Notes under the pieces: model-generated | Seen by the model: the letters and a program-made list of their open reading frames with translations, nothing else | Told to the model about the DNA's origin: nothing | Database searches by the model: none | From: Eggerthellaceae bacterium | GTDB lineage: Bacteria > Actinomycetota > Coriobacteriia > Coriobacteriales > Eggerthellaceae | Length of the DNA stretch: 64,000 nt | Direction: 5' to 3' | Assembly (NCBI GenBank): GCA_045118335.1 | Contig: JBGUXY010000053.1 | Location: 19,365 to 83,364 of the forward strand | Shown: piece by piece, positions 1 to 64,000 of the stretch | Numbering within the stretch: the stretch's first letter is position 1 | How the letters are laid out: each line of letters opens with the position of its first letter | Program-made: the position numbers and the translations under genes

Positions 1-1597
1 GTTGCTGCAAGGGCTCGTAAACGTCTATCTTGAGCTGATTGAGCCCCATCACCTCGGCGCCGATCTCGTAGATTTTCTGGTACTGGGCGACTTCGGTAAT
101 TCGCGAAAACGTGAAGGTGGCGTTGAACCATTCGAGCTTCTCGCGGTGGTTGCTAAGAAGCGTCGCGTCGTTTTCGCTGTAATCCCGAAAGGCATCGGTG
201 TCGTAGCGCACCGCGCCCACCTCGTTGAGCAGCCGATAGTAATTGAACTTCTGGTGCAGCAGGAGCAGGTAGATGAACTTGTGCTGGTAACAGACGTGCT
301 TGAGGAACTCGCCGATAACATACGGCTCTTCCTGTGCATCCGAATACGAAGCAAGGCATGCCAGGTTTTCCGGGGTTATGCCCCATCTGATATCGGGCGA
401 GTCGACGAGCGTTTCTGGTTGAAGATAGGAATCGTCTGCATATGGCACGTTGACGTCGAAGCAGTTCGACAGGTAGAAGAGTTTCCTCTTCGTTTCGGCT
501 TCGGGTGCGTCTTGCGTGACCTCGGCGACGTAGACGAGGGAATTCGCCCTCATGGACTTGCGCCTGAGCTGGCCGGAAGCCGAGGTGTTGTCTCCTTTGT
601 ACGTTGCAGCCGGGGCATGGAAGAACAGGTAAGGGCGGCAGTTTTTCTCTTGCGCCGGCTTTGTCGCGGAATTCCCGCGAAGCAGGTCGCAGGCCAAGAG
701 TTTCCCGAGGTTGCACAGGGATATCCCATGCTCCAGGTTTCCGCTGTCCGCTACTTCCTTGTTGGAATAATCGCTGGAAACGGCTGGGAGGATGCGAACG
801 TTTTGAACCTTTTTCAGGTGGAACATGCCAGAGGCAACCCAATCCGCAACCGAGGTTTCGGGTTCGTCGGGGATGCGGAACGAAAGCTCGAAGACAAGAA
901 CGGCAATGCCCGTGGTGAACCAGTAGCAGTGAACGTGATGGATGTCGAAGAGGTAGTACCATCGGGATTGCTTGCTTTCGTTGGGCTGACTCCAATCCTC
1001 GGGCGGGGTCTTGGGGTATCGATGCGCTTTGAGGATGCGCCAGCAATCGCATGCTCTAAGCTTGGCAATGGCGGTTTCGTCGGCGCGTCCGTCTGGAAAG
1101 AACAGCTCTCCAAGTGTTCTTTCCTTCAGGTCTTGCGAGCCGTTATCGAGGATGGGGCCGTCGGGGAGCAGCTCCCTGTCGAGGTTGAAAAGCCCTAAGT
1201 CGTCCCCCGATTCCTTTTCGGCGACCTCTCGCAAAGCAGTCAGAAAGTCGCAAGGGTTGCCGGATTCTTCGGCGCCCTTGAACACATAATGCCGATACTT
1301 TCCGCTTCTGCTTTCGTCTCTTGTGTGCGAGTCACAGGAGCAGACGCCACTGGTCTTATCGGCGCCTGTGAGTACGCGATGCCGCCGTTTCCCGCTTTTG
1401 CCTTCGTCTCCGGTGCGCAGGCCGAAGATGTAGGAATAAAGGTAGAGCTCCTCGAGCGATTCGGAATCGTCGGATTCGACAAGCCGCCAGTTGGGTGTTT
1501 CCTGTGGGATGGTTACGTTTTCCAAGCTCCCTTCCGTTTTGCCCCTGCAAGCGAACGGCATGTAGATGAACGCCCGATTGATTCCCGCATTACCCAT
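1..1597 (-). CDS. Large hypothetical protein, 3' end runs off the window (ORF absent from the supplied track)
   Basis: Hand translation of the minus strand, in the frame codon-aligned with track ORF 2..1198(+), is open from 1789 down to the window edge. It reads like a natural protein (MPFACRGKTEGSLENVTIPQETPNWRLVESDDSESLEELYLYSYIFG ... SRWYYLFDIHHVHCYWFTTGIAVLVFELSF ... CYQHKFIYLLLLHQKFNYYRLLNEVGAV ... QYQKIYEIGAEVMGLNQLKIDVYEPLQQ). The + ORF translation is L/V/E/D/R-rich and shadow-like. In-frame ATGs lie at 1561, 1597, 1651 and 1672, and the true start is unresolved. No family recognised. Confidence 0.6.
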   Translation of the reverse strand, partial: MGNAGINRAFIYMPFACRGKTEGSLENVTIPQETPNWRLVESDDSESLEELYLYSYIFGLRTGDEGKSGKRRHRVLTGADKTSGVCSCDSHTRDESRSGKYRHYVFKGAEESGNPCDFLTALREVAEKESGDDLGLFNLDRELLPDGPILDNGSQDLKERTLGELFFPDGRADETAIAKLRACDCWRILKAHRYPKTPPEDWSQPNESKQSRWYYLFDIHHVHCYWFTTGIAVLVFELSFRIPDEPETSVADWVASGMFHLKKVQNVRILPAVSSDYSNKEVADSGNLEHGISLCNLGKLLACDLLRGNSATKPAQEKNCRPYLFFHAPAATYKGDNTSASGQLRRKSMRANSLVYVAEVTQDAPEAETKRKLFYLSNCFDVNVPYADDSYLQPETLVDSPDIRWGITPENLACLASYSDAQEEPYVIGEFLKHVCYQHKFIYLLLLHQKFNYYRLLNEVGAVRYDTDAFRDYSENDATLLSNHREKLEWFNATFTFSRITEVAQYQKIYEIGAEVMGLNQLKIDVYEPLQQ

Positions 1598-1770
1598 ATC
1601 AGCACACCAGCTACTGTTATCTTGGCTTCCATGCGCACCCAAAGCCTGCATGCGCACACACGACAACAGCATTATATCTTTGAGGGGACATATGATTGGT
1701 GGTTTTTGGTTTTCCTGACAGGGTGGTACCCTGTTGAAAGATGCTGGGCGCCTTGGGAAAGGAGTGGTTC

Positions 1771-4700
1771 GTGCCTGGAACATACAAGCTCAACGATAGC
1801 CGCACGGTCATCAAGGTGCAGTTCCCTTCGCGGCCGAGCGCGGAGTTTCGCGGCATCTTGAAAGACGCTGGGTTCAAGTGGGTTCCCAAGGAGCAGCTGT
1901 GGCGTGCGGCGAATACGCTCGAGCGCTTGCGCGCTGCCCAACGTGTGGCGGATCCCGACCGCGAGGTGCCCCAAGGCGCCCGTCCCATGAGCTTCAGCTT
2001 CGGAGACAGGCTCGATACGGCACAGAAAGCCGTGGTCATCGACACCGAAGGCCCGGTACTTGTGGTGGCGGGTCCAGGTGCGGGCAAGACCTCTACGATG
2101 GTGAAGCGGATATCGTACCTGGTGCAGGTGCGTGGCGTGCCCCCCGAACAGATCATGGTGGCGACGTATACCCGCAAGGCAGCAAAAGAGCTGCTCACGC
2201 GCATATCCAACGAGTTTTCGGGGATGGAGCATCCCGTCAACGTGGACAAGATGCTCATCGGCACGTTCCACTCGCTGTGTCAGCGCCTGCTTTCCGACTA
2301 TGCCGACCGGGCGGGGATGAAAAACTTCACCGTGCTCGAGGAATTCGACCAGCTGTTCATGGTGGAATACGGCAGGCAGTTTGGCGATTTGCGTCAGGCA
2401 GATCTGTTCAAGACGCCGTATGGGCACCCCATAAAGGGCGCCAAGTATGCCGGCAGGTTTGTGACCTGCGCGAACACCTTGTCTGAAGAGTGCGTGGCAA
2501 CCGGTGACCTTGCCTCGTGCAAAAAAGCGGGAGCCGCCGAGCTTGCAAGGTTCGTGGAGCAATATCGATGCGAGTTGGTCCAGCGCAACCAGATCGATTA
2601 CGCCGGGCTGCAAGTGCGCCTGCTCGACCTCCTGCGCAACGACCCGCAGGTGCTAGCCGAGCTGCGGGAGAAGATCAGCTACATCATCGTGGACGAATAC
2701 CAGGATGCGAATTTCATTCAGGAGCAGATCGTGCTGCTGCTGGCGGGAAGCGCCCAGAACGTGTGCGTGGTGGGCGACGACGATCAGAGTCTTTACCGGT
2801 TTCGCGGGGCCACCGTGCAAAACATACTCCAGTTCGAATCGAACTTCACCGGCGACAAGCGGTGCCGGCGCCATGATTTGGTGGTGAATTACCGCTCTCA
2901 GGTGGGCATCGTCGATTTCTGCCGTCGCTGGATAAGCAGCATGCCACGATACGAGGGCGATGCCACCTGGGGTGGATGCCGCTATGACAAGGCCATTGCG
3001 CCCAATCCCAAGTTCGATCCCGCGGGGGTTAATGCAATATCGGTGGTACGCTGCGATGCGCCTTGTGAAAATGCATGGCGCGAGCGCATGCTGCATTTTG
3101 TGCGCGACATCCAGCGCAGCGATCAGTTCGCCGACCTCAACCAGATTGCCTTCTTGTGCAGTTCTGTGAAATCTACCAAAATTCAAAACCTCATCGCGTA
3201 TTTCGAGGGCAATGGCGTTCCCGTCAACGCCCCACGTGCCAACATGTTCTTCCGACGTGAAGAGGTTCGCGTGGCACTTGGATGCCTGATGCGTTGCTTC
3301 CCCTCGTGCGACAACCCCGACATGGACGAACTCGATGGCTGCTGCATGGCGGCCGACGACGCCTTGTCGACATATCCCGAGCTGGCGGCTTGGGTAAAAC
3401 AGCGCCGCCAGGTGCACGAGAGGGCGGATGAGAAGGACCGCCTGGGCTATGCCTTCAGCGACCTGTTCTATCAGATGCTGTGTTTCGAGCCGTTTCGCGG
3501 TTGGCTCGACAAAACCGACTCGAGCGATATGTTAGATTCCGCCCAGGCGCGCAACCTCTCGCTCGTCGTGTCCATCTGCAGCCGTTTCGAAGTGGGCGAA
3601 AACTTCGTCCAGTTTACCGGGCGCAGCGTGAAAACCATGCCGCTTCGCTTCTTCAAGCGCTACCTTCCCGGCATCATCGACAGTGGGGTAGAAGAATACG
3701 AGGACGAGCGCGAGTACGCGCCTTCGGGGAAAGTGTCGTTTATGACGGTGCACCAGGCCAAGGGCATGGAGTTCCCCGTCGTGGTCGTGTGTTCGCTGGA
3801 AGACGAACCGTGGGGCGATAACGAGCCGCTTGTAGATGCGATCCGTTCCCTGAATAGAAAGCGCGATGAACTCGAGCGTCCTGAAGACCGTGCGAATTTT
3901 GACTTCTGGCGCAAGTACTACACCGCGTTTTCGCGGGCGCAGGATTTGCTGGTGTTGACAACGGCCGGAAGCACGAAAACTCCTTGGGGGCGCGTCAAGC
4001 CCGATCCGAGCGAGTGCTTTGCCAGCTTGGCGGGGTCTTTGCCATCCGTCGAGCGCTTGGATTTCCCGAGCCTGAAATTGCGCAAGGTCAAGCCTGCCAA
4101 CATCATGCGCACGTATGCTTTCACGTCTGACGTAGCTTCATACCAGGCCTGTCCTCGTCGCTACAAGTTCTTCCACGAGCTGGGCTTTCCGCAGGCCAGC
4201 GGCAAGGGGATGCTCTTCGGCACGCTCGTGCACCAATGCGTCGAAGACATCCATCGCATCGTGAAGCGTCGGCGCGACGCGGGAGAAGACGTGAGCAGGC
4301 TCTATATTCCACCGCAGGAAGTGCGTGGCATCGTCACGGAAAACCGCATCGCGCTCGAGCGGGCCGAGAACACGTATCTGCGGCAGATGGACGACGAGGT
4401 GATGAAGCAGGTGCTGAAGTACCTGAAGCATAGCAAGTCCATCTGGCGAGACGTGGTAGAGCCCGAAGCGGCGGTAAGCGAAGTGCGCGATGGGTTCGCT
4501 CTCAAAGGGGTGGTGGACCTAATACACGGCAGCGATGACTGCGTGGAGGTTGTCGACTTCAAGACGGGCGTGATGCCGAAGGAGGGCTCGTCACTGCTCC
4601 AGAAATACCTAAAGCAGATGCTTATCTACGTGCACTTGGTGCGCACGCAGCTGGGCTGCGAGGTTTCGGGCGCAAAGCTTTACTTCACGGGCGACAAAAC

Positions 4701-4869
4701 CGACCGTCCCGTGATAGACGTTGCTTTGGAAACGGCAGACATCGAGGCCCTGCTGCACGAATTCGACCAGGTGGTAAAGCGTATCGAGGCCTGTGACTTT
4801 TCGGCTATTGCCCAGGACGAGGCAGAGTGCAGGGGCTGCCCGCTGTCGGGGTATTGCGGCAGGGTGTAA
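1771..4869 (+). CDS. UvrD/PcrA-like SF1 helicase fused to a C-terminal PD-(D/E)XK (Cas4/AddB-like, Cys-cluster) nuclease domain
   Basis: Track ORF 1741..4869. Helicase motifs: Walker A VVAGPGAGKTS, IIVDEYQD, VGDDDQSLYRFRGA, NYRS, VHQAKGMEFPVVVV, YTAFSRAQDLL. C-terminal nuclease signature: YQACPRRY ... VVDLIHG..VEVVDFKTG ... QMLIYVHLV ... CRGCPLSGYC. Start moved to GTG 1771, with GGGAAAGGAG 6 nt upstream. Confidence 0.85.
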   Translation: MPGTYKLNDSRTVIKVQFPSRPSAEFRGILKDAGFKWVPKEQLWRAANTLERLRAAQRVADPDREVPQGARPMSFSFGDRLDTAQKAVVIDTEGPVLVVAGPGAGKTSTMVKRISYLVQVRGVPPEQIMVATYTRKAAKELLTRISNEFSGMEHPVNVDKMLIGTFHSLCQRLLSDYADRAGMKNFTVLEEFDQLFMVEYGRQFGDLRQADLFKTPYGHPIKGAKYAGRFVTCANTLSEECVATGDLASCKKAGAAELARFVEQYRCELVQRNQIDYAGLQVRLLDLLRNDPQVLAELREKISYIIVDEYQDANFIQEQIVLLLAGSAQNVCVVGDDDQSLYRFRGATVQNILQFESNFTGDKRCRRHDLVVNYRSQVGIVDFCRRWISSMPRYEGDATWGGCRYDKAIAPNPKFDPAGVNAISVVRCDAPCENAWRERMLHFVRDIQRSDQFADLNQIAFLCSSVKSTKIQNLIAYFEGNGVPVNAPRANMFFRREEVRVALGCLMRCFPSCDNPDMDELDGCCMAADDALSTYPELAAWVKQRRQVHERADEKDRLGYAFSDLFYQMLCFEPFRGWLDKTDSSDMLDSAQARNLSLVVSICSRFEVGENFVQFTGRSVKTMPLRFFKRYLPGIIDSGVEEYEDEREYAPSGKVSFMTVHQAKGMEFPVVVVCSLEDEPWGDNEPLVDAIRSLNRKRDELERPEDRANFDFWRKYYTAFSRAQDLLVLTTAGSTKTPWGRVKPDPSECFASLAGSLPSVERLDFPSLKLRKVKPANIMRTYAFTSDVASYQACPRRYKFFHELGFPQASGKGMLFGTLVHQCVEDIHRIVKRRRDAGEDVSRLYIPPQEVRGIVTENRIALERAENTYLRQMDDEVMKQVLKYLKHSKSIWRDVVEPEAAVSEVRDGFALKGVVDLIHGSDDCVEVVDFKTGVMPKEGSSLLQKYLKQMLIYVHLVRTQLGCEVSGAKLYFTGDKTDRPVIDVALETADIEALLHEFDQVVKRIEACDFSAIAQDEAECRGCPLSGYCGRV

Positions 4870-4941
4870 TCCTTGGCGCTGTGCTCTTGACCGCTTCAAA
4901 CGGTTACAATAAGTGCCGTTGCTGCTGCAAGGAGGTTGATC

Positions 4942-5619
4942 GTGACGGTTGGTGCCATATTCGATTGCGACGGTGTTTTGCTCGATTCCGCCAATGCCTG
5001 GCGCGATGCCGAAGATGAGCTCAGTCGACGGGCAGGCGTGAGCCTTTCCGACGAAGACAAGCGCGCGCTGGCGGCCATGACAATTGCCGAGGTTGGTGAT
5101 TTCTTTCACGATCGGTTTGCCCTGGGAGCGAGCGGAGCCGATGTGGTGGCCGCAATCGACGAGCTGATGCGGGATTTCTATGCCAGACGTGCCAAGCCGT
5201 TGCCGGGAGTGGCGGCATTTCTAGATGCGCTTGCCGAACGGGGCGTGCGTATGAGCGTGGTCTCGTCAACGCAAACGGACCTGCTGCGCTTGGGCTTGGC
5301 GCAAACAGGCCTTCTGCCGCGGTTTTGCAGCGTGCTTTCGGTCGAAGACCTGAACACGAACAAGCGCGAACCGCTCATCTACCGCAAGGCCATGGCCGAT
5401 ATGGGCACGACTCCAGAAACAACCTGGGGTTTCGACGACTCTTACTATGCCATCCAGGCCATGGCGGCCCAAGGTATCGCCACCGTGGGCGTCTACGATG
5501 CTCGCAATCCCTTCGAGTTGGAACTCCTGCGCCAGTACGCCGACGTTATCACCTGCGACTACGAGACGCTCGACATTGAACTGCTCGTCGGGACCCCATT
5601 GGGCCGCTCAAGCTCCTAA
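4942..5619 (+). CDS. HAD-superfamily hydrolase/phosphatase (subfamily IA-like)
   Basis: Track ORF 4936..5619. Has the DxDGxxxD nucleophile motif (AIFDCDGVLLDS) and a later VSS/T and FDDS motif. AAGGAGG at 4929-4935 favours GTG 4942 as the start. Confidence 0.8.
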   Translation: MTVGAIFDCDGVLLDSANAWRDAEDELSRRAGVSLSDEDKRALAAMTIAEVGDFFHDRFALGASGADVVAAIDELMRDFYARRAKPLPGVAAFLDALAERGVRMSVVSSTQTDLLRLGLAQTGLLPRFCSVLSVEDLNTNKREPLIYRKAMADMGTTPETTWGFDDSYYAIQAMAAQGIATVGVYDARNPFELELLRQYADVITCDYETLDIELLVGTPLGRSSS

Positions 5620-5659
5620 GTTACGAAAAGCCCTGCCCTCATTCCCAGGGCATGCAGCC

Positions 5660-6580
5660 TTACCGTCCGATCTCGTTTAAGTCGTACGGGGTGGCCTGAT
5701 ACAGGTAGTAGTTCGTCCAGTTGGTGTAGAGTAACTGGCCAGTGGCCTTCCAAACGTTGTGCGGCTCGGCGGTGGGGTCATCGTTTGGGAAGTAGTGTTC
5801 GGGAACGTTGGGGTTCAATCCGCGGTTCACGTCGCGTTCGTATTCCTGCTTGAGCGTGTCGTGGTCGTATTCGCCGTGGCCGAAAACGAAGAAGTCACGG
5901 CTGTCGGTGCTCTTAACTATCGCCACGCCCGCTTCGTCAGAAACCGCGATGACCTCGAGCTTGGGGCAGGCCAAGACGTCTTCAAGCTCCACTCCCGTAT
6001 AGCGTGAGTGCGGCATCTTGAACAACGTGTCGAATCCGCGCACGAGTGGGGAAGTGTGCTTCGAGAGCGTGTGCTCGTATACGCCGGAAAGCTTTTCTGG
6101 CAAGTTTACCTTCGGCACGCCATAGTGGTGGTAGATGCCCGCCATGGCCCCCCAGCAGATATAGAGCGTGCTGAACACGTGAGAGTGGGCCCAATCCATG
6201 ATTTCGCACAGCTCGGGCCAGTAGTCAACGTCTTCGAATTCCAGCAGCTCAACGGGGGCGCCGGTGATGATGAGACCGTCGAAACGGCTGTTGCGGACTT
6301 CGTCGAACGTGCAGTAGAAGCTTTCCAGGTGGTCGGCGGCGGTATTCGTCGAGGTGTAGGACGCCGTGCGGAGCAGCTCCACTTCTATCTGCAGCGGAGT
6401 GTTGGAAAGCTTGCGCAAGATCTGCGTTTCCGTGGCGACTTTCGTGGGCATCAGGTTCAGCAGGAGCACGCGCAGCGGGCGGATGTCTTGGTGCATGGCG
6501 CGATACTCGGTCATCACGAAGATGTTCTCGCTTTCCAGGATGCTTGTTGCGGGCAGTTGGTCGGGAATCTTGATAGGCAT
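5660..6580 (-). CDS. metA: Homoserine O-acyltransferase MetA (acetyl/succinyl)
   Basis: Track ORF 5660..6613. [47 protein letters not shown] is the classic MetA N-terminus. ATG 6580 is preceded by AAAGGAG. Confidence 0.9.
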
Positions 6581-6800
6581 TAAACGCTCCTTTGCTGCTG
6601 TTTGGCGTTTCATTCTATCAGGGCAGTGGCGCCAGTCGTTATGCCAATTATCGGCATTGCGTTACGCCTAGAACCGATAGCCAACTATCAGTTGCCATAA
6701 AATGGGTATCCCTTGTTGTGGCTCGAGAAAAATGTGACTTTGAAACAGCAGGGAATAGATGCATACTGTTCTACGATTGCATCTTTTAAGGAGGTATCTC

Positions 6801-7613
6801 ATGGAGTCGTCGTGCACCTGTCCAAGCTGCGGGAAGATCGTGCAACAGCAAGCCTTGTTCTGTCCGAATTGTGGTGCAAGCATTGCGCCAGGTTCACCTG
6901 TGGCCAGCGATGGCCCTAGCGCCATTCCCCAGCCGACCACAGACGTTGTTGAAAAGGCAGCTCAAAACGTATCGGCAACTCAGAACGCTGCTGGCGAAGC
7001 GATGCCGATTGAAACTTGGCCACCCCAGGCGCAGCAGCCGATGCAGGCTCCTGTTATCGACCAGACGCGGGTCGCGCAAGCGCCTCAACCTTATCCCTAT
7101 GCGCCCGCGCAGCCAACCGGGCAGTTTGGCGCTTCAAGCGCTCCCGCGCCGATAGACAAGTACAAGACGCTGGGAGGGTGGTTGCTGGTATTCGTCATCT
7201 TGAACATCATCGATGCGCTCAGCGGTTTTGGACAACTTGTCCAAAGCTTGTCGGCGGGGATGGGCCCAAACGTCTTTTTCGTCCTCGTTATGCTCGTCGA
7301 AATAGCCTTTGATGTGGTGTTCGTGGTCTTCATCGTCGGCCGCAACGTCAACGTGCTAAGGCTCTTCCAGGCTGGAAAGGTAATTATCGGCGTTTTGCAG
7401 GCAATCATGAATCTAACCGCCATACCAGAGGCTATGTACTATGGAAGCCGAGCCATGCTGGGTGGGATCATCGCCCAAACCGCTGGCACCCTGGTTGGCG
7501 CTGGGGTGGGTCTGGTTCTTCTGACGATGTATTTCTGCAAGTCGGTGCGAGTACGTACGTACATGGGGTCCACCGAATACCAGGACAGGGCTTTCTTCCG
7601 CATCGGCGTATGA
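6801..7613 (+). CDS. Zinc-ribbon N-terminus plus multi-pass membrane protein, unknown function
   Basis: Track ORF 6759..7613. ATG 6801 sits behind AAGGAGG. MESSCTCPSCGKIVQQQALFCPNCG (CxxC..CxxC) is followed by a P/Q/A-rich linker and several hydrophobic helices. Confidence 0.6.
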   Translation: MESSCTCPSCGKIVQQQALFCPNCGASIAPGSPVASDGPSAIPQPTTDVVEKAAQNVSATQNAAGEAMPIETWPPQAQQPMQAPVIDQTRVAQAPQPYPYAPAQPTGQFGASSAPAPIDKYKTLGGWLLVFVILNIIDALSGFGQLVQSLSAGMGPNVFFVLVMLVEIAFDVVFVVFIVGRNVNVLRLFQAGKVIIGVLQAIMNLTAIPEAMYYGSRAMLGGIIAQTAGTLVGAGVGLVLLTMYFCKSVRVRTYMGSTEYQDRAFFRIGV

Positions 7614-7668
7614 CGCATTGCGGAGCGTCTCGGTTTATTGTGCGAAAGATTTAGGCGAAAGGATTGCA

Positions 7669-8943
7669 ATGAGTTACCAGACAGGTACCACATGTGTTCA
7701 GGGTGGCTATCATCCGGGCAACGGCGAGCCGCGGCAGATTCCCATCGTGCAGTCCACCACGTTCCGCTACGAGAGCAGCGAAGCTATGGGCAGGCTCTTC
7801 GACTTGGAAGAGAGCGGGTACTTCTACACGAGGCTTCAGAATCCCACCAACGATTACGTGGCGGCCAAGATTGCCGAGCTTGAAGGTGGCAGTGCGGCTA
7901 TGCTCACGTCGAGCGGGCAGGCGGCTAACTTCTACAGCATCTTCAATATCGCGAATTGTGGCGATCACGTTGTCTGCAGCAGCTCCATCTACGGTGGCAC
8001 GTATAACTTGTTCGCGGTGACCATGGCCAAGATGGGCATCGAGTTCACCTTCGTGGATCCCTATTGCTCCGATGAGGAATTGCAGGCGGCTTTCCGCCCG
8101 AACACCAAGGCGGCATTTGGCGAGACTATCGCAAACCCAGCGCTTTCGGTGCTCGACATCGAGCGTTTTGCAAAAGCGGCGCATGCCCACGGCGTGCCGT
8201 TGATTGTTGACAACACGTTCCCTACGCCGGTTATGTGTCGGCCCTTCGAGTGGGGGGCAGATATCGTCACGCATTCCACCACGAAATACATCGATGGTCA
8301 CGGTGGTGGAGTGGGCGGTGCCATCGTCGACAGCGGTCGTTTCGACTGGGCGGCACATGCAGACAAGTTCCCCGGTCTGTGCACTCCCGACGATAGCTAT
8401 CATGGCGTTGTCTACGTCGAGCGTTTCGGGCTTGAGGGCGCGTTCATCACGAAGGCGACAGCCCAGCTCATGAGAGATTTTGGGAGCATTCAAAGTCCGC
8501 AGAACGCGTTCTTGCTAAACCTTGGCCTTGAAAGCCTGCATGTGCGCATGAAGCGTCATTGCGAAAACGGCATGGCGGTTGCCAAATTCCTGGCGAGTCA
8601 TCCGAAGGTCACTTGGGTTCGCTATCCTAGCCTGGAAGGGGACGAGGCTTACGATTTGGCCTGCAAGTACCTGCCCGATGGCTCGTGCGGCGTGGTGAGC
8701 TTCGGCGTTCAGGGTGGACGTGCAGCTGCCGAGGAATTCATGGGACGCTTGCAGCTGGCTCAGATTGCCACGCACGTAGCCGATGCGCGCACGTGCTGCC
8801 TGCATCCTGCGTCGAGCACGCATCGCCAGATGAGCGACGACGAGCTGCGAGCTGCCGGCGTTGCCCCCGACCTGGTGCGCTATTCTTGCGGTTTGGAAGA
8901 CGCCGAAGACCTGACTGCCGATATTGAACAAGCTCTCGGGTAG
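7669..8943 (+). CDS. metY: O-acetylhomoserine aminocarboxypropyltransferase/sulfhydrylase (PLP-dependent)
   Basis: Track ORF 7618..8943. MSYQTGTTCVQGGYHPGNGEPRQIPIVQSTTFRYESSEAMGRLFDLEESGYFYTRLQNPTN is typical of MetY/CysD. The PLP lysine context STTKYIDGHG is present. ATG 7669 follows GAAAGGA. Confidence 0.9.
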   Translation: MSYQTGTTCVQGGYHPGNGEPRQIPIVQSTTFRYESSEAMGRLFDLEESGYFYTRLQNPTNDYVAAKIAELEGGSAAMLTSSGQAANFYSIFNIANCGDHVVCSSSIYGGTYNLFAVTMAKMGIEFTFVDPYCSDEELQAAFRPNTKAAFGETIANPALSVLDIERFAKAAHAHGVPLIVDNTFPTPVMCRPFEWGADIVTHSTTKYIDGHGGGVGGAIVDSGRFDWAAHADKFPGLCTPDDSYHGVVYVERFGLEGAFITKATAQLMRDFGSIQSPQNAFLLNLGLESLHVRMKRHCENGMAVAKFLASHPKVTWVRYPSLEGDEAYDLACKYLPDGSCGVVSFGVQGGRAAAEEFMGRLQLAQIATHVADARTCCLHPASSTHRQMSDDELRAAGVAPDLVRYSCGLEDAEDLTADIEQALG

Positions 8944-8977
8944 CGCGTCATTCGTGAATATCTTCTGGAAATGAGGG

Positions 8978-9006
8978 CTCGGTCAGCGGATGTTCCGTTG
9001 ACCGAG
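8978..9006 (+). terminator. Stem-loop after metY (8-bp stem CTCGGTCA/TGACCGAG)
   Basis: The inverted repeat was read directly. The downstream sequence is only weakly T-rich. Confidence 0.4.
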
Positions 9007-9027
9007 TGCCTTTGCGCTTCGTATACT
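8998..9027 (+). promoter_or_regulatory. Candidate sigma70-type promoter for rplM-rpsI
   Basis: TTGACC (8998-9003), an 18-nt spacer, then TATACT (9022-9027). This implies a leader of about 170 nt before rplM. Confidence 0.35.
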
Positions 9028-9204
9028 TTCAAAGTTGCTTTCAAAAGCCCCGTAACGCAGCTCTTGTTTCGGAACGGTGGATGGAATGTCCAGACCGGAA
9101 GCCGTGCTGGCGTAGGAACCCAGCGCCGGAGCACCTGCACTTTTGAAAAACGACATGCCTGCGAGGCCATAAGCCAAGCAGGTGCCATCGCAATGGAGGA
9201 AACA

Positions 9205-9639
9205 GTGAAGACGTATTACGCAAAGCCCGGCGAAGTCGAGCGCGAATGGGTCCTCATCGATGCGGAAGACCAGGTTTTGGGTCGCATCGCTACCGAGGCC
9301 GCTCGCATTCTGAAGGGCAAGCACAAGCCGCAGTACACCCCGCACGTTGACACGGGCGACTTCGTCGTCATCATCAATGCCGACAAGATTCGCCTCACCG
9401 GTACCAAGGCTGCTCAGAAGACCTACTATCGTCACAGCGGTTATCCCGGTGGTCTGAAGAGCGAGACGTTCGCCGAGGCCATGGCCAAGCATCCCGAGCG
9501 CGTGGTCGAGCATGCCGTGAAGGGCATGCTGCCCAAGAACACGCTCGGCCGCAAGCAGGGCATGAAGCTCAAGGTCTATGCCGGCCCCGAACATCCGCAT
9601 GCGGCGCAGAAGCCCCGCCAGATCAAGATTGGAGAATAA
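9205..9639 (+). CDS. rplM: 50S ribosomal protein L13
   Basis: Track ORF 8971..9639. [62 protein letters not shown] aligns with E. coli L13 from residue 1. GTG 9205 lies 5 nt after GGAGG, and ATG 9193 is the alternative start. Confidence 0.95.
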
Positions 9640-9642
9640 CCC

Positions 9643-10035
9643 ATGGCAGGTGAAGCAGCTTACATCGGCACCGGCCGCAGGAAGAATGCTGTCGCTCGCG
9701 TTCGCCTGGTTCCGGGTACCGGCAAGGTTACCGTCAACGGCAAGGATGCGCTGACCTACTTCGGCCGTCAGGCTCTGGTCGACTTCGCGCTCATGCCCTT
9801 CAAGGTTACCGACACCGAAGGTCATTTCGACGTCATCGCCCGCTGCAACGGCGGCGGCGTGGGCGGCCAGTCCGGCGCCCTGCGTCACGGCATTTCCCGT
9901 GCTCTTCTGGAGGCTGGCGAGTATCGCGCCGAGCTGAAGAAGGCTGGGTATCTGACCCGCGACAGCCGCATGGTCGAGCGCAAGAAGTACGGCCTGAAGA
10001 AGGCCCGCAAGCGCCCGCAGTTCAGCAAGCGCTAA
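9643..10035 (+). CDS. rpsI: 30S ribosomal protein S9
   Basis: [28 protein letters not shown] ... C-terminal [12 protein letters not shown]. The gene lies 3 nt after rplM. Confidence 0.95.
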
Positions 10036-10041
10036 GGTGGT

Positions 10042-10064
10042 TGCGGCGTTCTACGAACGCCGCA
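10042..10064 (+). terminator. Perfect 10-bp hairpin directly after the rpsI stop
   Basis: TGCGGCGTTC-TAC-GAACGCCGCA. There is no U-tract. Confidence 0.4.
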
Positions 10065-10078
10065 CCTGTCGACGCTGC

Positions 10079-10180
10079 GAAGGGCCCTGGCACCCCATCT
10101 TGCCCCTTGTGCAAGGCGCTGCGCGTACGTCCAGTACGCTTGGCCTTGCGGCGGGGCAACCTGGGGCACCAGGGCCCTTC
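10079..10180 (+). other. Long nested hairpin (about 100 nt), unidentified structured element
   Basis: Outer arms are GAAGGGCCCTGGCACCCCA (10079-10097) and TGGGGCACCAGGGCCCTTC (10162-10180), complementary at 18 of 19 positions. Inner pairs are TTGCCCC/GGGGCAA and GCGTAC/GTACGC. Confidence 0.35.
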
Positions 10181-10238
10181 TCGCTGACTTCCTTGGGCGA
10201 ACCTACGAGGGAGGAGGCGTCGAACCGCCTGCCTCGTC

Positions 10239-10258
10239 GCGACCAGACGGTCGCTTTT
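10239..10258 (+). terminator. Intrinsic-terminator-like hairpin with a U-tract
   Basis: GCGACC-AGAC-GGTCGC followed by TTTT (10255-10258). Confidence 0.45.
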
Positions 10259-10324
10259 GCGCAAGTCGGGCCTATCGCATTCACCAGAATCGCCCTCGCT
10301 GGCTTTGGTGGTCCTGCGATATTT

Positions 10325-10360
10325 GGGGAGTCTCCTTAAGGGGACTCCCTTTGCTGTCTT
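10325..10360 (+). terminator. Second terminator-like hairpin
   Basis: GGGAGTC..(loop with CC/GG extension)..GACTCCC followed by TTTGCTGTCTT. Confidence 0.4.
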
Positions 10361-10438
10361 AGGGCTTGTTACGTGGTTCAAGAATGCTGCTATGATAATT
10401 GCAGTGGAATGTGCGTTCGCTGAGAGATGGGTGTTTTC

Positions 10439-11770
10439 ATGGGTCATAGCGCTGAGCTTCGTGTGTACAAATGTCCCGCGTGTGGCGGTGCGGTGTCGTA
10501 TGATGCTGCGTCGGAGAAGTTAGCGTGCCGTTGGTGTGGCAACGATTTCGATGCGGAGGGGCTTGAAGCTACGGTCGTGTCGGGTGGTTTGAACGGATAC
10601 CTGTGTCCAGAATGCGGTGCGGAGCTCATGTCGGACGATTTCATCGCTGCGACAACCTGCCCGTATTGTGGCAGCAATCAGGTTGCACCCCATCGGTTCG
10701 AAGGCGATTTCAAGCCAGATGGGATCATTCCCTTTTCCATCACCCGCACGCAGGCGCTGAAAAACTATGAACAGACCCTGGCGGAAAAGGAGCTTCTGCC
10801 CGACGACTTTGCGACCAGATCGAGCATAGCCTCGGTGCAGGGCGTGTACGTGCCTTACTGGCTCTTTTCCGGAACGGTTGACTTCGATTTCACGTTTTAC
10901 TGGACAGACAACAGGAAAGACAGCGACTTGTGGGGCTACAAGCGTCGTGTGGGCACATACGAATACACTCAGGTTCCCGCCGATGGGTCCAGGCGCATGC
11001 CCGATGACATGATGGATTCCGTGGAGCCCTTCCAGTTCGATGCCCTCGTGCCGTTTTCGGACGAATACCTGCCCGGTTTCGTGGCGGAGCGCTACACGAT
11101 GGAGCCCGATGCCGTGCGCGAACGCGCCGACCTGCGTGCTAAGAACACGTCTGTGAGAGCCGTGAAAGAGACGCTGGATCTTGATTCGTGGCACTCGAAA
11201 CTCCTCGAGCAGAAGCGGTCGTCCGCCGTTGCGACGTGCGATGGCATCGAGCAGGCGCTGTTGCCCGTGTGGCTCATCGTCGTGCGATATCGCGACCAGA
11301 GCATCCTCGTGGGCGTGAACGGGCAAACGGGCAAAGTCGCCGCAAACCTGCCGATTGACGAGCAGAAGCAAAAGCGCCACCTGCACAAGAAAGGCCGGTT
11401 CGATTTCTGGATGATGTTCATCATCGCTGCAATTATAGGCTTCGGAGGAGCGTTCATCGTCGGCCTCGACCTTCGGGGTGACGTATGGATGTATGGCATG
11501 GAGGAGATAAGAACCAACCCGAGCCTTCATCGCGATTTCATCTTGTCAATCCTGAAGATAACCGGTCTGGTTCTGCTCCCGTTTGTGGCGGGCGCCTTCA
11601 ACCTGCTTGTCTATCGTCCGATTTACAAGGCCAAGATGACTAACTCGATGCAGAACGTGCGCGAAGCTCAGAACGCCGAGGCTTATGGTCGTGGTGCTTT
11701 GAACTTGACGCTGGAAGAATCGAAGAAGGGTCCCATCAGGGACGAAAACAACTGGCCTCCATTGGAATAG
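10439..11770 (+). CDS. Zinc-ribbon-rich, C-terminally membrane-anchored protein, unknown function
   Basis: Track ORF 10427..11770. There are four CxxC knuckles in the first 80 aa (CPACGG, CRWCGN, CPECGA, CPYCGS), then a large soluble domain and hydrophobic helices near the C-terminus (FWMMFIIAAIIGFGGAFIVGL, ITGLVLLPFVAGAFNLLVY). Confidence 0.65.
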   Translation: MGHSAELRVYKCPACGGAVSYDAASEKLACRWCGNDFDAEGLEATVVSGGLNGYLCPECGAELMSDDFIAATTCPYCGSNQVAPHRFEGDFKPDGIIPFSITRTQALKNYEQTLAEKELLPDDFATRSSIASVQGVYVPYWLFSGTVDFDFTFYWTDNRKDSDLWGYKRRVGTYEYTQVPADGSRRMPDDMMDSVEPFQFDALVPFSDEYLPGFVAERYTMEPDAVRERADLRAKNTSVRAVKETLDLDSWHSKLLEQKRSSAVATCDGIEQALLPVWLIVVRYRDQSILVGVNGQTGKVAANLPIDEQKQKRHLHKKGRFDFWMMFIIAAIIGFGGAFIVGLDLRGDVWMYGMEEIRTNPSLHRDFILSILKITGLVLLPFVAGAFNLLVYRPIYKAKMTNSMQNVREAQNAEAYGRGALNLTLEESKKGPIRDENNWPPLE

Positions 11771-12023
11771 GCAAAACGCGCATTGCTGCGCTGGATGATT
11801 ACAACTGTATGGTGAGAAATAGGGGAGGGTTCAACTTATCAGTATCACCGTAATTCGTAGCGGGCTTCAAATGCAAAAGAGAAAAAGTACTCGTTCCCAT
11901 TTCTCGTCCGCAAATGCGAAAATGCACCCGCCCCGTTTCTCATGAGCGTGATATTGAAACGCCTCTTTCATTTCTTCGTATGGAATTGATAGGATGGAAA
12001 CGCCAGCAAGAGAGAGGATCGTC

Positions 12024-12242
12024 ATGTCTGTAGAGAAAGAGCCCCTGCGCAGCGAATTGCTCGAGTCCGTTTCGGGTGGTGCAGACGTTGAGCTTGCCGA
12101 CGATTATCAAAGCAAGTGTCCCAAGTGCGGGAGCACCAACGTAACGATGATTCGCGTTGAGCACGAGATCTCGTCTTATCTTGTCGCCGACTTCAAGTGC
12201 AATGTTTGCGGAACGTATTATATGGACATAATACCCAAGTAG
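12024..12242 (+). CDS. Small peptide: double-glycine leader plus CX2C-X23-CX2C zinc-ribbon-like core (paralog A)
   Basis: Track ORF 11994..12242. ATG 12024 lies 5 nt after GAGAGAGGA. Sequence MSVEKEPLRSELLESVSGG|ADVELADDYQSKCPKCGSTNVTMIRVEHEISSYLVADFKCNVCGTYYMDIIPK. The leader has L(-12), L(-7), V(-4) and GG(-2,-1). Confidence 0.6.
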   Translation: MSVEKEPLRSELLESVSGGADVELADDYQSKCPKCGSTNVTMIRVEHEISSYLVADFKCNVCGTYYMDIIPK

Positions 12243-12255
12243 CACGACAAGGTTT

Positions 12256-13101
12256 TCACTTATCGTTTTTCCAGCGTGCGTTGGGGATGCCATCTTGGCA
12301 GGGGACTCCCACCTGGCATTTGCCGCAACCATATCGGATTTTCCTGCTGCCGGTTTCGGCGATGCGGTTCTTCCCCACGTGAGGAACGCAAGTTTCGTGA
12401 TTCTTGCCCCCCTCTACGCCAAGGCTTGCGTCGATGGCTCCCACGGGACAGTTCCGCTCGCAGACGCCGCACATGATGCAATAGTCAAACGGACCGTTGT
12501 AGTCATGCGGCGTGGGTTCGAAGACGGCGTCGGTGATGACGCTGCCGAACCGCCCAGCCATGCCCTTGCGCGTGATAAGTCCGCGTGAGAGCCCGAACGT
12601 TCCCAGGCCACAAGCGTATGCCACGTGCCGTTCGGACCAGTTGGAAAGGAATGGCCCGAGACGTTTGAACCGTGGGCCGGCAGCAGCATAGACGGCTTGA
12701 TGCCCCGCATCTTTTATCAGACTTTCGAGGTGCTTGCCGAATGCCGCGACCATGTCCTGACCTTCGATACGGGCATGCAGCCACTCGTCGGAAGGCTCGA
12801 TCGGGTCTTGTTGGTTCGAGCGTTTCACCTGGTCGTCGAATGCCATGAAAAACGAGATCACGCTCTTTGCTTCAGGAATCCAATCGGAGGGCAGAAGCGT
12901 TTCAGGTCCTACGACGTAGGGGCGTCTGAACAGCTCGAAATCGGGCGAGTCGGCTTGGGCAACACCGAAAATCGCACTGTCGAAAAGGCGCAAGCCGGCT
13001 AGGCTGGGCCTGATGGCATCTTCGGCGGTAATGTAGTTCAGGGGCTCTTGTTGCAGATAGTCGTTCATCCGAGTAGACAGCTCGGATATGCTCATTGCCA
13101 T
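12256..13101 (-). CDS. 4Fe-4S cluster protein, epoxyqueuosine-reductase / reductive-dehalogenase-like
   Basis: CIMCGVCERNCPVGAI (CxxCxxCxxxCP) plus a second Cys group CGKCQVGVPC. The N-terminal part resembles QueG-type proteins, and the exact function is not resolved. Confidence 0.65.
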   Translation of the reverse strand: MAMSISELSTRMNDYLQQEPLNYITAEDAIRPSLAGLRLFDSAIFGVAQADSPDFELFRRPYVVGPETLLPSDWIPEAKSVISFFMAFDDQVKRSNQQDPIEPSDEWLHARIEGQDMVAAFGKHLESLIKDAGHQAVYAAAGPRFKRLGPFLSNWSERHVAYACGLGTFGLSRGLITRKGMAGRFGSVITDAVFEPTPHDYNGPFDYCIMCGVCERNCPVGAIDASLGVEGGKNHETCVPHVGKNRIAETGSRKIRYGCGKCQVGVPCQDGIPNARWKNDK

Positions 13102-13278
13102 TGCAAGCGCCTTTCCCTCGACCTCTTCGGGTTCTTTGGCTCATTATAGTCTCATTTGCCGAAGCGCTTCTCGCGCTTCATGATATGGCATTCGCTCGCG
13201 GTTTGTTGTTGCTGGCATTATTTGGGGTAATGGTAAGATGGCAAACATGGTGCTTCAGTGCAGGGGTTGGTGAGCTTC

Positions 13279-13860
13279 ATGAGGCGGCAAACCGTCATTG
13301 GCATTATCAGCGATACACACGGCAGTCTTCCGAATGCCGTGCTCGATGTCTTCTCGGGCAGGCAGGACGGCGTGCAGGTGCTTGAAGAATGCTACGTTGA
13401 TGGAACTGGCGAAGATGTGCCCGCCCCCCGCGTGGTGGACTGCATCGTCCACGCGGGGGATATCGGCGAGCTTGCACCGATATCCCAGGGTGTTCTCGAC
13501 GCTTTGCAGGCAATTGCGCCTGTGCATGTCGTACGGGGAAACCGCGACGTTGCGGGTTACGTTGCAGGAGGAGAACCCGTTTCCGAACAGCTGTGTGCAT
13601 TCGAATCGTGCGGAATCGAAATAGCCGTCATGCACAAACCAGAAGACTTAAGGGCGGCGCTCGAGTGTGCGAGCACGAAGCCTCGCGTGCAGATCCACGG
13701 GCACACACATGTGCCGAAGGTTCGCAGGATAGGCAATCGCTTGCTGCTGTGTCCAGGCGCCATATCCAGGCCAAAAGGCGATTGGCCCTGCCGTAGCGTG
13801 GCGTTGCTCTACCTAGAAGAACCAGGCAAGCTCATTGGCGCGCAGATTCTGAAGGTCTAG
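13279..13860 (+). CDS. YfcE/MJ0936-family metallophosphoesterase
   Basis: Track ORF 13258..13860. Motifs: IISDTHG, VHAGDIG, VRGNRD, HGHTH. Confidence 0.8.
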   Translation: MRRQTVIGIISDTHGSLPNAVLDVFSGRQDGVQVLEECYVDGTGEDVPAPRVVDCIVHAGDIGELAPISQGVLDALQAIAPVHVVRGNRDVAGYVAGGEPVSEQLCAFESCGIEIAVMHKPEDLRAALECASTKPRVQIHGHTHVPKVRRIGNRLLLCPGAISRPKGDWPCRSVALLYLEEPGKLIGAQILKV

Positions 13861-13900
13861 ATATCGAGGGCTGTCCGCATGTTTGGGAGATAAGGCCTAT

Positions 13901-14251
13901 CTAGAGAAGGGAGTCTCCCCATTCTTTTTCGCGGAAACCCACGAGAACCGTGTTCTCGAGCACGAGCAATGGGCGCTTCACGAGCATCCCGTTGCTGGCG
14001 AGCAGCTCGAACATCTCGTCTTCGTTCATGTTGGGGAGCTTGTCTTTCAGGTGCATGTCGCGATACAGCATGCCCGACGTGTTGAAGAACCGCTTCAGCG
14101 GAAGTCCGCTGAGCTCATGCCATGCCCGCAGTTCGTCTGCGTTGGGATTGTTATCCACGATGTGCCGTCCTTCGAACGCGATATCGTGGTCGGCCAGCCA
14201 TTTTGCAGCTTTCTTGCATGTGGTGCATTTAGGATAGTGTACGAACAGCAC
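13901..14251 (-). CDS. ArsC/Spx/MgsR-family (YffB-like) thioredoxin-fold protein
   Basis: MLFVHYPKCTTCKKAAKWLADHDIAFEGRHIVDNNP ... LASNGMLVKRPLLV is characteristic of the family. Confidence 0.8.
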   Translation of the reverse strand: MLFVHYPKCTTCKKAAKWLADHDIAFEGRHIVDNNPNADELRAWHELSGLPLKRFFNTSGMLYRDMHLKDKLPNMNEDEMFELLASNGMLVKRPLLVLENTVLVGFREKEWGDSLL

Positions 14252-14395
14252 GTCAACCTCCTTGAGGGGAAACGCAAAGGACTACGTCCACGGTAGCACA
14301 CTCTCGAAGCGCACAACTCGACGACGTAGGGTCAGTGTGCAAAACGCTTCCAGCAGGAGCGATGCATCAATATCTGGCAGATTGGCCGTTTTCCC

Positions 14396-15157
14396 CTATC
14401 GCGTTTGGATGTAGGGTATGTAGAATGCTTGCCAATCGTCGAGGCGCAGGATTCCCAAGTTAAAGCCATAGACGCAACCGCAGTCTATGCAGTGCTTATG
14501 ACCCCAGTGCATCATGTGTGCCCGACGTCCTTCTTCCAAGACCTCGTCGGGGCAAGTGTAGGTAGGCAGGTGCTCGCATAGCGCAAAGGTGGGAGTATGT
14601 CCCGAGACCACGTGAAAGGGCGGATCTGCGGATAGCCGGTACCACCCGACACCGATCCAGAGCAGGTCCTGCTCTGCTTGAACGAGCCATGCGTCTGGTT
14701 CGCAGCCGGGTTCGGCTGGTCGCATGCCGGCATGGCTCATGAACACGAACTCGTCTTCCATTTGCACGCCAAGTGCCTTTGGGGCATGTCTGACAATATG
14801 CTGGAACGCATCGACAACTGCAGGGTCGAGCTTGCGCATCTGACCGAGGGTCTTTCTGCCTCCATTTTGCTTCCAATCGTTGACGCAAGCTTCATCGAAG
14901 CGAAAATCCGACCAAGCACCCAAAAGCGACCAATCGGCCAATTCCTCGTGGTTGCCCATGACGAAGTGGATGTTCGAGCCTGGCCCGTTCGCGTCGTTTT
15001 GCACCAGCCACTCGATGCAGGCGCCTATCTGCGGTCCTCGGTCGATGATGTCGCCCAAGATGAAGAGCTGGTCGGCGTCGCCAAACTCCACCATGCGCAA
15101 AGCCGCTTGGAATTCGTCGAAACAACCGTGGATGTCGGATATGGCAAAAACGCTCAT
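14396..15157 (-). CDS. Ser/Thr-phosphatase-type metallophosphoesterase (ApaH/PrpE-like)
   Basis: Motifs: AISDIHG, ILGDIIDRG, GNHE, SGHT. Confidence 0.8.
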   Translation of the reverse strand: MSVFAISDIHGCFDEFQAALRMVEFGDADQLFILGDIIDRGPQIGACIEWLVQNDANGPGSNIHFVMGNHEELADWSLLGAWSDFRFDEACVNDWKQNGGRKTLGQMRKLDPAVVDAFQHIVRHAPKALGVQMEDEFVFMSHAGMRPAEPGCEPDAWLVQAEQDLLWIGVGWYRLSADPPFHVVSGHTPTFALCEHLPTYTCPDEVLEEGRRAHMMHWGHKHCIDCGCVYGFNLGILRLDDWQAFYIPYIQTR

Positions 15158-15177
15158 GCGGGACTGTCGCTTTGAGC

Positions 15178-15801
15178 CTAGAAACCGCAGCAGGTGATGC
15201 CGTACGTGTCGTTGATGGTTTCGTATGCATCTGCAGCATCGGTGACTACGCCTGTTACGGGGGCGGGTTGCCCGGCGGCATCGCTGGTGAGCTTGCTCAG
15301 CGTAATGATCGTGCCGGTTTCGAGTCCTTCCAGGTTAACGATGCCGTCTTGAACAAGGCTTTCCGAAAGAGCCGTCAAATCTCCGTCGGCGCGATCGCGT
15401 GCCGGTTCGTACACGTATACCGTTGCATCCATTTCAGAGGCGGCCTTCTGGGCTTCGGCGATGATGGCGGCAGAAGCCTCGTCGGAAGCATCGGCTATCA
15501 CAACGGCTGCTTGAGCCTTGTTCTGGGCAATCCATACGAGCTGGTCGTATCCGATCAGGTCCAGGTTGTCGCCGTTTTCCAAGCCATAGGTTTCCGCCAG
15601 ATAAGCGCCCTCGTCAATGCCGAAGTCGACCTCGGGCATTTCGGAAGAAGGCGTTTGCGCATCGCCGGCAGCTGCCGTATCCGAATCGGCTGTTGTGGAT
15701 GCGGCCTCGTCAAGCACGTCGGCTGCCTGCTCGCTTGCCTGCGAGCAGCCCATAAGCAAACCTATTGCCACAATGCAAAAAACAATCGCGAATCTCTTCA
15801 T
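15178..15801 (-). CDS. Putative lipoprotein, unknown function
   Basis: Signal peptide with lipobox MKRFAIVFCIVAIGLLMGC, followed by an acidic low-complexity mature part. Confidence 0.7.
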   Translation of the reverse strand: MKRFAIVFCIVAIGLLMGCSQASEQAADVLDEAASTTADSDTAAAGDAQTPSSEMPEVDFGIDEGAYLAETYGLENGDNLDLIGYDQLVWIAQNKAQAAVVIADASDEASAAIIAEAQKAASEMDATVYVYEPARDRADGDLTALSESLVQDGIVNLEGLETGTIITLSKLTSDAAGQPAPVTGVVTDAADAYETINDTYGITCCGF

Positions 15802-16132
15802 TCCTATGCTGCCTTTCTAGTCGCAAGCCATGCTCATTATATGATTGCAGTTTCGCTAGCGCTGCTGAAAAACGTAGCTTTAAGGGAAATGTTCACGGGT
15901 CTTCTCCTGGCGCTACACGTTCGAAGTGCATTGGGCTTGCCAACGGCGGATGCAAATTATTTGACAACGGTCTTAAAAGACGCTCACCGTGCGGAAAAAT
16001 GCTGTTGTTCAAGTCGTTTGGGGTCGCAAGTGCCCAGCGGGTAGTTTAATGTCGGATATTACGCTTACCCTGAAGAGCTGGGGAAAACGCGCAGTTCACC
16101 TACTGCGATGCAGAGCTAGAGGAGCAGCTGGC

Positions 16133-18223
16133 ATGGTTGATATCACCGAAAACTACGGGTCCATGGTCTTCAGCGACCGCACGATGCGCGAGCGCATCCC
16201 GTCCGTGACATATAAAAAGCTTGCCAAAACCATCAAGGAAGGCAAGCCGTTGGACCTGGAAGTGGCCAATGCCGTGGCGCACGCCATGAAAACCTGGGCC
16301 ATCGAAAACGGCGCCACGCACTACACGCACTGGTTCCAGCCGCTTTCCGGCATCACGAGCGAAAAGCACGACAGCTTCATCGAGCCGACAGGCGACGGCG
16401 GTGCCATCACGAAGTTTTCCGGCAAGGAGCTCATCCAGGGCGAGCCCGACGCTTCCAGCTTCCCTTCGGGCGGCTTGCGTGCCACGTTCGAAGCCCGTGG
16501 CTACACGGCATGGGACCCCACGAGCTTTGCGTTCATCAAGGACGAGGTCCTGTGCGTGCCCACCGCGTTTTGCAGCTATACGGGCGAGGCGCTGGACAAG
16601 AAAACGCCACTGTTGCGCTCCATGAAGGCCATCGACGAGCAGGCCAGGCGCGTGTTGTCGTTTTTCGGGGAAGCGGGACATCGCGTGGTTCCCACCGTGG
16701 GAAGCGAGCAGGAATACTTTCTCATCTCCGAGAAAGACTACGAGCGCAGGTCCGATCTGATGCTCACCGGCCGCACGCTTTTCGGCGCACCGCCGTGCAA
16801 GGGCCAGGAACTCGAAGAGCACTACTTCGGCGCCATACGGCCCACGGTGAACTCCTTCATGAAGGAGCTAGACGAAGAGCTGTGGAAGCTGGGCGTGCCC
16901 GCCAAGACCAAGCACAACGAAGTGGCTCCCTGCCAGCATGAGCTTGCCCCGGTGTTTTCAGAATGCAATCGTGCCATCGACGAGAACCTGCTCACCATGG
17001 AGCTGATGAAGCTCATCGCATCGCACTACGGTCTGGTATGCCTGCAGCATGAGAAGCCGTTCGCGGGCATCAACGGAAGCGGCAAGCATGACAACTGGTC
17101 GCTTTCCTGCGACGGCACGAACCTGTTGGAACCTGGTGAGACCCCGCAGTCTAACTTGCGGTTCCTGATTTTCTTAAGCTGCATCGTTGCTGCCGTTGAC
17201 GACTACCAGGAATTGCTACGCATGTCCATTGCGTCGGCTGGCAACGATCACCGCTTGGGTGCCGACGAGGCCCCGCCCGCCATCGTTTCCATTTTCCTCG
17301 GCGATGACCTGGGTGAATTGGTGGAAGCGTTCATCCACGACTGGACGTACAAGGGCGTGCAGAAATCCACGATGCACTTGGGCGTGGACGTGCTGCCCGA
17401 TTTCACGAAGGATAACACCGATCGCAACCGCACGAGCCCCTTTGCCTTCACCGGCAACAAGTTCGAGTTCCGCATGCCGGGCAGCCAGGTGAACCTTGCT
17501 GATGCGAACATGATTCTGAACACAGCGGTCGCTCACGAGCTGAAGCTTTTCGCCGATGAGATGGATCAGGTGAAAGATTGCGATTTCCGCGAAGCAGCGT
17601 ATGACTACATCAAACAGTCCTTCGCCAGCCATCGGCGAATTATCTTCAACGGTAACGGCTATTCTGAAGAGTGGCATGAGGAGGCCGCTCGACGTGGGTT
17701 GGCCAACCACCGCACGACGGCCGACGCGCTGCCCTGTTTCGTGGACCAGAAATCGCTGGACCTGTTTGCCGAATTCGGCGTGCTCACGGAAAGTGAAGCC
17801 TATAGTCGGTACGAAGTGAAACTCGACAAGTACATCAAGCTCATGAACATCGAGTCGAACGTGATGGAGCGCATGGTGCGACGTACATACCTGCCTGTGA
17901 TCAGCGCATATTCTACAAAGGTTGCGAAAGGTATCAGCACCGTGGTAGATGCCATGCCGCAGGCCCTGCTGGAATACGAGCGCCGTGAGCTCACGCTCCT
18001 TACCGAAGGCGTGACCGAAATATACACTGCACTCGACGCCTTGGCCGAAGCCCATGCGCACGCAAAGGCCATCGAGGACTCGCAAGAGATGGCAAACGCC
18101 TATGCCCACCAGGTCATTCCCGCCATGGAGCGCTTGCGTTGCGCCATCGACGCCATGGAGCCTATAGTCGCGCGCGACTACTGGCCCGTTCCCACCTACA
18201 ACGACATACTCTTTTATGCTTAG
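16133..18223 (+). CDS. glnN: Glutamine synthetase, type III
   Basis: Track ORF 15989..18223. ATG 16133 follows GAGGAG. The product is about 696 aa. The N-terminus [30 protein letters not shown] and [20 protein letters not shown] are typical of GSIII. Confidence 0.9.
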
Positions 18224-18238
18224 GCAGTGGGAGAGAGC

Positions 18239-19183
18239 ATGGATATCTGGAACAAGGAAAAGCAGCAAGCGTTGGTCTCGGCGCTACGTGATGCCGTGGG
18301 AATGGAAAACATTCTGCTTGACGAGCCTATGTCAAAGCATACGACCTTCAAGATCGGCGGGCCGGCGGATGCGTACGTGGTGCCGCAAACCATCGAAGAC
18401 CTGGCGCGAGTTTGGCGTCTGTGCAAACAGGCTGCTGCTCCCGTGCGCATAATCGGGTGCGGTAGCGACTTGCTCGTGTCTGATTCCGGCTTGCGGGGCG
18501 TGGTGGTGCAGGTTTGCGAGAATCTCTCCAACATCGACGTACAGGATACGACGCTGCGCGTGCAAGCGGGTGCCACGAACGAGCAAGTAGCTCAAGCTGC
18601 CCTTGAAGCGGGCTTGACTGGTTACGAGTTCGCCTGCGGCATTCCCGGCACGGTCGGTGGCGCCGCCATCATGAATGCAGGTGCCTACAATGGCGAGTTC
18701 AAGAACGTGTGCGTGGAGTTGACCTGCATCAACCTCGAAGGAGACCTCGTCACCGTTACCCGCGAAGATGCCGATTGGAGCTATCGTCATTCCATGATGT
18801 CTGACGTTGGCTACGTGGTGGCCGAAGCCGTGCTGCAACTGCAGCCTTCCGATTGTGGGCAGGTTCGCGCAACCATGGACGACCTTCAGGCGCGTCGCTC
18901 GGAAAAGCAGCCGCTCGAGATGCCGAGTGCCGGTTCCACCTTCAAGCGACCCGAAGGCCATTTTGCCGGCAAGCTTATCCAAGACAGCGGCATGCAAGGT
19001 CGGTGCGTTGGAGGCGCTCAGGTTTCCACCAAACATGCGGGTTTCGTGGTCAACGCCGATGGTGCTACGGCCGAAGACGTGCGCAACCTCATCGCGCTCG
19101 TGCAAGAGGAAGTGCAACGGCAGTTCGGCGTCGCTCTCGAGCCGGAGGTTCGCATGTGGGGCTTTGACGATACCGTCGATTAG
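18239..19183 (+). CDS. murB: UDP-N-acetylenolpyruvoylglucosamine reductase
   Basis: Track ORF 18227..19183. MSKHTTFKIGGPADAYVVPQ ... GSTFKRPEG ... GGAQVSTKHAGFVVN. Confidence 0.9.
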   Translation: MDIWNKEKQQALVSALRDAVGMENILLDEPMSKHTTFKIGGPADAYVVPQTIEDLARVWRLCKQAAAPVRIIGCGSDLLVSDSGLRGVVVQVCENLSNIDVQDTTLRVQAGATNEQVAQAALEAGLTGYEFACGIPGTVGGAAIMNAGAYNGEFKNVCVELTCINLEGDLVTVTREDADWSYRHSMMSDVGYVVAEAVLQLQPSDCGQVRATMDDLQARRSEKQPLEMPSAGSTFKRPEGHFAGKLIQDSGMQGRCVGGAQVSTKHAGFVVNADGATAEDVRNLIALVQEEVQRQFGVALEPEVRMWGFDDTVD

Positions 19184-19210
19184 CCCCATTGCGCAAAGAC
19201 ACCATGACAG

Positions 19211-19240
19211 CCCCAGCTTATCAAGCTGGGGTTTTTCTTT
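19211..19240 (+). terminator. Rho-independent terminator after murB
   Basis: CCCCAGCTT-ATCA-AGCTGGGG followed by TTTTTCTTT. Confidence 0.8.
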
Positions 19241-19502
19241 CATGTGAAAGCCATAGTAAGGGGCAGTCCCTTCTCATAACCTAGATTTTAAGATTATTGG
19301 CTGCTGCCAGGTGTTTGCAGCTCTGTCGCTATCTGATGGTACCCGAAGTGCACAAGTACGCACAGAAAGAGGGACTGAACGATTATGCAGAGTTTTAAAC
19401 TACGCTTTCGTTTTCTTCCAGGGTGCAACTGCTTCAGTTATTTTGGCACGAAGCGCTTGTTCCCCGAAACGGTTTCGCATGATGTTCGTAAGATTAGACG
19501 AG

Positions 19503-19516
19503 GGATCGTACGATCC
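19503..19516 (+). promoter_or_regulatory. Perfect 14-bp palindrome in the leader of peptide paralog B
   Basis: GGATCGTACGATCC, 34 nt upstream of ATG 19550. It could be an operator or an RNA hairpin. Confidence 0.3.
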
Positions 19517-19549
19517 TCCGTGACAAAGCCATCAAAAAGGAGCGTGACC

Positions 19550-19774
19550 ATGGATCTTCAGGACAACGCCAAGAAGCTATCAACCGACGATCTTCAGCAG
19601 GTTTCCGGGGGTGCCGGTGAGCATCTCGGTTCCGGCAAGTTCTACCCACCCTGCCCAGAATGCGAATGCACTGATGTGTTCTGTATCACTAACTGGTTTG
19701 ATGGTGACGGTCATCTCTACTATGAATTGCATTGCAACGTTTGCTACAACGAATGGGTATGGCAGGAATACTAA
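19550..19774 (+). CDS. Small peptide: double-glycine leader plus CX2C-X23-CX2C zinc-ribbon-like core (paralog B)
   Basis: Track ORF 19385..19774. ATG 19550 lies 7 nt after AAAGGAG. Sequence MDLQDNAKKLSTDDLQQVSGG|AGEHLGSGKFYPPCPECECTDVFCITNWFDGDGHLYYELHCNVCYNEWVWQEY. The leader has L(-12) S(-11) D(-8) L(-7) V(-4) GG. Confidence 0.6.
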   Translation: MDLQDNAKKLSTDDLQQVSGGAGEHLGSGKFYPPCPECECTDVFCITNWFDGDGHLYYELHCNVCYNEWVWQEY

Positions 19775-19924
19775 GCCTGGAAAACGAGTTCGGGACGACC
19801 TTCTGGGCCTTGCGAAAGTCCTCTCCCCTGCCTCTCTCGAAGCCCGTCGATGCCAGTTTCCAACAACCTAGATCGTAAGACCGTTAGCTGCCATGATGGT
19901 CAGGTTTACTGGCCGTCAGGTAAG

Positions 19925-19990
19925 GCGATGTTACTGTAACTGGAGGCCGAATGGGGCGGATAAGGCTTACCGAAGCGATGTTACTGTAAC
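19925..19990. repeat. Two identical 16-bp direct repeats, each containing the palindrome GTTACnGTAAC, exactly 50 bp apart
   Basis: GCGATGTTACTGTAAC at 19925-19940 and 19975-19990. Confidence 0.8.
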
Positions 19991-20425
19991 CTTGTATCAC
20001 CTATTCGTAACGAATGGCGCAGCTCACGTCGGTAGGCGGGGGACATGCGGGATGCTTGCCCTCTATGATGGCGTTGAGCTGGGGAAATGCCAATCAATCG
20101 TGAGAGGAGACCCGGAAGGGGGGCGAATCCCCGCGTCCAACTACAGAAACATCGCTCCGATGTGCGATGAGGGCTCGCATTAAGCTTGTTTTACAGGAAC
20201 ATCGCATCGCCGATTGCACGCCCGCATACCAGACTCCTCAGCTCGGTAAACTCTTCAATCTTCGATTCTTCGTTTCCGATAATCTCGTTTATACGCAGCA
20301 AGGAACCATCTCTTTATGGCCTTCCTTTAAGAAAACGGAAAGGTTTGCGTGTGGTTCGAGAAAGAAGCGGCCTCTAGAGTTGAACCATGAAGTGAAGTCC
20401 GCACCGTATGGGCAGGAGGCAAGGT

Positions 20426-21715
20426 ATGTGGACGAGAATAGAATTAAAGGAAAAGGCGAAGGTTGCCTTGAAGGGCAATTATTGGAAAGCGGTGCTGGTG
20501 GGAGTGCTGCTCCTGTTCGCTGCTGGCGGCATGGGCAGCTCGGTTTCGGGTTCGCCGTCCGCTGCGATTCCGGGGCTGTCGCTTTCCGATAACAACGATT
20601 CCAGCGTCGTCTACGACAACGATTACTACTACGACTACGATTACGACGATTACTACTATTTCGATGACGAGTACTATGACGAGTATTTCAACGATCTCGA
20701 CTCATATGACGTCGATAGCGGCTCCGACCTCCCGTTGATTGCGGTGGTCCTTACAGGATTGGGCCTGCTCGTGGTGTTTTTGGCCGTATTTGCCGTGATT
20801 CTGGCGATTGACATCCTCATCGCCAATCCGCTGCTCGTGGGCATTCGGCGGTTCTTCTTGCGCAGCTTGAACCAGAAAGCCGACGTGAAGGAAGTCACCT
20901 ATGCCTTCGACAACGGCAACTACGTGGAGCTCATCAAGACCATGTTCCTGCGCGATTTGTTCACCGTGCTGTGGTCTTTGCTGTTTGTCGTTCCGGGTAT
21001 CGTGAAATCGTATGAATACCGCATGATTCCCTATCTGCTGGCAGAAGACCCGTACATGACCAAAGACCAGGCCTTTGCCGAAAGCAAGCGCATGATGACC
21101 GGCCAGAAGTGGAACGCTTTCGTGCTCGACCTTTCTTTCCTGGGTTGGAACATCCTTTCCGCGTGCACGCTGGGCATTCTGGGCGTCTTCTACGTCGGGC
21201 CGTATCAGGCGCTCGCTAACGCGGCACTTTACGAGAAGCTGCGCTACGGCCTGCCCGCTCCGACCGATTCGCACTACGCTCCGACGGGGAAGGCGCCCGT
21301 CGCTCCTGCCAATGCTGCGCCGGTCCCACCGATATATGCAGCTCCGGTACAGCCCGTCGCTGGCGCTGCAAGGCAGGCTGCTCCCGTAGTGCCGCAAGGA
21401 GCCCCCATCGCAACCTATGCGAATTCGGTTATGCCAACAGAAGCGCCGGTTGCTCCCTTAACGGCTCCCGCCGCAGCGCAGGAAGCACCCACTGCATCTT
21501 CTGTTAACCCAGCCGCATCGTCGGATGTGCCCATTGCGCCTTACGCGAACCCGATTGCCGCAGCGCCAGATGCAGCCTCGGGAGTTTTCGAAATGCTTGA
21601 CGATACGCCCATGTCCCCGATGGCGTCTTGTGATGCGACCGTCGAAGACGACCCTGCAGTTGCGGACGCACCGGCAGATGACGGGGCTGTTGCAGGCGAT
21701 TGTGGGCAGGCGTAG
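20426..21715 (+). CDS. DUF975-like integral membrane protein with an Asp/Tyr-rich insert and an Ala/Pro-rich tail
   Basis: Track ORF 20408..21715. ATG 20426 lies 6 nt after AGGAGG. MWTRIELKEKAKVALKGNYWKAVLVGVLLL is typical of the DUF975 N-terminus. Confidence 0.75.
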   Translation: MWTRIELKEKAKVALKGNYWKAVLVGVLLLFAAGGMGSSVSGSPSAAIPGLSLSDNNDSSVVYDNDYYYDYDYDDYYYFDDEYYDEYFNDLDSYDVDSGSDLPLIAVVLTGLGLLVVFLAVFAVILAIDILIANPLLVGIRRFFLRSLNQKADVKEVTYAFDNGNYVELIKTMFLRDLFTVLWSLLFVVPGIVKSYEYRMIPYLLAEDPYMTKDQAFAESKRMMTGQKWNAFVLDLSFLGWNILSACTLGILGVFYVGPYQALANAALYEKLRYGLPAPTDSHYAPTGKAPVAPANAAPVPPIYAAPVQPVAGAARQAAPVVPQGAPIATYANSVMPTEAPVAPLTAPAAAQEAPTASSVNPAASSDVPIAPYANPIAAAPDAASGVFEMLDDTPMSPMASCDATVEDDPAVADAPADDGAVAGDCGQA

Positions 21716-21826
21716 TATTCAAGCGGCGGAAATCGTACGCAAACGCTCGCAAGCGGGGGCAGCGGATCGTCGAATCGAGATGATTCGACGCCGCTGCTCC
21801 CGCCGAAGTGCATTCGGAGGAAAGCC

Positions 21827-22516
21827 ATGCCCTACCGTATTCTCGTCGCAGACGACGAAAAGGACATTCGCAGCGTGTTGGCGCTGTATCTGGAAAACGC
21901 CGGTTACGAAGTGGTGGAGGCGGAAGACGGAGAGCAGACGCTGCGGGTCTTGAGTTCTCAGCCCATCGACTTGTGCCTGCTCGACATCATGATGCCCAAG
22001 CTCGATGGCTACCAGGTGCTCAAACAGGTGCGCCAAGTAAACGACGTGCCGGTGATAGTCATATCCGCCAAGGGCCAAGACCCCGAAAAGATCTTGGGTT
22101 TGAACCTGGGGGCCGACGACTACATGGTGAAGCCCTTCAATCCCCTGGAAGCAGTTGCACGCGTGAATTCCAATATCCGGCGCGCGAAGGGCATGGTACC
22201 CCAGCAGCGGCGACGCTCCATGCCCGCATTGCGCTGCCGTGATTTGGAGCTCGATATCGAATCGTGCACGCTCACTCGCGCAGGGTCCGACATCGACCTC
22301 ACGCCGGTGGAATACCGCATCATGGCGATGCTCATGGAGCATCCGGGCCGCGTGTTCACCAAGCAGCAGATATACGAATGCGGTTGGGAAGAAGACTACA
22401 TTGCCGCCGAGAACAGCGTGATGGTGTGCCTTAGCAAGCTGCGCGCGAAGCTCGGCGACGAACCGCAAGCCTACATCAAGACGATTCGTGGATTGGGCTA
22501 TAGGCTGGAGAGATAA
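21827..22516 (+). CDS. OmpR/PhoB-family response regulator
   Basis: Receiver domain (ILVADDE ... LLDIMMPKLDG ... VIVISAK) plus a winged-helix output (YIKTIRGLGYRL). Confidence 0.9.
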   Translation: MPYRILVADDEKDIRSVLALYLENAGYEVVEAEDGEQTLRVLSSQPIDLCLLDIMMPKLDGYQVLKQVRQVNDVPVIVISAKGQDPEKILGLNLGADDYMVKPFNPLEAVARVNSNIRRAKGMVPQQRRRSMPALRCRDLELDIESCTLTRAGSDIDLTPVEYRIMAMLMEHPGRVFTKQQIYECGWEEDYIAAENSVMVCLSKLRAKLGDEPQAYIKTIRGLGYRLER

Positions 22517-23661
22517 TGGGCAGGCGCACGGATAGGGAAAAGAAAAAGAGCAAGAAAAAGAGGAGAGCTTCCGAAAACCCCTTCGAGAAGAACAGCCTGG
22601 TTTTTTACCTGGTGAGCCGCTTCATCGTGGTGCTCATCTTGGTCATGGCTGCCGAGTCGGCGGTGGTGTGGCTGGAAAGCTCTCTGTTTCGGCCTGCTCT
22701 AGAGCCCTTCGTCGACGGATATGTGGCATCCTCGCTGCAGACGACGTCGGTCGCGGGGCTTGTACGTTGGATGGTTTCCTTGCTCGGGACTATGATTCAG
22801 GCGGGAAACGCCCAGTTCATGGGTCTGGCACGGGAATCGTTCGTGCTGTTGCTGATCGTGGCGATGCTGCTGATGCTGCTGGCTCCGCTGCTCGTTGGGG
22901 CATTGGTGTTTGCTTTGGCAATCGTGCGCAAGGTGCGAGTTTTGCAGAAGCGTCGCGAGGAGGAAATCGCGCGGGTCAATCGTCAGCGCAGCCAGTTCAT
23001 CACCGATGTCGCGCATGATTTGCGCACCCCCATCATGGCTGTTTCCGGCATGGCGCATGCGCTTTCCGATGGCCTGGTCCAAGATTGCGCCATGCAAGAG
23101 GAATACCTGCGTTCCATATGCGATAAGACCGACAAGCTAGGTGAGCTCGTCTCGTCGGTGTTCGATTACGCGAAGCTGGGTAGCGTTGGCTTCAGCCTTC
23201 AGCGCGAGATGCTGAACTTGCCAGAGCTTCTCTTGCGCGAGGCGGCCGTTGCCTATACCGATGCCGAGGAAGCTGGCATCGAGCTTTCGGTTCACGTTCC
23301 CGAAGACCGCTGCACGGTGAATGCCGACCCCGTGCAGCTAAGCCGCGTGGTGGCGAACCTGCTTTCCAATGCCATCAGGCACAACGAGGCGGGAACGGAA
23401 GTAGCGTTGATGACGGTCCGCCAGGCGGGCATGGTTTACGTGGTCGTGGCAGATGCGGGTGCGATGCTAACCGAAGACCCCGACGACCTGTTCCAGCCGT
23501 TTACACGCGGCGACACTTCGCGCTCCGATGCGGGCGGCAGTGGTCTGGGCCTTTCCATCTGCAAGCGTGTGGCAGACATGCACGGTTTCGGGCTCACCCT
23601 TGTGCAGCCCTACGGCCGCTTCCCGAAGGCGTTCGTGCTTCAGTGTCCCGTGGAGAACTGA
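22516..23661 (+). CDS. Sensor histidine kinase (two TM helices, HisKA + HATPase)
   Basis: H-box FITDVAHDLRTP, N-box LLSNAIRHN, G-box GGSGLGLSI. The start overlaps the regulator stop by 1 nt. Confidence 0.85.
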   Translation: MGRRTDREKKKSKKKRRASENPFEKNSLVFYLVSRFIVVLILVMAAESAVVWLESSLFRPALEPFVDGYVASSLQTTSVAGLVRWMVSLLGTMIQAGNAQFMGLARESFVLLLIVAMLLMLLAPLLVGALVFALAIVRKVRVLQKRREEEIARVNRQRSQFITDVAHDLRTPIMAVSGMAHALSDGLVQDCAMQEEYLRSICDKTDKLGELVSSVFDYAKLGSVGFSLQREMLNLPELLLREAAVAYTDAEEAGIELSVHVPEDRCTVNADPVQLSRVVANLLSNAIRHNEAGTEVALMTVRQAGMVYVVVADAGAMLTEDPDDLFQPFTRGDTSRSDAGGSGLGLSICKRVADMHGFGLTLVQPYGRFPKAFVLQCPVEN

Positions 23662-23738
23662 CGGCCGTCCATGGTGGTTATCGCAAGTTTCCGTCGCGCT
23701 TTTAAGGATGCGCAACCCGACGATAAGGAGCGCAATCT

Positions 23739-24311
23739 ATGAACGACTATTCCGAACAGCTTAGGCAAATCGCGACAGGGCACGCGTTGCTTGCTGCGTG
23801 CGCCGCGCTATACCTTATCTGGTGGTGCGTTTTCTTTCGTCCGCGCGCTCAATCGCCACAGGGAATCGAATACGTTTTGGGCGTCGCGTTCATTTTGGGC
23901 GCAGTGGCGCTTGGCGCAATTGCCGTGGCGAAAACCGTCCAGGCGGTGGGCGCACTGCCATCGGCCATCCCGGGCTTTGCTGTCGTCGTTGTGGCAATGG
24001 TGTTGTATGTCGTGCTGCTGATTGCTACTACCACGATCTTCGACCGGCCCGTGACAACGGAGCTTTTGCTGATCGTAGCTTGGCTGGCGTTGGAGGCTTT
24101 CGTGTTGTCGGCCCTTGTCGCAACGGGCATGCCTGCCGGCATGGTGACATTATGCGTCTTGCTCGTTGCGGCGGCTTTCGTTGCGAGCATGGTTTGCTAC
24201 GTGCTGTATTACAAGCTTTCGGGAACTGCGGCCTTTCTTGATGGATGCGGGCCGCTGGTTGCGGTGGGCATCCTAAGCACGCTGTTCGCCCTGCTCCTTC
24301 GCCTGCAATAG
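23739..24311 (+). CDS. Multi-pass membrane protein, unknown function
   Basis: AAGGAG lies 8 nt upstream. There are five or six hydrophobic helices. Confidence 0.65.
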   Translation: MNDYSEQLRQIATGHALLAACAALYLIWWCVFFRPRAQSPQGIEYVLGVAFILGAVALGAIAVAKTVQAVGALPSAIPGFAVVVVAMVLYVVLLIATTTIFDRPVTTELLLIVAWLALEAFVLSALVATGMPAGMVTLCVLLVAAAFVASMVCYVLYYKLSGTAAFLDGCGPLVAVGILSTLFALLLRLQ

Positions 24312-24419
24312 GAGGCTTCCCGATCTAGCAGGCGTCTATTCCAAGCAGGGGCCAATTTGGCGCCCCCCTTTGCAAGAGAAGACGGTTCCGGTATTGCAGA
24401 GGAGCGTCTTTACCGGGGC

Positions 24420-26219
24420 CTATTCCAGGTAGGCGCCGGTTTGGCGGTTCCACAGGTGTGCGTACTCACCGCCGGCTTCGATAAGCTGGGCGTGCGGTCC
24501 GTCTTCGACCACCTTGCCGTTTTCCAGCACCACGATGCGGTCCAGGCTTGCAACGGTGGACAGGCGGTGTGCCACGACGATGGATGTGCGTCCGGCCATG
24601 AGCTTCGCCAACGCGTCTTGCACCAAGTGCTCGCTTTCGGAATCGAGCGCGCTCGTTGCCTCGTCGAGCACGAGGATGGGGCAGTTGGCCAACATGGCAC
24701 GCGCAATGGCGATGCGTTGGCGTTGCCCGCCCGAGAGCTTGATGCCACGCTCGCCCGTGACGGTCTGGAAGCCCTGCGGCAGCTTCTCGATGAACTCGAG
24801 CGCGTTTGCCTGTTCGGCCGCGGTACGGATTTCCTCCATCGTTGCATTGGGCTTGCCATAGCTGATGTTTTCCGCGATGGTGCGGTGGAACAGCAGCGCC
24901 TCTTGCGGCACATAGGCGATATTGCGTCGCAGGCTTTGTTGCGTACAATCGGCGACGTTTTGACCATCTACCAGGATCTGGCCTTCCTGAATGTCGCTCA
25001 GGCGGAGCAAAAGCTTTGTGAGCGTGGTTTTCCCCGCGCCGCTCATACCCACGAGTCCAATGCGCTGACCTGCAGGAATGTGCAGATCGAAGCCTTCGAA
25101 CACGCGGGTGAGCGCACCGCCGTCAACATAGGAGAAGCCGATGTCCACAAAGTCGATGTCGCCGCGGATCACCTGCATGTCGGGAGCGCCGGGCGCATCT
25201 GCTACCAGGCGGGGCTCGTCGAGTATCTCGGTCATGCCGCTCGCATCACCGAATGCGCGGTTCAGCCGCTGAAGGCCGGCGTTGATGAAGTTAAACTGGT
25301 TCGTGACGCTGTAGGTGTAGGTGAACATCATCACCAGCGTACCGGGGGTTATGCCAAACCATGCATTACCGCCCGAGATGAACACTGCTACGACACTCAT
25401 GATCACGAGTGCGATGCAGGCTGTCACGATACCGCGCATGAGGCTTGCCATCATGCGTTTGCTGTCGCGGGCGACAACCTCTCGATTGGCGGCATCGAAC
25501 AGGTCGCGCTCGTAATCCTCGCGGCCATAGGTTTTCACGGAAAGGATGTTGGCAACGCTGTCGGAAAGCTCGCCGGATAGGTTGTTTTGCGCGCTTGCTG
25601 CCTGCTCGTTGAGGTTGAGGATGCGCTTGTACATGCGGTAGCTCACAAACGCGTATATGGCCAACATGAACATGAGGATAACGGTGTAGAGTGGCACGCG
25701 CGGCCCCAGTAGCAGGCAGATGAACACGATAGCTTCGATAAGCGGCAGCACTGGCCAGGTAATCACCTCTATGAGCTGGTTGTACGCGTTCATGTATTTG
25801 CTTGTCTGGCTCACGAGCGTTCCGCCGAAGCGATTCGAATGGAAGCTCATCGACTGGTTGCACAGCGCGTCGAACGCTTGCGTGGCCAAGTCGTAGTTCA
25901 CGGCGATTTCCAGCTTCCACAGCGTGTAGTCCTGTAGCTTGCTGAAGCCCTGTCCGAACAGGTTGATAAGAACAAGCGCCAAGATGTACGGTCCGAACAC
26001 GGGGAATACTTGGTCGGCCGATACCGGGTCGGCCGCCACGCGGTCGACGATCAGGCTCATCATGAAGGGGTTGGCATAGGTGAGCAAAAAGCCGAATCCG
26101 ATGGTGGCAAGAACGAGTGTCACGAAATAGCCCATGTGGTTTTTGGTTGCCTGCCAATAAAAGTGTATGGTTCGCCGTGCGGTGGAAGGCATTGCTGGTT
26201 TCTTGGCGGTGCTTGTCAT
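24420..26219 (-). CDS. ABC exporter, fused permease + ATPase (MsbA/ABCB-like)
   Basis: Track ORF 24420..26456. Probable start is ATG 26219 (MTSTAKKPAMP...). Six TM helices, Walker A GMSGAGKTT, signature LSGGQRQR, Walker B ILVLDEATS. No C39 peptidase domain. Confidence 0.9.
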   Translation of the reverse strand: MTSTAKKPAMPSTARRTIHFYWQATKNHMGYFVTLVLATIGFGFLLTYANPFMMSLIVDRVAADPVSADQVFPVFGPYILALVLINLFGQGFSKLQDYTLWKLEIAVNYDLATQAFDALCNQSMSFHSNRFGGTLVSQTSKYMNAYNQLIEVITWPVLPLIEAIVFICLLLGPRVPLYTVILMFMLAIYAFVSYRMYKRILNLNEQAASAQNNLSGELSDSVANILSVKTYGREDYERDLFDAANREVVARDSKRMMASLMRGIVTACIALVIMSVVAVFISGGNAWFGITPGTLVMMFTYTYSVTNQFNFINAGLQRLNRAFGDASGMTEILDEPRLVADAPGAPDMQVIRGDIDFVDIGFSYVDGGALTRVFEGFDLHIPAGQRIGLVGMSGAGKTTLTKLLLRLSDIQEGQILVDGQNVADCTQQSLRRNIAYVPQEALLFHRTIAENISYGKPNATMEEIRTAAEQANALEFIEKLPQGFQTVTGERGIKLSGGQRQRIAIARAMLANCPILVLDEATSALDSESEHLVQDALAKLMAGRTSIVVAHRLSTVASLDRIVVLENGKVVEDGPHAQLIEAGGEYAHLWNRQTGAYLE

Positions 26220-26393
26220 GTGCGTTCCTGTTCGTAGTGCTAAGTTCCGTTCAATACGATACCACAGCCGTTTCCTGTGATGATGGGGTGCTGCAATGGT
26301 GGATTCTCTGTCGATTTGTTGTCGAGAAACACCCAAATGAGCGACAAAAAGCGCCAATGAGTTGCTTATTCTACTATACGGTGAAAATGAGTA

Positions 26394-26422
26394 TTGACGC
26401 TCGCGATAACCAATCCTATCTT
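26394..26422 (+). promoter_or_regulatory. Candidate promoter for the YkvI-TetR fusion gene
   Basis: TTGACG (26394-26399), a 17-nt spacer, then TATCTT (26417-26422). Confidence 0.3.
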
Positions 26423-26478
26423 CCACGATATTCATTATTTGAGTTGGTTTCTGCAACTAGGAAAGGAGTGCGCTGACG

Positions 26479-28323
26479 ATGGTCAACACGAGCGCAATCA
26501 GCAAACGCCATGTTCTCATCTTGGCGGGCGCCATCATTGCATTCACGATCGGCTCGGGTTTTGCAACGGGCCAGGAAATCATGCAGTACTACACGTCGTA
26601 CGGCATGGCCTTCATCGGCACGGTGGTAGTGTTCGCCGTGCTTTTCCTCTACTACAACTTCAATTTCGCCAAAGCGGGGGCCGAACAGCGCTTTGCGAGG
26701 GCGAATGACATCTACAAGTACTACTGCGGCAAGAAGCTCGGCACGGTTTTGGACTACTATTCGACGGCGTTTTGCTACATGTCGTTTTGGGTCATGATAG
26801 GTGGTGCGGCATCCACGTTGCAACAGCAGTATGCATTGCCCCACGTCGTCGGCGGCATCGTGCTCGCCGCCATTACCATCGTCACGGTAGCCGCTGGCCT
26901 TGACAAGCTGGTTGATGCCATCGGCATCGTCGGGCCCATTATCGTCGTGCTCGTCATCATCATCGCCATCGTCACCCTGGTGGGCAACGCCAGCAGCATG
27001 CCCGATGGGCTGGCGGCCATTGCCAGCGCGCCCGATGGGTTGCAAGGTGCTACGGCCGACAACAACATCAAGCAGGCGGCGGCCGACGGTGTCGTGCCGG
27101 GTTGGCTGATGTCCGGCTTTTCCTATGCGGGTTTCGTATTGCTGTGGTTTGCTGCTTTCACTTCTGCTCTGGGCATGAAAAACAAACTGGTCGAGCTCAA
27201 CAGGGGTATCATCGGTGGCACCATCGCCGTGTGCGCAGCTATCCTGTTGGTGACGCTGGCGCAGGTTTGCACCATCAACGTCGAATCACTTTCCAACCCG
27301 GGCGTCTACGTGTGGAATGCCGACATTCCCAACCTCATCTTGGCAGAAAAGATTCTCCCGGCATTCAGCGCCGTGTTCGCCATAGTCGTGTTCGCGGGTA
27401 TTTACACCACGGCTGTACCCCTGCTGTACAATCCCGTTTCGCGCTTTGCCGAAGAGGGTACTATGCGCTTCCGTCTTCTGGCTCTGGCCTTGGGAATCAT
27501 CGGTACGGTTGTCGGTTTGTTCTTGCCATTCCGCGTATTGGTTAACGTCATCTACGTCATCAACGGCTATGTAGGTGCTGCACTGCTGATCTTCATGGTG
27601 GCTCGCAACATCCGCGACTTCGTTCGCAAGCGCAGCGGTGCTGTGGACGATGTCAGCACAGGCGTGCAGCCCGAGGCCGTCTATGCCGCGGAAGGGCAGG
27701 ACTATGTCGGCGATGGCATGAGTCGTTATGCCGAGGTGGCCACCAGCGCGTCGACGCGCCAAATCGATGCCATTGCGCGCATCGCCGAGGCTGCTGCAGC
27801 GCTGCTGGCAGCTGAAGGGCCGCAAGCCGTCACTGCAACGCAGGTCGCCGAACAAGCTGGTGTGTCCACGTCTGAGGTCGTCGAGCACTTTGCAAAAAGC
27901 GACGAGTTGTTGCTGGAGGCAGCTGAGACGAATGCGACTGAATGGGTGGAGCTTGCCCGACGTGCAGCCGACCATGCCGAGTCTCTGTCGCACGAAGAAG
28001 CACATGAGCGCATCGTGGAACTGCTGGTGGAAGCACATCTGCCCGCATCCGACTGGGTTCCCGTCAACTGGCTTGGCCAGATGATGCTCGTTGGCGAATC
28101 GGATACGGTCATGGGTGTCTATCGCCAGTATCGCCCCCTCATCAATGCCGAGCTCAGCCGTATCCTCATCCATGCACGCGTGGATATCGAGCCCTGGTTG
28201 GTGAAGTCGGTGGTGGATGGTGCCACGATCAAAGCGGTATCGGAAGGATACATGATTCGGCCTACCGTTACCGAACAGCTGACCAAGCTGCTGGAGTTCA
28301 ATAGGCTTCCCGTCCAGCGCTAG
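26479..28323 (+). CDS. YkvI-family membrane (transporter-like) domain fused to a C-terminal TetR-like regulator domain
   Basis: N-terminal 390 aa: IGSGFATGQEIMQYY motif and about 10-11 TM helices, typical of YkvI. C-terminal 200 aa: HTH-like VTATQVAEQAGVSTSEVVEHFAKSDELLLEA followed by a helical ligand-domain-like region. It is a single uninterrupted ORF. Confidence 0.75.
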   Translation: MVNTSAISKRHVLILAGAIIAFTIGSGFATGQEIMQYYTSYGMAFIGTVVVFAVLFLYYNFNFAKAGAEQRFARANDIYKYYCGKKLGTVLDYYSTAFCYMSFWVMIGGAASTLQQQYALPHVVGGIVLAAITIVTVAAGLDKLVDAIGIVGPIIVVLVIIIAIVTLVGNASSMPDGLAAIASAPDGLQGATADNNIKQAAADGVVPGWLMSGFSYAGFVLLWFAAFTSALGMKNKLVELNRGIIGGTIAVCAAILLVTLAQVCTINVESLSNPGVYVWNADIPNLILAEKILPAFSAVFAIVVFAGIYTTAVPLLYNPVSRFAEEGTMRFRLLALALGIIGTVVGLFLPFRVLVNVIYVINGYVGAALLIFMVARNIRDFVRKRSGAVDDVSTGVQPEAVYAAEGQDYVGDGMSRYAEVATSASTRQIDAIARIAEAAAALLAAEGPQAVTATQVAEQAGVSTSEVVEHFAKSDELLLEAAETNATEWVELARRAADHAESLSHEEAHERIVELLVEAHLPASDWVPVNWLGQMMLVGESDTVMGVYRQYRPLINAELSRILIHARVDIEPWLVKSVVDGATIKAVSEGYMIRPTVTEQLTKLLEFNRLPVQR

Positions 28324-28341
28324 AAGATCGGGAAGCAGGAA

Positions 28342-28386
28342 AACGGGGCGGACCGACGATTGATCGGTCCGCCCCGTTCGCTTTTG
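28342..28386. terminator. Strong bidirectional terminator between convergent genes
   Basis: Perfect 15-bp stem AACGGGGCGGACCGA / TCGGTCCGCCCCGTT, followed by CGCTTTTGC. Confidence 0.85.
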
Positions 28387-28405
28387 CAACGCTATGCTGG
28401 CAGCG

Positions 28406-29827
28406 CTAACGCTGCAGGTGTTCTAGAACCTCGGTCTCTAGTTTGGTGGCGAAGTAGTACGATTGGCTCACCTTGCCCATGGCTTTGCCCATGTACACCT
28501 GCTGACCGTTTTTGTACAAATCGCCCAGGCAGTAGATGGGGTAGTTCAGCGGCACGACGTCTTCCACGATGCGGTAACCCATGAACGTGTTGTTCGTTTG
28601 GGTGTAGGTGGCAGTCGGTGCCGTGGTGGTGTGCGTTGGCGTTTGGGTGGGGGCATGCGAGCTGCTCGAGCTGCTGCTCATGCTGGCGAGCAAGGCGCTC
28701 AACCCTATGTTGAGCAAAGCGCTGCCCAAATCGCCTGTCTTTCCAGAGCCATATCCGCCGTAGTAGGGGCTCATCGGGCCTCCGAGATAGGGGTTTTGCT
28801 GCAAACCGCCCATGCCGGCTCCACCCAGCCCCAGAAACGCATCCAAGCCAGTGGGAATCTTGCCCGAGCCCAAGTTCACCGTGGTGACATGCTGTTGCGG
28901 CGGCTTGGAACCGCCCAGGCTCACCGAAGAGGAGTGTTGCTGGGGCTTTCCGCTGCCGATGGGATGCTGCGACGTTGGCTTGCCGTTGAATCCGCCTTTG
29001 GGAGGCTTGCCATCGCGGTGCTTTTCGTCGAAGTAGACGTTCGAGGCGCTCGGAGCGCCGACTTGCGTTGCGCGTCCAGCTGGGGATTGGGCGCCTGCGA
29101 ATGCGGGTTGCATGCTCAGGCCTGCGAATCCGAAGGCGCTATCCATGGCCAAGCGGGCCTTCTCGGGTGCGAGAACCGTCCAGTTCCATACGTTGCGCAG
29201 TCCCTCGTGCAAGCCGCGTGCGGTGTCTGCGACCATGAGTTTCGCTGCTCCCGTGCCGGAAATCGAAGCGGTTCGGTTGGAAATCGCCTTGCTGAAATCG
29301 GACGTGGGACCTTCGATGTGGTTCATCGAGTTCACCAAGATCACGTTTTTGCCGAACGTGTCCAACGCCACGTATACCTTGGTATCGCACGAGCTGTCGG
29401 TGAAGTAGAACGGGTCGAACGAACGCTCTTGGGCGACGAGCGTTTCGATCTCGCGGCCGTTCACGCGTTCGATTTTGTAACAGCGCACATCGTAATAGGC
29501 CACCTGCCGCTTGCTGTAGGGGGCCGTAACGCCACCGCTGCTCTGCGTGACGCCCGTGAGCTCGCAGAACTGGCGATAGTTTTGCGTTGTCTGCCCCAGG
29601 TCTTCCAAGATGGCCACCTGGTCGACCACGCGGCTCGTCTGCGTAGCCCTGATGTCGTCGAGGATCTGCTGCTTGTTGCCGTCCACGAGCATCGATGACC
29701 CCTGGGTCGTTTGCGTCGGGGCCTGTTCTGCAGCGTTGTTCTGCTTGGCCTTGCGCATGCCCCTTATCAGAAGCACGACCAACACGATGACCAAGATCAA
29801 ACCGATAAGCTCTAAAGAATCATCCAT
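28406..29827 (-). CDS. Membrane-anchored GIDE-like domain protein with a long G/P/S/Q-rich insert
   Basis: Track ORF 28406..29869. ATG 29827 (MDDSLELIGLILVIVLVVLLI) follows GAGGA. APYSKRQVAYYDVRCYKIERVNG ... FYFTDSSCDTKVYV and the C-terminal IYCLGDLYKNG ... YYFATKLETEVL resemble bacterial GIDE-domain proteins. The family call rests on pattern memory only. Confidence 0.55.
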   Translation of the reverse strand: MDDSLELIGLILVIVLVVLLIRGMRKAKQNNAAEQAPTQTTQGSSMLVDGNKQQILDDIRATQTSRVVDQVAILEDLGQTTQNYRQFCELTGVTQSSGGVTAPYSKRQVAYYDVRCYKIERVNGREIETLVAQERSFDPFYFTDSSCDTKVYVALDTFGKNVILVNSMNHIEGPTSDFSKAISNRTASISGTGAAKLMVADTARGLHEGLRNVWNWTVLAPEKARLAMDSAFGFAGLSMQPAFAGAQSPAGRATQVGAPSASNVYFDEKHRDGKPPKGGFNGKPTSQHPIGSGKPQQHSSSVSLGGSKPPQQHVTTVNLGSGKIPTGLDAFLGLGGAGMGGLQQNPYLGGPMSPYYGGYGSGKTGDLGSALLNIGLSALLASMSSSSSSSHAPTQTPTHTTTAPTATYTQTNNTFMGYRIVEDVVPLNYPIYCLGDLYKNGQQVYMGKAMGKVSQSYYFATKLETEVLEHLQR

Positions 29828-29935
29828 AATGCCATCCTCTGGGGAATCAGCTTTTGGGGGTGGGCGCACCGGGCGTGGTGCGCTCGTCGCAACGGTGCAT
29901 GGGCTCTCGAGGGTGCCACTGCGCCAGAGAGCGGC

Positions 29936-30607
29936 TTATAAGCCCATTTCTGCCTTCAGGCGCGCAAGTTCGGTGTCAACGGCATCCTCGTGTGCGAGCT
30001 GCGCGAAGTCGTCGACGTCGGATGCGGTAACGCCATAGCCGCTGACTTGGGCATACGCTTCGGCGGTTGCTTCCTTTTCGGCAATCTTGCGCTCCATGCT
30101 GTCGAGCTTGGCGAATGCAGAGTCCATGTTGGTGGTGCTGACGCTGCTGGCTACTCCTGCGGCAGCTTCGGCCATGCGGGCGCGGGCGATTAGCACGTTT
30201 TGACGGGCGCGGGCTTCGTCGAGCTTCATCTTCAGGGTCTGGACCTGGTCCTTCAGCCTGTCTACCTGTGCCGTGATGGCATCGTAGGATTCCTGGAGCT
30301 GGTCCACCTGGGCCTCGAGGCCCACCTTGCAGTCAAGTGCCCTGCGGGCAAGGTCTTCGTTGCCGTTCTTCAGGGCGAGCTTCGCCTTGTCGTTCCAATC
30401 GGCGACTTCGGCCTTCGCATCGGCAAGTTCTTTGGCGGCGATCTTCTGCGAGCCCATCGCCTGGCCAAGGGCTTGCGTGGCTTCATCCACCTGCTCTTCC
30501 ATTTCGATGATCATTTGCTTGACCATCTTCTCGGGGTCTTCTGCCTTGTCGATGAGGTCGTTGACGTTTGCTTTCAAGATGTCTGCGATACGGGAGAAAA
30601 TAGCCAT
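29936..30607 (-). CDS. pspA: Phage shock protein A / IM30 family
   Basis: Track ORF 29936..30616. MAIFSRIADILKANVNDLIDKAEDPEKMVKQMIIEMEEQV is the canonical PspA N-terminus. ATG 30607 follows AAAGGTGA. Confidence 0.9.
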   Translation of the reverse strand: MAIFSRIADILKANVNDLIDKAEDPEKMVKQMIIEMEEQVDEATQALGQAMGSQKIAAKELADAKAEVADWNDKAKLALKNGNEDLARRALDCKVGLEAQVDQLQESYDAITAQVDRLKDQVQTLKMKLDEARARQNVLIARARMAEAAAGVASSVSTTNMDSAFAKLDSMERKIAEKEATAEAYAQVSGYGVTASDVDDFAQLAHEDAVDTELARLKAEMGL

Positions 30608-30918
30608 GTGAATCACCTTTCATCTGGACACTGATATGGCCGCCGGAGTCGCTAGCTCGCGCATGGCATGCATGGTGTCTCGATGTCGGGCGCAAGCCGT
30701 TCTCTTGGTGGCTACATTATCTCATATTTCTGAATTCCTACTGTAGTGCACTTGGGAAGCAAATGCCGTTTGTTTGAAGCTGACGTGCTCGAAAACAGCT
30801 GAGATTGGCGAATACATGGCAAGCTGCCGTTCCTGCCGATTCGCCGCAAGCGGAAGGTTTAGAATTGCAGTTGCGCATGCGCGAGCATCGCATGGGTGCA
30901 ATACGCGAGAGGAAAGAC

Positions 30919-31641
30919 ATGTCGAAGCTTATCATCGAAGAGTCATTTTGGAAGCTGTTTCCCGATGCCGCCATCGGCATCGTCGTCGCGCGGGACATGA
31001 AGCACGCCGAAGAGGTTGGCGAAGACGACCAGCAGTCGATTGCGCAGATGCTTGCCCAGGCGAATCGCGAAGCGGGCCGGTATCTGACGAGTGAGACTAT
31101 CTCGCAAAACGAGGTCGTGGCCGTCTGGCGTGATGCCTACCGGAAATTCAAGACCAAAAAAGGCGTGCGCTGCTCGATAGAGGCGCTCCTCAAACGGGTT
31201 CTGAAGGGGAATCCCGTAGGTCATATCACGCCTGCGGTGGATATCTACAATGCCATTTCGTTGAAGTACGCCCTTCCGGTGGGTGGTATGAATTCCGATG
31301 CGTTCGAGGGCGATGTGCGCCTGCGCATCACCGAAGGCGGGGATGCGTTTCGTCCCATAGGCGAAGACGACGATGACCCCACGTTGCCAGGAGAGCTCTG
31401 CTACCTCGATGATGCTGGCGCCATTTGCCGCTGCCTGAACTGGCGTGATGGTGCGCGAACCGCGCTTTCCGATGAAAGCAGCAATGCCCTCCTGGTCATG
31501 GAATGCGTTGATTCGCAACGCGTGGACATCCTTCGAGAAGCCATTGACGATTTTGCCAGTTGCATGAACCGCTATTTGGGAGCGGATATCGTGCTCGCGC
31601 GTATCGTTACGCGCGACGATCCGGAAGTGGAGATTTCTTAA
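30919..31641 (+). CDS. B3/B4 tRNA-binding-domain protein (PheT-related, stand-alone)
   Basis: Track ORF 30805..31641. ATG 30919 follows GAGAGGAAAG. VDIYNAISLKYALPVGGMNSDAF ... LCYLDDAGAICRCLNWRDGARTAL. Confidence 0.7.
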   Translation: MSKLIIEESFWKLFPDAAIGIVVARDMKHAEEVGEDDQQSIAQMLAQANREAGRYLTSETISQNEVVAVWRDAYRKFKTKKGVRCSIEALLKRVLKGNPVGHITPAVDIYNAISLKYALPVGGMNSDAFEGDVRLRITEGGDAFRPIGEDDDDPTLPGELCYLDDAGAICRCLNWRDGARTALSDESSNALLVMECVDSQRVDILREAIDDFASCMNRYLGADIVLARIVTRDDPEVEIS

Positions 31642-31642
31642 C

Positions 31643-32113
31643 ATGATTTCGCAAATGCGCAGAAGCGATCGGGCCATGAGTCCTGAAGAGGCCGACGAGT
31701 TGTTGGGCCGCTGCTTATACGGCGTTCTTTCCACCGTTTGCGATGATGGGCAGCCATACGGTGTGCCCATCAGCTATGCCTACGATGGCAAGCGCATCAT
31801 CGTGCACTGTGCCCAGGGGGTGGGGCAAAAGCTCGTGAACATGCATGCCGAGCCGCGCGTGAGCTTTACCGTAGTCGGAGATGTGCAAACCGAGCCGGGT
31901 AAGTTCACGACCAAATACGAAAGCGCGATCGTCATCGGCGAGGCGCATGAGATTTCGGATACCGAGGCCAAGAAGGCCGCTCTTCACCTTCTCATCGACA
32001 AATACAGCAACGATTTCCAGGAGCGTGGAGCCAAGTACATAGACGGTGCAGCGGCGAAGGCGAGTGTGTTCGAAATAACCATTCAACACGTGACGGGCAA
32101 AGCGCGCCGCTAG
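31643..32113 (+). CDS. Pyridoxamine 5'-phosphate oxidase-like FMN-binding protein (NimA-like)
   Basis: MRRSDRAMSPEEADELLGRCLYGVLSTVCDDGQPYGVPISYAY ... VHCAQGVGQKL. Confidence 0.8.
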   Translation: MISQMRRSDRAMSPEEADELLGRCLYGVLSTVCDDGQPYGVPISYAYDGKRIIVHCAQGVGQKLVNMHAEPRVSFTVVGDVQTEPGKFTTKYESAIVIGEAHEISDTEAKKAALHLLIDKYSNDFQERGAKYIDGAAAKASVFEITIQHVTGKARR

Positions 32114-32182
32114 CCCGCATGACGGCTAATTGTTACAATACGAAACCGATGCGCATTCACGATGACCACGGGAGCTTAGGCT

Positions 32183-32569
32183 ATGCGGAGTAACGAATCC
32201 ACCGAGATGTATCTGGAGACCATTCACGTCCTGCATCAGGAAAAGGAAAAGGTGCATGCGGTTGACATCGCGAAGCGCATGGGCTATTCCAAGCCGACGA
32301 TCAGCGAATGGATGGCGAAGCTGCGCAAGCTTGGTTACGTGGAAATGGATGGCAGCAACATCATGCTCACGGAAGCGGGCGAGGAAATCGCCCGGAAAAT
32401 CTACGAGCGCCATGTGCTGCTCACCGCGTTGTTTCGCAGTATCGGCGTGAGCGAGGAAATCGCCTCCGAGGATGCGTGTCGTGTGGAGCACTATATCAGC
32501 GACGAGACGTTCCAGTGCCTGCGTGACCACTACGATGATATCTATGGCAGTATTTCGTCTATTGGCTAA
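32183..32569 (+). CDS. DtxR/MntR-family metal-dependent transcriptional regulator
   Basis: TEMYLETIHVLHQEKEKVHAVDIAKRMGYSKPTISEWMAKLRKLGYV ... EDACRVEHYIS. Confidence 0.85.
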   Translation: MRSNESTEMYLETIHVLHQEKEKVHAVDIAKRMGYSKPTISEWMAKLRKLGYVEMDGSNIMLTEAGEEIARKIYERHVLLTALFRSIGVSEEIASEDACRVEHYISDETFQCLRDHYDDIYGSISSIG

Positions 32570-32608
32570 GGCAAGCTGCCGTTGCCAGCTAAAGAAAGGT
32601 AGATACTC

Positions 32609-33802
32609 ATGGATTCGACCGCTCGTCTGACGCGCGGATGCGTGTTGTGCTCGCTTGTCCTCTTTTTCGTGATGCTGTCTGCAGGCTGGATGGCGATGCC
32701 TGCGGTTGCCTGGGCGGAAGAGGGCGTGTTCGGCGAGCAAGATGGTGAAGTCGACAACGACACGGCGGGCAACGTGGTCATGGCGGGCAATTCCGTAAGC
32801 GTTACGCACGATGTGCAACGCGATGCCATGCTGGCAGGACGCGAGGTCAAAGTTGCCGACGTATCGGTTGCCGGTGACGTTCTTGCTGCAGGACAAACCG
32901 TGCGCGTGGCGGATTCTCGGATAGCTGGCAACGTTCGTGCAGCGGGGGATGCTTTGGTCGTCGAGAGCGTGGACGTTGCAGGTAACGTGACCGCCTGCGG
33001 GAACAGCGTTGAAATCGGGGGCGATTCGAAAGCGGCGTCGATATACGCTTTTGGCAGCTACCTCGCTTATGAAGGAACGGCGCAATACGTTGCGCTTTCG
33101 GGGCAGCAGGTGCAATTCGATGGCGAAGTCGACGGAGATGTGCATATCGATGCGAGTTCGGTTGCGATTGGCGAAAACGCGCGGGTGACGGGCACGCTTA
33201 CCGTGGAGGGGGCGCAGCCCGATGTCGCCCCCGGTGCCCAGGTGGAGTCGATGAACGTGCAGGCTGCCGATGAGGGAAGCGTTGCGCAGAGCTTCCTTGC
33301 CTCTTTGGTCAACGCCATCGTGCTTCTTTTCACCTTGATAGCCACCATCGCGGTCATCTGGTGGATAGCTCCTGGCGCAGCGCAGGATTCCCTGTTCATG
33401 TTCCGGGCGCGTACCGCACCCATGATTGTGACCGGTGTGGTGGCTTTGCTGGCAATGCCGTTCGCGATAGCCGTCTTGCTGGCAAGCGGAATCGGCATGC
33501 TGTTGGCGATCGTGCTCATATGCCTGGTTGTAGTTATGGCCGTGTTGGGGATGCCCTTCATGTGCGCTGCCATATCGCGACGCATCATGCGCGGTTCTCG
33601 GGAATGGGTCGTTGTGGCAATGGCGGCAGCTATAGCAGGGTTCATGCTGAGCGTGCCCATTGCCAACATGCTTGGAATGCTGTGTGGCTGCGTGTACTTT
33701 GCGGGTTATGTGCTGCAGCTTCTTTTCCTCAAGATAAGCGCCAGGAGTGCCATGCGCTCTTCGAAAGCCAGCGCCGGAAACGAGCAGGCGGGCGAACGCT
33801 GA
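32609..33802 (+). CDS. Secreted repeat (beta-helix/bactofilin-like) domain plus C-terminal multi-TM domain, unknown function
   Basis: Signal peptide ending AVAWA|EE. Repeated V/A-G-D/N-V units (AGNVVMAGNSVSV, VAGDVLAAGQTVRV, IAGNVRAAGDALVV ...), then 4-5 TM helices. Confidence 0.55.
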   Translation: MDSTARLTRGCVLCSLVLFFVMLSAGWMAMPAVAWAEEGVFGEQDGEVDNDTAGNVVMAGNSVSVTHDVQRDAMLAGREVKVADVSVAGDVLAAGQTVRVADSRIAGNVRAAGDALVVESVDVAGNVTACGNSVEIGGDSKAASIYAFGSYLAYEGTAQYVALSGQQVQFDGEVDGDVHIDASSVAIGENARVTGTLTVEGAQPDVAPGAQVESMNVQAADEGSVAQSFLASLVNAIVLLFTLIATIAVIWWIAPGAAQDSLFMFRARTAPMIVTGVVALLAMPFAIAVLLASGIGMLLAIVLICLVVVMAVLGMPFMCAAISRRIMRGSREWVVVAMAAAIAGFMLSVPIANMLGMLCGCVYFAGYVLQLLFLKISARSAMRSSKASAGNEQAGER

Positions 33803-33881
33803 AAATAGTTGCGCAACGAGCTGCGCCGTCAAAGCGGTATCTTTTGGGCATAAGGAAGAGCTTGAACGAAAGAAGGCTTCA

Positions 33882-34724
33882 GTGTTTTGCCCGAAATGCG
33901 GAAAAGACCTGCTTGAAGATGCGAAGTTCTGCCCGAGATGCGGAGCCGGGATTGCGGAGTGCGATTTTGACAAGGCTCCCCATGCAATTGAAGGCCAACA
34001 ATCTGGGTATGCAGTGCAACCTTCAACGACATTGGGGGGCGGCCGGTTTGCCTATGCGGGTCAAGCTGGCGCACTTCGTCGGCAGGGGGCTTTCGCCGCA
34101 GCGGCGCCTGCTAACGTGCAGGTACCCAACGTCGCCAAGGTAGCGGCTCGCTCCAGCAGCGAACCTGTTGCTCGCCGGACGCCGAAGGCAACTGCATCCA
34201 CGAGCGTCTTCACCCCTGTTGGCATTGCAGCGCGCATTGCCACCGTGCTAACGGTTGTTCTCATGTTCATGCCGTGGCTGCGAGTGGACGTATTGGAAGA
34301 GCTGCAGGGATATGCGTCGCTTCTGGGTTACGACATTCCAGCAAAGACGAGCTTCACCATGCTCAATGTGGATGCCGTCACGAGCACGCTCGACCTGATT
34401 TCCTCTTCCGATTCCTACAGCGCGCTTCACGCAGTCTTCTATGGCTTCTGGATTGCCGCCCTGGTGCTCGCGGGCGCTGGTCTGGTGCTTTCCTTTACGG
34501 GCAGGAAATCCACGCGGATGCTCGTCCCCGGCGCCATCGCCGCAACGCTAGTGGCGCTGCTGTGGTTTGTCGCGATAACGAACCTTAATGCGCATTACGC
34601 CAGCCAAATGACTCAACTCATCGGTTTCGACACGCAGTTCTTCTCGCTGCCTTGGGCGGTTTGGGCTACGGCAGTCATGGGCATTGTCACGGCGGTGCTG
34701 GGTTTCGCCGGCAAACGCAGCTAG
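33882..34724 (+). CDS. Zinc-ribbon N-terminus plus membrane protein, unknown function
   Basis: Track ORF 33747..34724. GTG 33882 lies 5 nt after GAAAGAAGG. VFCPKCGKDLLEDAKFCPRCG is followed by a linker and 4-5 TM helices. Confidence 0.6.
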   Translation: MFCPKCGKDLLEDAKFCPRCGAGIAECDFDKAPHAIEGQQSGYAVQPSTTLGGGRFAYAGQAGALRRQGAFAAAAPANVQVPNVAKVAARSSSEPVARRTPKATASTSVFTPVGIAARIATVLTVVLMFMPWLRVDVLEELQGYASLLGYDIPAKTSFTMLNVDAVTSTLDLISSSDSYSALHAVFYGFWIAALVLAGAGLVLSFTGRKSTRMLVPGAIAATLVALLWFVAITNLNAHYASQMTQLIGFDTQFFSLPWAVWATAVMGIVTAVLGFAGKRS

Positions 34725-34816
34725 TGTGCTTGTCCATTGCGAGGCAGGTTGCGCTACAGATACCACAAAGATCGCTTTACGTTGATTTTGCTTGTCGCTA
34801 TACTGTGCTCATGAAT

Positions 34817-34972
34817 TCTGTTTCAGGGCGGGGTGAAAGTCCCCACTGGCGGTAATGCGAACGGCGTGGCCAAACCGCGCATCGCGAGTCCGCGACCCCC
34901 TGGTGTATTCCAGGGGCTGACTTGGGTGAGATTCCCAGACCAACGGTAACAGTCCGGATGGAAGAGGCAGAG
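34817..34972 (+). promoter_or_regulatory. FMN riboswitch (RFN element)
   Basis: Conserved RFN blocks TCAGGGCGGGGTGAAAGTCCCCACTGGCGGTAA, AGTCCGCGACC, GGTGTATTCCAGGGGCTGA and ACGGTAACAGTCCGGATGGAAGAGGCAG, directly upstream of a RibU-type gene. Confidence 0.85.
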
Positions 34973-35088
34973 TTTCCGCCCCAGGCGGCAAACCCTTAAC
35001 CTGTGCGAAAAGAATTCACGCTGGCAGCCGTGAGCCCGAGGTGCGGCATGCTGGGTTCTGCACGGCCTCGGGGGATGGAAGGTTTGTC

Positions 35089-35652
35089 ATGCCTGAAATG
35101 AAGAACACGAACAAATGGGATACTCGCACGTTGGTGACCATGGCGCTGCTAGCCGCCATCGGCATCCTGCTGAGCTTCATCGAGTTTCCCCTCTTCGCTG
35201 CCGCCCCGTTCCTGAAGCTGGATGTGTCTTTCGTGCCCAGCGCGGTGGTGGGCTTTGCCTACGGACCGGTTGCTGGCGTGATCGTTGGCATCATCGTGGC
35301 CGTGGCCCATGCGATGATCGATGGTAACTGGGTGGGCGCCATCATGAACACGATCATGGTGCTTTCCTTCGTGCTGCCGGCTGCGCTGGTGTACAAGTTC
35401 AACCGCACGCTGAAAGGCGCCATCATCGGCTTGGTGCTGGGCCTGGTCATCCAAACCGTCGTATCGGTTCCCGCCAACGTGCTCATCGATCCGCTCTACG
35501 GCGTGGACGCATCTATCGTCATGAGCCTGGCGGGCTGGATCGTGGCCTTCAACGTGGTGAAGGGCATTGTGAACTCTGTGCTCACCGGTGTGGTGTACAA
35601 GAGCATCTCGAATCTGATCACTCCCAAAAAGGACCAGGTCAAGGGCCGCTAA
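35089..35652 (+). CDS. ribU: ECF transporter S component, riboflavin (RibU-like)
   Basis: Track ORF 35041..35652. ATG 35089 follows GGAAGG. KWDTRTLVTMALLAAIGILLSFIEFPLF, six TM helices, FMN riboswitch upstream. Confidence 0.85.
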   Translation: MPEMKNTNKWDTRTLVTMALLAAIGILLSFIEFPLFAAAPFLKLDVSFVPSAVVGFAYGPVAGVIVGIIVAVAHAMIDGNWVGAIMNTIMVLSFVLPAALVYKFNRTLKGAIIGLVLGLVIQTVVSVPANVLIDPLYGVDASIVMSLAGWIVAFNVVKGIVNSVLTGVVYKSISNLITPKKDQVKGR

Positions 35653-35752
35653 CATCCACGAAAAGCACGCGTGCCAAAGGAGCGTGCCAATAATGGTCAG
35701 GCCAAACGTCTTGTGCGTTGGCCATCTTGCGGGGAAGAACGATTGCTGAAAT

Positions 35753-37630
35753 ATGGATGCCATTCGGTTCGACGACATACACTTCACGTACACGGGCGAG
35801 GAATTCGTGCTCAAAGGCATATCAGCTTCCGTGCGCGAAGGTGAATTCGTATGCATCTTGGGTGGCAACGGCAGCGGCAAGAGCACGCTTGCAAAGCATG
35901 TGAATGCCCTGCTTGCCCCCGACCAGGGCAGTGTGCAGGTGCTGGGTCGCCAGACGAACGACCCCGAGAACCTGTATTTCATCCGCAGCAATGCCGGCAT
36001 GGTATTCCAGAACCCCGACGACCAGCTGGTGGCGAGTCTCATCGAAAACGACGTGGCATTTGGCCCTGAAAACCTGGGTGTGCCCATGCCCGAATTGCGC
36101 CAGCGCGTAATCGAAGCGCTGGCGCAAGTTGGCCTGCAGGGCTTCGAACGCAAGGAAACCAATGCGCTTTCCGGTGGGCAGAAGCAACGCGTGGCCATTG
36201 CCGGCGTGCTGGCCATGAAACCAAAGATCTTGGTGCTTGACGAAGCTTCGGCGATGCTTGACCCCCGCGGGCGCGCCGGTCTGATGCGCGTATGCCGCGA
36301 ACTCAACGAGGCAGGCATGACCATCGTCATGATCACTCACTTCATGGAAGAGGTGGTCAATGCGGATCGCGTGTTCGTGCTCGACGACGGTTGCATTGCG
36401 CTGGAGGGAACGCCTGAAGAGGTGCTCACCCAGGCGAAGGAACTCGAAGCCCTTTCGTTGGATGTGCCGTTTTCCGTCAAGGCGAGCCTCGCATTGCGTG
36501 ATGCTGGGGTTCCCGTTGGGGTGCATGCCTCCGAAGATGACCTTATTGCCGATCTGATAGCGCTGTTCGAAACTCGAGTTGCACGCGGTGCTTTTGCCGC
36601 TGGCCGCGATTGCGTACAAGCAGACGCCCCCATTGCCGATGAACTGGCGTCGAAGAACGCTAAACCTATTAATCTAAACGATTCCACCGAGCATGCGGTA
36701 CTTGTCGAATTCTGCGATGTGGGTTTTACCTATCAGCATGCTGCAACGCGCAAGCGTGCGCGCAAACGCAAGAAGGTGGAAACGCGAGCGGATTGGGGTA
36801 ACAGTCCCGATGCCATGTGGGCATTGCGAAATGTGAGTTTTCAGCTGCACGAAGGCGAGTTCTTCGGCATTGCGGGGCATACGGGCAGCGGCAAGAGCAC
36901 GCTCATCCAGCACGTGAACGGCTTGCTTGCGCCTGCCGAAGGTCGCGTGCTTGTCAACGGCCAGCCGGTGGCTGGGCCGGATGCTGCTGCCCGATCGGGC
37001 GTGGGCATGGTCTTCCAGTATCCCGAACATCAGCTGTTTGCCGCCACGGTGTTCGAGGATGTCACGTTTGGCCCACGCAACCTGGGCTGCAACGACGAGC
37101 AGATGCAGCAACGCTACGAACGGGCAATGCGTCGCGTCGATCTTGATGCGGGGGCGTTGCGAGACGCAAATCCCTTCGAGCTATCCGGGGGGCAGCAACG
37201 CCGAGTGGCGTTTGCGGGCGTTCTTGCCATGGAACCCACGATGCTCGTGCTCGATGAGCCCGTGGCAGGGTTGGACCCGAAGGCGCGCGAAGACTTCCTT
37301 CGGCTTATCTGGCGGTTGCATCAGGAGCAGGGTCTTACGGTGGTGATGGTTTCCCACAACATGGACGACTTGGCCCGGCTCTGCTCGCGTGTCTTGGTGT
37401 TGAATCAGGGAAAGGTGCATGCGCTTGGTACGCCGGCCGATGTGTTCGCCGATGGCGTCGAATTGAAATCGATAGGGTTGGGCCAACCCGCCGCTCAGCG
37501 CATGGCCAGCGCTCTCCAGGACGTCGGAATCGCAATTGGCCAACCTGATGGTCTGTTCGCCTTGGGAACGCTTGCGGATGCCATAGCTGTTGCATGGAAG
37601 CAGGCTCGGGGTGGTGCCGAGCATGAATGA
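35753..37630 (+). CDS. ecfA: ECF transporter ATPase, fused EcfA1-EcfA2 (two ABC ATPase domains)
   Basis: Two Walker A sites (GGNGSGKST, GHTGSGKST), two signatures (LSGGQKQRVAIAG, LSGGQQRRVAFAG) and two Walker B sites (LVLDEASA, LVLDEPVA) in one 625-aa ORF. Confidence 0.9.
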   Translation: MDAIRFDDIHFTYTGEEFVLKGISASVREGEFVCILGGNGSGKSTLAKHVNALLAPDQGSVQVLGRQTNDPENLYFIRSNAGMVFQNPDDQLVASLIENDVAFGPENLGVPMPELRQRVIEALAQVGLQGFERKETNALSGGQKQRVAIAGVLAMKPKILVLDEASAMLDPRGRAGLMRVCRELNEAGMTIVMITHFMEEVVNADRVFVLDDGCIALEGTPEEVLTQAKELEALSLDVPFSVKASLALRDAGVPVGVHASEDDLIADLIALFETRVARGAFAAGRDCVQADAPIADELASKNAKPINLNDSTEHAVLVEFCDVGFTYQHAATRKRARKRKKVETRADWGNSPDAMWALRNVSFQLHEGEFFGIAGHTGSGKSTLIQHVNGLLAPAEGRVLVNGQPVAGPDAAARSGVGMVFQYPEHQLFAATVFEDVTFGPRNLGCNDEQMQQRYERAMRRVDLDAGALRDANPFELSGGQQRRVAFAGVLAMEPTMLVLDEPVAGLDPKAREDFLRLIWRLHQEQGLTVVMVSHNMDDLARLCSRVLVLNQGKVHALGTPADVFADGVELKSIGLGQPAAQRMASALQDVGIAIGQPDGLFALGTLADAIAVAWKQARGGAEHE

Positions 37631-38423
37631 TGCATTGCTGGGCAAGTACTATGCTGTCGACAGCTTTGTCCATGGGCTCGATCCACGCATCAAGATAACC
37701 TGTGTGTTCGCCACGATGATTATCGTGCTTGCTTCGGGAAGCTATGCGGCTATGGGCGTGTGCGCGCTTTTCGTTGCCGTGGCGTTCGCCGTTGCGCGGA
37801 TCCCATTCGGGCAGGCATGGCACTCCATTGCCCCCTTGATGTTCATCGTCGTCATCACGGCCATCATCAACATCTTCTTCGAACACGACGGGGCGGTGGT
37901 GGCCAAGCTTGGCCCCATCGTCATCAACGAAGGCGGATTGAACATGGCGCTGTTCATGGCCATACGTCTGACGCTCGTGCTGTTTGCCGCAAGTCTGCTC
38001 ACGCTTACAACCACCATTCTCGATATAACCGACGGTTTGGAAAGCATGCTGCGTCCGCTTGCGCGAATCGGGTTCCCCGCGCACGAGTTCGCCATGATAC
38101 TGGGCATCGCCTTGCGCTTTCTGCCACAGTTCGTCCAAGAGATTGGCATCATACGTTCGGCGCAGGCATCGCGCGGGGCAAAATTCAGCGCCAACGTCTT
38201 CCGAGGTGGGCTCCAGAGCTTGGCAAGCTTGATGGTTCCCCTGTTCACAAGTGCTTTTCGTCATGCGGAAACCCTCTCTGGAGCCATGGAGGCCCGATGC
38301 TATCACGGTGGGGAGGGCCGCACGAAGCTGGTGCCGTTTCGTCTACGTGGCGCCGACGCTGTTGCCGCAATGTTCGTAATCGCCATGGTTGCCTGCGTGG
38401 TGGTTGTGCGGGTCGCGTTGTAG
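37623..38423 (+). CDS. ecfT: ECF transporter transmembrane component EcfT
   Basis: Track ORF 37590..38423. ATG 37623 overlaps the ecfA stop (ATGAATGA). YYAVDSFVHGLDPRIKI and ARGA/ETLSGAMEARCY motifs. Confidence 0.9.
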   Translation: MNDALLGKYYAVDSFVHGLDPRIKITCVFATMIIVLASGSYAAMGVCALFVAVAFAVARIPFGQAWHSIAPLMFIVVITAIINIFFEHDGAVVAKLGPIVINEGGLNMALFMAIRLTLVLFAASLLTLTTTILDITDGLESMLRPLARIGFPAHEFAMILGIALRFLPQFVQEIGIIRSAQASRGAKFSANVFRGGLQSLASLMVPLFTSAFRHAETLSGAMEARCYHGGEGRTKLVPFRLRGADAVAAMFVIAMVACVVVVRVAL

Positions 38424-38615
38424 CGCGATGCATGACGCAGTCCGCGTCGATGCGAACCAGATCGACGCTTTCGGTTATTGGGTCTATGGGCGAGGGTTGC
38501 ATTGCCGATTGCGCCAAAAATGGCAACCCGCCAGGCAGTAGTTGTACAACCATTGCGATAGTGCGTGTGGTATCTTCTTGGCGTTCGAAAAGCAATGCAG
38601 GTGGGAGGATACGTC

Positions 38616-39563
38616 GTGACGGCAAGAGACAATAGGACCGGGGAGGCGGCTTTGGGTCTGCAGAGGCGTTTAGCCTTGAGCGTTGTGGCGACTGCCCTGG
38701 CTCTGGTGGCGATGGCACTGCTGTTGGTTGGCCTCTGTTCGTGCAGCCCGAAAAGCGATGGCGAAACGCAGACCGTCGTCTTGGAAGCACCGTCAGAGAG
38801 CGCAGATGAGGCCGAAGAGGTCGAGAAGGCCGATGAAGCTGAAGAAAGCCAACCCGACGAGTCGACAGAGGTCACGTCTTTCACGTCGGTTGAAAGCGCT
38901 GCCGAAGAATCCTCGCCCGAGCCCGAGCCTGAGCCCGAAGTGGCCAGCTCGGCCATCGACCTGAGCGACCCTGCCCAGTATCAGCAAGTCAACTTGTTCC
39001 TAAGCAACTTCTCGGAAGTTTACCTTCTCGAAAACCCCCTCATCGTCGAAACGGCTGACGATGTGACGCTGTGCAGTTTTGCCTTGTGGCACACCTATCG
39101 CAACTCGCCCGACATCATCGAGCATGGCGAGTACTACCAGGGCTTGTATCACTACAACATCCGCATCACGCAAGAGCGCGCCAACGAGATTGCGCTGCGC
39201 TATTTCAACCGCACCATCAACTTCGACAACGTGGACAGCATGGACGAACCGTGCTACTGCGCCGATGGCTGCGTGTACGGCGAGACCACCAACGGTGCTG
39301 GCCTGCCCGCGGGCATTACACTCGCGAAAAGCGCTGTCGATCAGGGCAATGGCACCATTCGCATCGACTTCGACATCTACTTCAACGCCACGAAATACGA
39401 CGCTACGGATGTGAGTCTCTACGGCATGTCTCCCGACGAGCTCATGAGTTACATGGGCGCTTCGGGTCCCAGTCGTACGGGTTCGGCTCTCGTGTACTAT
39501 GGCGATTACAACGAGTATACGGGTGGCCTATATCTGGCGTCCTGGCGGGCCGACGCGGTATAG
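38616..39563 (+). CDS. Signal-anchored or lipoprotein-like secreted protein, unknown function
   Basis: Track ORF 38565..39563. GTG 38616 lies 6 nt after GGGAGGA. Hydrophobic signal ending LLLVGLCSC, then an acidic linker and a globular domain. Confidence 0.6.
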   Translation: MTARDNRTGEAALGLQRRLALSVVATALALVAMALLLVGLCSCSPKSDGETQTVVLEAPSESADEAEEVEKADEAEESQPDESTEVTSFTSVESAAEESSPEPEPEPEVASSAIDLSDPAQYQQVNLFLSNFSEVYLLENPLIVETADDVTLCSFALWHTYRNSPDIIEHGEYYQGLYHYNIRITQERANEIALRYFNRTINFDNVDSMDEPCYCADGCVYGETTNGAGLPAGITLAKSAVDQGNGTIRIDFDIYFNATKYDATDVSLYGMSPDELMSYMGASGPSRTGSALVYYGDYNEYTGGLYLASWRADAV

Positions 39564-39755
39564 CGGCACCTGGGGGCTTTGCAATTCGGCGTGACGGTTG
39601 AAAAGAGCCTTTGGGAAGCAATGGTCTTGTGTGCCTTGCTGCACTCTATTGGGAAGAAATAATATTTTGGGCAACTTTTGCTCTACGTCCGACATGGTGG
39701 GTGCTGCCCGTCTCCTTATGGTATAAAGCACTGCGGAAGAACCGAAGGAGGCGCC

Positions 39756-41021
39756 ATGCGAGACCATTCCAGGCATGTTTCCGTAACCCGCTGGGAAGCG
39801 GTGGACACTATGCTTTCCCATTGCAAATTCCATCCTGAAGTCGAAGTGGTGAGCGTGTCCCAGTCCGTGGGTCGCGTGCTCGCGCGTGACGCGGTTGCCC
39901 AGCAGGATATGCCCAACTGCCTGACCTGCGCCATGGATTCGGTTGCCGTGCACTGGTCGGATTTCGCAGATGGCATGCCCGACACCTCGACGTGGGAACG
40001 CGGCGTGCAGTGGGAGTTTGCCAACACGGGCGTGGGCATGCCGGAGGGTTTCGATACGGCCATCGTGGTCGAGCATGTGATGTTCAGCGAAAACGATACG
40101 CGCGTGGCGTTCGACGCCATGCCGTCTGGCCAGTTTGCGGGCACTATACCCGCTGGAAGTCGCATGCATGCAGGTGACGTTCTCGTTTCCGCGGGAACGA
40201 TGGTTACCCCTCTTCTGGCGGCTTATATCGCAAGTGGCAACAACGTTGCGGTCCGCGTCGTCCGCAGGCCGCGGGTGGCATTTATCCCCACAGGCAACGA
40301 GCTCGTCGACGCTGGGGGCGAAACGCCGCGGGGCAAGAACATCGAAAGCAACAGCTTGCTCATGGCGGGCAAGATCGAACAATGGGGTGGCGAAGCGGTG
40401 CTCTTCGGCATCGTGCCCGATAACCGCGATTCCCTTGCGGCTGCTCTGCGGGATGCGGCAGCGTGTGCCGATATCATCGTCTTGAACGCCGGCTCTTCAA
40501 AGGGTTCAGACGATTACTGCATCGAAGTGCTAGAAGAGATGGGAGAGGTCTTCAACCACGAGACGAACCACGGTCCTGGCCATCACAGTTCCTTTGGCAT
40601 GATCGGCGGCGTGCCGGTGGTGGGCATTTCCGGCCCTCCGGGTGGCGCTGCGTTCACCACCGACTTCTACCTGTATCCGGTCATGTGCGCATTTCTGGGT
40701 TTGCCCACCGCTCCCAAAACGGTTCGCGCCCGCCTGGCCGAAGCCTTCCCTGGACCGAAGGTGAAACATATCGACAACAGCAATCTGCCCGCAGAGAAGC
40801 GGCCGAAGGATACCGGATCTTTTTTCAGCGTTCGTCAGATGATCGTGTCGCAAGCCGAAGATGGCGTGCTCGAGGCAAGGCCGCTGGCGGGCATGCATCC
40901 CAAGCCTCCGGTGGCCGAAACGGCAAACGCTTACTACTTCCTGGACGCTTCCAGCGGAGTTCCGACTCCCGATGCGGGATCGTTCATTGACGTGGAGTTT
41001 CGTCCGGGTTTCGGCTTGTAG
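39756..41021 (+). CDS. MoeA-family molybdopterin-binding / molybdotransferase-like protein
   Basis: Track ORF 39678..41021. ATG 39756 lies 5 nt after GAAGGAGG. VAFIPTGNELV ... NSLLMAGKIEQWGGE ... ADIIVLNAGSSKGSDDY ... GVPVVGISGPPGGA. Confidence 0.7.
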   Translation: MRDHSRHVSVTRWEAVDTMLSHCKFHPEVEVVSVSQSVGRVLARDAVAQQDMPNCLTCAMDSVAVHWSDFADGMPDTSTWERGVQWEFANTGVGMPEGFDTAIVVEHVMFSENDTRVAFDAMPSGQFAGTIPAGSRMHAGDVLVSAGTMVTPLLAAYIASGNNVAVRVVRRPRVAFIPTGNELVDAGGETPRGKNIESNSLLMAGKIEQWGGEAVLFGIVPDNRDSLAAALRDAAACADIIVLNAGSSKGSDDYCIEVLEEMGEVFNHETNHGPGHHSSFGMIGGVPVVGISGPPGGAAFTTDFYLYPVMCAFLGLPTAPKTVRARLAEAFPGPKVKHIDNSNLPAEKRPKDTGSFFSVRQMIVSQAEDGVLEARPLAGMHPKPPVAETANAYYFLDASSGVPTPDAGSFIDVEFRPGFGL

Positions 41022-41134
41022 CTGCTTGGCGAGAGCGTTATACTACGCCTGCTCGTGCACCGTTGGGCCCTGTGCGAGCGTGAAGATTCGTTGCCCATAG
41101 CCCGTGGCAGAAGCCATGTGGAAAGGAGTTCTCC

Positions 41135-41812
41135 ATGATGAAGGAAGCAGTGCCTTCCCCTAAGGAAGCTGCGCCCGAAACCCACGCTGCCGGTGCCAAG
41201 GTCGCCGCGGCGAAACCAAGAGGCGAAGCGTCGGGCGCGAAAGTTGACCCGCATACACGCAGCATAGCCCGAGCTGGCGTTATTGCCGCCGTGTACGCCG
41301 CAGCAACGATCGTGGCCATGTTTTTCCTTCAAGGCCTCGCTTGGGGGCCGGTGCAGTGCCGAGTTTCCGAAGCAGTGTGCGTCGTTGCCGTCCTTTCCGC
41401 GCCGGCGGTGCCGGGCCTTGTCATCGGCTGTATCATTGCGAACCTCGTCAACGTGGCTGTGAACGGCATGGGTGTGCTGGGCATGCTCGACGTGGTCTTT
41501 GGCAGCTTGGCAACGCTGTTGGGCTCGCTTTGGTGTCGCAAGTTCCGCAAGCGCCCGGCTCTTGCCATCTTCGGTTTCGTTCTTGCCAACGCGCTCATCG
41601 TGCCCGCATACCTGCCCATTCTGCTGCAGGGGCTGGGCTATTACAACATTCCGTTCACGAACGTTTCCCTCGATGGCATGTACCTGCCCATGTACCTGTT
41701 CGGCGTCGTCGCGGTGGGCATTGGGGAAGCGCTGGTCATCTACGTGTTGGGTTTGCCCCTATTGCGCGCTTTGCAGCGCTTCGGCATCGGCGAAACCCCC
41801 CAATCTCGCTAG
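41135..41812 (+). CDS. queT: QueT-family queuosine-precursor transporter (ECF S-component-like)
   Basis: SIARAGVIAAVYAAATIVAMFFLQGLAWGPVQCRVSEAVCVVAVL ... GMLDVVFGSLATLLGSL. GGAAAGGAG lies 6 nt upstream. Confidence 0.8.
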   Translation: MMKEAVPSPKEAAPETHAAGAKVAAAKPRGEASGAKVDPHTRSIARAGVIAAVYAAATIVAMFFLQGLAWGPVQCRVSEAVCVVAVLSAPAVPGLVIGCIIANLVNVAVNGMGVLGMLDVVFGSLATLLGSLWCRKFRKRPALAIFGFVLANALIVPAYLPILLQGLGYYNIPFTNVSLDGMYLPMYLFGVVAVGIGEALVIYVLGLPLLRALQRFGIGETPQSR

Positions 41813-42002
41813 CGCGAACGCCTGATGCGTCGCAGTTGCTGGCTGTGGCGAGTCTTTGCGGATGGGCATTCTGCGGCTAGGCTAGCGCGAACGCAATCAG
41901 TGGGATACAATTTCTGTGCACCGCACAAGGTGCTCTCTGGAGCAAGAAATGAAGCATGGCCTGCATTTGGGGTTTTGCAGGCCGGAAACGAAAAGAGAGT
42001 GC

Positions 42003-43307
42003 ATGAATCCTCTAGTTGTCATCCCCACGTACGTGTCCGCTCGCGGTAGACGCGAAAGCGACATGCCCACTGCCGTATACGACCACACCACACCGCTCGG
42101 TCGCGAAGGCGAATTGCCGCGTTGCCTCAAGTCACTCTCCCGTGTTCGCGGACTGGGCGCCATCGCCATCTTGGTGGCAGCCGAGCCGGGTGTCGAAGAC
42201 CGCGCTGCGGAAAAGGTTCGCAATATCGCAGCGCAGTTTCCGCAGATGAGCATTATGGTGGTTTCAAGCAAGGAGCTTGACATCATCCGGCGCCGCTTCG
42301 AGCAGCTCAACTTGGGCCGTCTGGAGTTCGAAGTCGGCCTTACCGGCTATTCGGCGATTCGCAACCTGGGTTTGGTGTTGGCCAACGTGCTGGGTTTCGA
42401 CAGCGTGGTGTTCGTTGACGACGACGAGATCATCGAAGATGGAGATTTCCTGATAAGGGGAATGTACGGCTTGGGAAAGCTCACGCGTCGCGGCATTCCC
42501 ATCTTGGCGAAGACGGGTTACTACATCAACGAAGAGGGCACGTACTTTTCCATGAGCCAAGACAAGTGGTACAACCGCTACTGGGAGCAGGGAAGTGCGT
42601 TCAACGAATGGATCGACGCGGCCATGCGTGGTCCGCGCCTTTCCCGCTCCAACCATGTGTGTGGCGGATGCCTGGCGATTCACAAGGAAGCGTTCAGGCG
42701 CTTGAGCTTCGATCCGTGGATCGTTCGCGGTGAAGACATGGACTATCTGCTGAACCTGCGTCTGTACGGTTCCGACATCTGGTTCGACAACCAGTGGAAG
42801 CTGCGCCATCTTCCCCCACGGACCACCAGCGAAGGCAGGCGTTTTAGGCAAGACGTCTACCGATGGCTCTACGAGTTCCGCAAGATGGAATACAGCCATA
42901 CGCAGATTGACTTGCAACAAGTAAAGCCCAGCTCACTCGAGCCTTATCCGGGCCCCTTCCTGGAGCCGGGCATCCAGAAGCGCATCAGGCGCACTGCATG
43001 GCTGCGCAGCTTGGGTTGTCCCGACAAGAAGGAATACCGCATTGCGGCGAAGGTCGCGAAAAACGAGGCAGCAGACTACGCGTCCGACAATTGCGTCAAG
43101 TACTTCGAGTTCCAGTACGTCTGGCCCGAGCTGATGGTGCGTACCGAATCGGACACGATCTTGCGAAACGCGCTGCTGCGCTCGGTCATTCGCAGTGCGG
43201 TAGGTGGCGCTGAAGGCGAGATGGACGAAGACTACCTGGTCGAAGCCCCCAGTTCGGCTATCGATCCGGGCGCTACGAGCGAAATTCGCATGAACGTGGC
43301 CGAATAA
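42003..43307 (+). CDS. GT-A-fold glycosyltransferase-like protein (DxD)
   Basis: Track ORF 41916..43307. MNPLVVIPTYV ... SVVFVDDDEII ... GGCLAIHKEAF ... RGEDMDY. The start is uncertain (ATG 41949 or 42003). Confidence 0.6.
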   Translation: MNPLVVIPTYVSARGRRESDMPTAVYDHTTPLGREGELPRCLKSLSRVRGLGAIAILVAAEPGVEDRAAEKVRNIAAQFPQMSIMVVSSKELDIIRRRFEQLNLGRLEFEVGLTGYSAIRNLGLVLANVLGFDSVVFVDDDEIIEDGDFLIRGMYGLGKLTRRGIPILAKTGYYINEEGTYFSMSQDKWYNRYWEQGSAFNEWIDAAMRGPRLSRSNHVCGGCLAIHKEAFRRLSFDPWIVRGEDMDYLLNLRLYGSDIWFDNQWKLRHLPPRTTSEGRRFRQDVYRWLYEFRKMEYSHTQIDLQQVKPSSLEPYPGPFLEPGIQKRIRRTAWLRSLGCPDKKEYRIAAKVAKNEAADYASDNCVKYFEFQYVWPELMVRTESDTILRNALLRSVIRSAVGGAEGEMDEDYLVEAPSSAIDPGATSEIRMNVAE

Positions 43308-43322
43308 CGACAGGGATCCCCC

Positions 43323-44123
43323 GTGATCATGTTGATCATATCCGCGATTATCGGCGTGTTCGTCGGCATGCTGTCGGGCATGCTGGGCGTGGGTGGCGGC
43401 ATGGTGATGATTCCCATTTTTCGTCTGGGCTTTGGCCTGCAGGCTCTTCAAGCTACGGCCACATCGCTGTTCGCCATCGTGCCCACGTCTGCTGCGGGTT
43501 TGGTCACGCACATTCGCAACAAGACGTGCTACCCGCGGTTGGGCATTGCAGCTGGAATCGGCGGGGCCATCACGTCGGTATTGGGCGTGCGGCTGGCGAA
43601 CATATCGCCATCGTGGATGGTCATGTTGGCAGCTGCGCTCGTCATAGGCTATTCGTCGGTGACGATGTTTCGCAAGGCGCTCGCCGTGCCCAAGCCGACT
43701 TCCAACAGTGCTGCGCCGGCGGGTGGCGAAGAAGCCGAAGATGACGTATTGCCCCGCGATAAGCTGGTGAAGGGTGCGGCAATTGGCTTGATTGCAGGCG
43801 TGGCCGGCGGCTATGTAGGTGTGGGTGGCGGTTTCATCATGATTCCCATGTTCATTACGCTGTTGGGCACGAGCATGAAAAGGGCATCGGGGACATCGCT
43901 TATCGCCATTTGCATTCTGGCTGTTCCAGGCGTGATTAGCCAGCTAATGCTGGGAAACGTGGTGGTGATTGCCGGAGCGGCCATGGCTGCTGGAGCCATT
44001 CCCGGTGCGATTGTGGGTGCCAACCTGACGCGCCGAATTCCCGAGCGCAAGTTGAGGTTTGTTTTCGCCGTTTTGCTCCTATTCGCTGCTATCATGCTAG
44101 TAGTGAACGAGCTGCATTCCTGA
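43323..44123 (+). CDS. TauE/SafE-family anion exporter membrane protein
   Basis: GMLSGMLGVGGGMVMIPIF, repeated in the second half as GYVGVGGGFIMIPMF. Confidence 0.85.
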   Translation: MIMLIISAIIGVFVGMLSGMLGVGGGMVMIPIFRLGFGLQALQATATSLFAIVPTSAAGLVTHIRNKTCYPRLGIAAGIGGAITSVLGVRLANISPSWMVMLAAALVIGYSSVTMFRKALAVPKPTSNSAAPAGGEEAEDDVLPRDKLVKGAAIGLIAGVAGGYVGVGGGFIMIPMFITLLGTSMKRASGTSLIAICILAVPGVISQLMLGNVVVIAGAAMAAGAIPGAIVGANLTRRIPERKLRFVFAVLLLFAAIMLVVNELHS

Positions 44124-44245
44124 GGTCGATGAACAGGCGTAAGCGCCTAGTCGACCCTAAATCGCCGAATGGTGGCTTCGGCTCGGGATGCGCAACTTCA
44201 AGAGTTTCCGTATGGGTTCGCGTACCGTGAACGATAGGAGATGAC

Positions 44246-45565
44246 ATGAGGCTATGGCTATCGAGGAAGACGATCAACAGGATTTCAGAGGTGGTCCTGC
44301 TCATCGTGGCGGCTATTGCAGGTGGCGTTCTCATAGGGTACAACTTCAGGACCGCCGACAGCAACATCGTGCAATTCGGTGCAGGTGCCGCGTTCACGCT
44401 CAGCCTCATCCTGGTCATTCGCATGTGGCTCGACCCCGATCAGGTGCGTGCCCGTCAATCCGATACCATGTTGGGGCTTGCCAGCAAAACGTTTTACGCA
44501 ATTCGCAGCGGCCTCAACGCGAAAAACGCCCAGAAGGTGTGCGACATCTTACTGCCAGCTACCGACGCCATTGCCGTGGCGATAACAGACAGCAAGGTGA
44601 TCTTGGGATATGCAGGCGTCGACAAGGACCTCAACATCACGGGTGAGCCCATACGCACTTCGTCGACGATGCAAGTTATCGAAGATGGGCAGATCCGAGT
44701 GCTCTACACTGCAGACGAAATCGGGTTTCCCGTTGAGCGTGGCAAGATAAACGCCGCCATCATCACGCCTTTGCTCGTGTCTGATGAACCGGTTGGAACG
44801 CTGAAGTTCTACTATCCGAAGGCGAGCAAGGTAACCGAAACCCAGCAGTCCATCGCACGCGGCTTTAGCGACCTCATCTCCACCCAGATAGCAGCCTCTG
44901 CCTTGGAAGAGCAGAAGAAGCTTGCCACCTCTATGGAGCTCAAAGCGCTTCAATACCAGATCAACCCGCATTTCCTATTCAACACGATCAACACCATCTC
45001 GTCGTTCATCCGCACCGACCCGGCCAAGGCGCGTGTGCTGTTGCGCGAATTCGCCACGTTCTACCGTCGGGCGCTCGAGGATTCGAAGGACATGATCGCC
45101 CTTGCGCGCGAAGTGGACCAGACGGCACGGTACCTGCAGTTCGAAATCGCTCGCTTTGGCGAAGACCGCCTAGCGCTTACCGTTGATGTACCCGAAGACC
45201 TGGCAGAGCTTTCCGTGCCGGCCTTCATGATACAGCCGCTTGTCGAAAACAGCGTGCGCCATGCGATGCCGAGCACCGGTTGCCTGCACATCACCATCTC
45301 TGCTACCAGGGAAAACGATGACGATCTGGCCATATCCGTTGCCGATGATGGCGTGGGCATGAACGAGGAAGCATTGGCGAAGATCAAGTCGCCCGGTGCG
45401 AGCTCGGACAACCTCGGCATTGCGGTGAAAAACATCAACGATCGCATCCATGGCTTCTACGGACCCGATTCGCACATGTTCATCGAAAGCACCGAAGGGG
45501 TTGGCACCAAGACCACCTTGTACTTGGAGCACGGCTGCACCACTCACGCTGCCATGCCCCAATAG
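44246..45565 (+). CDS. LytS/YehU-type sensor histidine kinase (2 TM + GAF-like + His_kinase + HATPase)
   Basis: LKALQYQINPHFLFNTINTISSFIRTDP, the PF06580-type H-box, then FMIQPLVENSVRHA and DDGVGM. Confidence 0.85.
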   Translation: MRLWLSRKTINRISEVVLLIVAAIAGGVLIGYNFRTADSNIVQFGAGAAFTLSLILVIRMWLDPDQVRARQSDTMLGLASKTFYAIRSGLNAKNAQKVCDILLPATDAIAVAITDSKVILGYAGVDKDLNITGEPIRTSSTMQVIEDGQIRVLYTADEIGFPVERGKINAAIITPLLVSDEPVGTLKFYYPKASKVTETQQSIARGFSDLISTQIAASALEEQKKLATSMELKALQYQINPHFLFNTINTISSFIRTDPAKARVLLREFATFYRRALEDSKDMIALAREVDQTARYLQFEIARFGEDRLALTVDVPEDLAELSVPAFMIQPLVENSVRHAMPSTGCLHITISATRENDDDLAISVADDGVGMNEEALAKIKSPGASSDNLGIAVKNINDRIHGFYGPDSHMFIESTEGVGTKTTLYLEHGCTTHAAMPQ

Positions 45566-45677
45566 CACCTTAACGGGTGATGGGAAGTTGCGCCGGCGCT
45601 TAGCCGCCTCACGCCTCAAGCAGCTAGTCAGCCTTCGTTTCTTGCTTCCCGCGATGCGTGCCTGACGTCGTGGGTCT

Positions 45678-45701
45678 GGGATTACCCCAAGGGGTAATCC
45701 C
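45678..45701. repeat. Perfect 11-bp-arm palindrome in the kinase-regulator spacer
   Basis: GGGATTACCCC-AA-GGGGTAATCCC. Confidence 0.8.
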
Positions 45702-45845
45702 CCTAGAGTGGGGAAGGTAGAAAAGAACTTTGGAGCGACCCTGCCAAACGCGTCGTGTTTGGTCTATACTTGAACAGCTAGGGCGCTACTGGGAGGAAGC
45801 ACCCGCTTGGTGAATCGTGTCCATACGTAAGACGAAAGGAACATC

Positions 45846-46562
45846 ATGGAGCTGAAAGCGATTATCGTCGACGACGAAGCCCCTGCCCGTTCCGAACTGC
45901 GCTATCTGCTTGACGAAATCGATGCTGCCGAGGTCGTTGCCGAGGCTTCGAGCGTGCGTGACGCCATCGAGAAGCTGAAAGAGTATCCGTGTGACGTCAT
46001 GTTCCTAGACATCAACATGCCCGAAGCGAGCGGCTTGCAGCTGGCAGAGGCATTGCAGCATCTGAAATACCCGCCAGCTGTCGTGTTCGTAACAGCATAC
46101 AGTGAGTTCGCCATCGAGGCATTCAAGGTAAACGCGATCGACTATCTGGTGAAGCCGGTTGAAACCGATCGCCTGGCGCAGGCATGTGCACGGGTGCGCG
46201 AGCACGTCACCCTTCACGCGAAGGTTCAGCGTCTCGAGCGCATTCCGGTCGAAAAGAGTGGGAAGAAGATCCTTATCGGCATCGACACGATTCGCTATGT
46301 CATGGCGCGCGATGACTATGCGTACCTGCAGACGGATACCGACCGCTACTTCAGCACCGTGAGCCTAGCTCAGCTGGAGAAGCGACTTGATGGCCATGGG
46401 TTCTTCCGCGTGCACCGCGGATACTTGGTAAACCTTTCCATGGTCACGGAAGTGGAATCGGTTTCCGGCGGCACGTTGCTGCTCACGCTCGATGGCTGCG
46501 AAGATCAGATTCCGGTTTCCCGCAGGCGTGTTTCGGCGCTGAAGAAGGCTTTGGGTCTGTAG
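45846..46562 (+). CDS. LytTR-family response regulator
   Basis: Receiver (IIVDDE ... FLDINMPEASG ... VVFVTAY) plus a LytTR output (IRYVMARDDYAYLQTDTDRYF ... FFRVHRGYLVNL). Confidence 0.9.
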   Translation: MELKAIIVDDEAPARSELRYLLDEIDAAEVVAEASSVRDAIEKLKEYPCDVMFLDINMPEASGLQLAEALQHLKYPPAVVFVTAYSEFAIEAFKVNAIDYLVKPVETDRLAQACARVREHVTLHAKVQRLERIPVEKSGKKILIGIDTIRYVMARDDYAYLQTDTDRYFSTVSLAQLEKRLDGHGFFRVHRGYLVNLSMVTEVESVSGGTLLLTLDGCEDQIPVSRRRVSALKKALGL

Positions 46563-46589
46563 ATAGAAACCCACATACTCGCATTCGAG

Positions 46590-46613
46590 AGGCGGTGCCC
46601 CTGGGCGCCGCCT
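46590..46613 (+). terminator. Hairpin after the LytTR regulator gene
   Basis: AGGCGGTGCC-CCTG-GGCGCCGCCT (10 bp including one G-U pair), followed by TCTTGAT. Confidence 0.45.
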
Positions 46614-46714
46614 TCTTGATGCGTTCGGGTTTTCCATATTCTGCATGCTGCAGGGCGCGAAAACCCTGGTTGCGACCACCCGCGAAGGCGAAAACGCCGT
46701 TTTCTACATGAAAT

Positions 46715-46774
46715 GCCGACTTGTGGGTCAAGGATTCCCGAGTTGTGGGTCACGGAAAGCCGAGTTGTGGGTTT
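46715..46774 (+). repeat. Three direct repeats with an exact 22-bp period (core CCGAsTTGTGGGT)
   Basis: GCCGACTTGTGGGTCA (46715), CCCGAGTTGTGGGTCA (46737), GCCGAGTTGTGGGTTT (46759). Confidence 0.85.
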
Positions 46775-46962
46775 TGGCGAGCGGGGGGCGTAGAGCGCTG
46801 TTTCACTGGGTTGGAACAGCGCTGCGTTCCCTGTTCCGTGCAAGCGGTTGCCTTACGTCATTTTCAATGTCTTGACCATGGCGGTTTTCGGTAATTGTCT
46901 TTGCGCTGTATGCGGCGGCAGTATCCTGTTCTGAAAACGTCGCTCGAACGCGAAGGGGCGCT

Positions 46963-49344
46963 ATGATCGAGGCTTTGAAGATACATGTGACCGGCATCGT
47001 GCAGGGGGTGGGGTTTCGCCCTTTTATCTATCGGTTGGCGAAACGATACCAGATCAATGGGTGGGTGCTCAACGCCGCCGATGGTGTGACCATTCACGCC
47101 GAAGGCGAAGGCGAGCAGCTCGACAAGCTCGTGCTTGCTATTTCCAACGATGCCCCTGCTGCTGCGAACGTTAGGGAAATCGAGCTGGAGGAAGTGCCGA
47201 TTCAGGGCTTCGATATGTTCGAGATTCGCTTTTCAGATCAGGCAGAAGTCCAGAAAACCACGCTCGTATCGCCTGATTTGGCAACGTGCGACGACTGCGT
47301 GCGCGAACTGTTCGACCCAGCGGACAAGCGCTACCACTATCCGTTTATCAACTGCACAAACTGCGGGCCGCGCTTCACCATCATTCGCGACCTTCCCTAC
47401 GATCGTGCCAAGACGTCCATGAGCGTCTTTCCCATGTGCTCCGATTGCGATCGTGAATACCACGACCCCTTGAACCGCCGCTTCCACGCCCAGCCCGACG
47501 CCTGCTTCGATTGCGGGCCGCACATCAATTTTGCGATTCCTGAAAACGGAACCATGAATGTGCGGTGGGGCAAGACGCGGGAAGAAAGCGATGCCATCAT
47601 AGCGGACGCGGTGCAGATGCTGCGCGATGGGGCCATTTTGGCAGTGAAGGGGCTCGGTGGGTTCCATCTGGTGTGCGATGCCGCCAACGAAGAGACGTTG
47701 GCTTCTCTTCGGCTGCGCAAGCGGCGTTGGGGGAAGGCGTTTGCCGTCATGGTGCGCACGGTGGACGACGCACGTGCGTATTGCCTGGTGGGAGCCGAAG
47801 AGGAAAACACGCTGAAGAGCCCTGCGCGACCTATCGTGCTGCTGCGCAAACGACCCGATGTGAAGTTGGCACGCGGGTTGGCCGACGATCTACCCGAGCT
47901 GGGCGTGATGCTTCCCGCCACTCCCGTGCAACACCTGCTGGTGGCCGAATTCAGCGGCATGCTGGTAATGACCTCTGGCAACGTGCACGACGATCCAATC
48001 GAGACCGATGATGCGAGTTCGTATGTGGCTCTAGGAGGTGTTGCCGATGCCTTCCTGGGCAACGACCGTCCCATCCTCTCGCGCTACGACGATTCCGTGG
48101 TGCGTGTCATATCGGCTGGTAGTGCGGGGGAGACGGTGCAGGTCATCCGCCGGGCGCGTGGCTTGGCGCCCCTTCCGCTCGCATTTCCCGAAATGCCTGT
48201 CGATCGGGTGATTCTAGCCACAGGCCCCGAGCAGAAGAACACGCTGTGCCTGGCTCGTGGTGGGGAGGCGTTCATCTCCCAGCATATCGGCGACATGGAA
48301 TGTGCGCCCATAAACGATGCCTGGTTGCAGGCGAAGGCGACCTATGAGCACGTGCTCCAGTTAAACCCCACCATTGTTGCGCACGACAAGCATCCTGAAT
48401 ACCTGACGAGCAAGTGGGCTGCAACGCAGAAACTGCCGAAAATCGCCGTGCAGCATCATCATGCGCATGTCGTTGCGGCCATGGCGGAAAACAAGCTCGA
48501 GGGCCCTGTGTGCGGAGTCGCCTTCGACGGCACTGGCTATGGCGAAGATGGCGCCATCTGGGGTGGAGAAGTGCTCATCTGCAACCAAGAGGCTTTCGAG
48601 CGCTTCGCCAACTTCGCCTATTTCCCCCTGCCGGGCGCAGCGGCTGCCATCAAGCATCCGCTGCGTTGCGCCTATGGAGCGCTTTGGGCGTTCGATTTGC
48701 TGGAGCACCCAGCGGCGAAGTGCGTGATCGACGGGCTGGCAGGTACTGCCGAAATATGCGGGCAGATGATCGAACATGGTCTGAATAGCCCTCATACAAG
48801 CAGCGTTGGGCGTCTGTTCGATGCAGCGAGCGCCATCCTGGGGCTGTGTACCGAGCCCACTTACGAAGGGGAGGGCGCGATACTGCTTGAAGCGGCTATC
48901 ACCAATCGGGGAGCTAGAGGCGAGAGGGACCAATCGGGCGACTATCGCGAAACCGAAACCGACTATCGCATCGACATGGTGAAGAACGTGGCGACGGAGA
49001 CCAGTACGGCATTCGACACGTCGGTGGTGCTCATGGATGCAGCTCCACTGTTCCAGGCGTTGCTCGATGACATGCAGGCTGGCATCGCCGTGAGCATGAT
49101 CGCGCGGCGTTTCCACGATGCCTTCGTGGATGCCGTTCTGGCGCAGGCACAACTGGTTGAAGCAGTGTATGGAATCCGTACGGTCGTGCTCTCGGGAGGC
49201 GTGTTCATGAACCGTTACCTTGTCGAGCATGCGCTTACCGCCTTGGAAAAAGCTGGTTTCACCGTGGCCATCAACCACGACCTTCCACCCAACGATGGTT
49301 GCATTTCATACGGTCAGGCCATTGTGGCGCGTCAGTTGATGTAA
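46963..49344 (+). CDS. hypF: [NiFe]-hydrogenase maturation carbamoyltransferase HypF
   Basis: Acylphosphatase-like N-terminus (IHVTGIVQGVGFRPFIYRLA). Two zinc-finger motifs (CDDCVRELFDPADKRYHYPFINCTNCGPRFTI, CSDCDREYHDPLNRRFHAQPDACFDCGP). YrdC and Kae1-like domains. Confidence 0.95.
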   Translation: MIEALKIHVTGIVQGVGFRPFIYRLAKRYQINGWVLNAADGVTIHAEGEGEQLDKLVLAISNDAPAAANVREIELEEVPIQGFDMFEIRFSDQAEVQKTTLVSPDLATCDDCVRELFDPADKRYHYPFINCTNCGPRFTIIRDLPYDRAKTSMSVFPMCSDCDREYHDPLNRRFHAQPDACFDCGPHINFAIPENGTMNVRWGKTREESDAIIADAVQMLRDGAILAVKGLGGFHLVCDAANEETLASLRLRKRRWGKAFAVMVRTVDDARAYCLVGAEEENTLKSPARPIVLLRKRPDVKLARGLADDLPELGVMLPATPVQHLLVAEFSGMLVMTSGNVHDDPIETDDASSYVALGGVADAFLGNDRPILSRYDDSVVRVISAGSAGETVQVIRRARGLAPLPLAFPEMPVDRVILATGPEQKNTLCLARGGEAFISQHIGDMECAPINDAWLQAKATYEHVLQLNPTIVAHDKHPEYLTSKWAATQKLPKIAVQHHHAHVVAAMAENKLEGPVCGVAFDGTGYGEDGAIWGGEVLICNQEAFERFANFAYFPLPGAAAAIKHPLRCAYGALWAFDLLEHPAAKCVIDGLAGTAEICGQMIEHGLNSPHTSSVGRLFDAASAILGLCTEPTYEGEGAILLEAAITNRGARGERDQSGDYRETETDYRIDMVKNVATETSTAFDTSVVLMDAAPLFQALLDDMQAGIAVSMIARRFHDAFVDAVLAQAQLVEAVYGIRTVVLSGGVFMNRYLVEHALTALEKAGFTVAINHDLPPNDGCISYGQAIVARQLM

Positions 49345-49380
49345 TCTTGGGCTCTCGGAACAAAGAAGAGGAGATACGCC

Positions 49381-49620
49381 ATGTGCCTGGCCATACCCGC
49401 ACAGATAGTGGAGCTGAAAGACGATAACATGGCGGAGGTGACCATCCTCGGCGTCACCCGCGATGCTTCCATCGACCTGACGCCTCAGGCCCAGGTGGGC
49501 GATTACGTGCTCATCCACGCCGGTTTCGCCATCGAAGTGGTCGACCAGCAGTATGCCGAGGAAACCCTGCAGCTCATACGCCAGTTTCCCGAGCTTGCCG
49601 ACTTCGAGGAAGCCATGTAG
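49381..49620 (+). CDS. hypC: Hydrogenase maturation chaperone HypC
   Basis: MCLAIPAQIVEL N-terminus, 79 aa. Confidence 0.9.
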   Translation: MCLAIPAQIVELKDDNMAEVTILGVTRDASIDLTPQAQVGDYVLIHAGFAIEVVDQQYAEETLQLIRQFPELADFEEAM

Positions 49621-49652
49621 CCAGTGTTCTTCCGAACGAAGGAGATGTCATC

Positions 49653-50765
49653 ATGAGTGCAGGAGCAAGCATGAGCGTGGAAGAAGAACTTGCTGCTTTC
49701 AAAGACCCGAAGCTCGCACGAGGTCTCATCAAGTCGATTCAGACATTCGCGCCCGAGCACGCCAACCTCATGGAAGTGTGCGGCACACACACCGTTGCCA
49801 TTGCCCGCAACGGCATTCGCGCGCTCATGCCCGAAGGCACGCGCCTGCTATCGGGCCCTGGCTGCCCGGTCTGCGTCACGTCGAATCGCGATATCGATAC
49901 CGTCATCGCTCTTGCACGCGTGCCTGAAGTAACCATTACCACGTTCGGCGACATGTTGCGCGTGCCCGGATCCACGTCGAGCCTGCTTGGGGAAAAGGCC
50001 CAAGGACGTGCCGTCGAGGTGGTGTACTCGCCGCTCGACGCCATCAAGTACGCCCAGGACCACCCGAGTGAGCAGGTTGTGTTCGTGGGCGTGGGGTTTG
50101 AGACCACCACACCTCTCGTGGCCATAGCCATCAAGCGGGCCATGGCTTTGCGGCTTGAGAACTTCAGCGTCTACGTGGCGCACAAGAACATGCCCAATGC
50201 GCTTGAAGCCATCGTCTCAGACCCCTCGCTCGAGGTGCATGCGCTCATCCTTCCCGGGCATGTGAGCACCATCATCGGCGCCGAGCCCTATCGGTTCCTC
50301 GCGCAGAAATACGGCATTCCCGGCGTGATCACGGGCTTCGAGCCCGTCGATGTGCTCCAGGGCATCGCGATGCTCATGCGCCAGCTCCACGAAGGGCGTG
50401 CCGAAATCGAAATCGCATATGCGCGGGGCGTCATGGAACAGGGAAATCCCGTGGCGAAAGCCGCCATCGACGAAGTGTTCGAGACTTGCACCGCCAATTG
50501 GCGTGGGCTCGGTTCCATTCTCGACAGCGGTTATCGAATTCGCGAGCAGTTTGCGGCCTATGATGCCGTATTGCGTTTCGACCCCGACATCGAGCCCACT
50601 TTGGAACCGAAAGGATGCCGGTGCGGCGACGTCTTGCGTGGTGCGATGGCGCCAGACGCCTGCCCGCTGTTCGCCAACGGAGTATGCTCTCCGGAAAACC
50701 CGGTCGGTCCGTGCATGGTGAGCTCCGAAGGAAGCTGCGCTGCCTATTACCGCTACTATCGCTAG
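49653..50765 (+). CDS. hypD: Hydrogenase maturation protein HypD
   Basis: EVCGTHTVAI, SGPGCPVCVTS, FVGVGFETT, PGHVS. Confidence 0.95.
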   Translation: MSAGASMSVEEELAAFKDPKLARGLIKSIQTFAPEHANLMEVCGTHTVAIARNGIRALMPEGTRLLSGPGCPVCVTSNRDIDTVIALARVPEVTITTFGDMLRVPGSTSSLLGEKAQGRAVEVVYSPLDAIKYAQDHPSEQVVFVGVGFETTTPLVAIAIKRAMALRLENFSVYVAHKNMPNALEAIVSDPSLEVHALILPGHVSTIIGAEPYRFLAQKYGIPGVITGFEPVDVLQGIAMLMRQLHEGRAEIEIAYARGVMEQGNPVAKAAIDEVFETCTANWRGLGSILDSGYRIREQFAAYDAVLRFDPDIEPTLEPKGCRCGDVLRGAMAPDACPLFANGVCSPENPVGPCMVSSEGSCAAYYRYYR

Positions 50766-50896
50766 ATTGCCTTTCAGCAGGATGATTGTCTGGCGAGGCG
50801 CCCTAACGCGGCCGTGAACTCTGGCCTTTTGCCAAGATGCAGGTTTTTTCGTGATGCGGCAGGGGGAAGGGGTACATTTGCAGAAGAAGCGATTGA

Positions 50897-51748
50897 ATGC
50901 ATGAAGGAACTCTCGTGAAACGTGGCACAACCGAACAAGAAGAGGCGATCCGGCAAGAGGGCTTTTGTTCGCCAAAGTTGAACTGCGAAGATAGCGAAGG
51001 CTTGGCGGACACAGCTTGGACGCCGCGGCAGTTCGGCCAAAAGAGCATGCAGGAATTGCGCGAAGTATCGCACGAACCAGCTGGCACCCCTGCGAATTCG
51101 GACAATCGTCGCCGCAAGATCCGCGAATACACGCTCGGCGAGGAAATTGCGAATTCCATCACGCATGGTATCGGCGCGGCCTTGGCTATTGCCGCCATCG
51201 TGCTCTGCACGGTGTTTTCGGTGCGCGATGGTGCCGGCGTTCTGCTGGCGGCGGCGCTCATATACTCCATCAGCATGTTTTTGGAATATCTCATGTCCAC
51301 GCTCTACCATGCCATTCCAGCTGAAGGAGCCAAGCGCGTGTTCAAGGTGCTCGACCACAGCTGCATCTACCTGTTCATTGCGGGAACGTACACGCCGTAT
51401 TGCCTGGTTACCATGGCGGGTTTGGGTGGTATGCGACTGGGATTGTTCGTTTGGATCATCGCTTTTGCCGGCGTGGCGGTAGAAGCGTTTTGGACGTATC
51501 GCCCGCGTTGGATTTCTGCGGTCATCTACGTGCTCTTAGGTTGGGCCGTGGTGTGGTACATCCCCACGCTGACGCAATTGTTGCCGCCTGTTGGTTTCTG
51601 GCTGCTGTTCGTGGGTGGATTGTGCTACACGGTCGGTGCGGTTTTCTACGTGCTGAAAAGAATCCCTTACATGCACACGGTGTTCCACGTGTTCATTCTG
51701 GCAGGTAGCATATTCCAGTTCTTCGCAACGCTGTTGTTCGTGCTCTGA
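50897..51748 (+). CDS. Hemolysin III / PAQR-family membrane protein
   Basis: EEIANSITHGIGAALAIAA ... STLYHAI ... LDHSCIYLFIAGTYTP ... HVFILAGSIFQF. The start is uncertain (ATG 50897 or 51047). Confidence 0.8.
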   Translation: MHEGTLVKRGTTEQEEAIRQEGFCSPKLNCEDSEGLADTAWTPRQFGQKSMQELREVSHEPAGTPANSDNRRRKIREYTLGEEIANSITHGIGAALAIAAIVLCTVFSVRDGAGVLLAAALIYSISMFLEYLMSTLYHAIPAEGAKRVFKVLDHSCIYLFIAGTYTPYCLVTMAGLGGMRLGLFVWIIAFAGVAVEAFWTYRPRWISAVIYVLLGWAVVWYIPTLTQLLPPVGFWLLFVGGLCYTVGAVFYVLKRIPYMHTVFHVFILAGSIFQFFATLLFVL

Positions 51749-51882
51749 TAAAGGCGAAGGCCCGCCGATGCCAACAGGAAGGCAACAGATGGTTGCTCGT
51801 GATGCCATGGTAGCCTTGTCGGTGCTTTAATTCCTTGCATGTACTCGGCACGGGATGGTCCTGTGCACTCGTGGAGGAACGT

Positions 51883-52758
51883 ATGCCCGAACAGCGCGGA
51901 ACACTATATCGGGCCAGCGACGGTTTGATCGCTGGCGTATGCGGCGGGTTTGCGCAACGCTGGGGCGTGGACACGGGTGTGCTGCGCTTTGCCGTCGTTG
52001 CGCTCACAGTAGCTACCGGTGGGTTGTTTGCGCTGGTGTACATCGCGCTCTGGCTGGTGCTGCCCCTTCGTGACGAGGGGAGCTTCACCGTCGATGTGAG
52101 TCCCGATTCGGTGGCATCCTACACGTACGGCGCAAGAAGCGAGCGGGGAAAGCATGTCAACAAGGAAAAGACCCACGTCGATTATTCGCATATGCCCCCG
52201 CAATCTCCCGATGCGGCAGCTGCGGCTGCGCGCATGCGGGCAAGCGAATTGCAAGCTCAAGGACCCATGCATCAAGCCGAAGGCGCAGTTGCCCTGGGTT
52301 TGGGCTTCGGCACCATCTTGGCGGTCGCTGGCATGGCGTTTTTGCTCAGCTCGTTTTCCACCATGCTGCATCCCATCCAGTTCTGGCCATTGATTCTTGT
52401 CGCCTTGGGCATCATCCGCATGGTCGTGCCCCGGCTTCGGGGTTATCGCATTGAAAGCTTCATGATGGGTTTTACGGCCTTCTGCCTGGGCATCGTGCTT
52501 CTTGTATGCACCACGGGCATGAGCTCCATGCATTTCACGCAATGGATTTCGCAAGGTTGGCCTATCGTTTCCATGCTGCTGGGATGCGGTTTGCTTTGGA
52601 GGGCCACGCACCTGAACGGTTTTGCCTTGTGCGTTCTGGTCCTAATCGCCGCGTTTTGCGTCGCGGGAATCGTGTTCTGTTCGGATCCCGGTCCTGCGCT
52701 ATCGGTTATCGCCGATCAGCCGTTCACCAAGGGCTTTCCCACGATGGGGGTGCACTAG
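51883..52758 (+). CDS. PspC-domain membrane protein
   Basis: Track ORF 51835..52758. ATG 51883 lies 4 nt after GGAGGA. LYRASDGLIAGVCGGFAQRWGVDTGVLRFAVVAL. Confidence 0.75.
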   Translation: MPEQRGTLYRASDGLIAGVCGGFAQRWGVDTGVLRFAVVALTVATGGLFALVYIALWLVLPLRDEGSFTVDVSPDSVASYTYGARSERGKHVNKEKTHVDYSHMPPQSPDAAAAAARMRASELQAQGPMHQAEGAVALGLGFGTILAVAGMAFLLSSFSTMLHPIQFWPLILVALGIIRMVVPRLRGYRIESFMMGFTAFCLGIVLLVCTTGMSSMHFTQWISQGWPIVSMLLGCGLLWRATHLNGFALCVLVLIAAFCVAGIVFCSDPGPALSVIADQPFTKGFPTMGVH

Positions 52759-52761
52759 GCG

Positions 52762-53190
52762 TTGAAGCACTTTTCGGATTATCCGCGAAAAGAGCGTTCG
52801 CTCATCGTGATGGGCGTAGTGTTCGTATGCATAGGGCTTCTGGGCTTGGGGGTTGGCTACGTTGCCGTGGGATGGTGGAATTTCCTCATTGGCAGCGTGA
52901 TTCGCGCGATTCGCGGTCTGGTGCCCATTGCCCTCATCTTGCTGGTCGTGTTGGTAATATGGGCATCACGCACCGGCAGACTCCACGACATGCTCCATTC
53001 CGGCACTTCGTCGGGGCTTCATCGCAGCCTCGTCGACAAGCGGATACTGGGCGTGTGTGGAGGAATTGCGCAGTCCCGACATGTGGACAGCACGCTCGTC
53101 CGTCTAGCGGTGATCTTGATATTTATTGCGTTTCCCCTGCTCACAGTTTTAGCGTACTTTGTGCTTGCTTTTGTGATGCAACCAGGCTAA
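52762..53190 (+). CDS. PspC-domain membrane protein (domain at the C-terminus)
   Basis: LHRSLVDKRILGVCGGIAQSRHVDSTLVRLAVILIF. The start is uncertain (TTG 52762 or ATG 52810). Confidence 0.65.
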   Translation: MKHFSDYPRKERSLIVMGVVFVCIGLLGLGVGYVAVGWWNFLIGSVIRAIRGLVPIALILLVVLVIWASRTGRLHDMLHSGTSSGLHRSLVDKRILGVCGGIAQSRHVDSTLVRLAVILIFIAFPLLTVLAYFVLAFVMQPG

Positions 53191-53275
53191 AACGCTTGGG
53201 GGCCGCTTAGAGTGGTGCCAAATTGGCGTTGGGCTTACCGATTGCGGTATAATTGGAAACCCTTCTTGAAAACGA

Positions 53276-54124
53276 ATGGCAGTTTTCACACTCAGAACGC
53301 ACTCGGCTGCCGCTTATACGGATGCATTGACAGAAGGCAGCGGAGGAATTTTGGCGCGTAGGGCTTCATACAAGAGGCGTAACGGCTCGTTCTCTTTCAC
53401 AGTCCCCGGGGCTGTGACGGCGCTGGCCGTAACTGCTTTCGCGCTCTTTTTCGGTTTCGGCATCGCGCAAGGTGCGGATAGCAGCGACGATGTCACGCTG
53501 GGTATCGGGGATGCGCAAAGCACGCTTCCAGAAGACATCGATGAGACGATGGCCCCCGAAGATCTGGCCACGTCAGATGTCGTCTCGCCAAGCCAGGCTT
53601 CGGATACCGGAGCAATTGACGCTCAGTATGGCGACTTGAGCTCCGCCGAGTCCTTGACTGTTCCCCAGCAGCGTACGTTCACAGTCGAAGATCCCGAACC
53701 CACAATTGTGCTTGCCGCGGTAGATACCGGCGATCCGGCTACCGTGGTCGCTGCGGCCAAGATAGGCACTACGCATCCGCTTCCCGCGGCACAGCACCTG
53801 AAGGAAGATACCTCGGGCGAAGAATGGCTTACGGGTGTGGCATCTGCCTACGATGTAGCCAGCAGTTCGACGCTCACCTACTCGGGCCGTGCGTTTGACG
53901 ACGATTGCGTGACCGTTGCCGTGCCCCAGGGTATGGAAGAATACGTAGGTCGTCCGGTCGAAATCGTATGGCATGATCAAGTGGTTATCGCCACCGTCAC
54001 CGACACTGGTGGATTCGCCAAGTATGGTCGCTGTCTCGATCTTGGCGGCGGCGTGTGGAAGGCGTTCGGCTGCGAGAAGATTTCCGACTGGGGTTTGCAG
54101 ACCATCGAGTACCGCTATCTGTAA
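53276..54124 (+). CDS. Membrane-anchored secreted protein with a C-terminal RlpA-like DPBB / 3D-type domain
   Basis: TM anchor AVTALAVTAFALFFGFGIA, an acidic linker, then GVASAYDV..TYSGRAFDDDCVTVAVPQG..GRPVEIVWHDQVVIATVTDTGGFAKYGRCLDLGGGVWKAFG. Confidence 0.6.
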   Translation: MAVFTLRTHSAAAYTDALTEGSGGILARRASYKRRNGSFSFTVPGAVTALAVTAFALFFGFGIAQGADSSDDVTLGIGDAQSTLPEDIDETMAPEDLATSDVVSPSQASDTGAIDAQYGDLSSAESLTVPQQRTFTVEDPEPTIVLAAVDTGDPATVVAAAKIGTTHPLPAAQHLKEDTSGEEWLTGVASAYDVASSSTLTYSGRAFDDDCVTVAVPQGMEEYVGRPVEIVWHDQVVIATVTDTGGFAKYGRCLDLGGGVWKAFGCEKISDWGLQTIEYRYL

Positions 54125-54273
54125 GGTGCAATGCGGCCGTCTTGTCGGCAAGATGCACGATGGTATCCAGTCGAGTCTTCTAAGAATCTCGAATTGTCAT
54201 TCGCATTGCTTCGCACTGGTGTTGCTTCCCCTGGACAGAACCAAAAGGCGCGCCATATCGTTCAAATGCAAGA

Positions 54274-54301
54274 GAAGCGGCGTCGATTCAGACGCCGCTT
54301 C
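54274..54301. terminator. Bidirectional terminator between convergent genes
   Basis: Perfect 11-bp stem GAAGCGGCGTC-GATTCA-GACGCCGCTTC. Confidence 0.7.
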
Positions 54302-54327
54302 CCATATCGTAGTCTCGAGAGGTGTTG

Positions 54328-54843
54328 CTATTCGCCGGCAAGAGGGCTCGGGACGCTGTAAGCGCGGGCGAGCAGTTCCTTGTTCAGCTCGTAGAGGCCA
54401 CGGGCGTCGCCGCCGAAGAGCCTCATCTTGTCGATCATGCCCATCGCGGTTTCCTCTTCCTCGGTTTGCTCTTCGATGAACCAGTCCAAAAACTTCATGG
54501 TGCGGTAGTCTTTCACCTCTTCGGCGGCGGCGTAGATGCCGTTGATAAGCGAGGTCACGTACTTCTCGTGCTCCAGCGCAGCCTCGAGGGGTTGCATGTG
54601 GTTCTCGAACACCTTGTCGGGCTGGTCGATGGCTAGCAGCTTCACGGGCATGCCGCAGGTATGCAGGAAGTTGCGGAATATCATGGCGTGGTCGCGCTCT
54701 TCCTGAGCCTGGATCTCATAAAAGTTGGCGTAGCCGTCGAGGCCCTCTTCCTCGTAGTAGTCGGCGAAGGAAAGGTAGAGGTAGGCGGAATAGAGTTCCT
54801 TGTTGATCTGGTCGTTGATGAGTTCGTAGACTTTCTGATCCAT
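54328..54843 (-). CDS. ftnA: Ferritin (non-heme)
   Basis: Track ORF 54328..55032. ATG 54843 (MDQKVYELINDQINKELYSAYLYLSFADYY ... EIQAQEERDHAMIF ... LEHEKYVT) follows AAAGGAG. Confidence 0.9.
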   Translation of the reverse strand: MDQKVYELINDQINKELYSAYLYLSFADYYEEEGLDGYANFYEIQAQEERDHAMIFRNFLHTCGMPVKLLAIDQPDKVFENHMQPLEAALEHEKYVTSLINGIYAAAEEVKDYRTMKFLDWFIEEQTEEEETAMGMIDKMRLFGGDARGLYELNKELLARAYSVPSPLAGE

Positions 54844-54922
54844 GAGGGATTGCTCCTTTGCTGGTCGAGGGTTGTGGGAAGCGTGCTTCCTGTGCGTCCT
54901 GATTCTATCATCATATGAGAGA

Positions 54923-56296
54923 ATGCATTTTATGGAAGGCAAGAAGACATACGACATGGAATCATCGGCGTGCCAGCAACGGATGGCATGCGGTATTTCC
55001 CGCGAATGCGGGGCGTGCCAGCATGTGAACATGCCCTACAAACGTCAGCTGCAGCGAAAGCAGCAGTTCGTCATCGACCTGTTTGCCGATGTGGCCGGTG
55101 CCGATTGCGTCCTCGAGCCCATCTTGGGCATGGACGAGCCGTTTCGGTTCCGCAACAAGATTGCTTCGCCGTTCGCTCCAGGCAAGCGCACCTCTGGTAA
55201 GGGGCAGAATCGCGGTGGCCGCAAGCAGGGTTCTAGCAACGCGAAAGCCCGGGGTAAGAAAACCAGTGCTCAACGCGAGATTCTCTGCGGCATGTACGCG
55301 CAGGGGACGCATCGCATCGTGGAGGTGCCAGAATGCCCCGTTGAGCACGAATGCGGCAGGCGCATCGTCCGAGCGGTGGCGCAGCTCATGCGAAAGTTCG
55401 ACGTCGCCCCATACGACGAGGATGCCGGTACGGGCTTCATGCGCCATGTGGTGGTGCGGGTTGGTCACGAGAGCGGGGAAGTGCTGGTCACGCTGGTCAC
55501 GAACGCAAGCCAGTTTCCCGGTGCGCGCAACTTCGCCCGCGAACTCGTGAAACGCTGCCCAGAGATAACCACCATCGTGCAGAACGTGAACATTAGGCAG
55601 ACTAACGCGATTTTGGGTAATGAGGAGCATGTGATATACGGCCCTGGGTTTATCCTCGACACGTTGTGCGGTTTGAGTTTTCGCATTTCGTCCCATTCGT
55701 TTTACCAGGTGAACGCCGTGCAGACCGAAATCCTCTATCGCGCGGCAGTGGGATGGGCGCTCGATGGCGCATGTGCAGCCACCAACGATGCTCGCGATGG
55801 AGCCACGCCTGTTTCCATCATGGATGCCTACTGCGGCACGGGAACTATTGGGCTGGTGGCAGCGTCCATGCTCGATGATGCTCGTGTGGTAGGGGTGGAC
55901 AAGGTGGAGTCTGCCATCCGGGATGCCCGGCAGAATGCTGCGCATAACGGCATCGAGAACGCCATTTTCGTCGTAGCGGATGCGGGCTCCTACCTTCGTT
56001 CTTGCGCATCGGAAGGCCAGCGTTTCGACGTGCTGCTCATGGATCCGCCAAGAGCTGGGGCAACCGAGGAGTTTTTGCGCGCTGCAGCCGAATCGGGTGT
56101 GGGGCGCATCGTCTACATATCCTGCAATCCACATACGCAGGTACGCGACGTCGCCTTCCTGCAGCAGCTTGGCTATCACCTGGGGCGCATCCAGCCCGTT
56201 GACATGTTTCCCCATACCGACCATGTCGAGACGGTAGTATTGCTATCGCGTGAAAACAAGGGAACGGAAAAATGGTTATCGAAACAAAGCGTTTGA
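54923..56296 (+). CDS. TrmA/RumA-family RNA (uracil-C5)-methyltransferase (RlmCD-like)
   Basis: Track ORF 54842..56296. N-terminal Cys cluster CGACQH. FYQVN, DAYCGTGTIG, LLMDPPRAG, YISCNP, HVETVVLL. The start is ATG 54923 or 54932. Confidence 0.85.
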   Translation: MHFMEGKKTYDMESSACQQRMACGISRECGACQHVNMPYKRQLQRKQQFVIDLFADVAGADCVLEPILGMDEPFRFRNKIASPFAPGKRTSGKGQNRGGRKQGSSNAKARGKKTSAQREILCGMYAQGTHRIVEVPECPVEHECGRRIVRAVAQLMRKFDVAPYDEDAGTGFMRHVVVRVGHESGEVLVTLVTNASQFPGARNFARELVKRCPEITTIVQNVNIRQTNAILGNEEHVIYGPGFILDTLCGLSFRISSHSFYQVNAVQTEILYRAAVGWALDGACAATNDARDGATPVSIMDAYCGTGTIGLVAASMLDDARVVGVDKVESAIRDARQNAAHNGIENAIFVVADAGSYLRSCASEGQRFDVLLMDPPRAGATEEFLRAAAESGVGRIVYISCNPHTQVRDVAFLQQLGYHLGRIQPVDMFPHTDHVETVVLLSRENKGTEKWLSKQSV

Positions 56297-56763
56297 TGAT
56301 ACATGCTGCATCCCAAGACGAGATGGTCCGTTTTATCGAACAGCAGACAGACGAGATTCTCGCAAAAGCATATAGAGAGATGCTACAGGGATGCCTTGAT
56401 CATCCAGATGCCTGGGATTGGTATGCTATTTGGGTTATCGAGCGGAAAGATGGATCTCATGTTGGCGATTTGAGCTTCAAGGGATTCAGCGCAGATGGCT
56501 CAGTTGAAATTGGTTATGGGGTTTCGGAAGAGAATCGGGGAAACGGCTACGCAACAGAAGCAGTTGACGCGGTTGCCGCTTGGGCTTTGAGCCAGCCTGG
56601 CGTTTACCGTGTAGAAGCCGAGACAGCATCAGAAAACAGGGCATCGCAAAGAGTCCTTGAGAAATGTGGCTTCGTTCCATCTGGGATCATGGGTGAAGAA
56701 GGGCCTCGTTTCTTCAAGACATGTGATTCCATCGGAGTTCATGTTCATGGAGAAAACTTATGA
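56272..56763 (+). CDS. GNAT-family N-acetyltransferase (RimJ/RimL-like)
   Basis: IETKRLMI ... EIGYGVSEENRGNGYATEAVDAVAAWA ... ASQRVLEKCGF. It overlaps the methyltransferase 3' end by 25 nt. Confidence 0.8.
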   Translation: MVIETKRLMIHAASQDEMVRFIEQQTDEILAKAYREMLQGCLDHPDAWDWYAIWVIERKDGSHVGDLSFKGFSADGSVEIGYGVSEENRGNGYATEAVDAVAAWALSQPGVYRVEAETASENRASQRVLEKCGFVPSGIMGEEGPRFFKTCDSIGVHVHGENL

Positions 56764-56885
56764 TTAAACCGTGGCGGCCACGATCTCGGGGCTGTCTGAC
56801 TGCGTTTCTGCTGTCGTTTCGTATTGCATACGGTGGCGTTGCGACGGCTGGCTTTGACCCATCGAACCGGGAGTAATGGGATCCC

Positions 56886-58298
56886 ATGAAGCGGATTGCA
56901 ACATACATGCTTGCTATTGCGATGATGGTTGTTCTGATCTCAGGAACAGCTGGCTGTGCTTCCTTTCAGTCTGGGCAATCGGAACAGGCGGAAGCGCATA
57001 TGACGGAAGTGCATGTTGCCGTGTCTGGAAACGACGAATCGGGCAAGGGAACGCAGGACGCACCGTATGCTACCGTTCCCGCTGCCGCAGCGGCAGCACC
57101 CGGCTCGACTATCGTAGTGCATGAAGGGGATTACGGGCCGATTCTGCTTGGTTCGGAATGCTCGGGTACCGAGACGGCTCCTACGGTCATTCGCCCAGCA
57201 GAGAGCGAGAGAGTTGTCATACACGCAGAGGGCGGGACTGGGATCTACCTTGCCAACGTTTGCCATATCTCCATCGAGGGCCTGGAAACGGAGGGGGGCA
57301 CGCATGGTATCGAATACGAAAGCACCCGCGAGGCCGGGGAGCAGCCGCTGCGGGATATCAACATCAGAGACTGCGTCGTGCATGGTGTGCGAGGGGTTCA
57401 TGGCATCTGCGTGTATGCCCGCAACGACCTTGCACCTGTTGAGGACCTGACCATAGAAGGCTGCGAGGTTTATGACTGCGAATGTGGTTCCAGCGAGTCG
57501 ATGGTCCTGAATGGAAACGTCGACGGATTCCTGATTGCTGACAACGTCGTTCACGACAACGACAACATCGGAATCGACATGATCGGCTTCGAGGGAACGG
57601 CGAAGCACCCCGACGAAGATGGTGGTGGTAACGCGTATGAGGTCGATATGGTCCGCAACGGCGTCTGTACTGGCAATGTCGTATATAACATCAGCACCGA
57701 AGGCAATTCGGCCTACTTCGAAGGCGGGGAATACGATCCGAGCGCAGACGGTATCTATGTCGATGGTGGTCAGAACATAGAGATATACGATAATTTCATC
57801 TTCAAGTGCGATATCGGCTTGGAAGTCGCGACAGAGCACAGCCCCGACGATAACGAGCTGTTCCGAGTGTCGGGAGTCAATGTTCACGACAATGTGATTG
57901 CCGACTGTATGGGATGGACGGGCATTTGCTTCGGAGGTTACGACGAGAACCTTGGGTTTACCGAGGACTGCACGTTCGAGCATAACACTCTCGTAGACAA
58001 TGCCACGCAGATTGGGGTGCAGCGCAGCAGGAACAACCGGGTGTCTGCGAACCTCGTCGTCGGCGGAGAGGTCGGCGTTGAATTCAGCGAGGACTGCCGC
58101 GAAGAGGATATGGTCAACGACATCAGCGGAAACGCATTCTGCGAGGTCGAGGATGAGGAAAGTTGTGCTGCCGAATTCGGAGGCACGTACCAGGACAGGG
58201 CAGATGTTTCGGATGGCTTCCGTTCGCTGATAGACGGCGTCGGCTCACGCTTCGTGCCCGACAGGGAAATGATGGAGGCGTATCGCAAGAACGCGTAA
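56886..58298 (+). CDS. Lipoprotein with a right-handed parallel beta-helix (pectin-lyase-fold, DUF1565-like)
   Basis: Lipobox LISGTAGC. VAVSGNDESGKGTQDAPYATV then repeated G/N-rich beta-helix turns (NGNVDGFLIADNVVHDNDNIGID, GNVVYNIS, IYDNFIF, VHDNVIA). Confidence 0.7.
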   Translation: MKRIATYMLAIAMMVVLISGTAGCASFQSGQSEQAEAHMTEVHVAVSGNDESGKGTQDAPYATVPAAAAAAPGSTIVVHEGDYGPILLGSECSGTETAPTVIRPAESERVVIHAEGGTGIYLANVCHISIEGLETEGGTHGIEYESTREAGEQPLRDINIRDCVVHGVRGVHGICVYARNDLAPVEDLTIEGCEVYDCECGSSESMVLNGNVDGFLIADNVVHDNDNIGIDMIGFEGTAKHPDEDGGGNAYEVDMVRNGVCTGNVVYNISTEGNSAYFEGGEYDPSADGIYVDGGQNIEIYDNFIFKCDIGLEVATEHSPDDNELFRVSGVNVHDNVIADCMGWTGICFGGYDENLGFTEDCTFEHNTLVDNATQIGVQRSRNNRVSANLVVGGEVGVEFSEDCREEDMVNDISGNAFCEVEDEESCAAEFGGTYQDRADVSDGFRSLIDGVGSRFVPDREMMEAYRKNA

Positions 58299-58373
58299 CA
58301 AGGTGCAGTTCTTCTTGCGCGAATCTCTCTTCTTGATGCGGCTTGTTCCAGAAGAAGGTTTACCTGGTCTTCT

Positions 58374-58382
58374 TGATATAAT
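58374..58382 (+). promoter_or_regulatory. Extended -10 promoter element (TGATATAAT)
   Basis: TGnTATAAT read directly, about 125 nt upstream of the next lipoprotein gene. Confidence 0.3.
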
Positions 58383-58503
58383 CAATCACAGTGTTGGGAC
58401 ATGATGAAGCGGCAGGAACGAGTAGGGAGCTAGTCGAGGAGATTGACAACGACACCGATGACACAGCTCTTTCGAGAAGGCATCATCCATGTGTAGAGAA
58501 GGG

Positions 58504-59085
58504 ATGAAAATGAAAAAGAGGATCATCATAGCGGCAATTGCCATTGTCACGGCTTTCGTTTTCGCAGCGTGTGGGAGTGATGGCCCTGCCACCGAAGAAG
58601 AGACCACGGCTCCCGTCGCCGAAGAAGAGGAAGCAACTCCCGTCGAGGAAACGGCAAGTCCAGCTCCAACTCCTGAATACACCAACTTCAGCTACGTGGT
58701 GGAAGTATCCAGCGAAACCGGATTCGGAATGAATGTCAACTCGGTTCTGCTCACGCCAGAAGGCGAAGCCGTGATGAGAACCGAAGGGGAGCTTGGCGAG
58801 CAGGTTGGTTGGGAAGTTCAAATCGGCGGTGGTGTTAAAGACATCTATGTCGAGCCGTTTGGAGACGAAGGGCTCTACGCGATCATCATGGTCAAAGAGG
58901 ATGGCACCGTTTCCGAGGTAAACACATCTGCTCTCGTCAACGAGTTGAAGGTGGAGGTGCAAGACAACCTTGGCGGGTACGAAGACGTGCAATCGATTGA
59001 AAGCGTTCAAAGTGCCAATTCGTATTCGATCAATGCCATTTCAAGCGGTGGCGATGAGTTCCCGTTGGATTCGTATTTGAAGTAG
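58504..59085 (+). CDS. Putative lipoprotein, unknown function
   Basis: Track ORF 58489..59085. MKMKKRIIIAAIAIVTAFVFAAC lipobox followed by an acidic E/T/P linker. Confidence 0.65.
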   Translation: MKMKKRIIIAAIAIVTAFVFAACGSDGPATEEETTAPVAEEEEATPVEETASPAPTPEYTNFSYVVEVSSETGFGMNVNSVLLTPEGEAVMRTEGELGEQVGWEVQIGGGVKDIYVEPFGDEGLYAIIMVKEDGTVSEVNTSALVNELKVEVQDNLGGYEDVQSIESVQSANSYSINAISSGGDEFPLDSYLK

Positions 59086-59144
59086 TTAAGGGTCTTTTGC
59101 CGGACTCTGGTTGGATCGAGGGTTTTTGTGAAAGAAGGTTCGAC

Positions 59145-59510
59145 ATGAAAAAGAACATCTTGATGATTCTGATAGCAGCTGTTGCGGTTCTTGCTCTTGG
59201 GGCGCTGACCGCTTGCGGCTCCTCGAATTCGGTTGCAGGATCCTATCACTGCAGACAAGTCGAGCAAGTTAGCCAAATGACCATCGATCAAACGGATGCA
59301 GTAGGAAGCATGTGCTCCCTGAAGCTCAAGAGTAACGGTGATGCGACGATTACCTTGCAAGACAGAACGATCGAAGGAACATGGGAAGAAAGCGGAGACC
59401 AGGTCATCATCAATGGCGGGGAGATGGTTCTGTACAAGGATGATGATGGAGATTTGAGCTTAACGGTCGATGATGATCTTTTCACCTATAAGTACCTATT
59501 CTCGAAGTAA
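59145..59510 (+). CDS. Putative small lipoprotein, unknown function
   Basis: Track ORF 59097..59510. ATG 59145 follows GAAAGAAGG. MKKNILMILIAAVAVLALGALTAC lipobox. Confidence 0.65.
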   Translation: MKKNILMILIAAVAVLALGALTACGSSNSVAGSYHCRQVEQVSQMTIDQTDAVGSMCSLKLKSNGDATITLQDRTIEGTWEESGDQVIINGGEMVLYKDDDGDLSLTVDDDLFTYKYLFSK

Positions 59511-59647
59511 ACGCCTCTTCTCGAACCTGCATTTGCCGGTATGTCGGTAGGCGGCGCTTTCCGGCGAGTCGGGAAGACAGAGCGAAGATCAGCGTTTCTA
59601 AGTAGCTCGACGCAGGAGGATAGCATGCGAGGGGAAAGGGGGCCGAT

Positions 59648-60595
59648 ATGCCCAAAGACCAAATCAGCCGCATCATCGGGGCAACGCCCTTAGTGAAGCT
59701 GGATTGGCTTTCCGACGAGGTGGGCGCGCAGGTGTTCGTGAAGTACGAAGCTGCCAACCCCGGGGCCTCGATCAAGGATCGCGCAGCCCTCACGATGATT
59801 GACGAGGCGGAAGCGGCAGGCATCATCGAGCCCGGCAGGAGCGTGCTCATCGAACCTACGAGTGGAAACACGGGCATCGGCATCGCCATGATAGGCGCTG
59901 CGCGTGGCTATCGCGTGATGTTGGTAATGCCCGAGTCCATGAGCTTGGAGCGGCGCATGCTGGCGGCGGCATACGGTGCCGAGTTAGTGTTGACGCCTGC
60001 AGCAGCGGGCATGAAAGGCGCGGTGGGCAAAGCCGCCGAGTTAGAACGCGATTTGGATGGCGGTTGGATTGTGGGGCAGTTCACGAACCCGAACAATCCG
60101 CTGGCACACGAGCGCACCACTGCTCCCGAAATACGAGAGCAGTTGGGATTCGACCCCGCCTACATCGTGGCAGGTGCCGGTACGGGCGGAACGATTTCCG
60201 GATGCGCCCATTACTTCCGCAAGCTCGGGGCTGACACGCGCTTTTATGCGGTAGAACCCGCGGAAAGCCCCATTATCGGCCAGACGCTGGCAGGGCAGGC
60301 CATCGAGCCAGGTCCGCACGGCATCCAGGGCATTGGGGCGAACTTCATTCCCGAGGTGCTCGATTTGGGCATGCTCGACGGGGCAATTGCCGTAAGGACG
60401 GACGATGCCTTAGCGCAGGCGCGCGATGCTGCCGCGAGAGGCTTGCTCGTGGGCATTTCGTCCGGTGCGAACCTTGCTGGCGTGCGCCAGCTCGTGCGCG
60501 ACCATCCCGAGGTGCGGGGCAAGGTCATCGTCACCTTTGCCGTGGACACAGGTGAGCGCTACCTGAGCACCGCCCTGTTCGAGGGCATGGCTTAG
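59648..60595 (+). CDS. cysK: Cysteine synthase A (O-acetylserine sulfhydrylase)
   Basis: IGATPLVKL, NPGASIKDR (PLP lysine), EPTSGNTGIGIA, GISSGA. Confidence 0.9.
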   Translation: MPKDQISRIIGATPLVKLDWLSDEVGAQVFVKYEAANPGASIKDRAALTMIDEAEAAGIIEPGRSVLIEPTSGNTGIGIAMIGAARGYRVMLVMPESMSLERRMLAAAYGAELVLTPAAAGMKGAVGKAAELERDLDGGWIVGQFTNPNNPLAHERTTAPEIREQLGFDPAYIVAGAGTGGTISGCAHYFRKLGADTRFYAVEPAESPIIGQTLAGQAIEPGPHGIQGIGANFIPEVLDLGMLDGAIAVRTDDALAQARDAAARGLLVGISSGANLAGVRQLVRDHPEVRGKVIVTFAVDTGERYLSTALFEGMA

Positions 60596-60668
60596 GCCTT
60601 CGGGCTTGACGGCGAAAGCACGTTGCTGCGCTATGTAGCGATTTGCGCAGATTGGCGGAGGAGACAAG

Positions 60669-61805
60669 GTGAAAGTATCGAAGAGCGTGGTCGAACGGGC
60701 GGCGGACACCATCGTAGAGCGAGGACTCGCGTCTTCGGATGCGCCGGTGCTGCTGATGGTTTCCGGAGGGTCGGATTCCACAGCGCTTGCCTATATAGCC
60801 TGCGAACTGCATGAACGAGGGGTGGTCGGGCCTGTGGGCGTGATGCACGTGAACCACAACCTCAGGGGCGAAGCATCAGATGGGGATGCGGTGTTCGTAC
60901 AAGAACTTGGCTGCGCCTTGGGCGTGCCGCTGTTTCTCTACGACGTGGACGTGAGTGGCATCGTGCGCGAATCGGGCGACAACTTGGAGGCGGTTGCGCG
61001 ACGCGAGCGCTATTCCGCTGCCGAGGACGCATTGGCGAAGCTGTGCCAACGCGCGGGCGAGCCCGTGAGCCAGGGGCGCATCTTCACGGCTCACACGCGC
61101 AACGACCGGGTAGAGAACTTCTACATGCGATCCATCGTGGGAACGGGCCCCGGGGGTTTTCGCTCGATGCTGTATCTCAATGGCTCCGTTGCTCGTCCAC
61201 TGCTCGATGTCGACAGGGAAGAACTGCGCGATTACTTGCTTCGGCGCTCGCTCGACGCCGATGCGGATTCGGCCGTCGTCTGCCTGCGAGATAATGCTGG
61301 CCACTTGTGGCGGGAAGACGCCACCAATGCGCATACCGACCAGTTTCGCGGATATGTGCGCAACGAGATCGTCCCGTTAGCCCAAGCGCGAAATCCGCGC
61401 CTGTTCGAGACATTGTGCCGGACCATGAACCTCATAGCCGACGAGGACGACATGGTCGAAGCCCAAGCCCAGGCCCTGATCGAGCGCACGGTTCGTTGGG
61501 TCGACGAGGGAGGCGCCGAATGCCCTAGCGATCCCGCTTGTGGCTGCATGGTCAAGCCGGCATTCGGAAAAGAGCCGTTGCCGTTGCAGCGCCGGGCTAT
61601 CTTTTCGGTACTCGAGAGCATATTGGGCTTTGATGCACGTGTGGAAACCCGTAGCGTCGAAGCGGCGCTTGCCGCGTTCGCCGAAGGCAAGCCTGTGAGT
61701 GGGTACACGGCGAACATCCAAGGTGACCTGGCCCTTTCGGCCAACAAGAGGGGTCTTCGCATCGAACCGATGCAAGCCTACCGTCTTCGCCGCAAGAAAA
61801 CCTAG
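60669..61805 (+). CDS. tilS: tRNA(Ile)-lysidine synthase
   Basis: PP-loop LLMVSGGSDSTALAY. GTG 60669 lies 5 nt after GGAGGAG. Synteny with hpt and ftsH. Confidence 0.9.
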   Translation: MKVSKSVVERAADTIVERGLASSDAPVLLMVSGGSDSTALAYIACELHERGVVGPVGVMHVNHNLRGEASDGDAVFVQELGCALGVPLFLYDVDVSGIVRESGDNLEAVARRERYSAAEDALAKLCQRAGEPVSQGRIFTAHTRNDRVENFYMRSIVGTGPGGFRSMLYLNGSVARPLLDVDREELRDYLLRRSLDADADSAVVCLRDNAGHLWREDATNAHTDQFRGYVRNEIVPLAQARNPRLFETLCRTMNLIADEDDMVEAQAQALIERTVRWVDEGGAECPSDPACGCMVKPAFGKEPLPLQRRAIFSVLESILGFDARVETRSVEAALAAFAEGKPVSGYTANIQGDLALSANKRGLRIEPMQAYRLRRKKT

Positions 61806-61922
61806 CAGTGTTGAAAAAGAATCGTTAAACAGGGGCAGGAATAGGAGCGTCGGGGGAAGGCCTTCGTTTTCGGCAGCATGGCGCATGCCAGCAGCACGGC
61901 ATTCCGGGAAAGAGGTAGATGA

Positions 61923-62546
61923 ATGGACGTCATTCTGGCATCGGCGAGCCCGCGGCGGCGGGAGCTGCTCGAGCGCGCAGGCGTGGAGTTCAGGGTGCTG
62001 GTTTCCGATGTGGACGAGACGCTCGACGATGGGCTGCTGGCGGACCCGCACCAAGCGGCACAAGAACTCGCGCAACGCAAAGCAGGTGCGGTGGTGCAGC
62101 AGATCTTGGCGGCCAATCCCGAAAACGAGCAAGTAGTGGTTATCGGCGCCGACACCATGGTTGTGCTCGATGGGCGAATCTTCGGAAAGCCGCACAGCGC
62201 ATCGGAGGGAAAGGGGATGCTGCGCAATCTTTCCGGGCGCACTCATGAGGTGATCACCGGGGTGTCGGTATGGATGGTGGTGGCCGACGACCAAGGCAAC
62301 GTGAACGTGGGTCGCAAGACGTTCGAGGAGACGAGCCTCGTCACGTTTAAGCAGCTCGACGACGATACCATAACCAACTACCTGCGCAAGGGCGAAAGCT
62401 ACGACAAGGCTGGAGCATATGCCATCCAGGGCGAGGGCGCAGCTTTGGTCGAGCGAACCGAAGGCGATTACGACAACATCGTAGGGTTGCCTGTGGGCAG
62501 GCTGCTCGAGCTCTTTCCGGATTTGATTTCTGATGGCAAAAAATGA
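61923..62546 (+). CDS. maf: Maf-family nucleoside triphosphate pyrophosphatase
   Basis: ILASASPRRRELL ... GADTMVVLDGRIFGKP ... KAGAYAIQG. Confidence 0.9.
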   Translation: MDVILASASPRRRELLERAGVEFRVLVSDVDETLDDGLLADPHQAAQELAQRKAGAVVQQILAANPENEQVVVIGADTMVVLDGRIFGKPHSASEGKGMLRNLSGRTHEVITGVSVWMVVADDQGNVNVGRKTFEETSLVTFKQLDDDTITNYLRKGESYDKAGAYAIQGEGAALVERTEGDYDNIVGLPVGRLLELFPDLISDGKK

Positions 62547-62559
62547 AATCTGATTGCCC

Positions 62560-62766
62560 GGCAGGCGGATGGGGAGGCCCCTGCGGGGCATGCGCTGCGC
62601 GGCGCGTCGAACGCGGCCGATGAATCCGGCGAATGGGTCGCGCACGCTTCGCCGAAACATCGCATCCACGGGCGACAGCCTAGACTTGCCGGATTCTTAA
62701 CCGCCGCGTTCTCCTCAGAAGCGCCGCTCCGCGGATGCCCCGCAGGGGCCTCCCCATCCGCCTGCC
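62560..62766. repeat. Perfect 32-bp inverted repeat flanking a 143-bp spacer that is itself partly self-complementary
   Basis: GGCAGGCGGATGGGGAGGCCCCTGCGGGGCAT (62560-62591) is the exact reverse complement of 62735-62766. The inner GAATCCGGC/GCCGGATTC extends the pairing. Confidence 0.85.
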
Positions 62767-62912
62767 TGCCGCCACGTTTGAAACAGCGTGTAAAAAAAGT
62801 GCTTATGGAGTTGCCGTTACCGTATCGTGAATGCGGAAATCGCGCATTTTGATACACTTTAACCTTGCAGAAAAATGCCTGCCTGGTTTCGCGTGCGCGA
62901 ATTCGGGCAAGA

Positions 62913-63476
62913 ATGGGAAGTGAGGCCGTTTTGTCGAACGTTCACGATGATGTTGAACGCATCTTGTTCACGAAAGAACAGCTCGCGCATCGCGTGGAGG
63001 AGCTAGGTCGTCAGATTTCCGATGATTATCGGGGCGAGTCCCTGGTGGTGGTTGGCATCCTGCGTGGTGCGGCCATCTTCATGGGCGACTTGGTTCGCAA
63101 CATCGATTTGCCGTTGGAGATGGATTTCATGATGGTTTCCTCCTACGGCGACAGCACTCAGACGTCTGGCAGGGTTCGCATCGTGCAAGACTTATCCTTG
63201 GACATCTACGACAAGCACGTGATCATTGCCGAAGACGTGTTGGACACGGGCCTCACGCTGCATCACCTCATCGAGCGTTTCGGCGTGTTGAACCCGAAGT
63301 CAATTGCCGTGACCGCACTCATGCGCAAGAACACCCCGAATCAGCTTGATGTGAATTGCCGATACGTAGGTTACGAATGCCCGAACGAATTCATCGTAGG
63401 GTATGGTTTGGACTATGCGCAGAAATATCGCAACCTGCCCTATATCGGCGTATTGAAGCCCGAGATCTACGCATAA
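62913..63476 (+). CDS. hpt: Hypoxanthine phosphoribosyltransferase
   Basis: Track ORF 62865..63476. VVVGILRGAAIFMGDL, PRPP motif VIIAEDVLDTGLTL, GYGLDYAQKYRNLPYIG. The start is uncertain (ATG 62913 or the downstream TTG). Confidence 0.9.
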   Translation: MGSEAVLSNVHDDVERILFTKEQLAHRVEELGRQISDDYRGESLVVVGILRGAAIFMGDLVRNIDLPLEMDFMMVSSYGDSTQTSGRVRIVQDLSLDIYDKHVIIAEDVLDTGLTLHHLIERFGVLNPKSIAVTALMRKNTPNQLDVNCRYVGYECPNEFIVGYGLDYAQKYRNLPYIGVLKPEIYA

Positions 63477-63510
63477 GAAACCCTGCGCGAAGCAGGAAAA
63501 GGAAGCATAC

Positions 63511-64000
63511 ATGCCTCAACAGGACAAAGGACCACAGAACCAGAACCCGCGTACCCCCATTGTGTGGACGTTGATCATGCTCGCGCTTATCGCCGTATTC
63601 GCATTCCAGTTCTCACAGGGGTTGACGCAGGGTGGCGACCAGCCGAAGCAGACGGACACGCTCATCACATCCGATTTCATAGCAGCCGTCAACGATGGCC
63701 GCGTTCAAGAAGTCACGTTCGACGCCAGCTCCGATACCGTGACGGGCACCTATTATCCTGCCGCAACGGTTGGTGGCACGGTCACCGATGCCTACAATGT
63801 CGCCTTCAGCGCCCTGAATTCCGCGTTGAGCATGGATTACACTTCGGACATGGAGCCTATCGACCAGGCAATCGAGTTGCAGGAGCTGAAGAACGAAAAC
63901 CTCGGTGAGCTTCGCAATTACAAGACCACCTGGGTCGGGCAAGATTCGCTCGGCGAACTCATGGCGGCTCATCCGGAAATTCCCTATGACGTGAAGATTC
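63511..64000 (+). CDS. ftsH: ATP-dependent zinc metalloprotease FtsH, N-terminal part (runs off the window, not in the ORF track)
   Basis: ATG 63511 follows GGAAAAGGAAG. The frame is open to the window end by hand translation: MPQQDKGPQNQNPRTPIVWTLIMLALIAVFAFQF (TM1), then ITSDFIAAVNDGRVQEVTFDASSDTVTGTYY (FtsH extracellular-domain pattern). Conserved tilS-hpt-ftsH order. Confidence 0.8.
   Translation, partial: MPQQDKGPQNQNPRTPIVWTLIMLALIAVFAFQFSQGLTQGGDQPKQTDTLITSDFIAAVNDGRVQEVTFDASSDTVTGTYYPAATVGGTVTDAYNVAFSALNSALSMDYTSDMEPIDQAIELQELKNENLGELRNYKTTWVGQDSLGELMAAHPEIPYDVKI

Follow-up and report, generated by a model that had tools for sequence, protein, structure and literature searches.

The region analysed here (the window) is a stretch of 64,000 nucleotides from a gut bacterium of the Eggerthellaceae, which contains on its plus strand, at positions 12024-12242, a small gene (gene A) encoding a product of 72 residues that consists of a leader, MSVEKEPLRSELLESVSGG, followed by a core, ADVELADDYQSKCPKCGSTNVTMIRVEHEISSYLVADFKCNVCGTYYMDIIPK. 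The first-pass annotation had described this open reading frame, its translation and its setting, and all of these were recovered as described. The gene has a Shine-Dalgarno sequence of its own (GAGAGAGGA, 12010-12018, with 5 nt between its end and the ATG), follows a spacer of lower GC content (11771-12023; 253 nt, 46% GC versus 57.5% window-wide), and converges, across a gap of 13 nt, with a minus-strand gene for a protein of 281 residues (12256-13101). The resemblance of the latter protein to 4Fe-4S reductases is borne out by a Pfam Fer4 match of 24.8 bits (cutoff 21.1), with weak QueG/RDH-like matches. The upstream neighbour (10427-11770, 447 residues), described earlier as a multi-zinc-ribbon membrane protein, does have several CxxC pairs, and its zinc-ribbon matches are sub-threshold (DZR 23.1 versus 27.3). 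Both neighbours were considered as functional partners of A and rejected because the gene context of the orthologue differs: on three metagenomic contigs (L001-L003) the orthologue of A has another downstream gene (NfeD-like), so that there is no conserved linkage with the neighbours. No co-oriented small membrane-protein gene, as a candidate for immunity, was found beside A, the downstream gene being convergent.

An alternative in-frame start at position 11994 corresponds to ATA in the orthologue, which is 75% identical to A, and a 1-nt indel lies between 11994 and 12024. Since the longer start is not kept in the orthologue, position 12024 is taken as the start of A. The 65-70 nt or so upstream of the ATG are near-invariant between the window and the three orthologous contigs, the coding sequence having diverged to 75% amino acid identity. 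This conserved, promoter-like region with the 5' UTR (11953-12023, plus strand) contains a putative extended -10-like element, read by eye from the sequence (TG at 11987-11988 and TAGGAT at 11990-11995, plus strand). A consensus scan upstream of A found no canonical sigma-70 site, RNA folding of the 5' UTRs was not significant (z = 0.39 for A and 0.78 for B, the paralogue described below), and the sole match in an Rfam scan was to an unrelated FMN riboswitch. A regulatory motif common to the upstream regions of A and B was also considered and rejected, as the two regions have nothing in common beyond 8-9-mers at chance level, and GAAACG is frequent window-wide.

A second paralogue (B) had likewise been announced in the first-pass annotation; its correct coordinates are 19550-19774 on the plus strand. 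It encodes 74 residues with 30% identity to A (tblastn E-value 1e-5), comprising a double-glycine leader of 21 residues, MDLQDNAKKLSTDDLQQVSGG, and a core of 53 residues with six cysteines, of which C35/C38 and C62/C65 are the predicted ribbon ligands. An AGGAG sequence is located 8 nt upstream of the ATG of B.

Comparison of A with its orthologue gave a dN/dS ratio of 0.34 overall (0.18 for the leader and 0.37 for the core), demonstrating that purifying selection acts on A and that it is a genuine coding sequence. The combination of a double-glycine leader with a CxxC...CxxC motif occurs twice in the 64-kb window, and is absent both from control loci totalling 1.24 Mb, taken from gut genomes related and unrelated to this one, and from 200 simulated versions of the window (order-2 Markov; 12.8 Mb). 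Conservation of A and B by synteny was rejected: in loci sampled around the neighbouring glnA3 gene from 80 genomes, including 26 syntenic loci of Eggerthellaceae, neither gene was present (0 of 80), the absence of B from related genomes being based on a regular-expression scan and an HMM search. The two genes are therefore located in lineage-specific DNA, and A is itself lineage-specific, within a variable block of 6 kb. This absence from the syntenic site in related genomes, together with the short length of A, its position in a lower-GC spacer and the lack of a canonical sigma-70 promoter in the scan, might be taken to mean that A is a chance open reading frame or an annotation artefact within the intergenic spacer. 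We give that interpretation hardly any credence and regard it as effectively refuted, in view of the 75%-identical orthologue with its low dN/dS and its kept start and upstream region, the presence of paralogue B in the same window, the 61 family representatives described below, a motif without any match in the controls, and a confidently predicted fold.

The leader of A (12024-12080, plus strand) spans 19 residues, with predicted cleavage after G19. Its key residues are placed as first proposed (L8 at -12, L13 at -7, V16 at -4 and G18/G19 at -2/-1), and with a further leucine at -8 it agrees with the consensus of GG at -2/-1 and hydrophobic residues at -4, -7 and -12 (LSxxELxxIxGG). The leader of B shows this pattern exactly, reading LSTDDLQQVSGG. 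The leader is the best-conserved segment between the two paralogues, L8, L13, S17, G18 and G19 being invariant in their alignment, and the GG is invariant in 45 of 45 family members. B passes the NCBIfam model TIGR01847 (bacteriocin_sig; 16.4 bits versus a cutoff of 15.7), for which A has no match at E <= 1 and 12 of the 45 family members have one at E <= 0.1. A Nif11-like leader (TIGR03798) was not matched by either peptide, their leaders being just 19 and 21 residues long, and in the AlphaFold2 (AF2) model of A the leader is disordered (pLDDT < 50). The initial assignment of the leader to the export/processing type agrees with its conservation between A and B, with the TIGR01847 match of B, and with homologues in which the same core is carried by either a short double-glycine or a long Nif11-type leader and which adjoin C39 exporters. 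As a prediction from sequence, the view that the leader of A is a true, modular export/processing leader is thus supported.

The core of A (12081-12242 including the stop codon, plus strand), a predicted C4 zinc-ribbon mini-domain, has the composition given in the first-pass annotation: 53 residues in which C32-P-K-C35 and C59-N-V-C62 are separated by 23 residues. Family conservation delimits the two putative zinc knuckles, CPKC (12117-12128, plus strand) and CNVC (12198-12209, plus strand), with C32, C59 and C62 invariant among 45 family members and P33 and C35 conserved in at least 90%. A spacing of 23 residues, found in both A and B, lies within the range of the CxxC-x(23-26)-CxxC arrangement on a three-stranded antiparallel sheet, and structure prediction, one of the checks suggested earlier, did yield a three-stranded ribbon. 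The AF2 strands comprise residues 40-48, 52-59 and 65-71 in A, and 43-50, 56-62 and 68-73 in B. Block-mean pLDDT values are 85-88 at residues 31-70 and 76 at the last two residues for A, from an input alignment containing one wrong-frame row (B), and 90-94 at residues 31-70 and 86 at the last four residues for B. Foldseek places an NrdR zinc ribbon at the top for the A model (1.9 A over 43 columns), and for the B model the NrdR ribbon of E. coli (1.0 A over 41 columns at 27% identity), with TFIIS and A12.2 next. With the family profile, matches were obtained to solved TFIIS-class ribbons (RPC10, TFS/RPB9, RPA12 and TFIIS) at E-values of 1.8e-8 to 5e-4, among them the PDB chains of RPC10 (1.8e-8), T. 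celer TFS/RPB9 (1qyp; 2.9e-6) and RPA12 (1e-5). A alone scores 15.2 bits against Pfam PF01096, below the gathering score of 21, and NCBIfam TFS_arch matches 12 of the 45 family members (best 1.7e-8). The acidic (DE) hairpin is missing at the ribbon tip, where A has the loop RVEHEISSY and B has NWFDGDGH, a loop that is variable among family members. Taken as a model, the core of A is predicted confidently as a TFIIS-class C4 zinc ribbon, as had been supposed.

The alternative considered at the outset, that the four cysteines form disulfides, can be weighed by means of a homologous array (L094) in which the first knuckle reads CxxH or HxxC in 7 of the 15 cores. Histidine can ligate zinc, and is unable to form a disulfide or a thioether; such Cys-to-His swaps at ligand positions in homologues therefore favour a metal site. 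The predicted mature peptides are anionic, with a net charge of -3, a pI of 4.70 and a GRAVY of -0.15 for A, and a net charge of -8 and a pI of 4.24 for B. Cationic, amphipathic or hydrophobic character, as in class II bacteriocins, was found in neither, in keeping with the earlier remark that the core differs from usual double-glycine bacteriocins. These negative charges, unlike those of classic cationic class II bacteriocins, count against the explanation that we favour below.

Word-indexed homology searches with A and B retrieved near-identical copies only, and the family surfaced only in an exhaustive profile search, of which the threshold (E <= 1e-3) defines its membership. It consists of 61 cluster representatives, most of 60-110 residues, with a double-glycine leader followed by CPxCGS...CNxCG. 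The first-pass annotation had suggested a search for homologues in related genomes, and its outcome was mixed, as the profile recovered these representatives and the 26 syntenic Eggerthellaceae loci lack both A and B. Scans of genome and metagenome contigs with a B-type alignment produced pattern matches, none of which was confirmed. A subgroup with Nif11-type leaders comprises more than 326 confirmed metagenome loci, in which 162 of 171 precursor-like ORFs have CxxC...CxxC; these leaders score 16-23 bits on TIGR03798 (cutoff 32.3). In all 162 of the 162 rumen ribbon-type cores behind Nif11 leaders, a cysteine is found at most 4 residues from the GG. Such a cysteine is lacking in the window copies, where the core of A starts with ADVE and that of B with AGEH. 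The homologues are found in hypervariable multi-copy arrays, and in two arrays (L178/L179) ribbon cargo is mixed with other cargo behind double-glycine leaders. The architecture of leader plus ribbon thus defines a large, unnamed family in gut and rumen anaerobes. It had been suspected not to be a described family, and this holds: no model in Pfam, NCBIfam, PHROG or PADLOC passes its threshold for the leader plus ribbon peptide (PHROGs gave weak matches to unnamed phage ribbons only, and PADLOC no defence family), and literature searches found no published description of such a peptide.

Genes for export could be identified near several homologues. An exporter with Peptidase_C39, ABC_membrane and ABC_tran domains is found beside homologues in L009 and L096, and likewise in L115, L177 and L116. 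The exporter copies in L009 score 816.9 bits on TIGR03796 (cutoff 853.3), and a second ABC subunit scores 658.6 bits on TIGR03797 (cutoff 709.4), with an HlyD-like protein alongside. Complete clusters combine the C39-peptidase ABC exporter, the second ABC subunit and the HlyD-like protein with a radical SAM/SPASM enzyme; in two of these (L115 and L177), a Radical_SAM+SPASM protein of 461-465 residues and an unknown protein of 400 residues are encoded between precursors and exporter. Partial clusters with both proteins were found in L105, L099 and L146. Most precursors are dispersed: of the 27 loci with a length of 5 kb or more, only 2 have the exporter adjacent, so that the orphan position seen in the window is the usual one for the family. 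By tblastn, no C39 peptidase domain is present within the 64-kb window, of which the sole ABC exporter (24420-26456, minus strand) has ABC_membrane and ABC_tran domains without C39 according to Pfam. Homologues of the radical SAM enzyme or the 400-residue protein of the clusters were not found in the window either (best tblastn E-value 0.9), and A and B are thus orphans within it. That the window has no C39 exporter, that A falls below TIGR01847 and that 26 Eggerthellaceae carry neither gene also count against the explanation favoured below.

The radical SAM/SPASM enzymes in complete homologous clusters make it probable, by analogy, that some family members undergo post-translational modification. 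For A itself this could mean a RiPP precursor in which the four cysteines, instead of binding metal, would be acted on by a maturase (radical SAM/SPASM or other) encoded elsewhere in the genome, which would introduce thioether-type cross-links, as in sactipeptides or ranthipeptides, before cleavage at the GG and export. Besides the complete and partial Nif11-leader clusters with their Radical_SAM+SPASM and 400-residue proteins, sub-threshold matches of 28 of the 45 family members to the 'Cys-rich peptide' model TIGR04165 point in this direction (best 1.2e-7; A has 24 bits versus a cutoff of 60). TIGR04165 describes Cys-rich peptides of methanogens that a radical SAM enzyme encoded nearby is predicted to act on. 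A modified A nevertheless appears unlikely to us: neither the radical SAM enzyme nor the 400-residue protein of the clusters has a homologue in the window, A and B are without the Nif11-like part of the leader, to which such a maturase would presumably bind, and they lack the cysteine following the GG, which would be the more obvious modification site. In addition, the Cys-to-His ligand swaps, the CPxCG knuckles and the confident ribbon models fit thioethers less well than a metal site. Within the family, A and B are reduced forms: their leader is short, a maturase is not encoded next to them, and no cysteine directly follows the cleavage site. For these reasons they are probably exported without radical-SAM modification. 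The radical SAM/SPASM enzymes of Nif11-type complete clusters do make cysteine modification possible within the family, which also counts against our favoured explanation.

Zinc ribbons are normally cytoplasmic, and the nearest solved folds (NrdR and TFIIS/Rpb9) are intracellular. Leaderless and tandem forms of the same ribbon occur as well, i.e. P0019 with four ribbons, P0085/P0091 with three ribbons, and P0054, P0039, P0056 and P0068. In combination with the lack of an exporter for A and B within the window, this could suggest a small cytoplasmic protein with an uncleaved leader and a functionless resemblance to double-glycine leaders, having an intracellular role, e.g. as a regulator or a binder of nucleic acid or RNA polymerase, like stand-alone ribbons. 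Such a role is rather improbable in our view, as the leader is the best-conserved part, whether A is compared with B or with its orthologue, and that of B has the exact consensus and passes TIGR01847. Moreover, homologues carry the same ribbon on Nif11-type leaders and beside peptidase-containing ABC transporters (PCATs), and hypervariable paralogue arrays typify secreted effectors rather than housekeeping ribbons.

We propose, as the explanation that on balance is probable, that A and B are precursors of leader-directed exported mini-proteins with a zinc-ribbon core. The 19-residue leader of A would be recognized by the C39 cysteine-peptidase domain of a PCAT encoded outside the window, which would cleave after G19 and export the core of 53 residues. 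The exported core would then adopt the fold of a TFIIS/NrdR-class Cys4 zinc ribbon with three strands, held most likely by one Zn(II) ion, and this scaffold would present a hypervariable loop and tail. Acting outside the producer, it may serve as an inter-bacterial effector, i.e. a bacteriocin-like antagonist or a signal. The window contains neither a C39 exporter nor a radical SAM homologue, and cleavage and export of A in this organism are therefore inferences, as are the occupancy of the site by zinc and the nature of the target. A zinc protein would also be unusual cargo for export, which is a further point on the other side. PCATs reportedly thread unfolded cargo, as seen in published PCAT1 structures, so the zinc site would form after export.

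Double-glycine and Nif11 leaders tag short peptides for cleavage and export, and such cargoes are usually activated via amphipathicity or enzymatic cross-linking. Here, the cargo appears to be a complete, independently folding zinc-ribbon domain, which occurs across gut and rumen anaerobes in copies that number in the hundreds and are hypervariable. More tentatively, and with considerable doubt, A and B could represent a new class of metallopeptides exported with the help of a leader, i.e. unmodified Zn(II)-stabilized TFIIS/NrdR-type ribbons that serve gut anaerobes as an extracellular scaffold of hypervariable sequence ('zinc-ribbon bacteriocins' or signals). Its origin could lie in an intracellular fold that binds polymerase or nucleic acid. 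A bolder possibility is that the ribbon, once taken up, could act on a partner inside the victim cell, e.g. at the secondary channel of RNA polymerase, the binding site of archaeal and eukaryotic TFIIS-type ribbons. If the peptides are exported and metal-stabilized, a metal-dependent scaffold would join the repertoire of bacterial secreted effectors, a compact and evolvable display scaffold with a defined leader would become available for engineering, and one would have to ask for the binding partner of a secreted TFIIS/NrdR-like ribbon. In addition, the clusters that encode the unclassified radical SAM/SPASM enzyme together with the 400-residue protein represent an uncharacterized RiPP-type pathway.

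Among known systems, A and B share with class II bacteriocins and pheromones processed by PCATs (PF03412) the hydrophobic residues at -4, -7 and -12, the GG at -2/-1 and, for B, the TIGR01847 match, and homologues of A resemble PCAT substrates in their position beside C39-ABC exporters and in multi-copy arrays. They differ from class II bacteriocins in their cargo, an anionic, predicted Cys4 zinc ribbon that is not amphipathic, Gly-rich or cationic, and in having no exporter or immunity gene beside the window copies. TIGR04165 peptides are similar in size (about 50 residues), in their two CxxC pairs and in the radical SAM association of part of each family, but A is far below the cutoff of that model and the taxa differ; those peptides are not known to have a double-glycine leader.

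A closer parallel in genetic organization is provided by RiPP systems with Nif11-type/NHLP leaders and the TIGR03794/TIGR03796/TIGR03797 export cassette, which include prochlorosin-like natural combinatorial libraries (Haft et al. 2010, PMC2887384). As in those systems, relatives of A have Nif11-like leaders and form hypervariable arrays mostly away from the exporter, and their complete clusters contain an ABC1 (C39)/ABC2/HlyD-like cassette scoring just under the equivalog cutoffs. In contrast to them, the leader of A and B is reduced to its short GG-proximal part, the core is predicted to be a folded ribbon instead of a low-complexity sequence rich in Cys, Ser and Thr, and the associated enzyme is an unclassified radical SAM/SPASM protein, not LanM or a cyclodehydratase. 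The core itself most resembles the ribbons of TFIIS/TFS/Rpb9/RPC10 (PF01096) and NrdR in its CxxC-x23-CxxC spacing, an aromatic residue before the third cysteine, the 'CG.xW' that follows, and a three-stranded sheet in models that align to NrdR at 1.0-1.9 A over 41-43 columns. Unlike TFIIS ribbons, it has no acidic DE hairpin, A is under the PF01096 cutoff, and loop and tail are hypervariable; and unlike both TFIIS and NrdR, the ribbon is fused to a predicted secretion/processing leader rather than to a polymerase-binding or ATP-cone domain.

Peptide gene A (12024-12242, plus strand) encodes MSVEKEPLRSELLESVSGG-ADVELADDYQSKCPKCGSTNVTMIRVEHEISSYLVADFKCNVCGTYYMDIIPK, and the translated reading frame bears out the features noted in the first-pass annotation: a leader with L-12, L-7, V-4 and GG-2/-1, and a core (the part after this leader) of 53 residues in which CPKC is separated by 23 residues from CNVC. 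Its own Shine-Dalgarno sequence, GAGAGAGGA, leaves 5 nt between its end and the ATG. The described surroundings were likewise recovered, namely a lower-GC upstream spacer of 253 nt (46% GC versus 57.5% in the window), an upstream neighbour of 447 residues bearing several CxxC pairs, and, at a distance of 13 nt, a convergent gene whose 281-residue product carries a 4Fe-4S motif (24.8 bits on Pfam Fer4; QueG/RDH-like matches are weak). An alternative in-frame start at 11994 is not kept in the ortholog, where this codon is ATA and a 1-nt indel lies ahead of position 12024, and the latter is therefore the start of A.

This ortholog (P0002, 75% identity) was found on three metagenome contigs (L001-L003). 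The pairwise dN/dS value is 0.34 overall, with 0.18 for the leader and 0.37 for the core, and a stretch of about 65–70 nt ahead of the ATG has hardly changed between the window and the three contigs. We read an extended -10-like element, TGATAGGAT, in this conserved block; a consensus scan gave no canonical promoter for A, and the 5' regions of A and of its paralog B fold no better than shuffled sequence. A regular expression for a GG leader followed by CxxC...CxxC matched the window twice; control loci totalling 1.24 Mb gave no match, nor did any of 200 simulations of the window under an order-2 Markov model. A is a real gene, and there is hardly any likelihood that its reading frame arose by chance.

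Paralog B (19550-19774, plus strand; MDLQDNAKKLSTDDLQQVSGG-AGEHLGSGKFYPPCPECECTDVFCITNWFDGDGHLYYELHCNVCYNEWVWQEY) is 30% identical to A, has its own AGGAG, and consists of a 21-residue GG leader and a 53-residue core with six cysteines and a net charge of -8. It scores 16.4 on the double-glycine leader model TIGR01847 (cutoff 15.7), and follows murB after a spacer of 366 nt at 48% GC; the GC content of genes A and B is about 50% each. A palindrome, GAGGGATCGTACGATCCTCC, is present at 19502-19521, about 30 nt before the start codon of B, with a CCUCC anti-SD-like string in its right arm; the fold of this region is no better than that of shuffled sequence (z = 0.78).

All zinc-ribbon matches of A in Pfam and NCBIfam are below threshold, and word-indexed searches returned near-identical sequences only. 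A profile built from A, B and two close relatives, and scored against 1.84 billion representatives, retrieved 61 proteins at E ≤ 1e-3, mostly of 60–110 residues and aligning from end to end. The leaders are either short (...L[S/P]DEEL.QVSGG) or long and Nif11-like (e.g. MNLEDIIKKLSPELQEKAKACKSPEELIALGREHAAELTPEALEAIAGG), and are followed by a linker of 5–15 residues, CP.CGS[T/S][N/D]V, a variable stretch of about 20 residues and C[N/K].CG..[W/F]. Among 45 aligned members G18/G19, C32, C59 and C62 are invariant, and P33 and C35 are conserved in at least 90%. Leaderless or tandem ribbons also occur, with four ribbons in P0019, three in P0085 and P0091, and two in P0054. The leaderless P0091 (155 residues; contigs L006-L008), with three tandem ribbons of the family type, is encoded after a YbjQ_1 gene, beside an ArdC-like anti-restriction gene and a series of small ORFs of unknown function downstream of smpB, a region which looks like an integrated mobile element.

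The first-pass annotation had read the core as a TFIIS-like C4 zinc ribbon, with a two-disulfide knot as the alternative; the ribbon is supported by three approaches. Compared with PDB sequences, the 45-member profile matched RPC10 (E 1.8e-8), Thermococcus celer TFS/RPB9 (1qyp; 2.9e-6), RPA12 (1e-5), RPB9 (about 1e-4) and TFIIS (1tfi; 5e-4). In the broad family alignment (profile A2) the leader aligns to the inter-ribbon linker of RPC10 (PDB 5fj8_I), 'RKKLPRKEVDDVLGGG', directly before its C-terminal ribbon; this is probably coincidental but inflates the RPC10 E-value, and the core-only match to 1qyp is cleaner. AlphaFold2 modelled most of the leader of A with pLDDT below 50 and the core as three strands, with block-mean values of 85–88 for residues 31–70 and 76 for the last two; for B these were 90–94 for residues 31–70 and 86 for the last four. 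Foldseek placed the NrdR zinc ribbon first among PDB structures for both A (1.9 Å over 43 columns) and B (1.0 Å over 41 columns, 27% identity, E 3.7e-3), followed by TFIIS, A12.2 and Rpb9; the E-values are weak, which is usual for a domain of 40 residues. In contrast to TFIIS, the core lacks the acidic hairpin, and as A alone scores 15.2 bits on PF01096 (cutoff 21 bits) it falls outside that family by curated threshold. On the basis of the profile, model and structure comparisons, the core is predicted to work like a classical zinc ribbon, from which it probably derives.

Some relatives are encoded beside export genes. In two loci (L009, L096), paralogous genes for Nif11-leader ribbon peptides, three to six per locus, surround genes for an HlyD-like protein of 130 residues, a 723-residue Peptidase_C39+ABC_membrane+ABC_tran protein and a 727-residue ABC protein, followed in L009, where the contig continues, by STAS and anti-sigma-kinase genes. 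These export genes make up the NHLP/N11P cassette that Haft et al. 2010 (PMC2887384) defined; in L009 the C39-ABC protein reaches 816.9 bits against a TIGR03796 cutoff of 853.3, and the second ABC protein 658.6 bits against a TIGR03797 cutoff of 709.4. A metagenome scan for the Nif11-type subgroup gave over 326 confirmed loci, of which 80, mostly from rumen, were retained; CxxC...CxxC is present in 162 of their 171 precursor-like ORFs. Among the 27 loci with a length of 5 kb or more, only two contain the exporter, so that orphan placement, including that of A and B, is the rule; the short-leader relatives L004 and L091 are also orphans. Short-leader GG-peptide arrays in L179 (1474-3474) and L178 (26-3391) combine single-ribbon cargo, a 111-residue double ribbon and unrelated Cys-free GG-leader cores, which suggests mixed-cargo islands served by one exporter.

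Neighbour clustering identified a complete cluster on two rumen metagenome contigs (L115, 3140-13515; L177, 7156-17489), with five to eight Nif11-leader ribbon precursors, a 400-residue protein with no Pfam or NCBIfam match, a Radical_SAM+SPASM protein (461–465 residues) with no NCBIfam equivalog, an HlyD-like protein of 130 residues and a C39-ABC exporter (PCAT), after which a second ABC gene begins at the contig end of L115. All 162 ribbon-type rumen cores carry an extra cysteine within four residues of the GG, often as C-x-S/T, which neither A nor B has. No homolog of the L115/L177 enzyme is found in the window. A and B could in principle be RiPPs modified by a radical SAM maturase encoded elsewhere in the genome; since they lack the Nif11 part of the leader, the post-GG cysteine and a nearby radical SAM gene, they are probably not so modified, and we regard this alternative as unlikely. 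L094 (50-5736) holds 15 Nif11-leader genes in tandem, whose cores are hypervariable; in seven of these cores the first knuckle (CxxC pair) is CxxH or HxxC, and such Cys-to-His exchanges speak for a metal site rather than for disulfides or thioethers. One copy in this array (1943-2125) is cut off right after the GG.

A and B have no counterparts among 26 Eggerthellaceae loci and are thus lineage-specific, in variable DNA. The type III glutamine synthetase encoded near A is 82% identical to that of one Eggerthellaceae MAG and 65–71% to many others. The rpsI-glnA3 gap is 1.3–4.3 kb in relatives that retain rplM-rpsI upstream of glnA3, versus 6 kb in the window, and none of the genes of this block (about 10427-15801; zinc-ribbon membrane protein, A, Fer4 protein, two metallophosphoesterases, ArsC-family protein and lipoprotein-like ORF) has a counterpart in the 26 loci. 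The block is a variable island beside ribosomal protein genes. The glnA3 genes of contigs titled Agathobacter rectalis (L017, CAVAPV010000012.1) and Akkermansia muciniphila (L021, CAVCDT010000017.1) are 69–70% identical to that of the window, as in true Eggerthellaceae MAGs, and these contigs are likely mis-binned.

Zinc-ribbon motifs also occur at the N-termini of at least two further proteins, encoded at 6759-7613 (plus strand; Zn_Ribbon_1, 27.6 bits) and 10427-11770 (plus; DZR, 23.1 bits, below threshold), and a third long open frame (about 33737-34720, plus) has CPKCG and CPRCG at 33828-33947; beyond the knuckles these sequences are unrelated to the peptide family. An FMN riboswitch (34815-34973, plus; Rfam RF00050, 95.7 bits) precedes an ORF (35041-35652), a 625-residue ORF with two ABC ATPase domains (35753-37630) and a further ORF (37590-38423), which together may form a riboflavin ECF transporter locus. 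At 2–5 kb downstream of B are genes for a probable OmpR-type response regulator (21827-22516), a HisKA+HATPase_c histidine kinase (22516-23661), a 190-residue protein of unknown function and, divergently, a 678-residue protein with ABC_membrane and ABC_tran domains only (24420-26456, minus strand), the sole ABC exporter of the window; no C39 peptidase domain was found in the 64 kb.

We propose, as the somewhat favoured reading, that A is the precursor of a mini-protein destined for export. A PCAT encoded elsewhere would bind the GG leader, cut after G19 and export the 53-residue core, which would fold into a Zn(II)-stabilised ribbon whose variable loop and tail would mediate its action outside the cell. 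Counted against this reading are the absence of the exporter from the 64 kb, the failure of A on TIGR01847, the anionic mature peptides (pI 4.7 for A and 4.2 for B) and the fact that zinc ribbons are normally intracellular. A cytoplasmic ribbon that stays uncleaved appears quite improbable.

The first-pass annotation did not recognise the peptide as belonging to a described family, and none of the models in Pfam, NCBIfam, PHROG or PADLOC covers the family; exact-term matching in open-access full text gave no relevant description of a double-glycine, Nif11, PCAT, bacteriocin or RiPP peptide with a zinc ribbon, zinc or CxxC, nor of a rumen Nif11/radical SAM/SPASM cluster. The L115/L177 cluster is an uncharacterised biosynthetic cluster. 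Among curated models TIGR04165 comes closest, with matches to the family below threshold. Leader-directed peptides exported by PCATs are known; what is new is the zinc ribbon as a type of cargo.

What the first reader, a model, noticed from the sequence alone, without database searches (positions are those of the whole stretch)
19550..19774. Second, unlinked paralog of the GG-leader zinc-ribbon peptide with identical knuckle spacing
The 74-aa product has the leader KKLSTDDLQQVSGG (L-12 S-11 D-8 L-7 V-4 GG) and then the core CPEC-X23-CNVC. Aligned on VSGGA, paralog A and B have 11 versus 12 residues before the first knuckle. Both have exactly 23 residues between knuckles, share the same second knuckle (K/H)CNVC, and carry aromatic-rich 9-10-aa tails. 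The intervening residues differ almost completely, and B has three extra Cys. This pattern of a conserved scaffold with a diversified surface is what is seen in families of secreted effector or signal peptides. The gene is a solitary unit between the murB terminator and a gene-poor degenerate stretch.
Basis: partly seen in the sequence, partly recalled or inferred. Interest (0 to 1): 0.7.

Follow-up and report, generated by a model that had tools for sequence, protein, structure and literature searches.

The report
Orphan double-glycine-leader zinc-ribbon peptide gene
This is a real small gene in a gut Eggerthellaceae bacterium whose product has a secretion/cleavage tag followed by a 53-residue zinc-ribbon mini-protein; it belongs to a widespread family that the Pfam and NCBIfam libraries and the held literature do not name, and whose relatives sit next to peptide exporters or radical-SAM enzymes.

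Summary
Window 19550-19774(+) encodes a 74-aa peptide (B) with a good ribosome-binding site. It has a 21-aa double-glycine leader that passes the NCBIfam bacteriocin_sig cut-off, and a 53-aa core, CPEC-X23-CNVC. A paralog (A, 12024-12242) has the same layout; both cores are 53 aa. One detail is wrong: B has two extra Cys, not three.

A and B belong to a real family without a dedicated model: about 170 clusters, 158 of 169 short hits with a GG leader plus two knuckles. The same core is fused either to a short bacteriocin-type leader or to a 48-aa Nif11-like leader. The core is a TFIIS/NrdR-type zinc ribbon (AF2 pLDDT about 90; rmsd 1.0 Å to NrdR). Relatives occur in tandem arrays of up to 10. 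One array sits beside an NHLP-type peptidase-ABC exporter, and two loci hold radical-SAM enzymes.

The 64-kb window has no exporter or maturase, and B is absent downstream of murB in 80 related species. The most likely reading is an orphan precursor that a C39 exporter encoded elsewhere cleaves and exports.

The 23-residue spacing is modal, not invariant (13-35). A coarse dN/dS test shows purifying selection. The upstream 129-aa extension is refuted. The core's net charge of -8 argues against a classical cationic bacteriocin.

The parts
19550..19774 (+). Peptide B precursor gene (74 codons + TAA)
   Evidence: ORF and translation. The exact product is on record on an NCBI contig of 92,843 nt. 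A 99%-identical copy with the same flanks occurs in another metagenome (L090).
19536..19542 (+). Ribosome-binding site AAAGGAG, 7 nt before the ATG
   Evidence: Read directly from the sequence.
19550..19612 (+). Double-glycine leader, residues 1-21 (MDLQDNAKKLSTDDLQQVSGG)
   Evidence: TIGR01847 bacteriocin_sig 16.4 bits against a cut-off of 15.7. Invariant among alleles. Disordered in the AF2 model, pLDDT below 50.
19613..19771 (+). Predicted mature core, residues 22-74 (53 aa, 6.27 kDa, pI 4.2, net charge -8): zinc-ribbon domain
   Evidence: AF2 pLDDT about 90 with three beta-strands. The Foldseek top hits are the NrdR zinc ribbon, 41 columns at rmsd 1.0 Å. The family profile hits RPC10/TFIIS/RPA12 zinc ribbons at E 1e-8 to 1e-4. 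Mass and charge.
19652..19663 (+). Zinc knuckle 1, CPEC (Cys35, Cys38)
   Evidence: CPxC is found in 146 of the 158 family members that fit the leader + two-knuckle pattern (summing the CP.C types in the listed top 10).
19733..19744 (+). Zinc knuckle 2, CNVC (Cys62, Cys65)
12024..12242 (+). Paralog A precursor gene (72 aa; 19-aa leader + 53-aa core, CPKC-X23-CNVC)
   Evidence: P0002 is 100% identical, 72 aa, from NCBI.
19209..19233 (+). Intrinsic terminator of murB, upstream boundary of the B unit
19498..19521 (.). Palindrome ACGAGGGATCGTACGATCCTCCGT about 30 nt upstream of the B start codon; possible operator or 5'-UTR hairpin (inferred)
   Evidence: I3.

Best explanation
B is a genuine, independently transcribed small gene. 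It encodes the precursor of an exported zinc-ribbon mini-protein.

Proposed mechanism:
1. The 74-aa precursor carries a 21-aa double-glycine leader of the class-II bacteriocin / NHLP-N11P type.
2. A peptidase-C39-containing ABC transporter (PCAT), encoded elsewhere in the genome, recognises the roughly 13 C-terminal leader residues, cuts after Gly21 and exports the 53-aa core.
3. The core folds as a three-stranded TFIIS/NrdR-type zinc ribbon. Cys35/38/62/65 hold one Zn(II), or form disulfides if oxidised.
4. The ribbon presents a variable surface (linker, inter-knuckle strands, aromatic tail) to an extracellular target.

The core is soluble and strongly anionic. It is therefore more likely a receptor-specific effector or signal than a membrane-permeabilising cationic bacteriocin.

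Shown: gene reality, paralogy with A, family membership, leader type, predicted fold, and PCAT or radical-SAM linkage in relatives. Inferred: cleavage, export in this organism, zinc binding and extracellular function.
For: Leader:
- B passes the curated TIGR01847 cut-off.
- Its LSxxDLxxVxGG matches the motif-2 consensus that Haft et al. 2010 tabulate for TIGR01847 and N11P leaders (PMC2887384).
- LahT150, a PCAT protease domain, needs only the C-terminal ~13 leader residues (PMC6363468).

Modularity:
- The same core is fused at the GG junction to two unrelated leader types, short (18-21 aa) and 48-aa Nif11-like. 158 of 169 short hits have a GG leader plus two knuckles.

Export linkage:
- In L002, five tandem short-leader paralogs lie beside a transporter scoring 925.8 bits on TIGR03796 (cut-off 853.3), with Peptidase_C39, and a HlyD-like TIGR03794 fragment.
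- Haft et al. report this transport cluster next to N11P genes in Eggerthella lenta, the same family as this window's organism.

Precursor-like genomics:
- Tandem arrays of 3-10 paralogs.
- Allelic changes fall only in the core.

Fold:
-.

Real gene:
- RBS, the same locus at 99% identity in a second sample, and five cluster members with all six Cys conserved.
Against: - No PCAT, stand-alone C39, HlyD-like protein, maturase or obvious immunity gene lies in the 64-kb window. This rests on Pfam scans of about 40 ORFs and tblastn with a PCAT. The ABC exporter at 24420-26456 lacks a C39 domain.
- Most relatives with 10-kb flanks also lack an adjacent PCAT.
- B is not conserved downstream of murB in 80 Eggerthellaceae species, so it could be a recent orphan without a partner.
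- Paralog A does not reach TIGR01847.
- A zinc-dependent fold as exported cargo has no precedent in the papers searched.
- The core's net charge of -8 is atypical of known class II bacteriocins.
- Zinc binding, cleavage and secretion are all untested.
Confidence: 0.58

Rival explanations
1. B is a RiPP precursor. Its cysteines are substrates for a modifying enzyme, such as a radical-SAM/SPASM thioether-forming maturase, rather than zinc ligands. The 'zinc ribbon' pattern would then be the unmodified ground state.
For: - In L091, ten family members flank a radical-SAM/SPASM gene.
- L097 has a homologous rSAM (27% identity, E 3e-54) beside another Nif11-leader peptide and a family member.
- In one search, 96 of the 158 pattern-matching members carry one or two extra Cys between GG and knuckle 1. 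In the listed sequences these are mostly long-leader members.
- There are weak sub-threshold hits to TIGR04165 'Cys-rich peptide'.
- B itself has two extra, allele-conserved Cys.
Against: - The window holds no radical-SAM, LanM, cyclodehydratase or other maturase.
- A and B have the short leader and lack the post-GG Cys.
- The short-leader array in L002 is accompanied only by transport genes.
- The knuckles are canonical CPxCG/CNxCG, and the profile matches experimentally zinc-bound ribbons.
- In L097 the rSAM's immediate neighbour is a different peptide.
Confidence: 0.15
2. B is a cytoplasmic small zinc-ribbon protein, or a stranded relic of a former bacteriocin locus. Its GG motif is not processed in this organism, and it acts, if at all, inside the cell, for example by binding nucleic acid or protein as NrdR/TFIIS ribbons do.
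For: - No exporter lies in 64 kb, and the neighbours are housekeeping genes.
- Leaderless and tandem-repeat versions of the same ribbon exist (P0012, P0025, P0047, P0049, P0061).
- The nearest folds are intracellular nucleic-acid-associated ribbons.
- Some relatives have lost a knuckle Cys (P0036, P0064), as expected of decaying copies.
- The core is acidic.
Against: - The leader is perfectly conserved among alleles while the core varies.
- Leader dN/dS is 0.29 in related arrays.
- The two leader types swap at exactly the GG junction.
- There is PCAT linkage in L002.
- The ORF and all six Cys are intact in five cluster members.
Confidence: 0.22
3. The real product is the 129-aa ORF starting at 19385, or the ORF is spurious.
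For: An in-frame ATG at 19385 gives a 129-aa ORF.
Against: - There is no RBS-supported start or homology for the extension.
- All homologs begin 18-21 residues before GG.
- L089 has a stop three codons upstream of the homologous Met.
- The 74-aa product is the one on record for the 92.8-kb NCBI contig.
- Family HMM E-value is 5.7e-27, although B was in the training alignment.
Confidence: 0.03

Closest known systems
Double-glycine-leader peptides exported by peptidase-containing ABC transporters (class II bacteriocins, competence and quorum peptides; TIGR01847 leader; PCAT/AMS transporters)
   Same: N-terminal leader of about 20 aa with the LSxxELxxIxGG pattern, here LSTDDLQQVSGG, above the TIGR01847 cut-off. 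Small size, paralogous copies and tandem arrays. Relatives lie beside a C39 ABC transporter.
   Different: The core is a cysteine-knuckle zinc-ribbon fold of 53 aa. It is anionic (-8) and hydrophilic rather than cationic or amphipathic. There is no linked transporter or immunity gene here.
NHLP / Nif11-derived (N11P) RiPP precursor families and their TIGR03794/03796/03797 export cluster (Haft, Basu & Mitchell 2010, PMC2887384)
   Same: Most family members carry a Nif11-like 48-aa leader ending in ELTDEQLEAVSGG. They form large paralogous arrays and are often unlinked from enzymes. One array sits next to a TIGR03796 transporter, and the paper reports the cluster in Eggerthella lenta.
   Different: B and A have the short leader, not the Nif11 domain. 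Even the long leaders score below the TIGR03798 cut-off (19-24 against 32.3 bits). N11P cores are short, low-complexity and hypervariable, whereas this core is a conserved folded domain.
TFIIS / RPC10 / RPA12 C-terminal and NrdR N-terminal zinc ribbons
   Same: CxxC-X(~20-25)-CxxC with a three-stranded sheet. Profile E 1.2e-8 to RPC10. Rmsd 1.0 Å over 41 residues to NrdR.
   Different: Those are intracellular domains of larger nucleic-acid-associated proteins. Here the ribbon stands alone behind a cleavable export leader.
Radical-SAM/SPASM-matured Cys-rich RiPPs (ranthipeptides/SCIFF, sactipeptides)
   Same: Cys-rich cores. rSAM/SPASM genes are embedded in or next to arrays of long-leader relatives.
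   Different: The window holds no such enzyme. The L091 enzyme is below every curated maturase cut-off. A and B lack the post-GG Cys typical of the rSAM-linked members.

Membership tests
Double-glycine (bacteriocin-type) leader peptides, TIGR01847 | N-terminal leader matching the bacteriocin_sig model and ending in GG | tested here: met
   B scores 16.4 bits against a cut-off of 15.7, residues 8-21. A shows the pattern LRSELLESVSGG but gave no TIGR01847 hit.
Double-glycine (bacteriocin-type) leader peptides, TIGR01847 | Cognate C39-peptidase ABC transporter in the locus or genome | tested here: not met
   None in the 64-kb window. Present beside relatives in L002. The rest of the genome was not available.
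Double-glycine (bacteriocin-type) leader peptides, TIGR01847 | Cleavage after GG and export of the core | not testable with these tools
   Needs an in-vitro C39 assay or supernatant mass spectrometry.
Class II (unmodified, membrane-active) bacteriocins | Cationic and/or amphipathic-hydrophobic mature peptide, with an adjacent immunity gene | tested here: not met
   B core has net charge -8, pI 4.2, GRAVY -0.44. 73% of short-leader cores are anionic. No small membrane gene is adjacent.
Zinc ribbon (TFIIS/NrdR type) | Two CxxC knuckles about 15-30 residues apart | tested here: met
   CPEC-X23-CNVC.
Zinc ribbon (TFIIS/NrdR type) | Three-stranded antiparallel sheet bringing the knuckles together | tested here: met
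   AF2 core pLDDT about 90, strands 43-50, 56-62 and 68-73. NrdR ribbon rmsd 1.0 Å. Profile hits to RPC10/TFIIS. This is a prediction, not a solved structure.
Zinc ribbon (TFIIS/NrdR type) | Stoichiometric Zn(II) binding by four Cys | not testable with these tools
   Requires metal analysis of purified peptide.
Nif11-like leader RiPP precursors, TIGR03798 | Leader of about 50-70 aa matching TIGR03798 or PF07862 | tested here: not met
   B's leader is 21 aa and gives no hit. Long-leader relatives score 19-24 bits against a cut-off of 32.3. One relative has a precomputed PF07862 hit.
Radical-SAM-matured Cys-rich RiPPs | rSAM/SPASM maturase encoded with the precursor | tested here: not met
   None in the window. 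Present with long-leader relatives in L091 and L097.

The most novel reading that the evidence does not exclude
The family is a previously undescribed class of exported metallo-mini-proteins. It would be a zinc-ribbon scaffold repeatedly recruited behind GG, bacteriocin-type or Nif11-like leaders in gut anaerobes (Eggerthellaceae, low-GC bacteria that are probably Firmicutes, termite-gut Actinobacteria). PCATs would export it as a folded or zinc-loaded domain, and radical-SAM enzymes would further cross-link it in one branch. The stable ribbon would display a variable surface for interbacterial antagonism or signalling. This would be the first zinc-ribbon cargo of a PCAT and a new RiPP-like scaffold.
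Probability: 0.35. Interest if true: 0.75.

Novelty: new variant of a known kind. Interest (0 to 1): 0.6.

Why it matters
Double-glycine-leader peptides are the main route by which Gram-positive bacteria release bacteriocins and quorum signals. Their known cores are short linear or enzyme-cross-linked peptides. A conserved, foldable zinc-ribbon domain behind such leaders is present in about 170 sequence clusters from gut and rumen metagenomes, yet it has no dedicated Pfam or NCBIfam model and no paper in the held library.

If confirmed, it would:
- extend the cargo range of PCATs to metal-stabilised mini-proteins;
- give genome miners a new precursor signature that current tools miss;
- provide a compact hyper-stable scaffold, with a branch that radical-SAM enzymes may modify.

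For this genome specifically, it flags two orphan precursors. Their processing machinery must lie elsewhere, which is directly testable.

Tried and rejected
- Word-indexed homolog searches with B and A alone found only near-identical alleles. The family appeared only with the exhaustive profile search.
- A genome-contig scan with the A/B alignment found nothing.
The A4 scan returned only a false relative, the C-terminal zinc ribbon of a phage-like ribonucleotide reductase (L088).
- Exact look-ups of P0002 and P0064 contigs were not on record.
- Synteny test: HMM and blastn over 80 Eggerthellaceae murB loci found no B homolog. The weak hits were a different membrane zinc-ribbon protein.
- The idea that 19858-20444 is a decayed tandem copy of the B unit was rejected. 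Only the 27-34-nt repeat aligns, and no family-like remnant appears in six frames.
- Rfam found nothing credible in 19100-20500.
- The LytTR system in the window is LytS/GAF-type, not a peptide-sensing HPK10/AgrC type.
- My first regular expression for the leader was wrong and was replaced.
- Literature searches for GG-leader or Nif11 zinc-ribbon peptides gave nothing relevant. The TMcin preprint and the Treponema AMP paper are unrelated.

Full report
OBSERVATION

The ORF at 19550-19774(+) encodes 74 aa: MDLQDNAKKLSTDDLQQVSGG | AGEHLGSGKFYPPCPECECTDVFCITNWFDGDGHLYYELHCNVCYNEWVWQEY. AAAGGAG lies 7 nt upstream of the ATG, and the murB terminator is at 19209-19233. A six-frame motif scan found one other ORF of this design, paralog A at 12024-12242(+): MSVEKEPLRSELLESVSGG | ADVELADDYQSKCPKCGSTNVTMIRVEHEISSYLVADFKCNVCGTYYMDIIPK.

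After VSGGA there are 11 and 12 residues before knuckle 1. Both have 23 residues between knuckles, with only 4 of 23 identical. Both have CNVC as the second knuckle, and tails of 10 and 9 aa. Both predicted mature peptides are exactly 53 aa. A and B are homologous: BLASTP gives 34% identity over 56 aa, E 7e-9. One detail is wrong: B has 6 Cys, two more than A, not three.

THE START CODON

The in-frame extension to 19385 (129 aa) is not supported.
- All homologs begin 18-21 residues before the GG.
- The B-like homolog in L089 has a stop three codons upstream of its Met.
- The exact 74-aa product is on record on an NCBI contig of 92,843 nt that also carries A.

A 518-nt contig from another metagenome (L090) is 99% identical across the gene and 266 nt downstream. 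The locus therefore recurs in nature.

ORGANISM AND SETTING

MurB's best matches are Eggerthellaceae and Slackia, at 70% identity or less. The window is thus from an Eggerthellaceae species that is not among the GTDB representatives scanned.

Within 6 kb of murB in 80 related genomes there is no B homolog. The weak HMM hits there are an unrelated membrane zinc-ribbon protein. The 19184-20407 stretch has no nucleotide similarity to those loci. G+C drops to 0.47-0.50 at both A and B, against 0.575 for the window.

Pfam and NCBIfam scans of about 40 ORFs show housekeeping genes only:
- AddA-type helicase, metA, and ribosomal-protein-like ORFs at 8971-10035 (not scanned against Pfam/NCBIfam; read from their translations);
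- type III glutamine synthetase (read from the translation of 15989-18223; not scanned) and murB;
- DUF975, an OmpR-type two-component system, and an MsbA-like ABC exporter without C39;
- PspA, MoeA, QueT, TauE, a LytS/LytTR pair, and HypF/HypD.

tblastn with a bona fide PCAT hit only generic ABC modules. B and A are therefore orphan genes here.

THE FAMILY

Word-indexed searches found only alleles. An exhaustive profile search of 1.84 billion representatives found 61 hits. A profile search of 5.8 billion proteins found 170 clusters at E<=1e-3.

Of 169 short hits, 158 have a GG leader plus two knuckles. Knuckle 1 is CPKC in 122 of them. The spacing between knuckles is 13-35, with mode 21 in long-leader and 23 in short-leader members. 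The '23' is therefore typical of B's subgroup but is not a family constant.

Two leader types are fused to the same core at the GG junction:
- a short 18-21-aa bacteriocin-type leader, as in B, whose subgroup starts MDxQDNAK;
- a 48-aa leader, M[RK]EELLKGLTEEQIKKVKACKSxEEILALAKAEGVELTDEQLEAVSGG. It resembles Nif11-type leaders but scores below the TIGR03798 cut-off.

B itself passes the TIGR01847 cut-off. No Pfam or NCBIfam model is specific for the family. The hits are generic zinc ribbons below threshold. Almost none of the cluster representatives carries a source name.

FOLD

AlphaFold2 with the family alignment gives a disordered leader (pLDDT below 50) and a confident core (about 90) with three strands. 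The Foldseek top hits are the N-terminal zinc ribbon of NrdR, 41 columns at rmsd 1.0 Å and 27% identity. The family profile matches the C-terminal ribbons of RPC10 (E 1.2e-8), TFIIS, RPA12 and RPB9. The core is therefore a canonical zinc ribbon.

CONTEXT OF RELATIVES

- Termite-gut contig L002 has five tandem short-leader paralogs beside a 719-aa transporter. The transporter has Peptidase_C39 and scores 925.8 bits on TIGR03796 (cut-off 853.3). A TIGR03794-like HlyD fragment is also present.
- L001 has eight tandem paralogs and no transporter in 11.5 kb.
- Low-G+C contigs carry arrays of seven (L083/84) or three (L085), or scattered copies (L086/87, L094), without a PCAT within 10 kb.
- In L091, ten paralogs flank a radical-SAM/SPASM gene.
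- L097 has a homologous rSAM (27% identity, E 3e-54) next to another Nif11-leader peptide and a family member.
- In one search, 96 of the 158 pattern-matching members carry one or two extra Cys just after GG. In the listed sequences these are mostly long-leader members, and A and B lack them.

Haft et al. 2010 defined the TIGR03794/96/97 export cluster by its co-distribution with GG-leader NHLP/N11P precursors. They noted it in Eggerthella lenta, and they noted that precursors can lie far from their enzymes. Bobeica et al. 2019 showed that a PCAT protease domain needs only the last ~13 leader residues.

SELECTION AND CHEMISTRY

Alleles of B and of A differ only in the core. The leaders and all Cys are invariant.

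In 12 termite paralogs, pooled Nei-Gojobori dN/dS values are:

| Partition | dN/dS |
|---|---|
| Leader | 0.29 |
| Linker | 0.20 |
| Knuckles | 0.07 |
| Inter-knuckle | 0.39 |
| Tail | 0.20 |

The inter-knuckle segment is the least constrained, but there is no gross signal of diversifying selection. Leader dS (0.47) is much lower than elsewhere (1.0-1.7), which suggests homogenisation or a constraint at the nucleotide level.

The B core has net charge -8 and pI 4.2. Of short-leader cores, 73% are anionic; of long-leader cores, 78% are cationic.

INTERPRETATION

The best-supported reading is that B is the precursor of a zinc-ribbon mini-protein, cleaved after Gly21 and exported by a C39-ABC transporter encoded elsewhere (confidence about 0.58).

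Rivals:
- a cysteine-modified RiPP (0.15), favoured by the rSAM-linked branch but not by A/B's own features or surroundings;
- an unprocessed cytoplasmic or relic zinc-ribbon protein (0.22), favoured by the missing transporter;
- a mis-called ORF (0.03).

The acidic, hydrophilic core argues against a classical pore-forming bacteriocin. A receptor-specific effector or signal is more plausible, but this is inference.

COMPARISON AND NOVELTY

The leader and the export logic are those of known GG-leader / NHLP-N11P systems. The core fold is a known zinc ribbon. The combination is what is new. Five full-text searches of the held literature found no description of it. I rate it a new variant of a known kind, with interest 0.6.

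Noticed in passing
window 19915-20215: Nested inverted repeats of GATGTT[A/T/C]CTGTAA: two + strand copies (19927, 19977; exact 16-mers 50 nt apart) and two - strand copies (20140-20153, 20190-20203; also 50 nt apart). The 301-nt stretch folds into one long imperfect hairpin (-117.7 kcal/mol, z = -4.07) and has no Rfam match. Promoter-like hexamers lie at its centre. It could be a MITE-like element, an invertible segment or a structured RNA. The first half is conserved in L090.
   Followed up: partly
window 19271-19304 and 19858-19891: A 34-nt direct repeat (74% identical) brackets the B gene. Its core AACCTAGATnnTAAGA occurs only at these two places in the window (0.08 expected). It could be insertion scars or a duplicated promoter or operator. 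No further similarity was found between the two flanks.
   Followed up: partly
L091 1-4608 and L097 4860-7425: Radical-SAM/SPASM genes are embedded in, or next to, arrays of Nif11-like-leader zinc-ribbon peptides: ten paralogs in L091. The two enzymes are 27% identical, from contigs of 35% and 60% G+C, and fall below every curated maturase cut-off. This is a possible new RiPP class.
   Followed up: partly
family-wide (proteins P0073-P0173): Many members, mostly long-leader ones, carry one or two extra Cys within about 1-6 residues after the GG cleavage site (for example GGCGGGKKCPKC, GGACIECIIKCPKC), giving an odd Cys count. The short-leader members, including A and B, lack it.
   Followed up: partly
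L001 4713-7020, L002 3462-4954: In termite-gut tandem arrays the leader has much lower synonymous divergence (dS 0.47) than the rest of the gene (1.0-1.7). This suggests gene conversion or a nucleotide-level constraint on leaders.
   Followed up: no
window 19498-19521: A near-perfect palindrome GAGGGATCGTACGATCCTCC lies between a TAAGAT -10-like box (19490-19495) and the B ribosome-binding site. It could be an operator or a 5'-UTR hairpin.
   Followed up: no
L081 7138-7539; L020, L032, L037, L042, L067 (about 1 kb downstream of murB): Several of the related Eggerthellaceae-like murB loci carry a conserved membrane protein about 1 kb downstream of murB (on the opposite strand in five of the six loci listed). 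It is about 115 aa with a split zinc ribbon around two transmembrane helices (LITAF-like layout). It is absent from this window, where B and the hairpin element occupy that position.
   Followed up: partly
   Followed up: yes
window 6759-7613, 10427-11770, 33747-34724: Three larger proteins in the window have N-terminal zinc-ribbon or double-zinc-ribbon domains followed by membrane or unknown regions. One of them ends 254 nt upstream of paralog A. They are not family members by HMM.
   Followed up: partly
proteins P0036, P0064 (B-like subgroup): Two close relatives of B have lost one knuckle cysteine (CPNYG; LFYRKC). They are either decaying copies or evidence that four-Cys zinc binding is dispensable in some members.
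   Followed up: no
L088 7329-7421: A phage-like class II ribonucleotide reductase ends in a zinc ribbon, GPPCPECECTTV...CDNCG, which mimics B's first knuckle region. It is a false positive of the pattern scan, not a family member.
   Followed up: yes

Follow-up and report, generated by a model that had tools for sequence, protein, structure and literature searches.

The locus described here raises the question of what a TetR-type domain does when it is built into the same polypeptide as a membrane transporter. TetR proteins are the textbook example of soluble repressors gated by a ligand, and synthetic biology relies on them heavily. In the stretch of DNA that was analysed (the window, 64,000 nucleotides from an Eggerthellaceae bacterium), one open reading frame joins a YkvI-type permease to a TetR-like domain. 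A preliminary description of this DNA had proposed that the product couples transport to DNA binding, following the logic of ToxR and CadC.

It was first asked whether the gene is real. The frame at 26479-28323 of the plus strand starts with ATG, has zero internal stops and encodes 614 aa, and is preceded by a Shine-Dalgarno-like AGGAAAGGAG at a distance of about 10 nt (all features are collected in Table 1). As the window genome is a MAG of 2.36 Mb, 82 % complete and in 94 contigs, two genes might have been artificially joined through an assembly or sequencing error, a lost stop or a frameshift. However, the identical open architecture is found in five independently assembled sequences whose tails are 50-96 % identical, and we therefore consider an artefact very improbable indeed and conclude that the ORF is a true in-frame fusion, as the preliminary description had it. 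Searching for the same architecture in other genomes yielded a second strain from an independent ENA assembly, with a 614-aa copy that is 96 % identical, and three orthologues of 618-627 aa and 66-72 % identity, one of them from a rumen MAG. The three orthologues keep a single frame, and their linkers vary in length by in-frame indels. Met414 aligns with the start of the soluble TetR relatives. A separate soluble TetR made from this internal start was considered and rejected, as no Shine-Dalgarno sequence precedes it and one orthologue has CTG at this codon.

Table 1. Features of the fusion locus, in positions of the window.
Feature	Position	Strand	Basis or remarks
Divergent MsbA-like ABC exporter, probable start 26219	24420..26219	-	Pfam ABC_membrane and ABC_tran
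Divergent intergenic region	26220..26478		Promoter-like site 26394-26422 (+); TGTCGA-N5-TGTCGA 26309-26325
Fusion gene, 614 codons and stop	26479..28323	+	ORF list and translation; five independent full-length versions
YkvI-family / LeuT-fold transporter domain, residues 1-381, 10 TM, N-in/C-in	26479..27621	+	Identity, TM1 motif, hydropathy, charge, Foldseek
Acidic disordered linker, residues 382-413	27622..27717	+	pLDDT, length variation, dN
TetR-type three-helix head, residues 414-475, helix 1 N-terminally extended	27718..27903	+	Predicted: fold kept, DNA-contact residues lost
TetR-type ligand-binding / dimerisation core, residues 476-609, helices 4-9	27904..28305	+	Conserved positions, profile, dN/dS, Foldseek

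The first part of the protein (residues ~1-380/390) is 60-78 % identical to proteins publicly named 'YkvI family membrane protein' and contains GSGFATGQE, the invariant TM1 motif. No model in Pfam or NCBIfam matched this domain. By Foldseek it matches AgcS, MhsT, Nramp and BasC, and it is probably a transporter of the amino-acid type. The preliminary description had allowed for 10-11 transmembrane helices; ten of these stand, with ten hydrophobic segments in the hydropathy profile and ten long helices in the AF2 model, and the eleventh does not. Lysine and arginine residues of the domain number 17 on the predicted inside versus 3 outside, from which it follows that the tail is cytoplasmic. The linker between the two parts has an AF2 pLDDT of <50 at residues 391-418, and its length differs among orthologues. 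It is probably made of the old C-terminal tail of the transporter and the intergenic spacer. In one relative (G057) an unfused ykvI is followed, after a gap of 174 nt, by a TetR gene.

That the C-terminal ~200 residues are TetR-like was borne out. Residues 414-609 were modelled as a nine-helix TetR-like fold (AF2 and Foldseek) with a pLDDT of 88-98 (88-96 in the head), and in the window protein Pfam TetR_N was matched at residues 435-481 with 29.5 bits, versus a cut-off of 24. The Foldseek matches of the tail are TetR regulators, with TM scores of 0.6-0.74 against TetR-family structures, and by sequence it matches 2OER, 4ICH and 4KWA. In the most degenerate fused copy the pLDDT is 92-98, and all of the top 50 Foldseek matches are TetR regulators. 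BetI-like matches and matches to choline complexes give weak hints to a ligand of the tail. The AF2 model of the full-length protein has no confident contact between tail and transporter (pTM 0.58, with the linker disordered).

The fused tails were then compared with soluble relatives, 27-47 of which were used for conservation, the fused side being five sequences from one narrow clade. Conservation in the soluble relatives reaches 80 % or more in 44 columns. The clear-cut losses among these lie in the head, where one Arg each in helices 1 and 2 and a Ser and a Tyr-Tyr-Phe in helix 3 are affected. These positions (R432, R454, S465, Y469, Y470 and F471) are conserved in 22-27 of 27 soluble relatives; the first five, for which the number is 22-26 of 27, are replaced in all fused copies, and F471 is partly lost. 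Nearly all of the structural and core positions that are conserved in the soluble relatives are retained, the latter including N485, W489, L521, P522, Y548, R552, D580, G581, S588, E589 and G590, and the core positions G551, L555 and A577 also differ in the fused copies. The net charge of the head is -2 to -6 in the fusions versus +3.6 ± 1.4 in the soluble relatives, and against a profile of the clade the fused heads score 22-45 bits versus 79 ± 14.5, the fused cores 122-142 bits versus 131 ± 32. The rates of change agree with this division: among the fusion orthologues, dN is 0.10-0.145 in the transporter, the slowest part of the gene, 0.17-0.46 in the core and 0.57-0.75 in helices 2-3 of the head, which is about that of the linker (0.48-0.98). 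The dN/dS of the core is about 0.07-0.2, a rough value given that dS is saturated among the fused copies. The extension of helix 1 is conserved and specific to the fusions. As judged from these alignments, the head has kept its fold, lost its DNA-contact residues and become acidic, and the core is conserved and has been under purifying selection after the fusion. Taken together, the lost contacts, the acidic head and the selected core indicate that the tail most likely no longer binds DNA.

This result bears on the possibility that the protein is a membrane-tethered TetR repressor, a one-component transceptor in which the tail would bind an operator and release it once transporter or tail binds its substrate. 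The window protein does have a transmembrane region and a cytoplasmic HTH-fold domain in one chain, its helix-turn-helix fold is confidently predicted, and a flexible linker of 30-45 residues could reach DNA. The window copy is also the least degenerate of the five, as it passes the TetR_N threshold and keeps the His-Phe that ends helix 3. A survey of predicted transmembrane regulators gives 2,995 with TetR_N, and such regulators are common in Eggerthellaceae (PMC10269533); the two TetR_N entries inspected in its list are, however, proteins of ~200 aa with one predicted TM (PMC10269533). Several observations speak against a tethered repressor: conserved residues for DNA contact are missing, the head has a net negative charge, no other folded part of the protein is as poorly conserved as helices 2-3, and in three of the four orthologue lineages (P0002, P0003 and P0004) TetR_N finds no match even at E <= 10. 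The loss of the contact residues makes a DNA-binding function doubtful but does not disprove it. We consider a tethered repressor unlikely, and the coupling of transport to DNA binding put forward in the preliminary description is not upheld.

Nor did the region upstream of the gene yield a conserved or over-represented operator-like motif. The direct TGTCGA repeat reported there is present, with a spacing of N5 and not of N7. The 2.36-Mb genome has one TGTCGA-N5-TGTCGA, against 0.95 predicted by chance from the frequency of the hexamer, and the upstream region, repeat included, shows no conservation with the upstream regions of the orthologues; the repeat was accordingly rejected as an operator. 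Inverted repeats within 26220-26478 are only short and weak. A riboswitch in the leader was likewise rejected, with no Rfam match in this interval at E <= 1.

The gene order around the fusion was also compared. The ABC exporter said to be divergent from the fusion gene was confirmed, its NCBIfam matches being MsbA-like and under the cut-off, and the three orthologue loci have no such neighbour. Fusions sit between genes for RNase H and a carbamoyltransferase, and that of the window between the ABC exporter and a GIDE/PspA pair. In two orthologue loci the fusion adjoins a canonical TetR gene (here 'type b', with an FYRYY motif), which also adjoins an unfused orthologue in Slackia. A 376-aa ORF next to a type-b TetR gene on contig C15 was examined as a YkvI relative and found not to be YkvI-like. 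Layouts that resemble a precursor of the fusion occur in relatives: besides the G057 order given above, there are loci in which a ProP-like MFS gene is followed by TetR, and TetR in turn by a gene for YkvI, for a GadC-like permease or for an aminotransferase. The Slackia gene, which is the closest unfused orthologue, lies beside grdX and glycine-reductase-type genes, a weak hint to a substrate or ligand. A link of the fusions to glycine/sarcosine reductase was rejected, since only this unfused orthologue shows it; the grd region of the window genome has an SNF-family transporter instead.

How often the fusion arose was judged from searches and a tree. A search of 1.84 billion representative proteins with the TetR part gave 198 relatives, of which a single cluster is fused, and neither this search nor a scan of the family gave another YkvI fusion with this TetR clade. 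A single fused copy was found among the 151 genomes of the family, and one further GTDB species with the fusion, the rumen MAG RUG11223, was recovered by the second of two genome pattern scans, the first having returned none. A pattern scan of JGI metagenomes gave no match, and a region-restricted word search for further fusions gave unrelated tandem TetRs only. In the tree, the five fused domains group together (support 100/100) as a clade nested within the soluble TetRs on a stem of 1.02 substitutions/site. The fusion arose once and is confined to a few uncultured members of a narrow gut and rumen lineage of Coriobacteriia.

Such a narrow distribution would also be expected of a neutral fusion accident, in which the tail does no more than dimerise the transporter, or nothing at all, and persists since its loss is not favoured. 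The long stem branch and the faster evolution of the tail relative to the transporter are in line with a passive appendage, as is the 96 %-identical strain, in which 20 of the 24 differences to the window copy fall within the last 234 residues. Yet the frame is open in all five versions despite the indels in the linker, the core has the low dN/dS given above and profile scores equal to those of functional soluble relatives, and the helix-1 extension found only in fusions is conserved. On this balance we regard a merely passive tail as quite unlikely.

It was also considered whether the DNA-blind tail might capture a partner, by forming heterodimers with a soluble canonical paralogue (in the window genome the L002 locus, contig C30, 1399-2073) by way of the four-helix interface through which TetR proteins dimerise, so that the transport state would tether the paralogue at the membrane or poison its DNA binding. 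Both of the searchable fusion genomes keep such a paralogue, with an identity of 39 % (G000) and 50 % (RUG11223), and positions of the core and of the C-terminal helix are common to fused and soluble copies. However, the soluble paralogue is present in ~45 of the 151 family genomes irrespective of the fusion, so that its co-occurrence with the fusion is not specific, and at 39-50 % identity the formation of heterodimers is uncertain. Partner capture thus appears rather improbable.

The model that we prefer, with a probability of roughly 0.55, is that the ligand-binding and dimerisation module of a TetR protein has been put to a new use, as a regulatory tail on the cytoplasmic side of the transporter. 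It would have begun with a single event that fused a YkvI-family secondary transporter of the LeuT fold to a TetR-family regulator, the donor belonging to a TetR clade that normally lies beside genes for amino-acid or osmolyte transporters. The stop codon of the transporter would have been lost and the former spacer turned into a disordered linker of 30-45 residues; in the head the fold would then have been kept while the DNA-contact residues went and the charge turned acidic, with the core held by purifying selection. Attached to the transporter, the tail would probably serve in the cytoplasm to sense a small molecule and to dimerise, tuning transport according to an intracellular metabolite, and transcriptional control would pass to separate canonical TetR genes. 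We infer in this way both the sensing of a ligand and the allosteric control of transport by the tail. The locus may be read as a case in which the transporter has taken over the TetR module that it formerly adjoined, a module that lost its surface for reading DNA but retained the core for ligand and dimer formation.

If this holds, a regulator would have moved from transcriptional to post-translational control of the same target, in a compact design in which the TetR pocket sets the gating of the transporter. A literature search for membrane-anchored or DNA-blind TetR proteins returned nothing specific. We suggest tentatively that the TetR fold serves either as a non-DNA-binding allosteric cis sensor of a LeuT-fold transporter or as a membrane trap for its soluble TetR paralogue; in either case it would, if true, be the first TetR domain to control a membrane transporter directly as a protein and not via a promoter. 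The ligand of the tail may also point to the substrate of the YkvI transporter, which belongs to an unstudied family.

Set beside known systems, the transporter part shares a LeuT-type 10-TM core and the TM1 motif with the YkvI family, such as B. subtilis YkvI and Pyrococcus horikoshii PH0137, the latter a 10-TM putative D-amino-acid importer (PMC13628549). The other YkvI members found are 376-470 aa long and, unlike the fusion, have no folded cytoplasmic domain. Among solved structures, the tail comes closest to the Saccharomonospora viridis TetR (4ICH/4KWA), EilR (5VL9) and 2OER. With the soluble Coriobacteriia TetR clade it has in common the nine-helix all-alpha fold, the structural and hydrophobic positions of the head and the core motifs, at 34-50 % identity; those relatives are free proteins of ~200 aa, whereas the fused domain is C-terminal on a 10-TM protein. 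Like the fusion, ToxR, CadC, TcpP and BcrR (such regulators are surveyed in PMC10269533) combine a membrane domain with a cytoplasmic domain of DNA-binding ancestry. Their DNA-binding domain is functional and usually N-terminal, and the membrane part is sensory and not a transporter. In the fusion, by contrast, the DNA-reading surface appears to have degenerated, and what lies in the membrane is an entire transporter. A similar logic is known from the cytoplasmic tails of secondary and ABC transporters, such as the CBS domains of OpuA, the STAS domain of SulP/SLC26, the TrkA_C/RCK domains and the C-terminal domain of BetP, none of which, to our knowledge, is a TetR fold. In the preferred model the fusion would share with these the placing of a ligand- or state-sensing soluble domain on the cytoplasmic end of a transporter.

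The fusion gene was found to be an unbroken ORF of 614 codons in the window translation, with an ATG start and a purine-rich ribosome-binding site about 10 nt 5' of it. The window lies within contig C53 of a MAG (2.36 Mb, 94 contigs, 82 % complete), and Slackia and Eggerthellaceae are the nearest named relatives. A second protein, P0277, from a separate ENA assembly, is also 614 aa long and aligns without gaps at 96 % identity, while three further full-length fusions (P0002, P0003 and P0004; 618-627 aa) show 66-72 % identity across 97-100 % of the length, P0004 coming from RUG11223, a rumen MAG recorded as 'uncultured Coriobacteriaceae bacterium'. As the fused architecture recurs in independent assemblies and the frame stays open although linker length varies, an assembly frameshift is excluded in practice, and we give almost no credence to an artefact. 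The in-frame YkvI-TetR fusion of the preliminary description thus stands.

Residues 1-380 have 60-78 % identity to proteins named 'YkvI family membrane protein' and share with YkvI-family relatives the invariant TM1 motif GSGFATGQE; Pfam and NCBIfam held no model for this part. The YkvI-type assignment was upheld, and the 10-11 TM helices first proposed were set at ten by hydropathy and the AF2 model. K+R number 17 on the predicted cytoplasmic side vs 3 outside, and five basic residues cluster directly after TM10, which places both termini of the membrane domain, and with them the tail, in the cytoplasm. In Foldseek the domain groups with the LeuT-fold transporters AgcS, MhsT, Nramp and BasC, and its dN among four fused lineages is 0.10-0.145. 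The YkvI family comprises uncharacterised putative amino-acid transporters. Pyrococcus PH0137 has been described as a 10-TM putative D-amino-acid importer (PMC13628549).

In the AF2 model, residues 391-418 are disordered (pLDDT <50; linker dN 0.48-0.98 among the four lineages) and residues 413-609 form nine helices (pLDDT 88-98). Pfam TetR_N matches residues 435-481 of the window protein at 29.5 bits (cut-off 24), NCBIfam gives weak BetI-like matches and nothing stronger, and Foldseek places the tail near the TetR-family structures 4ICH/4KWA and EilR (TM 0.6-0.7), confirming the TetR-like C-terminal domain. The most degenerate tail, that of P0004, kept its fold when modelled alone (pLDDT 92-98), and its top 50 Foldseek matches were all TetR regulators (50/50). 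Met414 aligns with the start of the soluble relatives; an internal start there is not proposed, because it has no Shine-Dalgarno and the codon is CTG in one orthologue.

The fused tails were aligned with 27 soluble relatives, in which 44 columns are at least 80 % conserved. Nearly all structural and core positions of these columns are kept, including A438-A440, G447, P448, V451, V456, A457, L477, L478, N485, W489, L521, P522, Y548, R552, D580, G581, S588, E589 and G590, with differences at a few core positions (G551, L555, A577). Lost are R432 (helix 1), R454 (helix 2), the equivalent of TetR Arg28, and S465, Y469 and Y470 (helix 3), equivalents of the DNA-contacting positions in TetR and QacR; F471 is lost in part. 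The 48-residue head has a net charge of -3, -6, -2 and -3 in fused copies vs +3.6 ± 1.4 (range 0 to +6) in soluble relatives. When scored with a profile of 47 soluble relatives, the fused heads reached 22-45 bits vs 79 ± 14.5 for leave-one-out soluble controls, the two low-scoring controls being N-terminally truncated, and the fused cores 122-142 bits vs 131 ± 32. Pfam TetR_N was undetected in P0002, P0003 and P0004 even at E <= 10. Among the four lineages dN is 0.17-0.46 in the core and 0.57-0.75 in helices 2-3; dS is saturated, which leaves dN/dS ratios rough. Taken together, these sequence comparisons argue that the head fold is kept and its DNA-reading surface lost, and the ligand/dimer core behaves as in a working TetR.

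The proposal of a transceptor coupling transport to DNA binding was therefore not borne out, given the lost contact positions, the negative head and three orthologues without TetR_N. The window copy is the least degenerate, its helix 3 ending V-E-H-F, and may thus retain residual DNA affinity; even so, a still-functional tethered repressor is unlikely. The TGTCGA direct repeat put forward as its operator exists, with a spacing of N5 and not n7, about 70 bp upstream of the single promoter-like site; the genome contains a single occurrence vs 0.95 expected, and nothing matching it precedes the orthologues. Operators of TetR proteins are as a rule palindromic, and the inverted repeats in the fusion upstream region are all short and weak. 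No riboswitch was found there.

A full HMMER scan of 1.84 billion representative proteins recovered 198 tail relatives, among which the fusion is the sole long cluster with a transporter at its start, the others being TetRs of ~200 aa or tandem TetRs of ~400 aa. Within 151 same-family genomes the fusion was found in the window's genome only, unfused YkvI in ~38 and a soluble tail relative in ~45. Pattern scans added RUG11223 alone from 185,579 GTDB species genomes and no further fusion from JGI metagenomes. The architecture thus recurs elsewhere, in a narrow distribution. A tree of 52 domains unites the five fused copies in a single clade (support 100/100) inside a 24-member soluble TetR clade (100/99), with a stem of 1.02 substitutions/site leading to them, indicating that the fusion arose once and then changed at an accelerated pace. 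Members of the soluble clade typically follow a ProP-like MFS symporter gene immediately and precede that of a GadC-like permease, aminotransferase or YkvI paralogue. In the same-family relative genome G057, a same-strand ykvI and TetR pair (L013) has a precursor-like, unfused layout, and its TetR lies on a long branch (1.25 substitutions/site) together with P0150; it is a second, independent link of this TetR clade with YkvI. The fusion would have followed loss of the ykvI stop codon, with the spacer then read through into the TetR gene.

Coordinates of the features discussed
Feature	Location	Strand	Remarks
Fusion gene	window 26479-28323	+	
TGTCGA-N5-TGTCGA	window 26309-26325		
Promoter-like site	window 26394-26422		
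ABC exporter, longest ORF	window 24420-26456	-	TTG start at 26456, 22-nt gap to fusion gene; ATG at 26219 suits ABC_membrane match better (intergenic region then 259 bp)
PspA/IM30 gene, then 487-aa membrane protein with C-terminal GIDE match	window 28406-30616	-	convergent to fusion
Type-b TetR	L003 7249-7809		
Type-b TetR	L005 3446-4006		
Type-b TetR	L004 5194-5757		
Type-b TetR, window's genome	C15:6162-6719		
Type-b TetR, window's genome	C33:3181-3711		
Unfused ykvI (401 aa), then TetR (197 aa, intact YYF motif)	L013 (G057:C6) 640-2613	-	174 nt apart
Gene after Gly_reductase-family gene, Slackia heliotrinireducens	L004 8950-10245		one in-frame stop, as expected of a selenocysteine-containing GrdB/GrdF-type subunit
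ProP-like MFS, TetR, YkvI paralogue module	L031 (G057:C53) 2361-6413	-	paralogue 469 aa; cytoplasmic C-terminal extension of ~85 residues, Glu-, Ala- and aromatic-rich
GadC-like glutamate/GABA antiporter gene downstream of soluble-clade TetR	L024 5510-7807		L024/L028 products 736-765 aa; 511-position GadC model covers residues 28-496 only, ~250-270 aa surplus, C-terminal
GadC-like glutamate/GABA antiporter gene downstream of soluble-clade TetR	L028 3795-6005		as for L024

The window fusion is flanked by the divergent ABC exporter already described, which is MsbA-like, and by the convergent GIDE-like/PspA pair. Three orthologue loci have other neighbours, in the order PTPS - RNase H - fusion - carbamoyltransferase, so the exporter is not a conserved partner. 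In at least two of them a canonical 'type b' TetR (186-199 aa, FYRYY motif, weak TetR_C_8 match) lies between fusion and carbamoyltransferase; this type travels with the present ykvI lineage. In Slackia heliotrinireducens it precedes an unfused ykvI, followed by grdX and glycine-reductase-type genes, which suggests DNA-level control of the lineage by another regulator and hints at a small amino acid or N-methyl amino acid as substrate. The window's genome has no YkvI homologue besides the fusion; its type-b copies lie away from it, one beside an SNF-family transporter and selenocysteine machinery, and in its grd region an SNF-family transporter takes the place of YkvI. A soluble canonical paralogue beside an aminotransferase is kept in both fusion-bearing genomes searched; that the tail captures it by heterodimerisation nonetheless seems improbable to us.

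We favour, at a probability of about 0.55, that a TetR ligand-binding/dimerisation module was reused as the transporter's cytoplasmic regulatory tail, its DNA binding lost; this regulatory mechanism is what we infer. A passive or merely dimerising appendage is unlikely. Literature searches yielded no description of a TetR fused to a transporter, nor of a TetR tail blind to DNA. One survey lists TetR_N in 2,995 predicted transmembrane transcription regulators and gives ~117 such regulators per Eggerthella genome; two TetR_N entries of its supplement are ~200 aa with one predicted TM (PMC10269533). Judged by its sequence, the fusion would be classed among transporters with a fused cytoplasmic regulatory domain, one that is here TetR-derived and DNA-blind.
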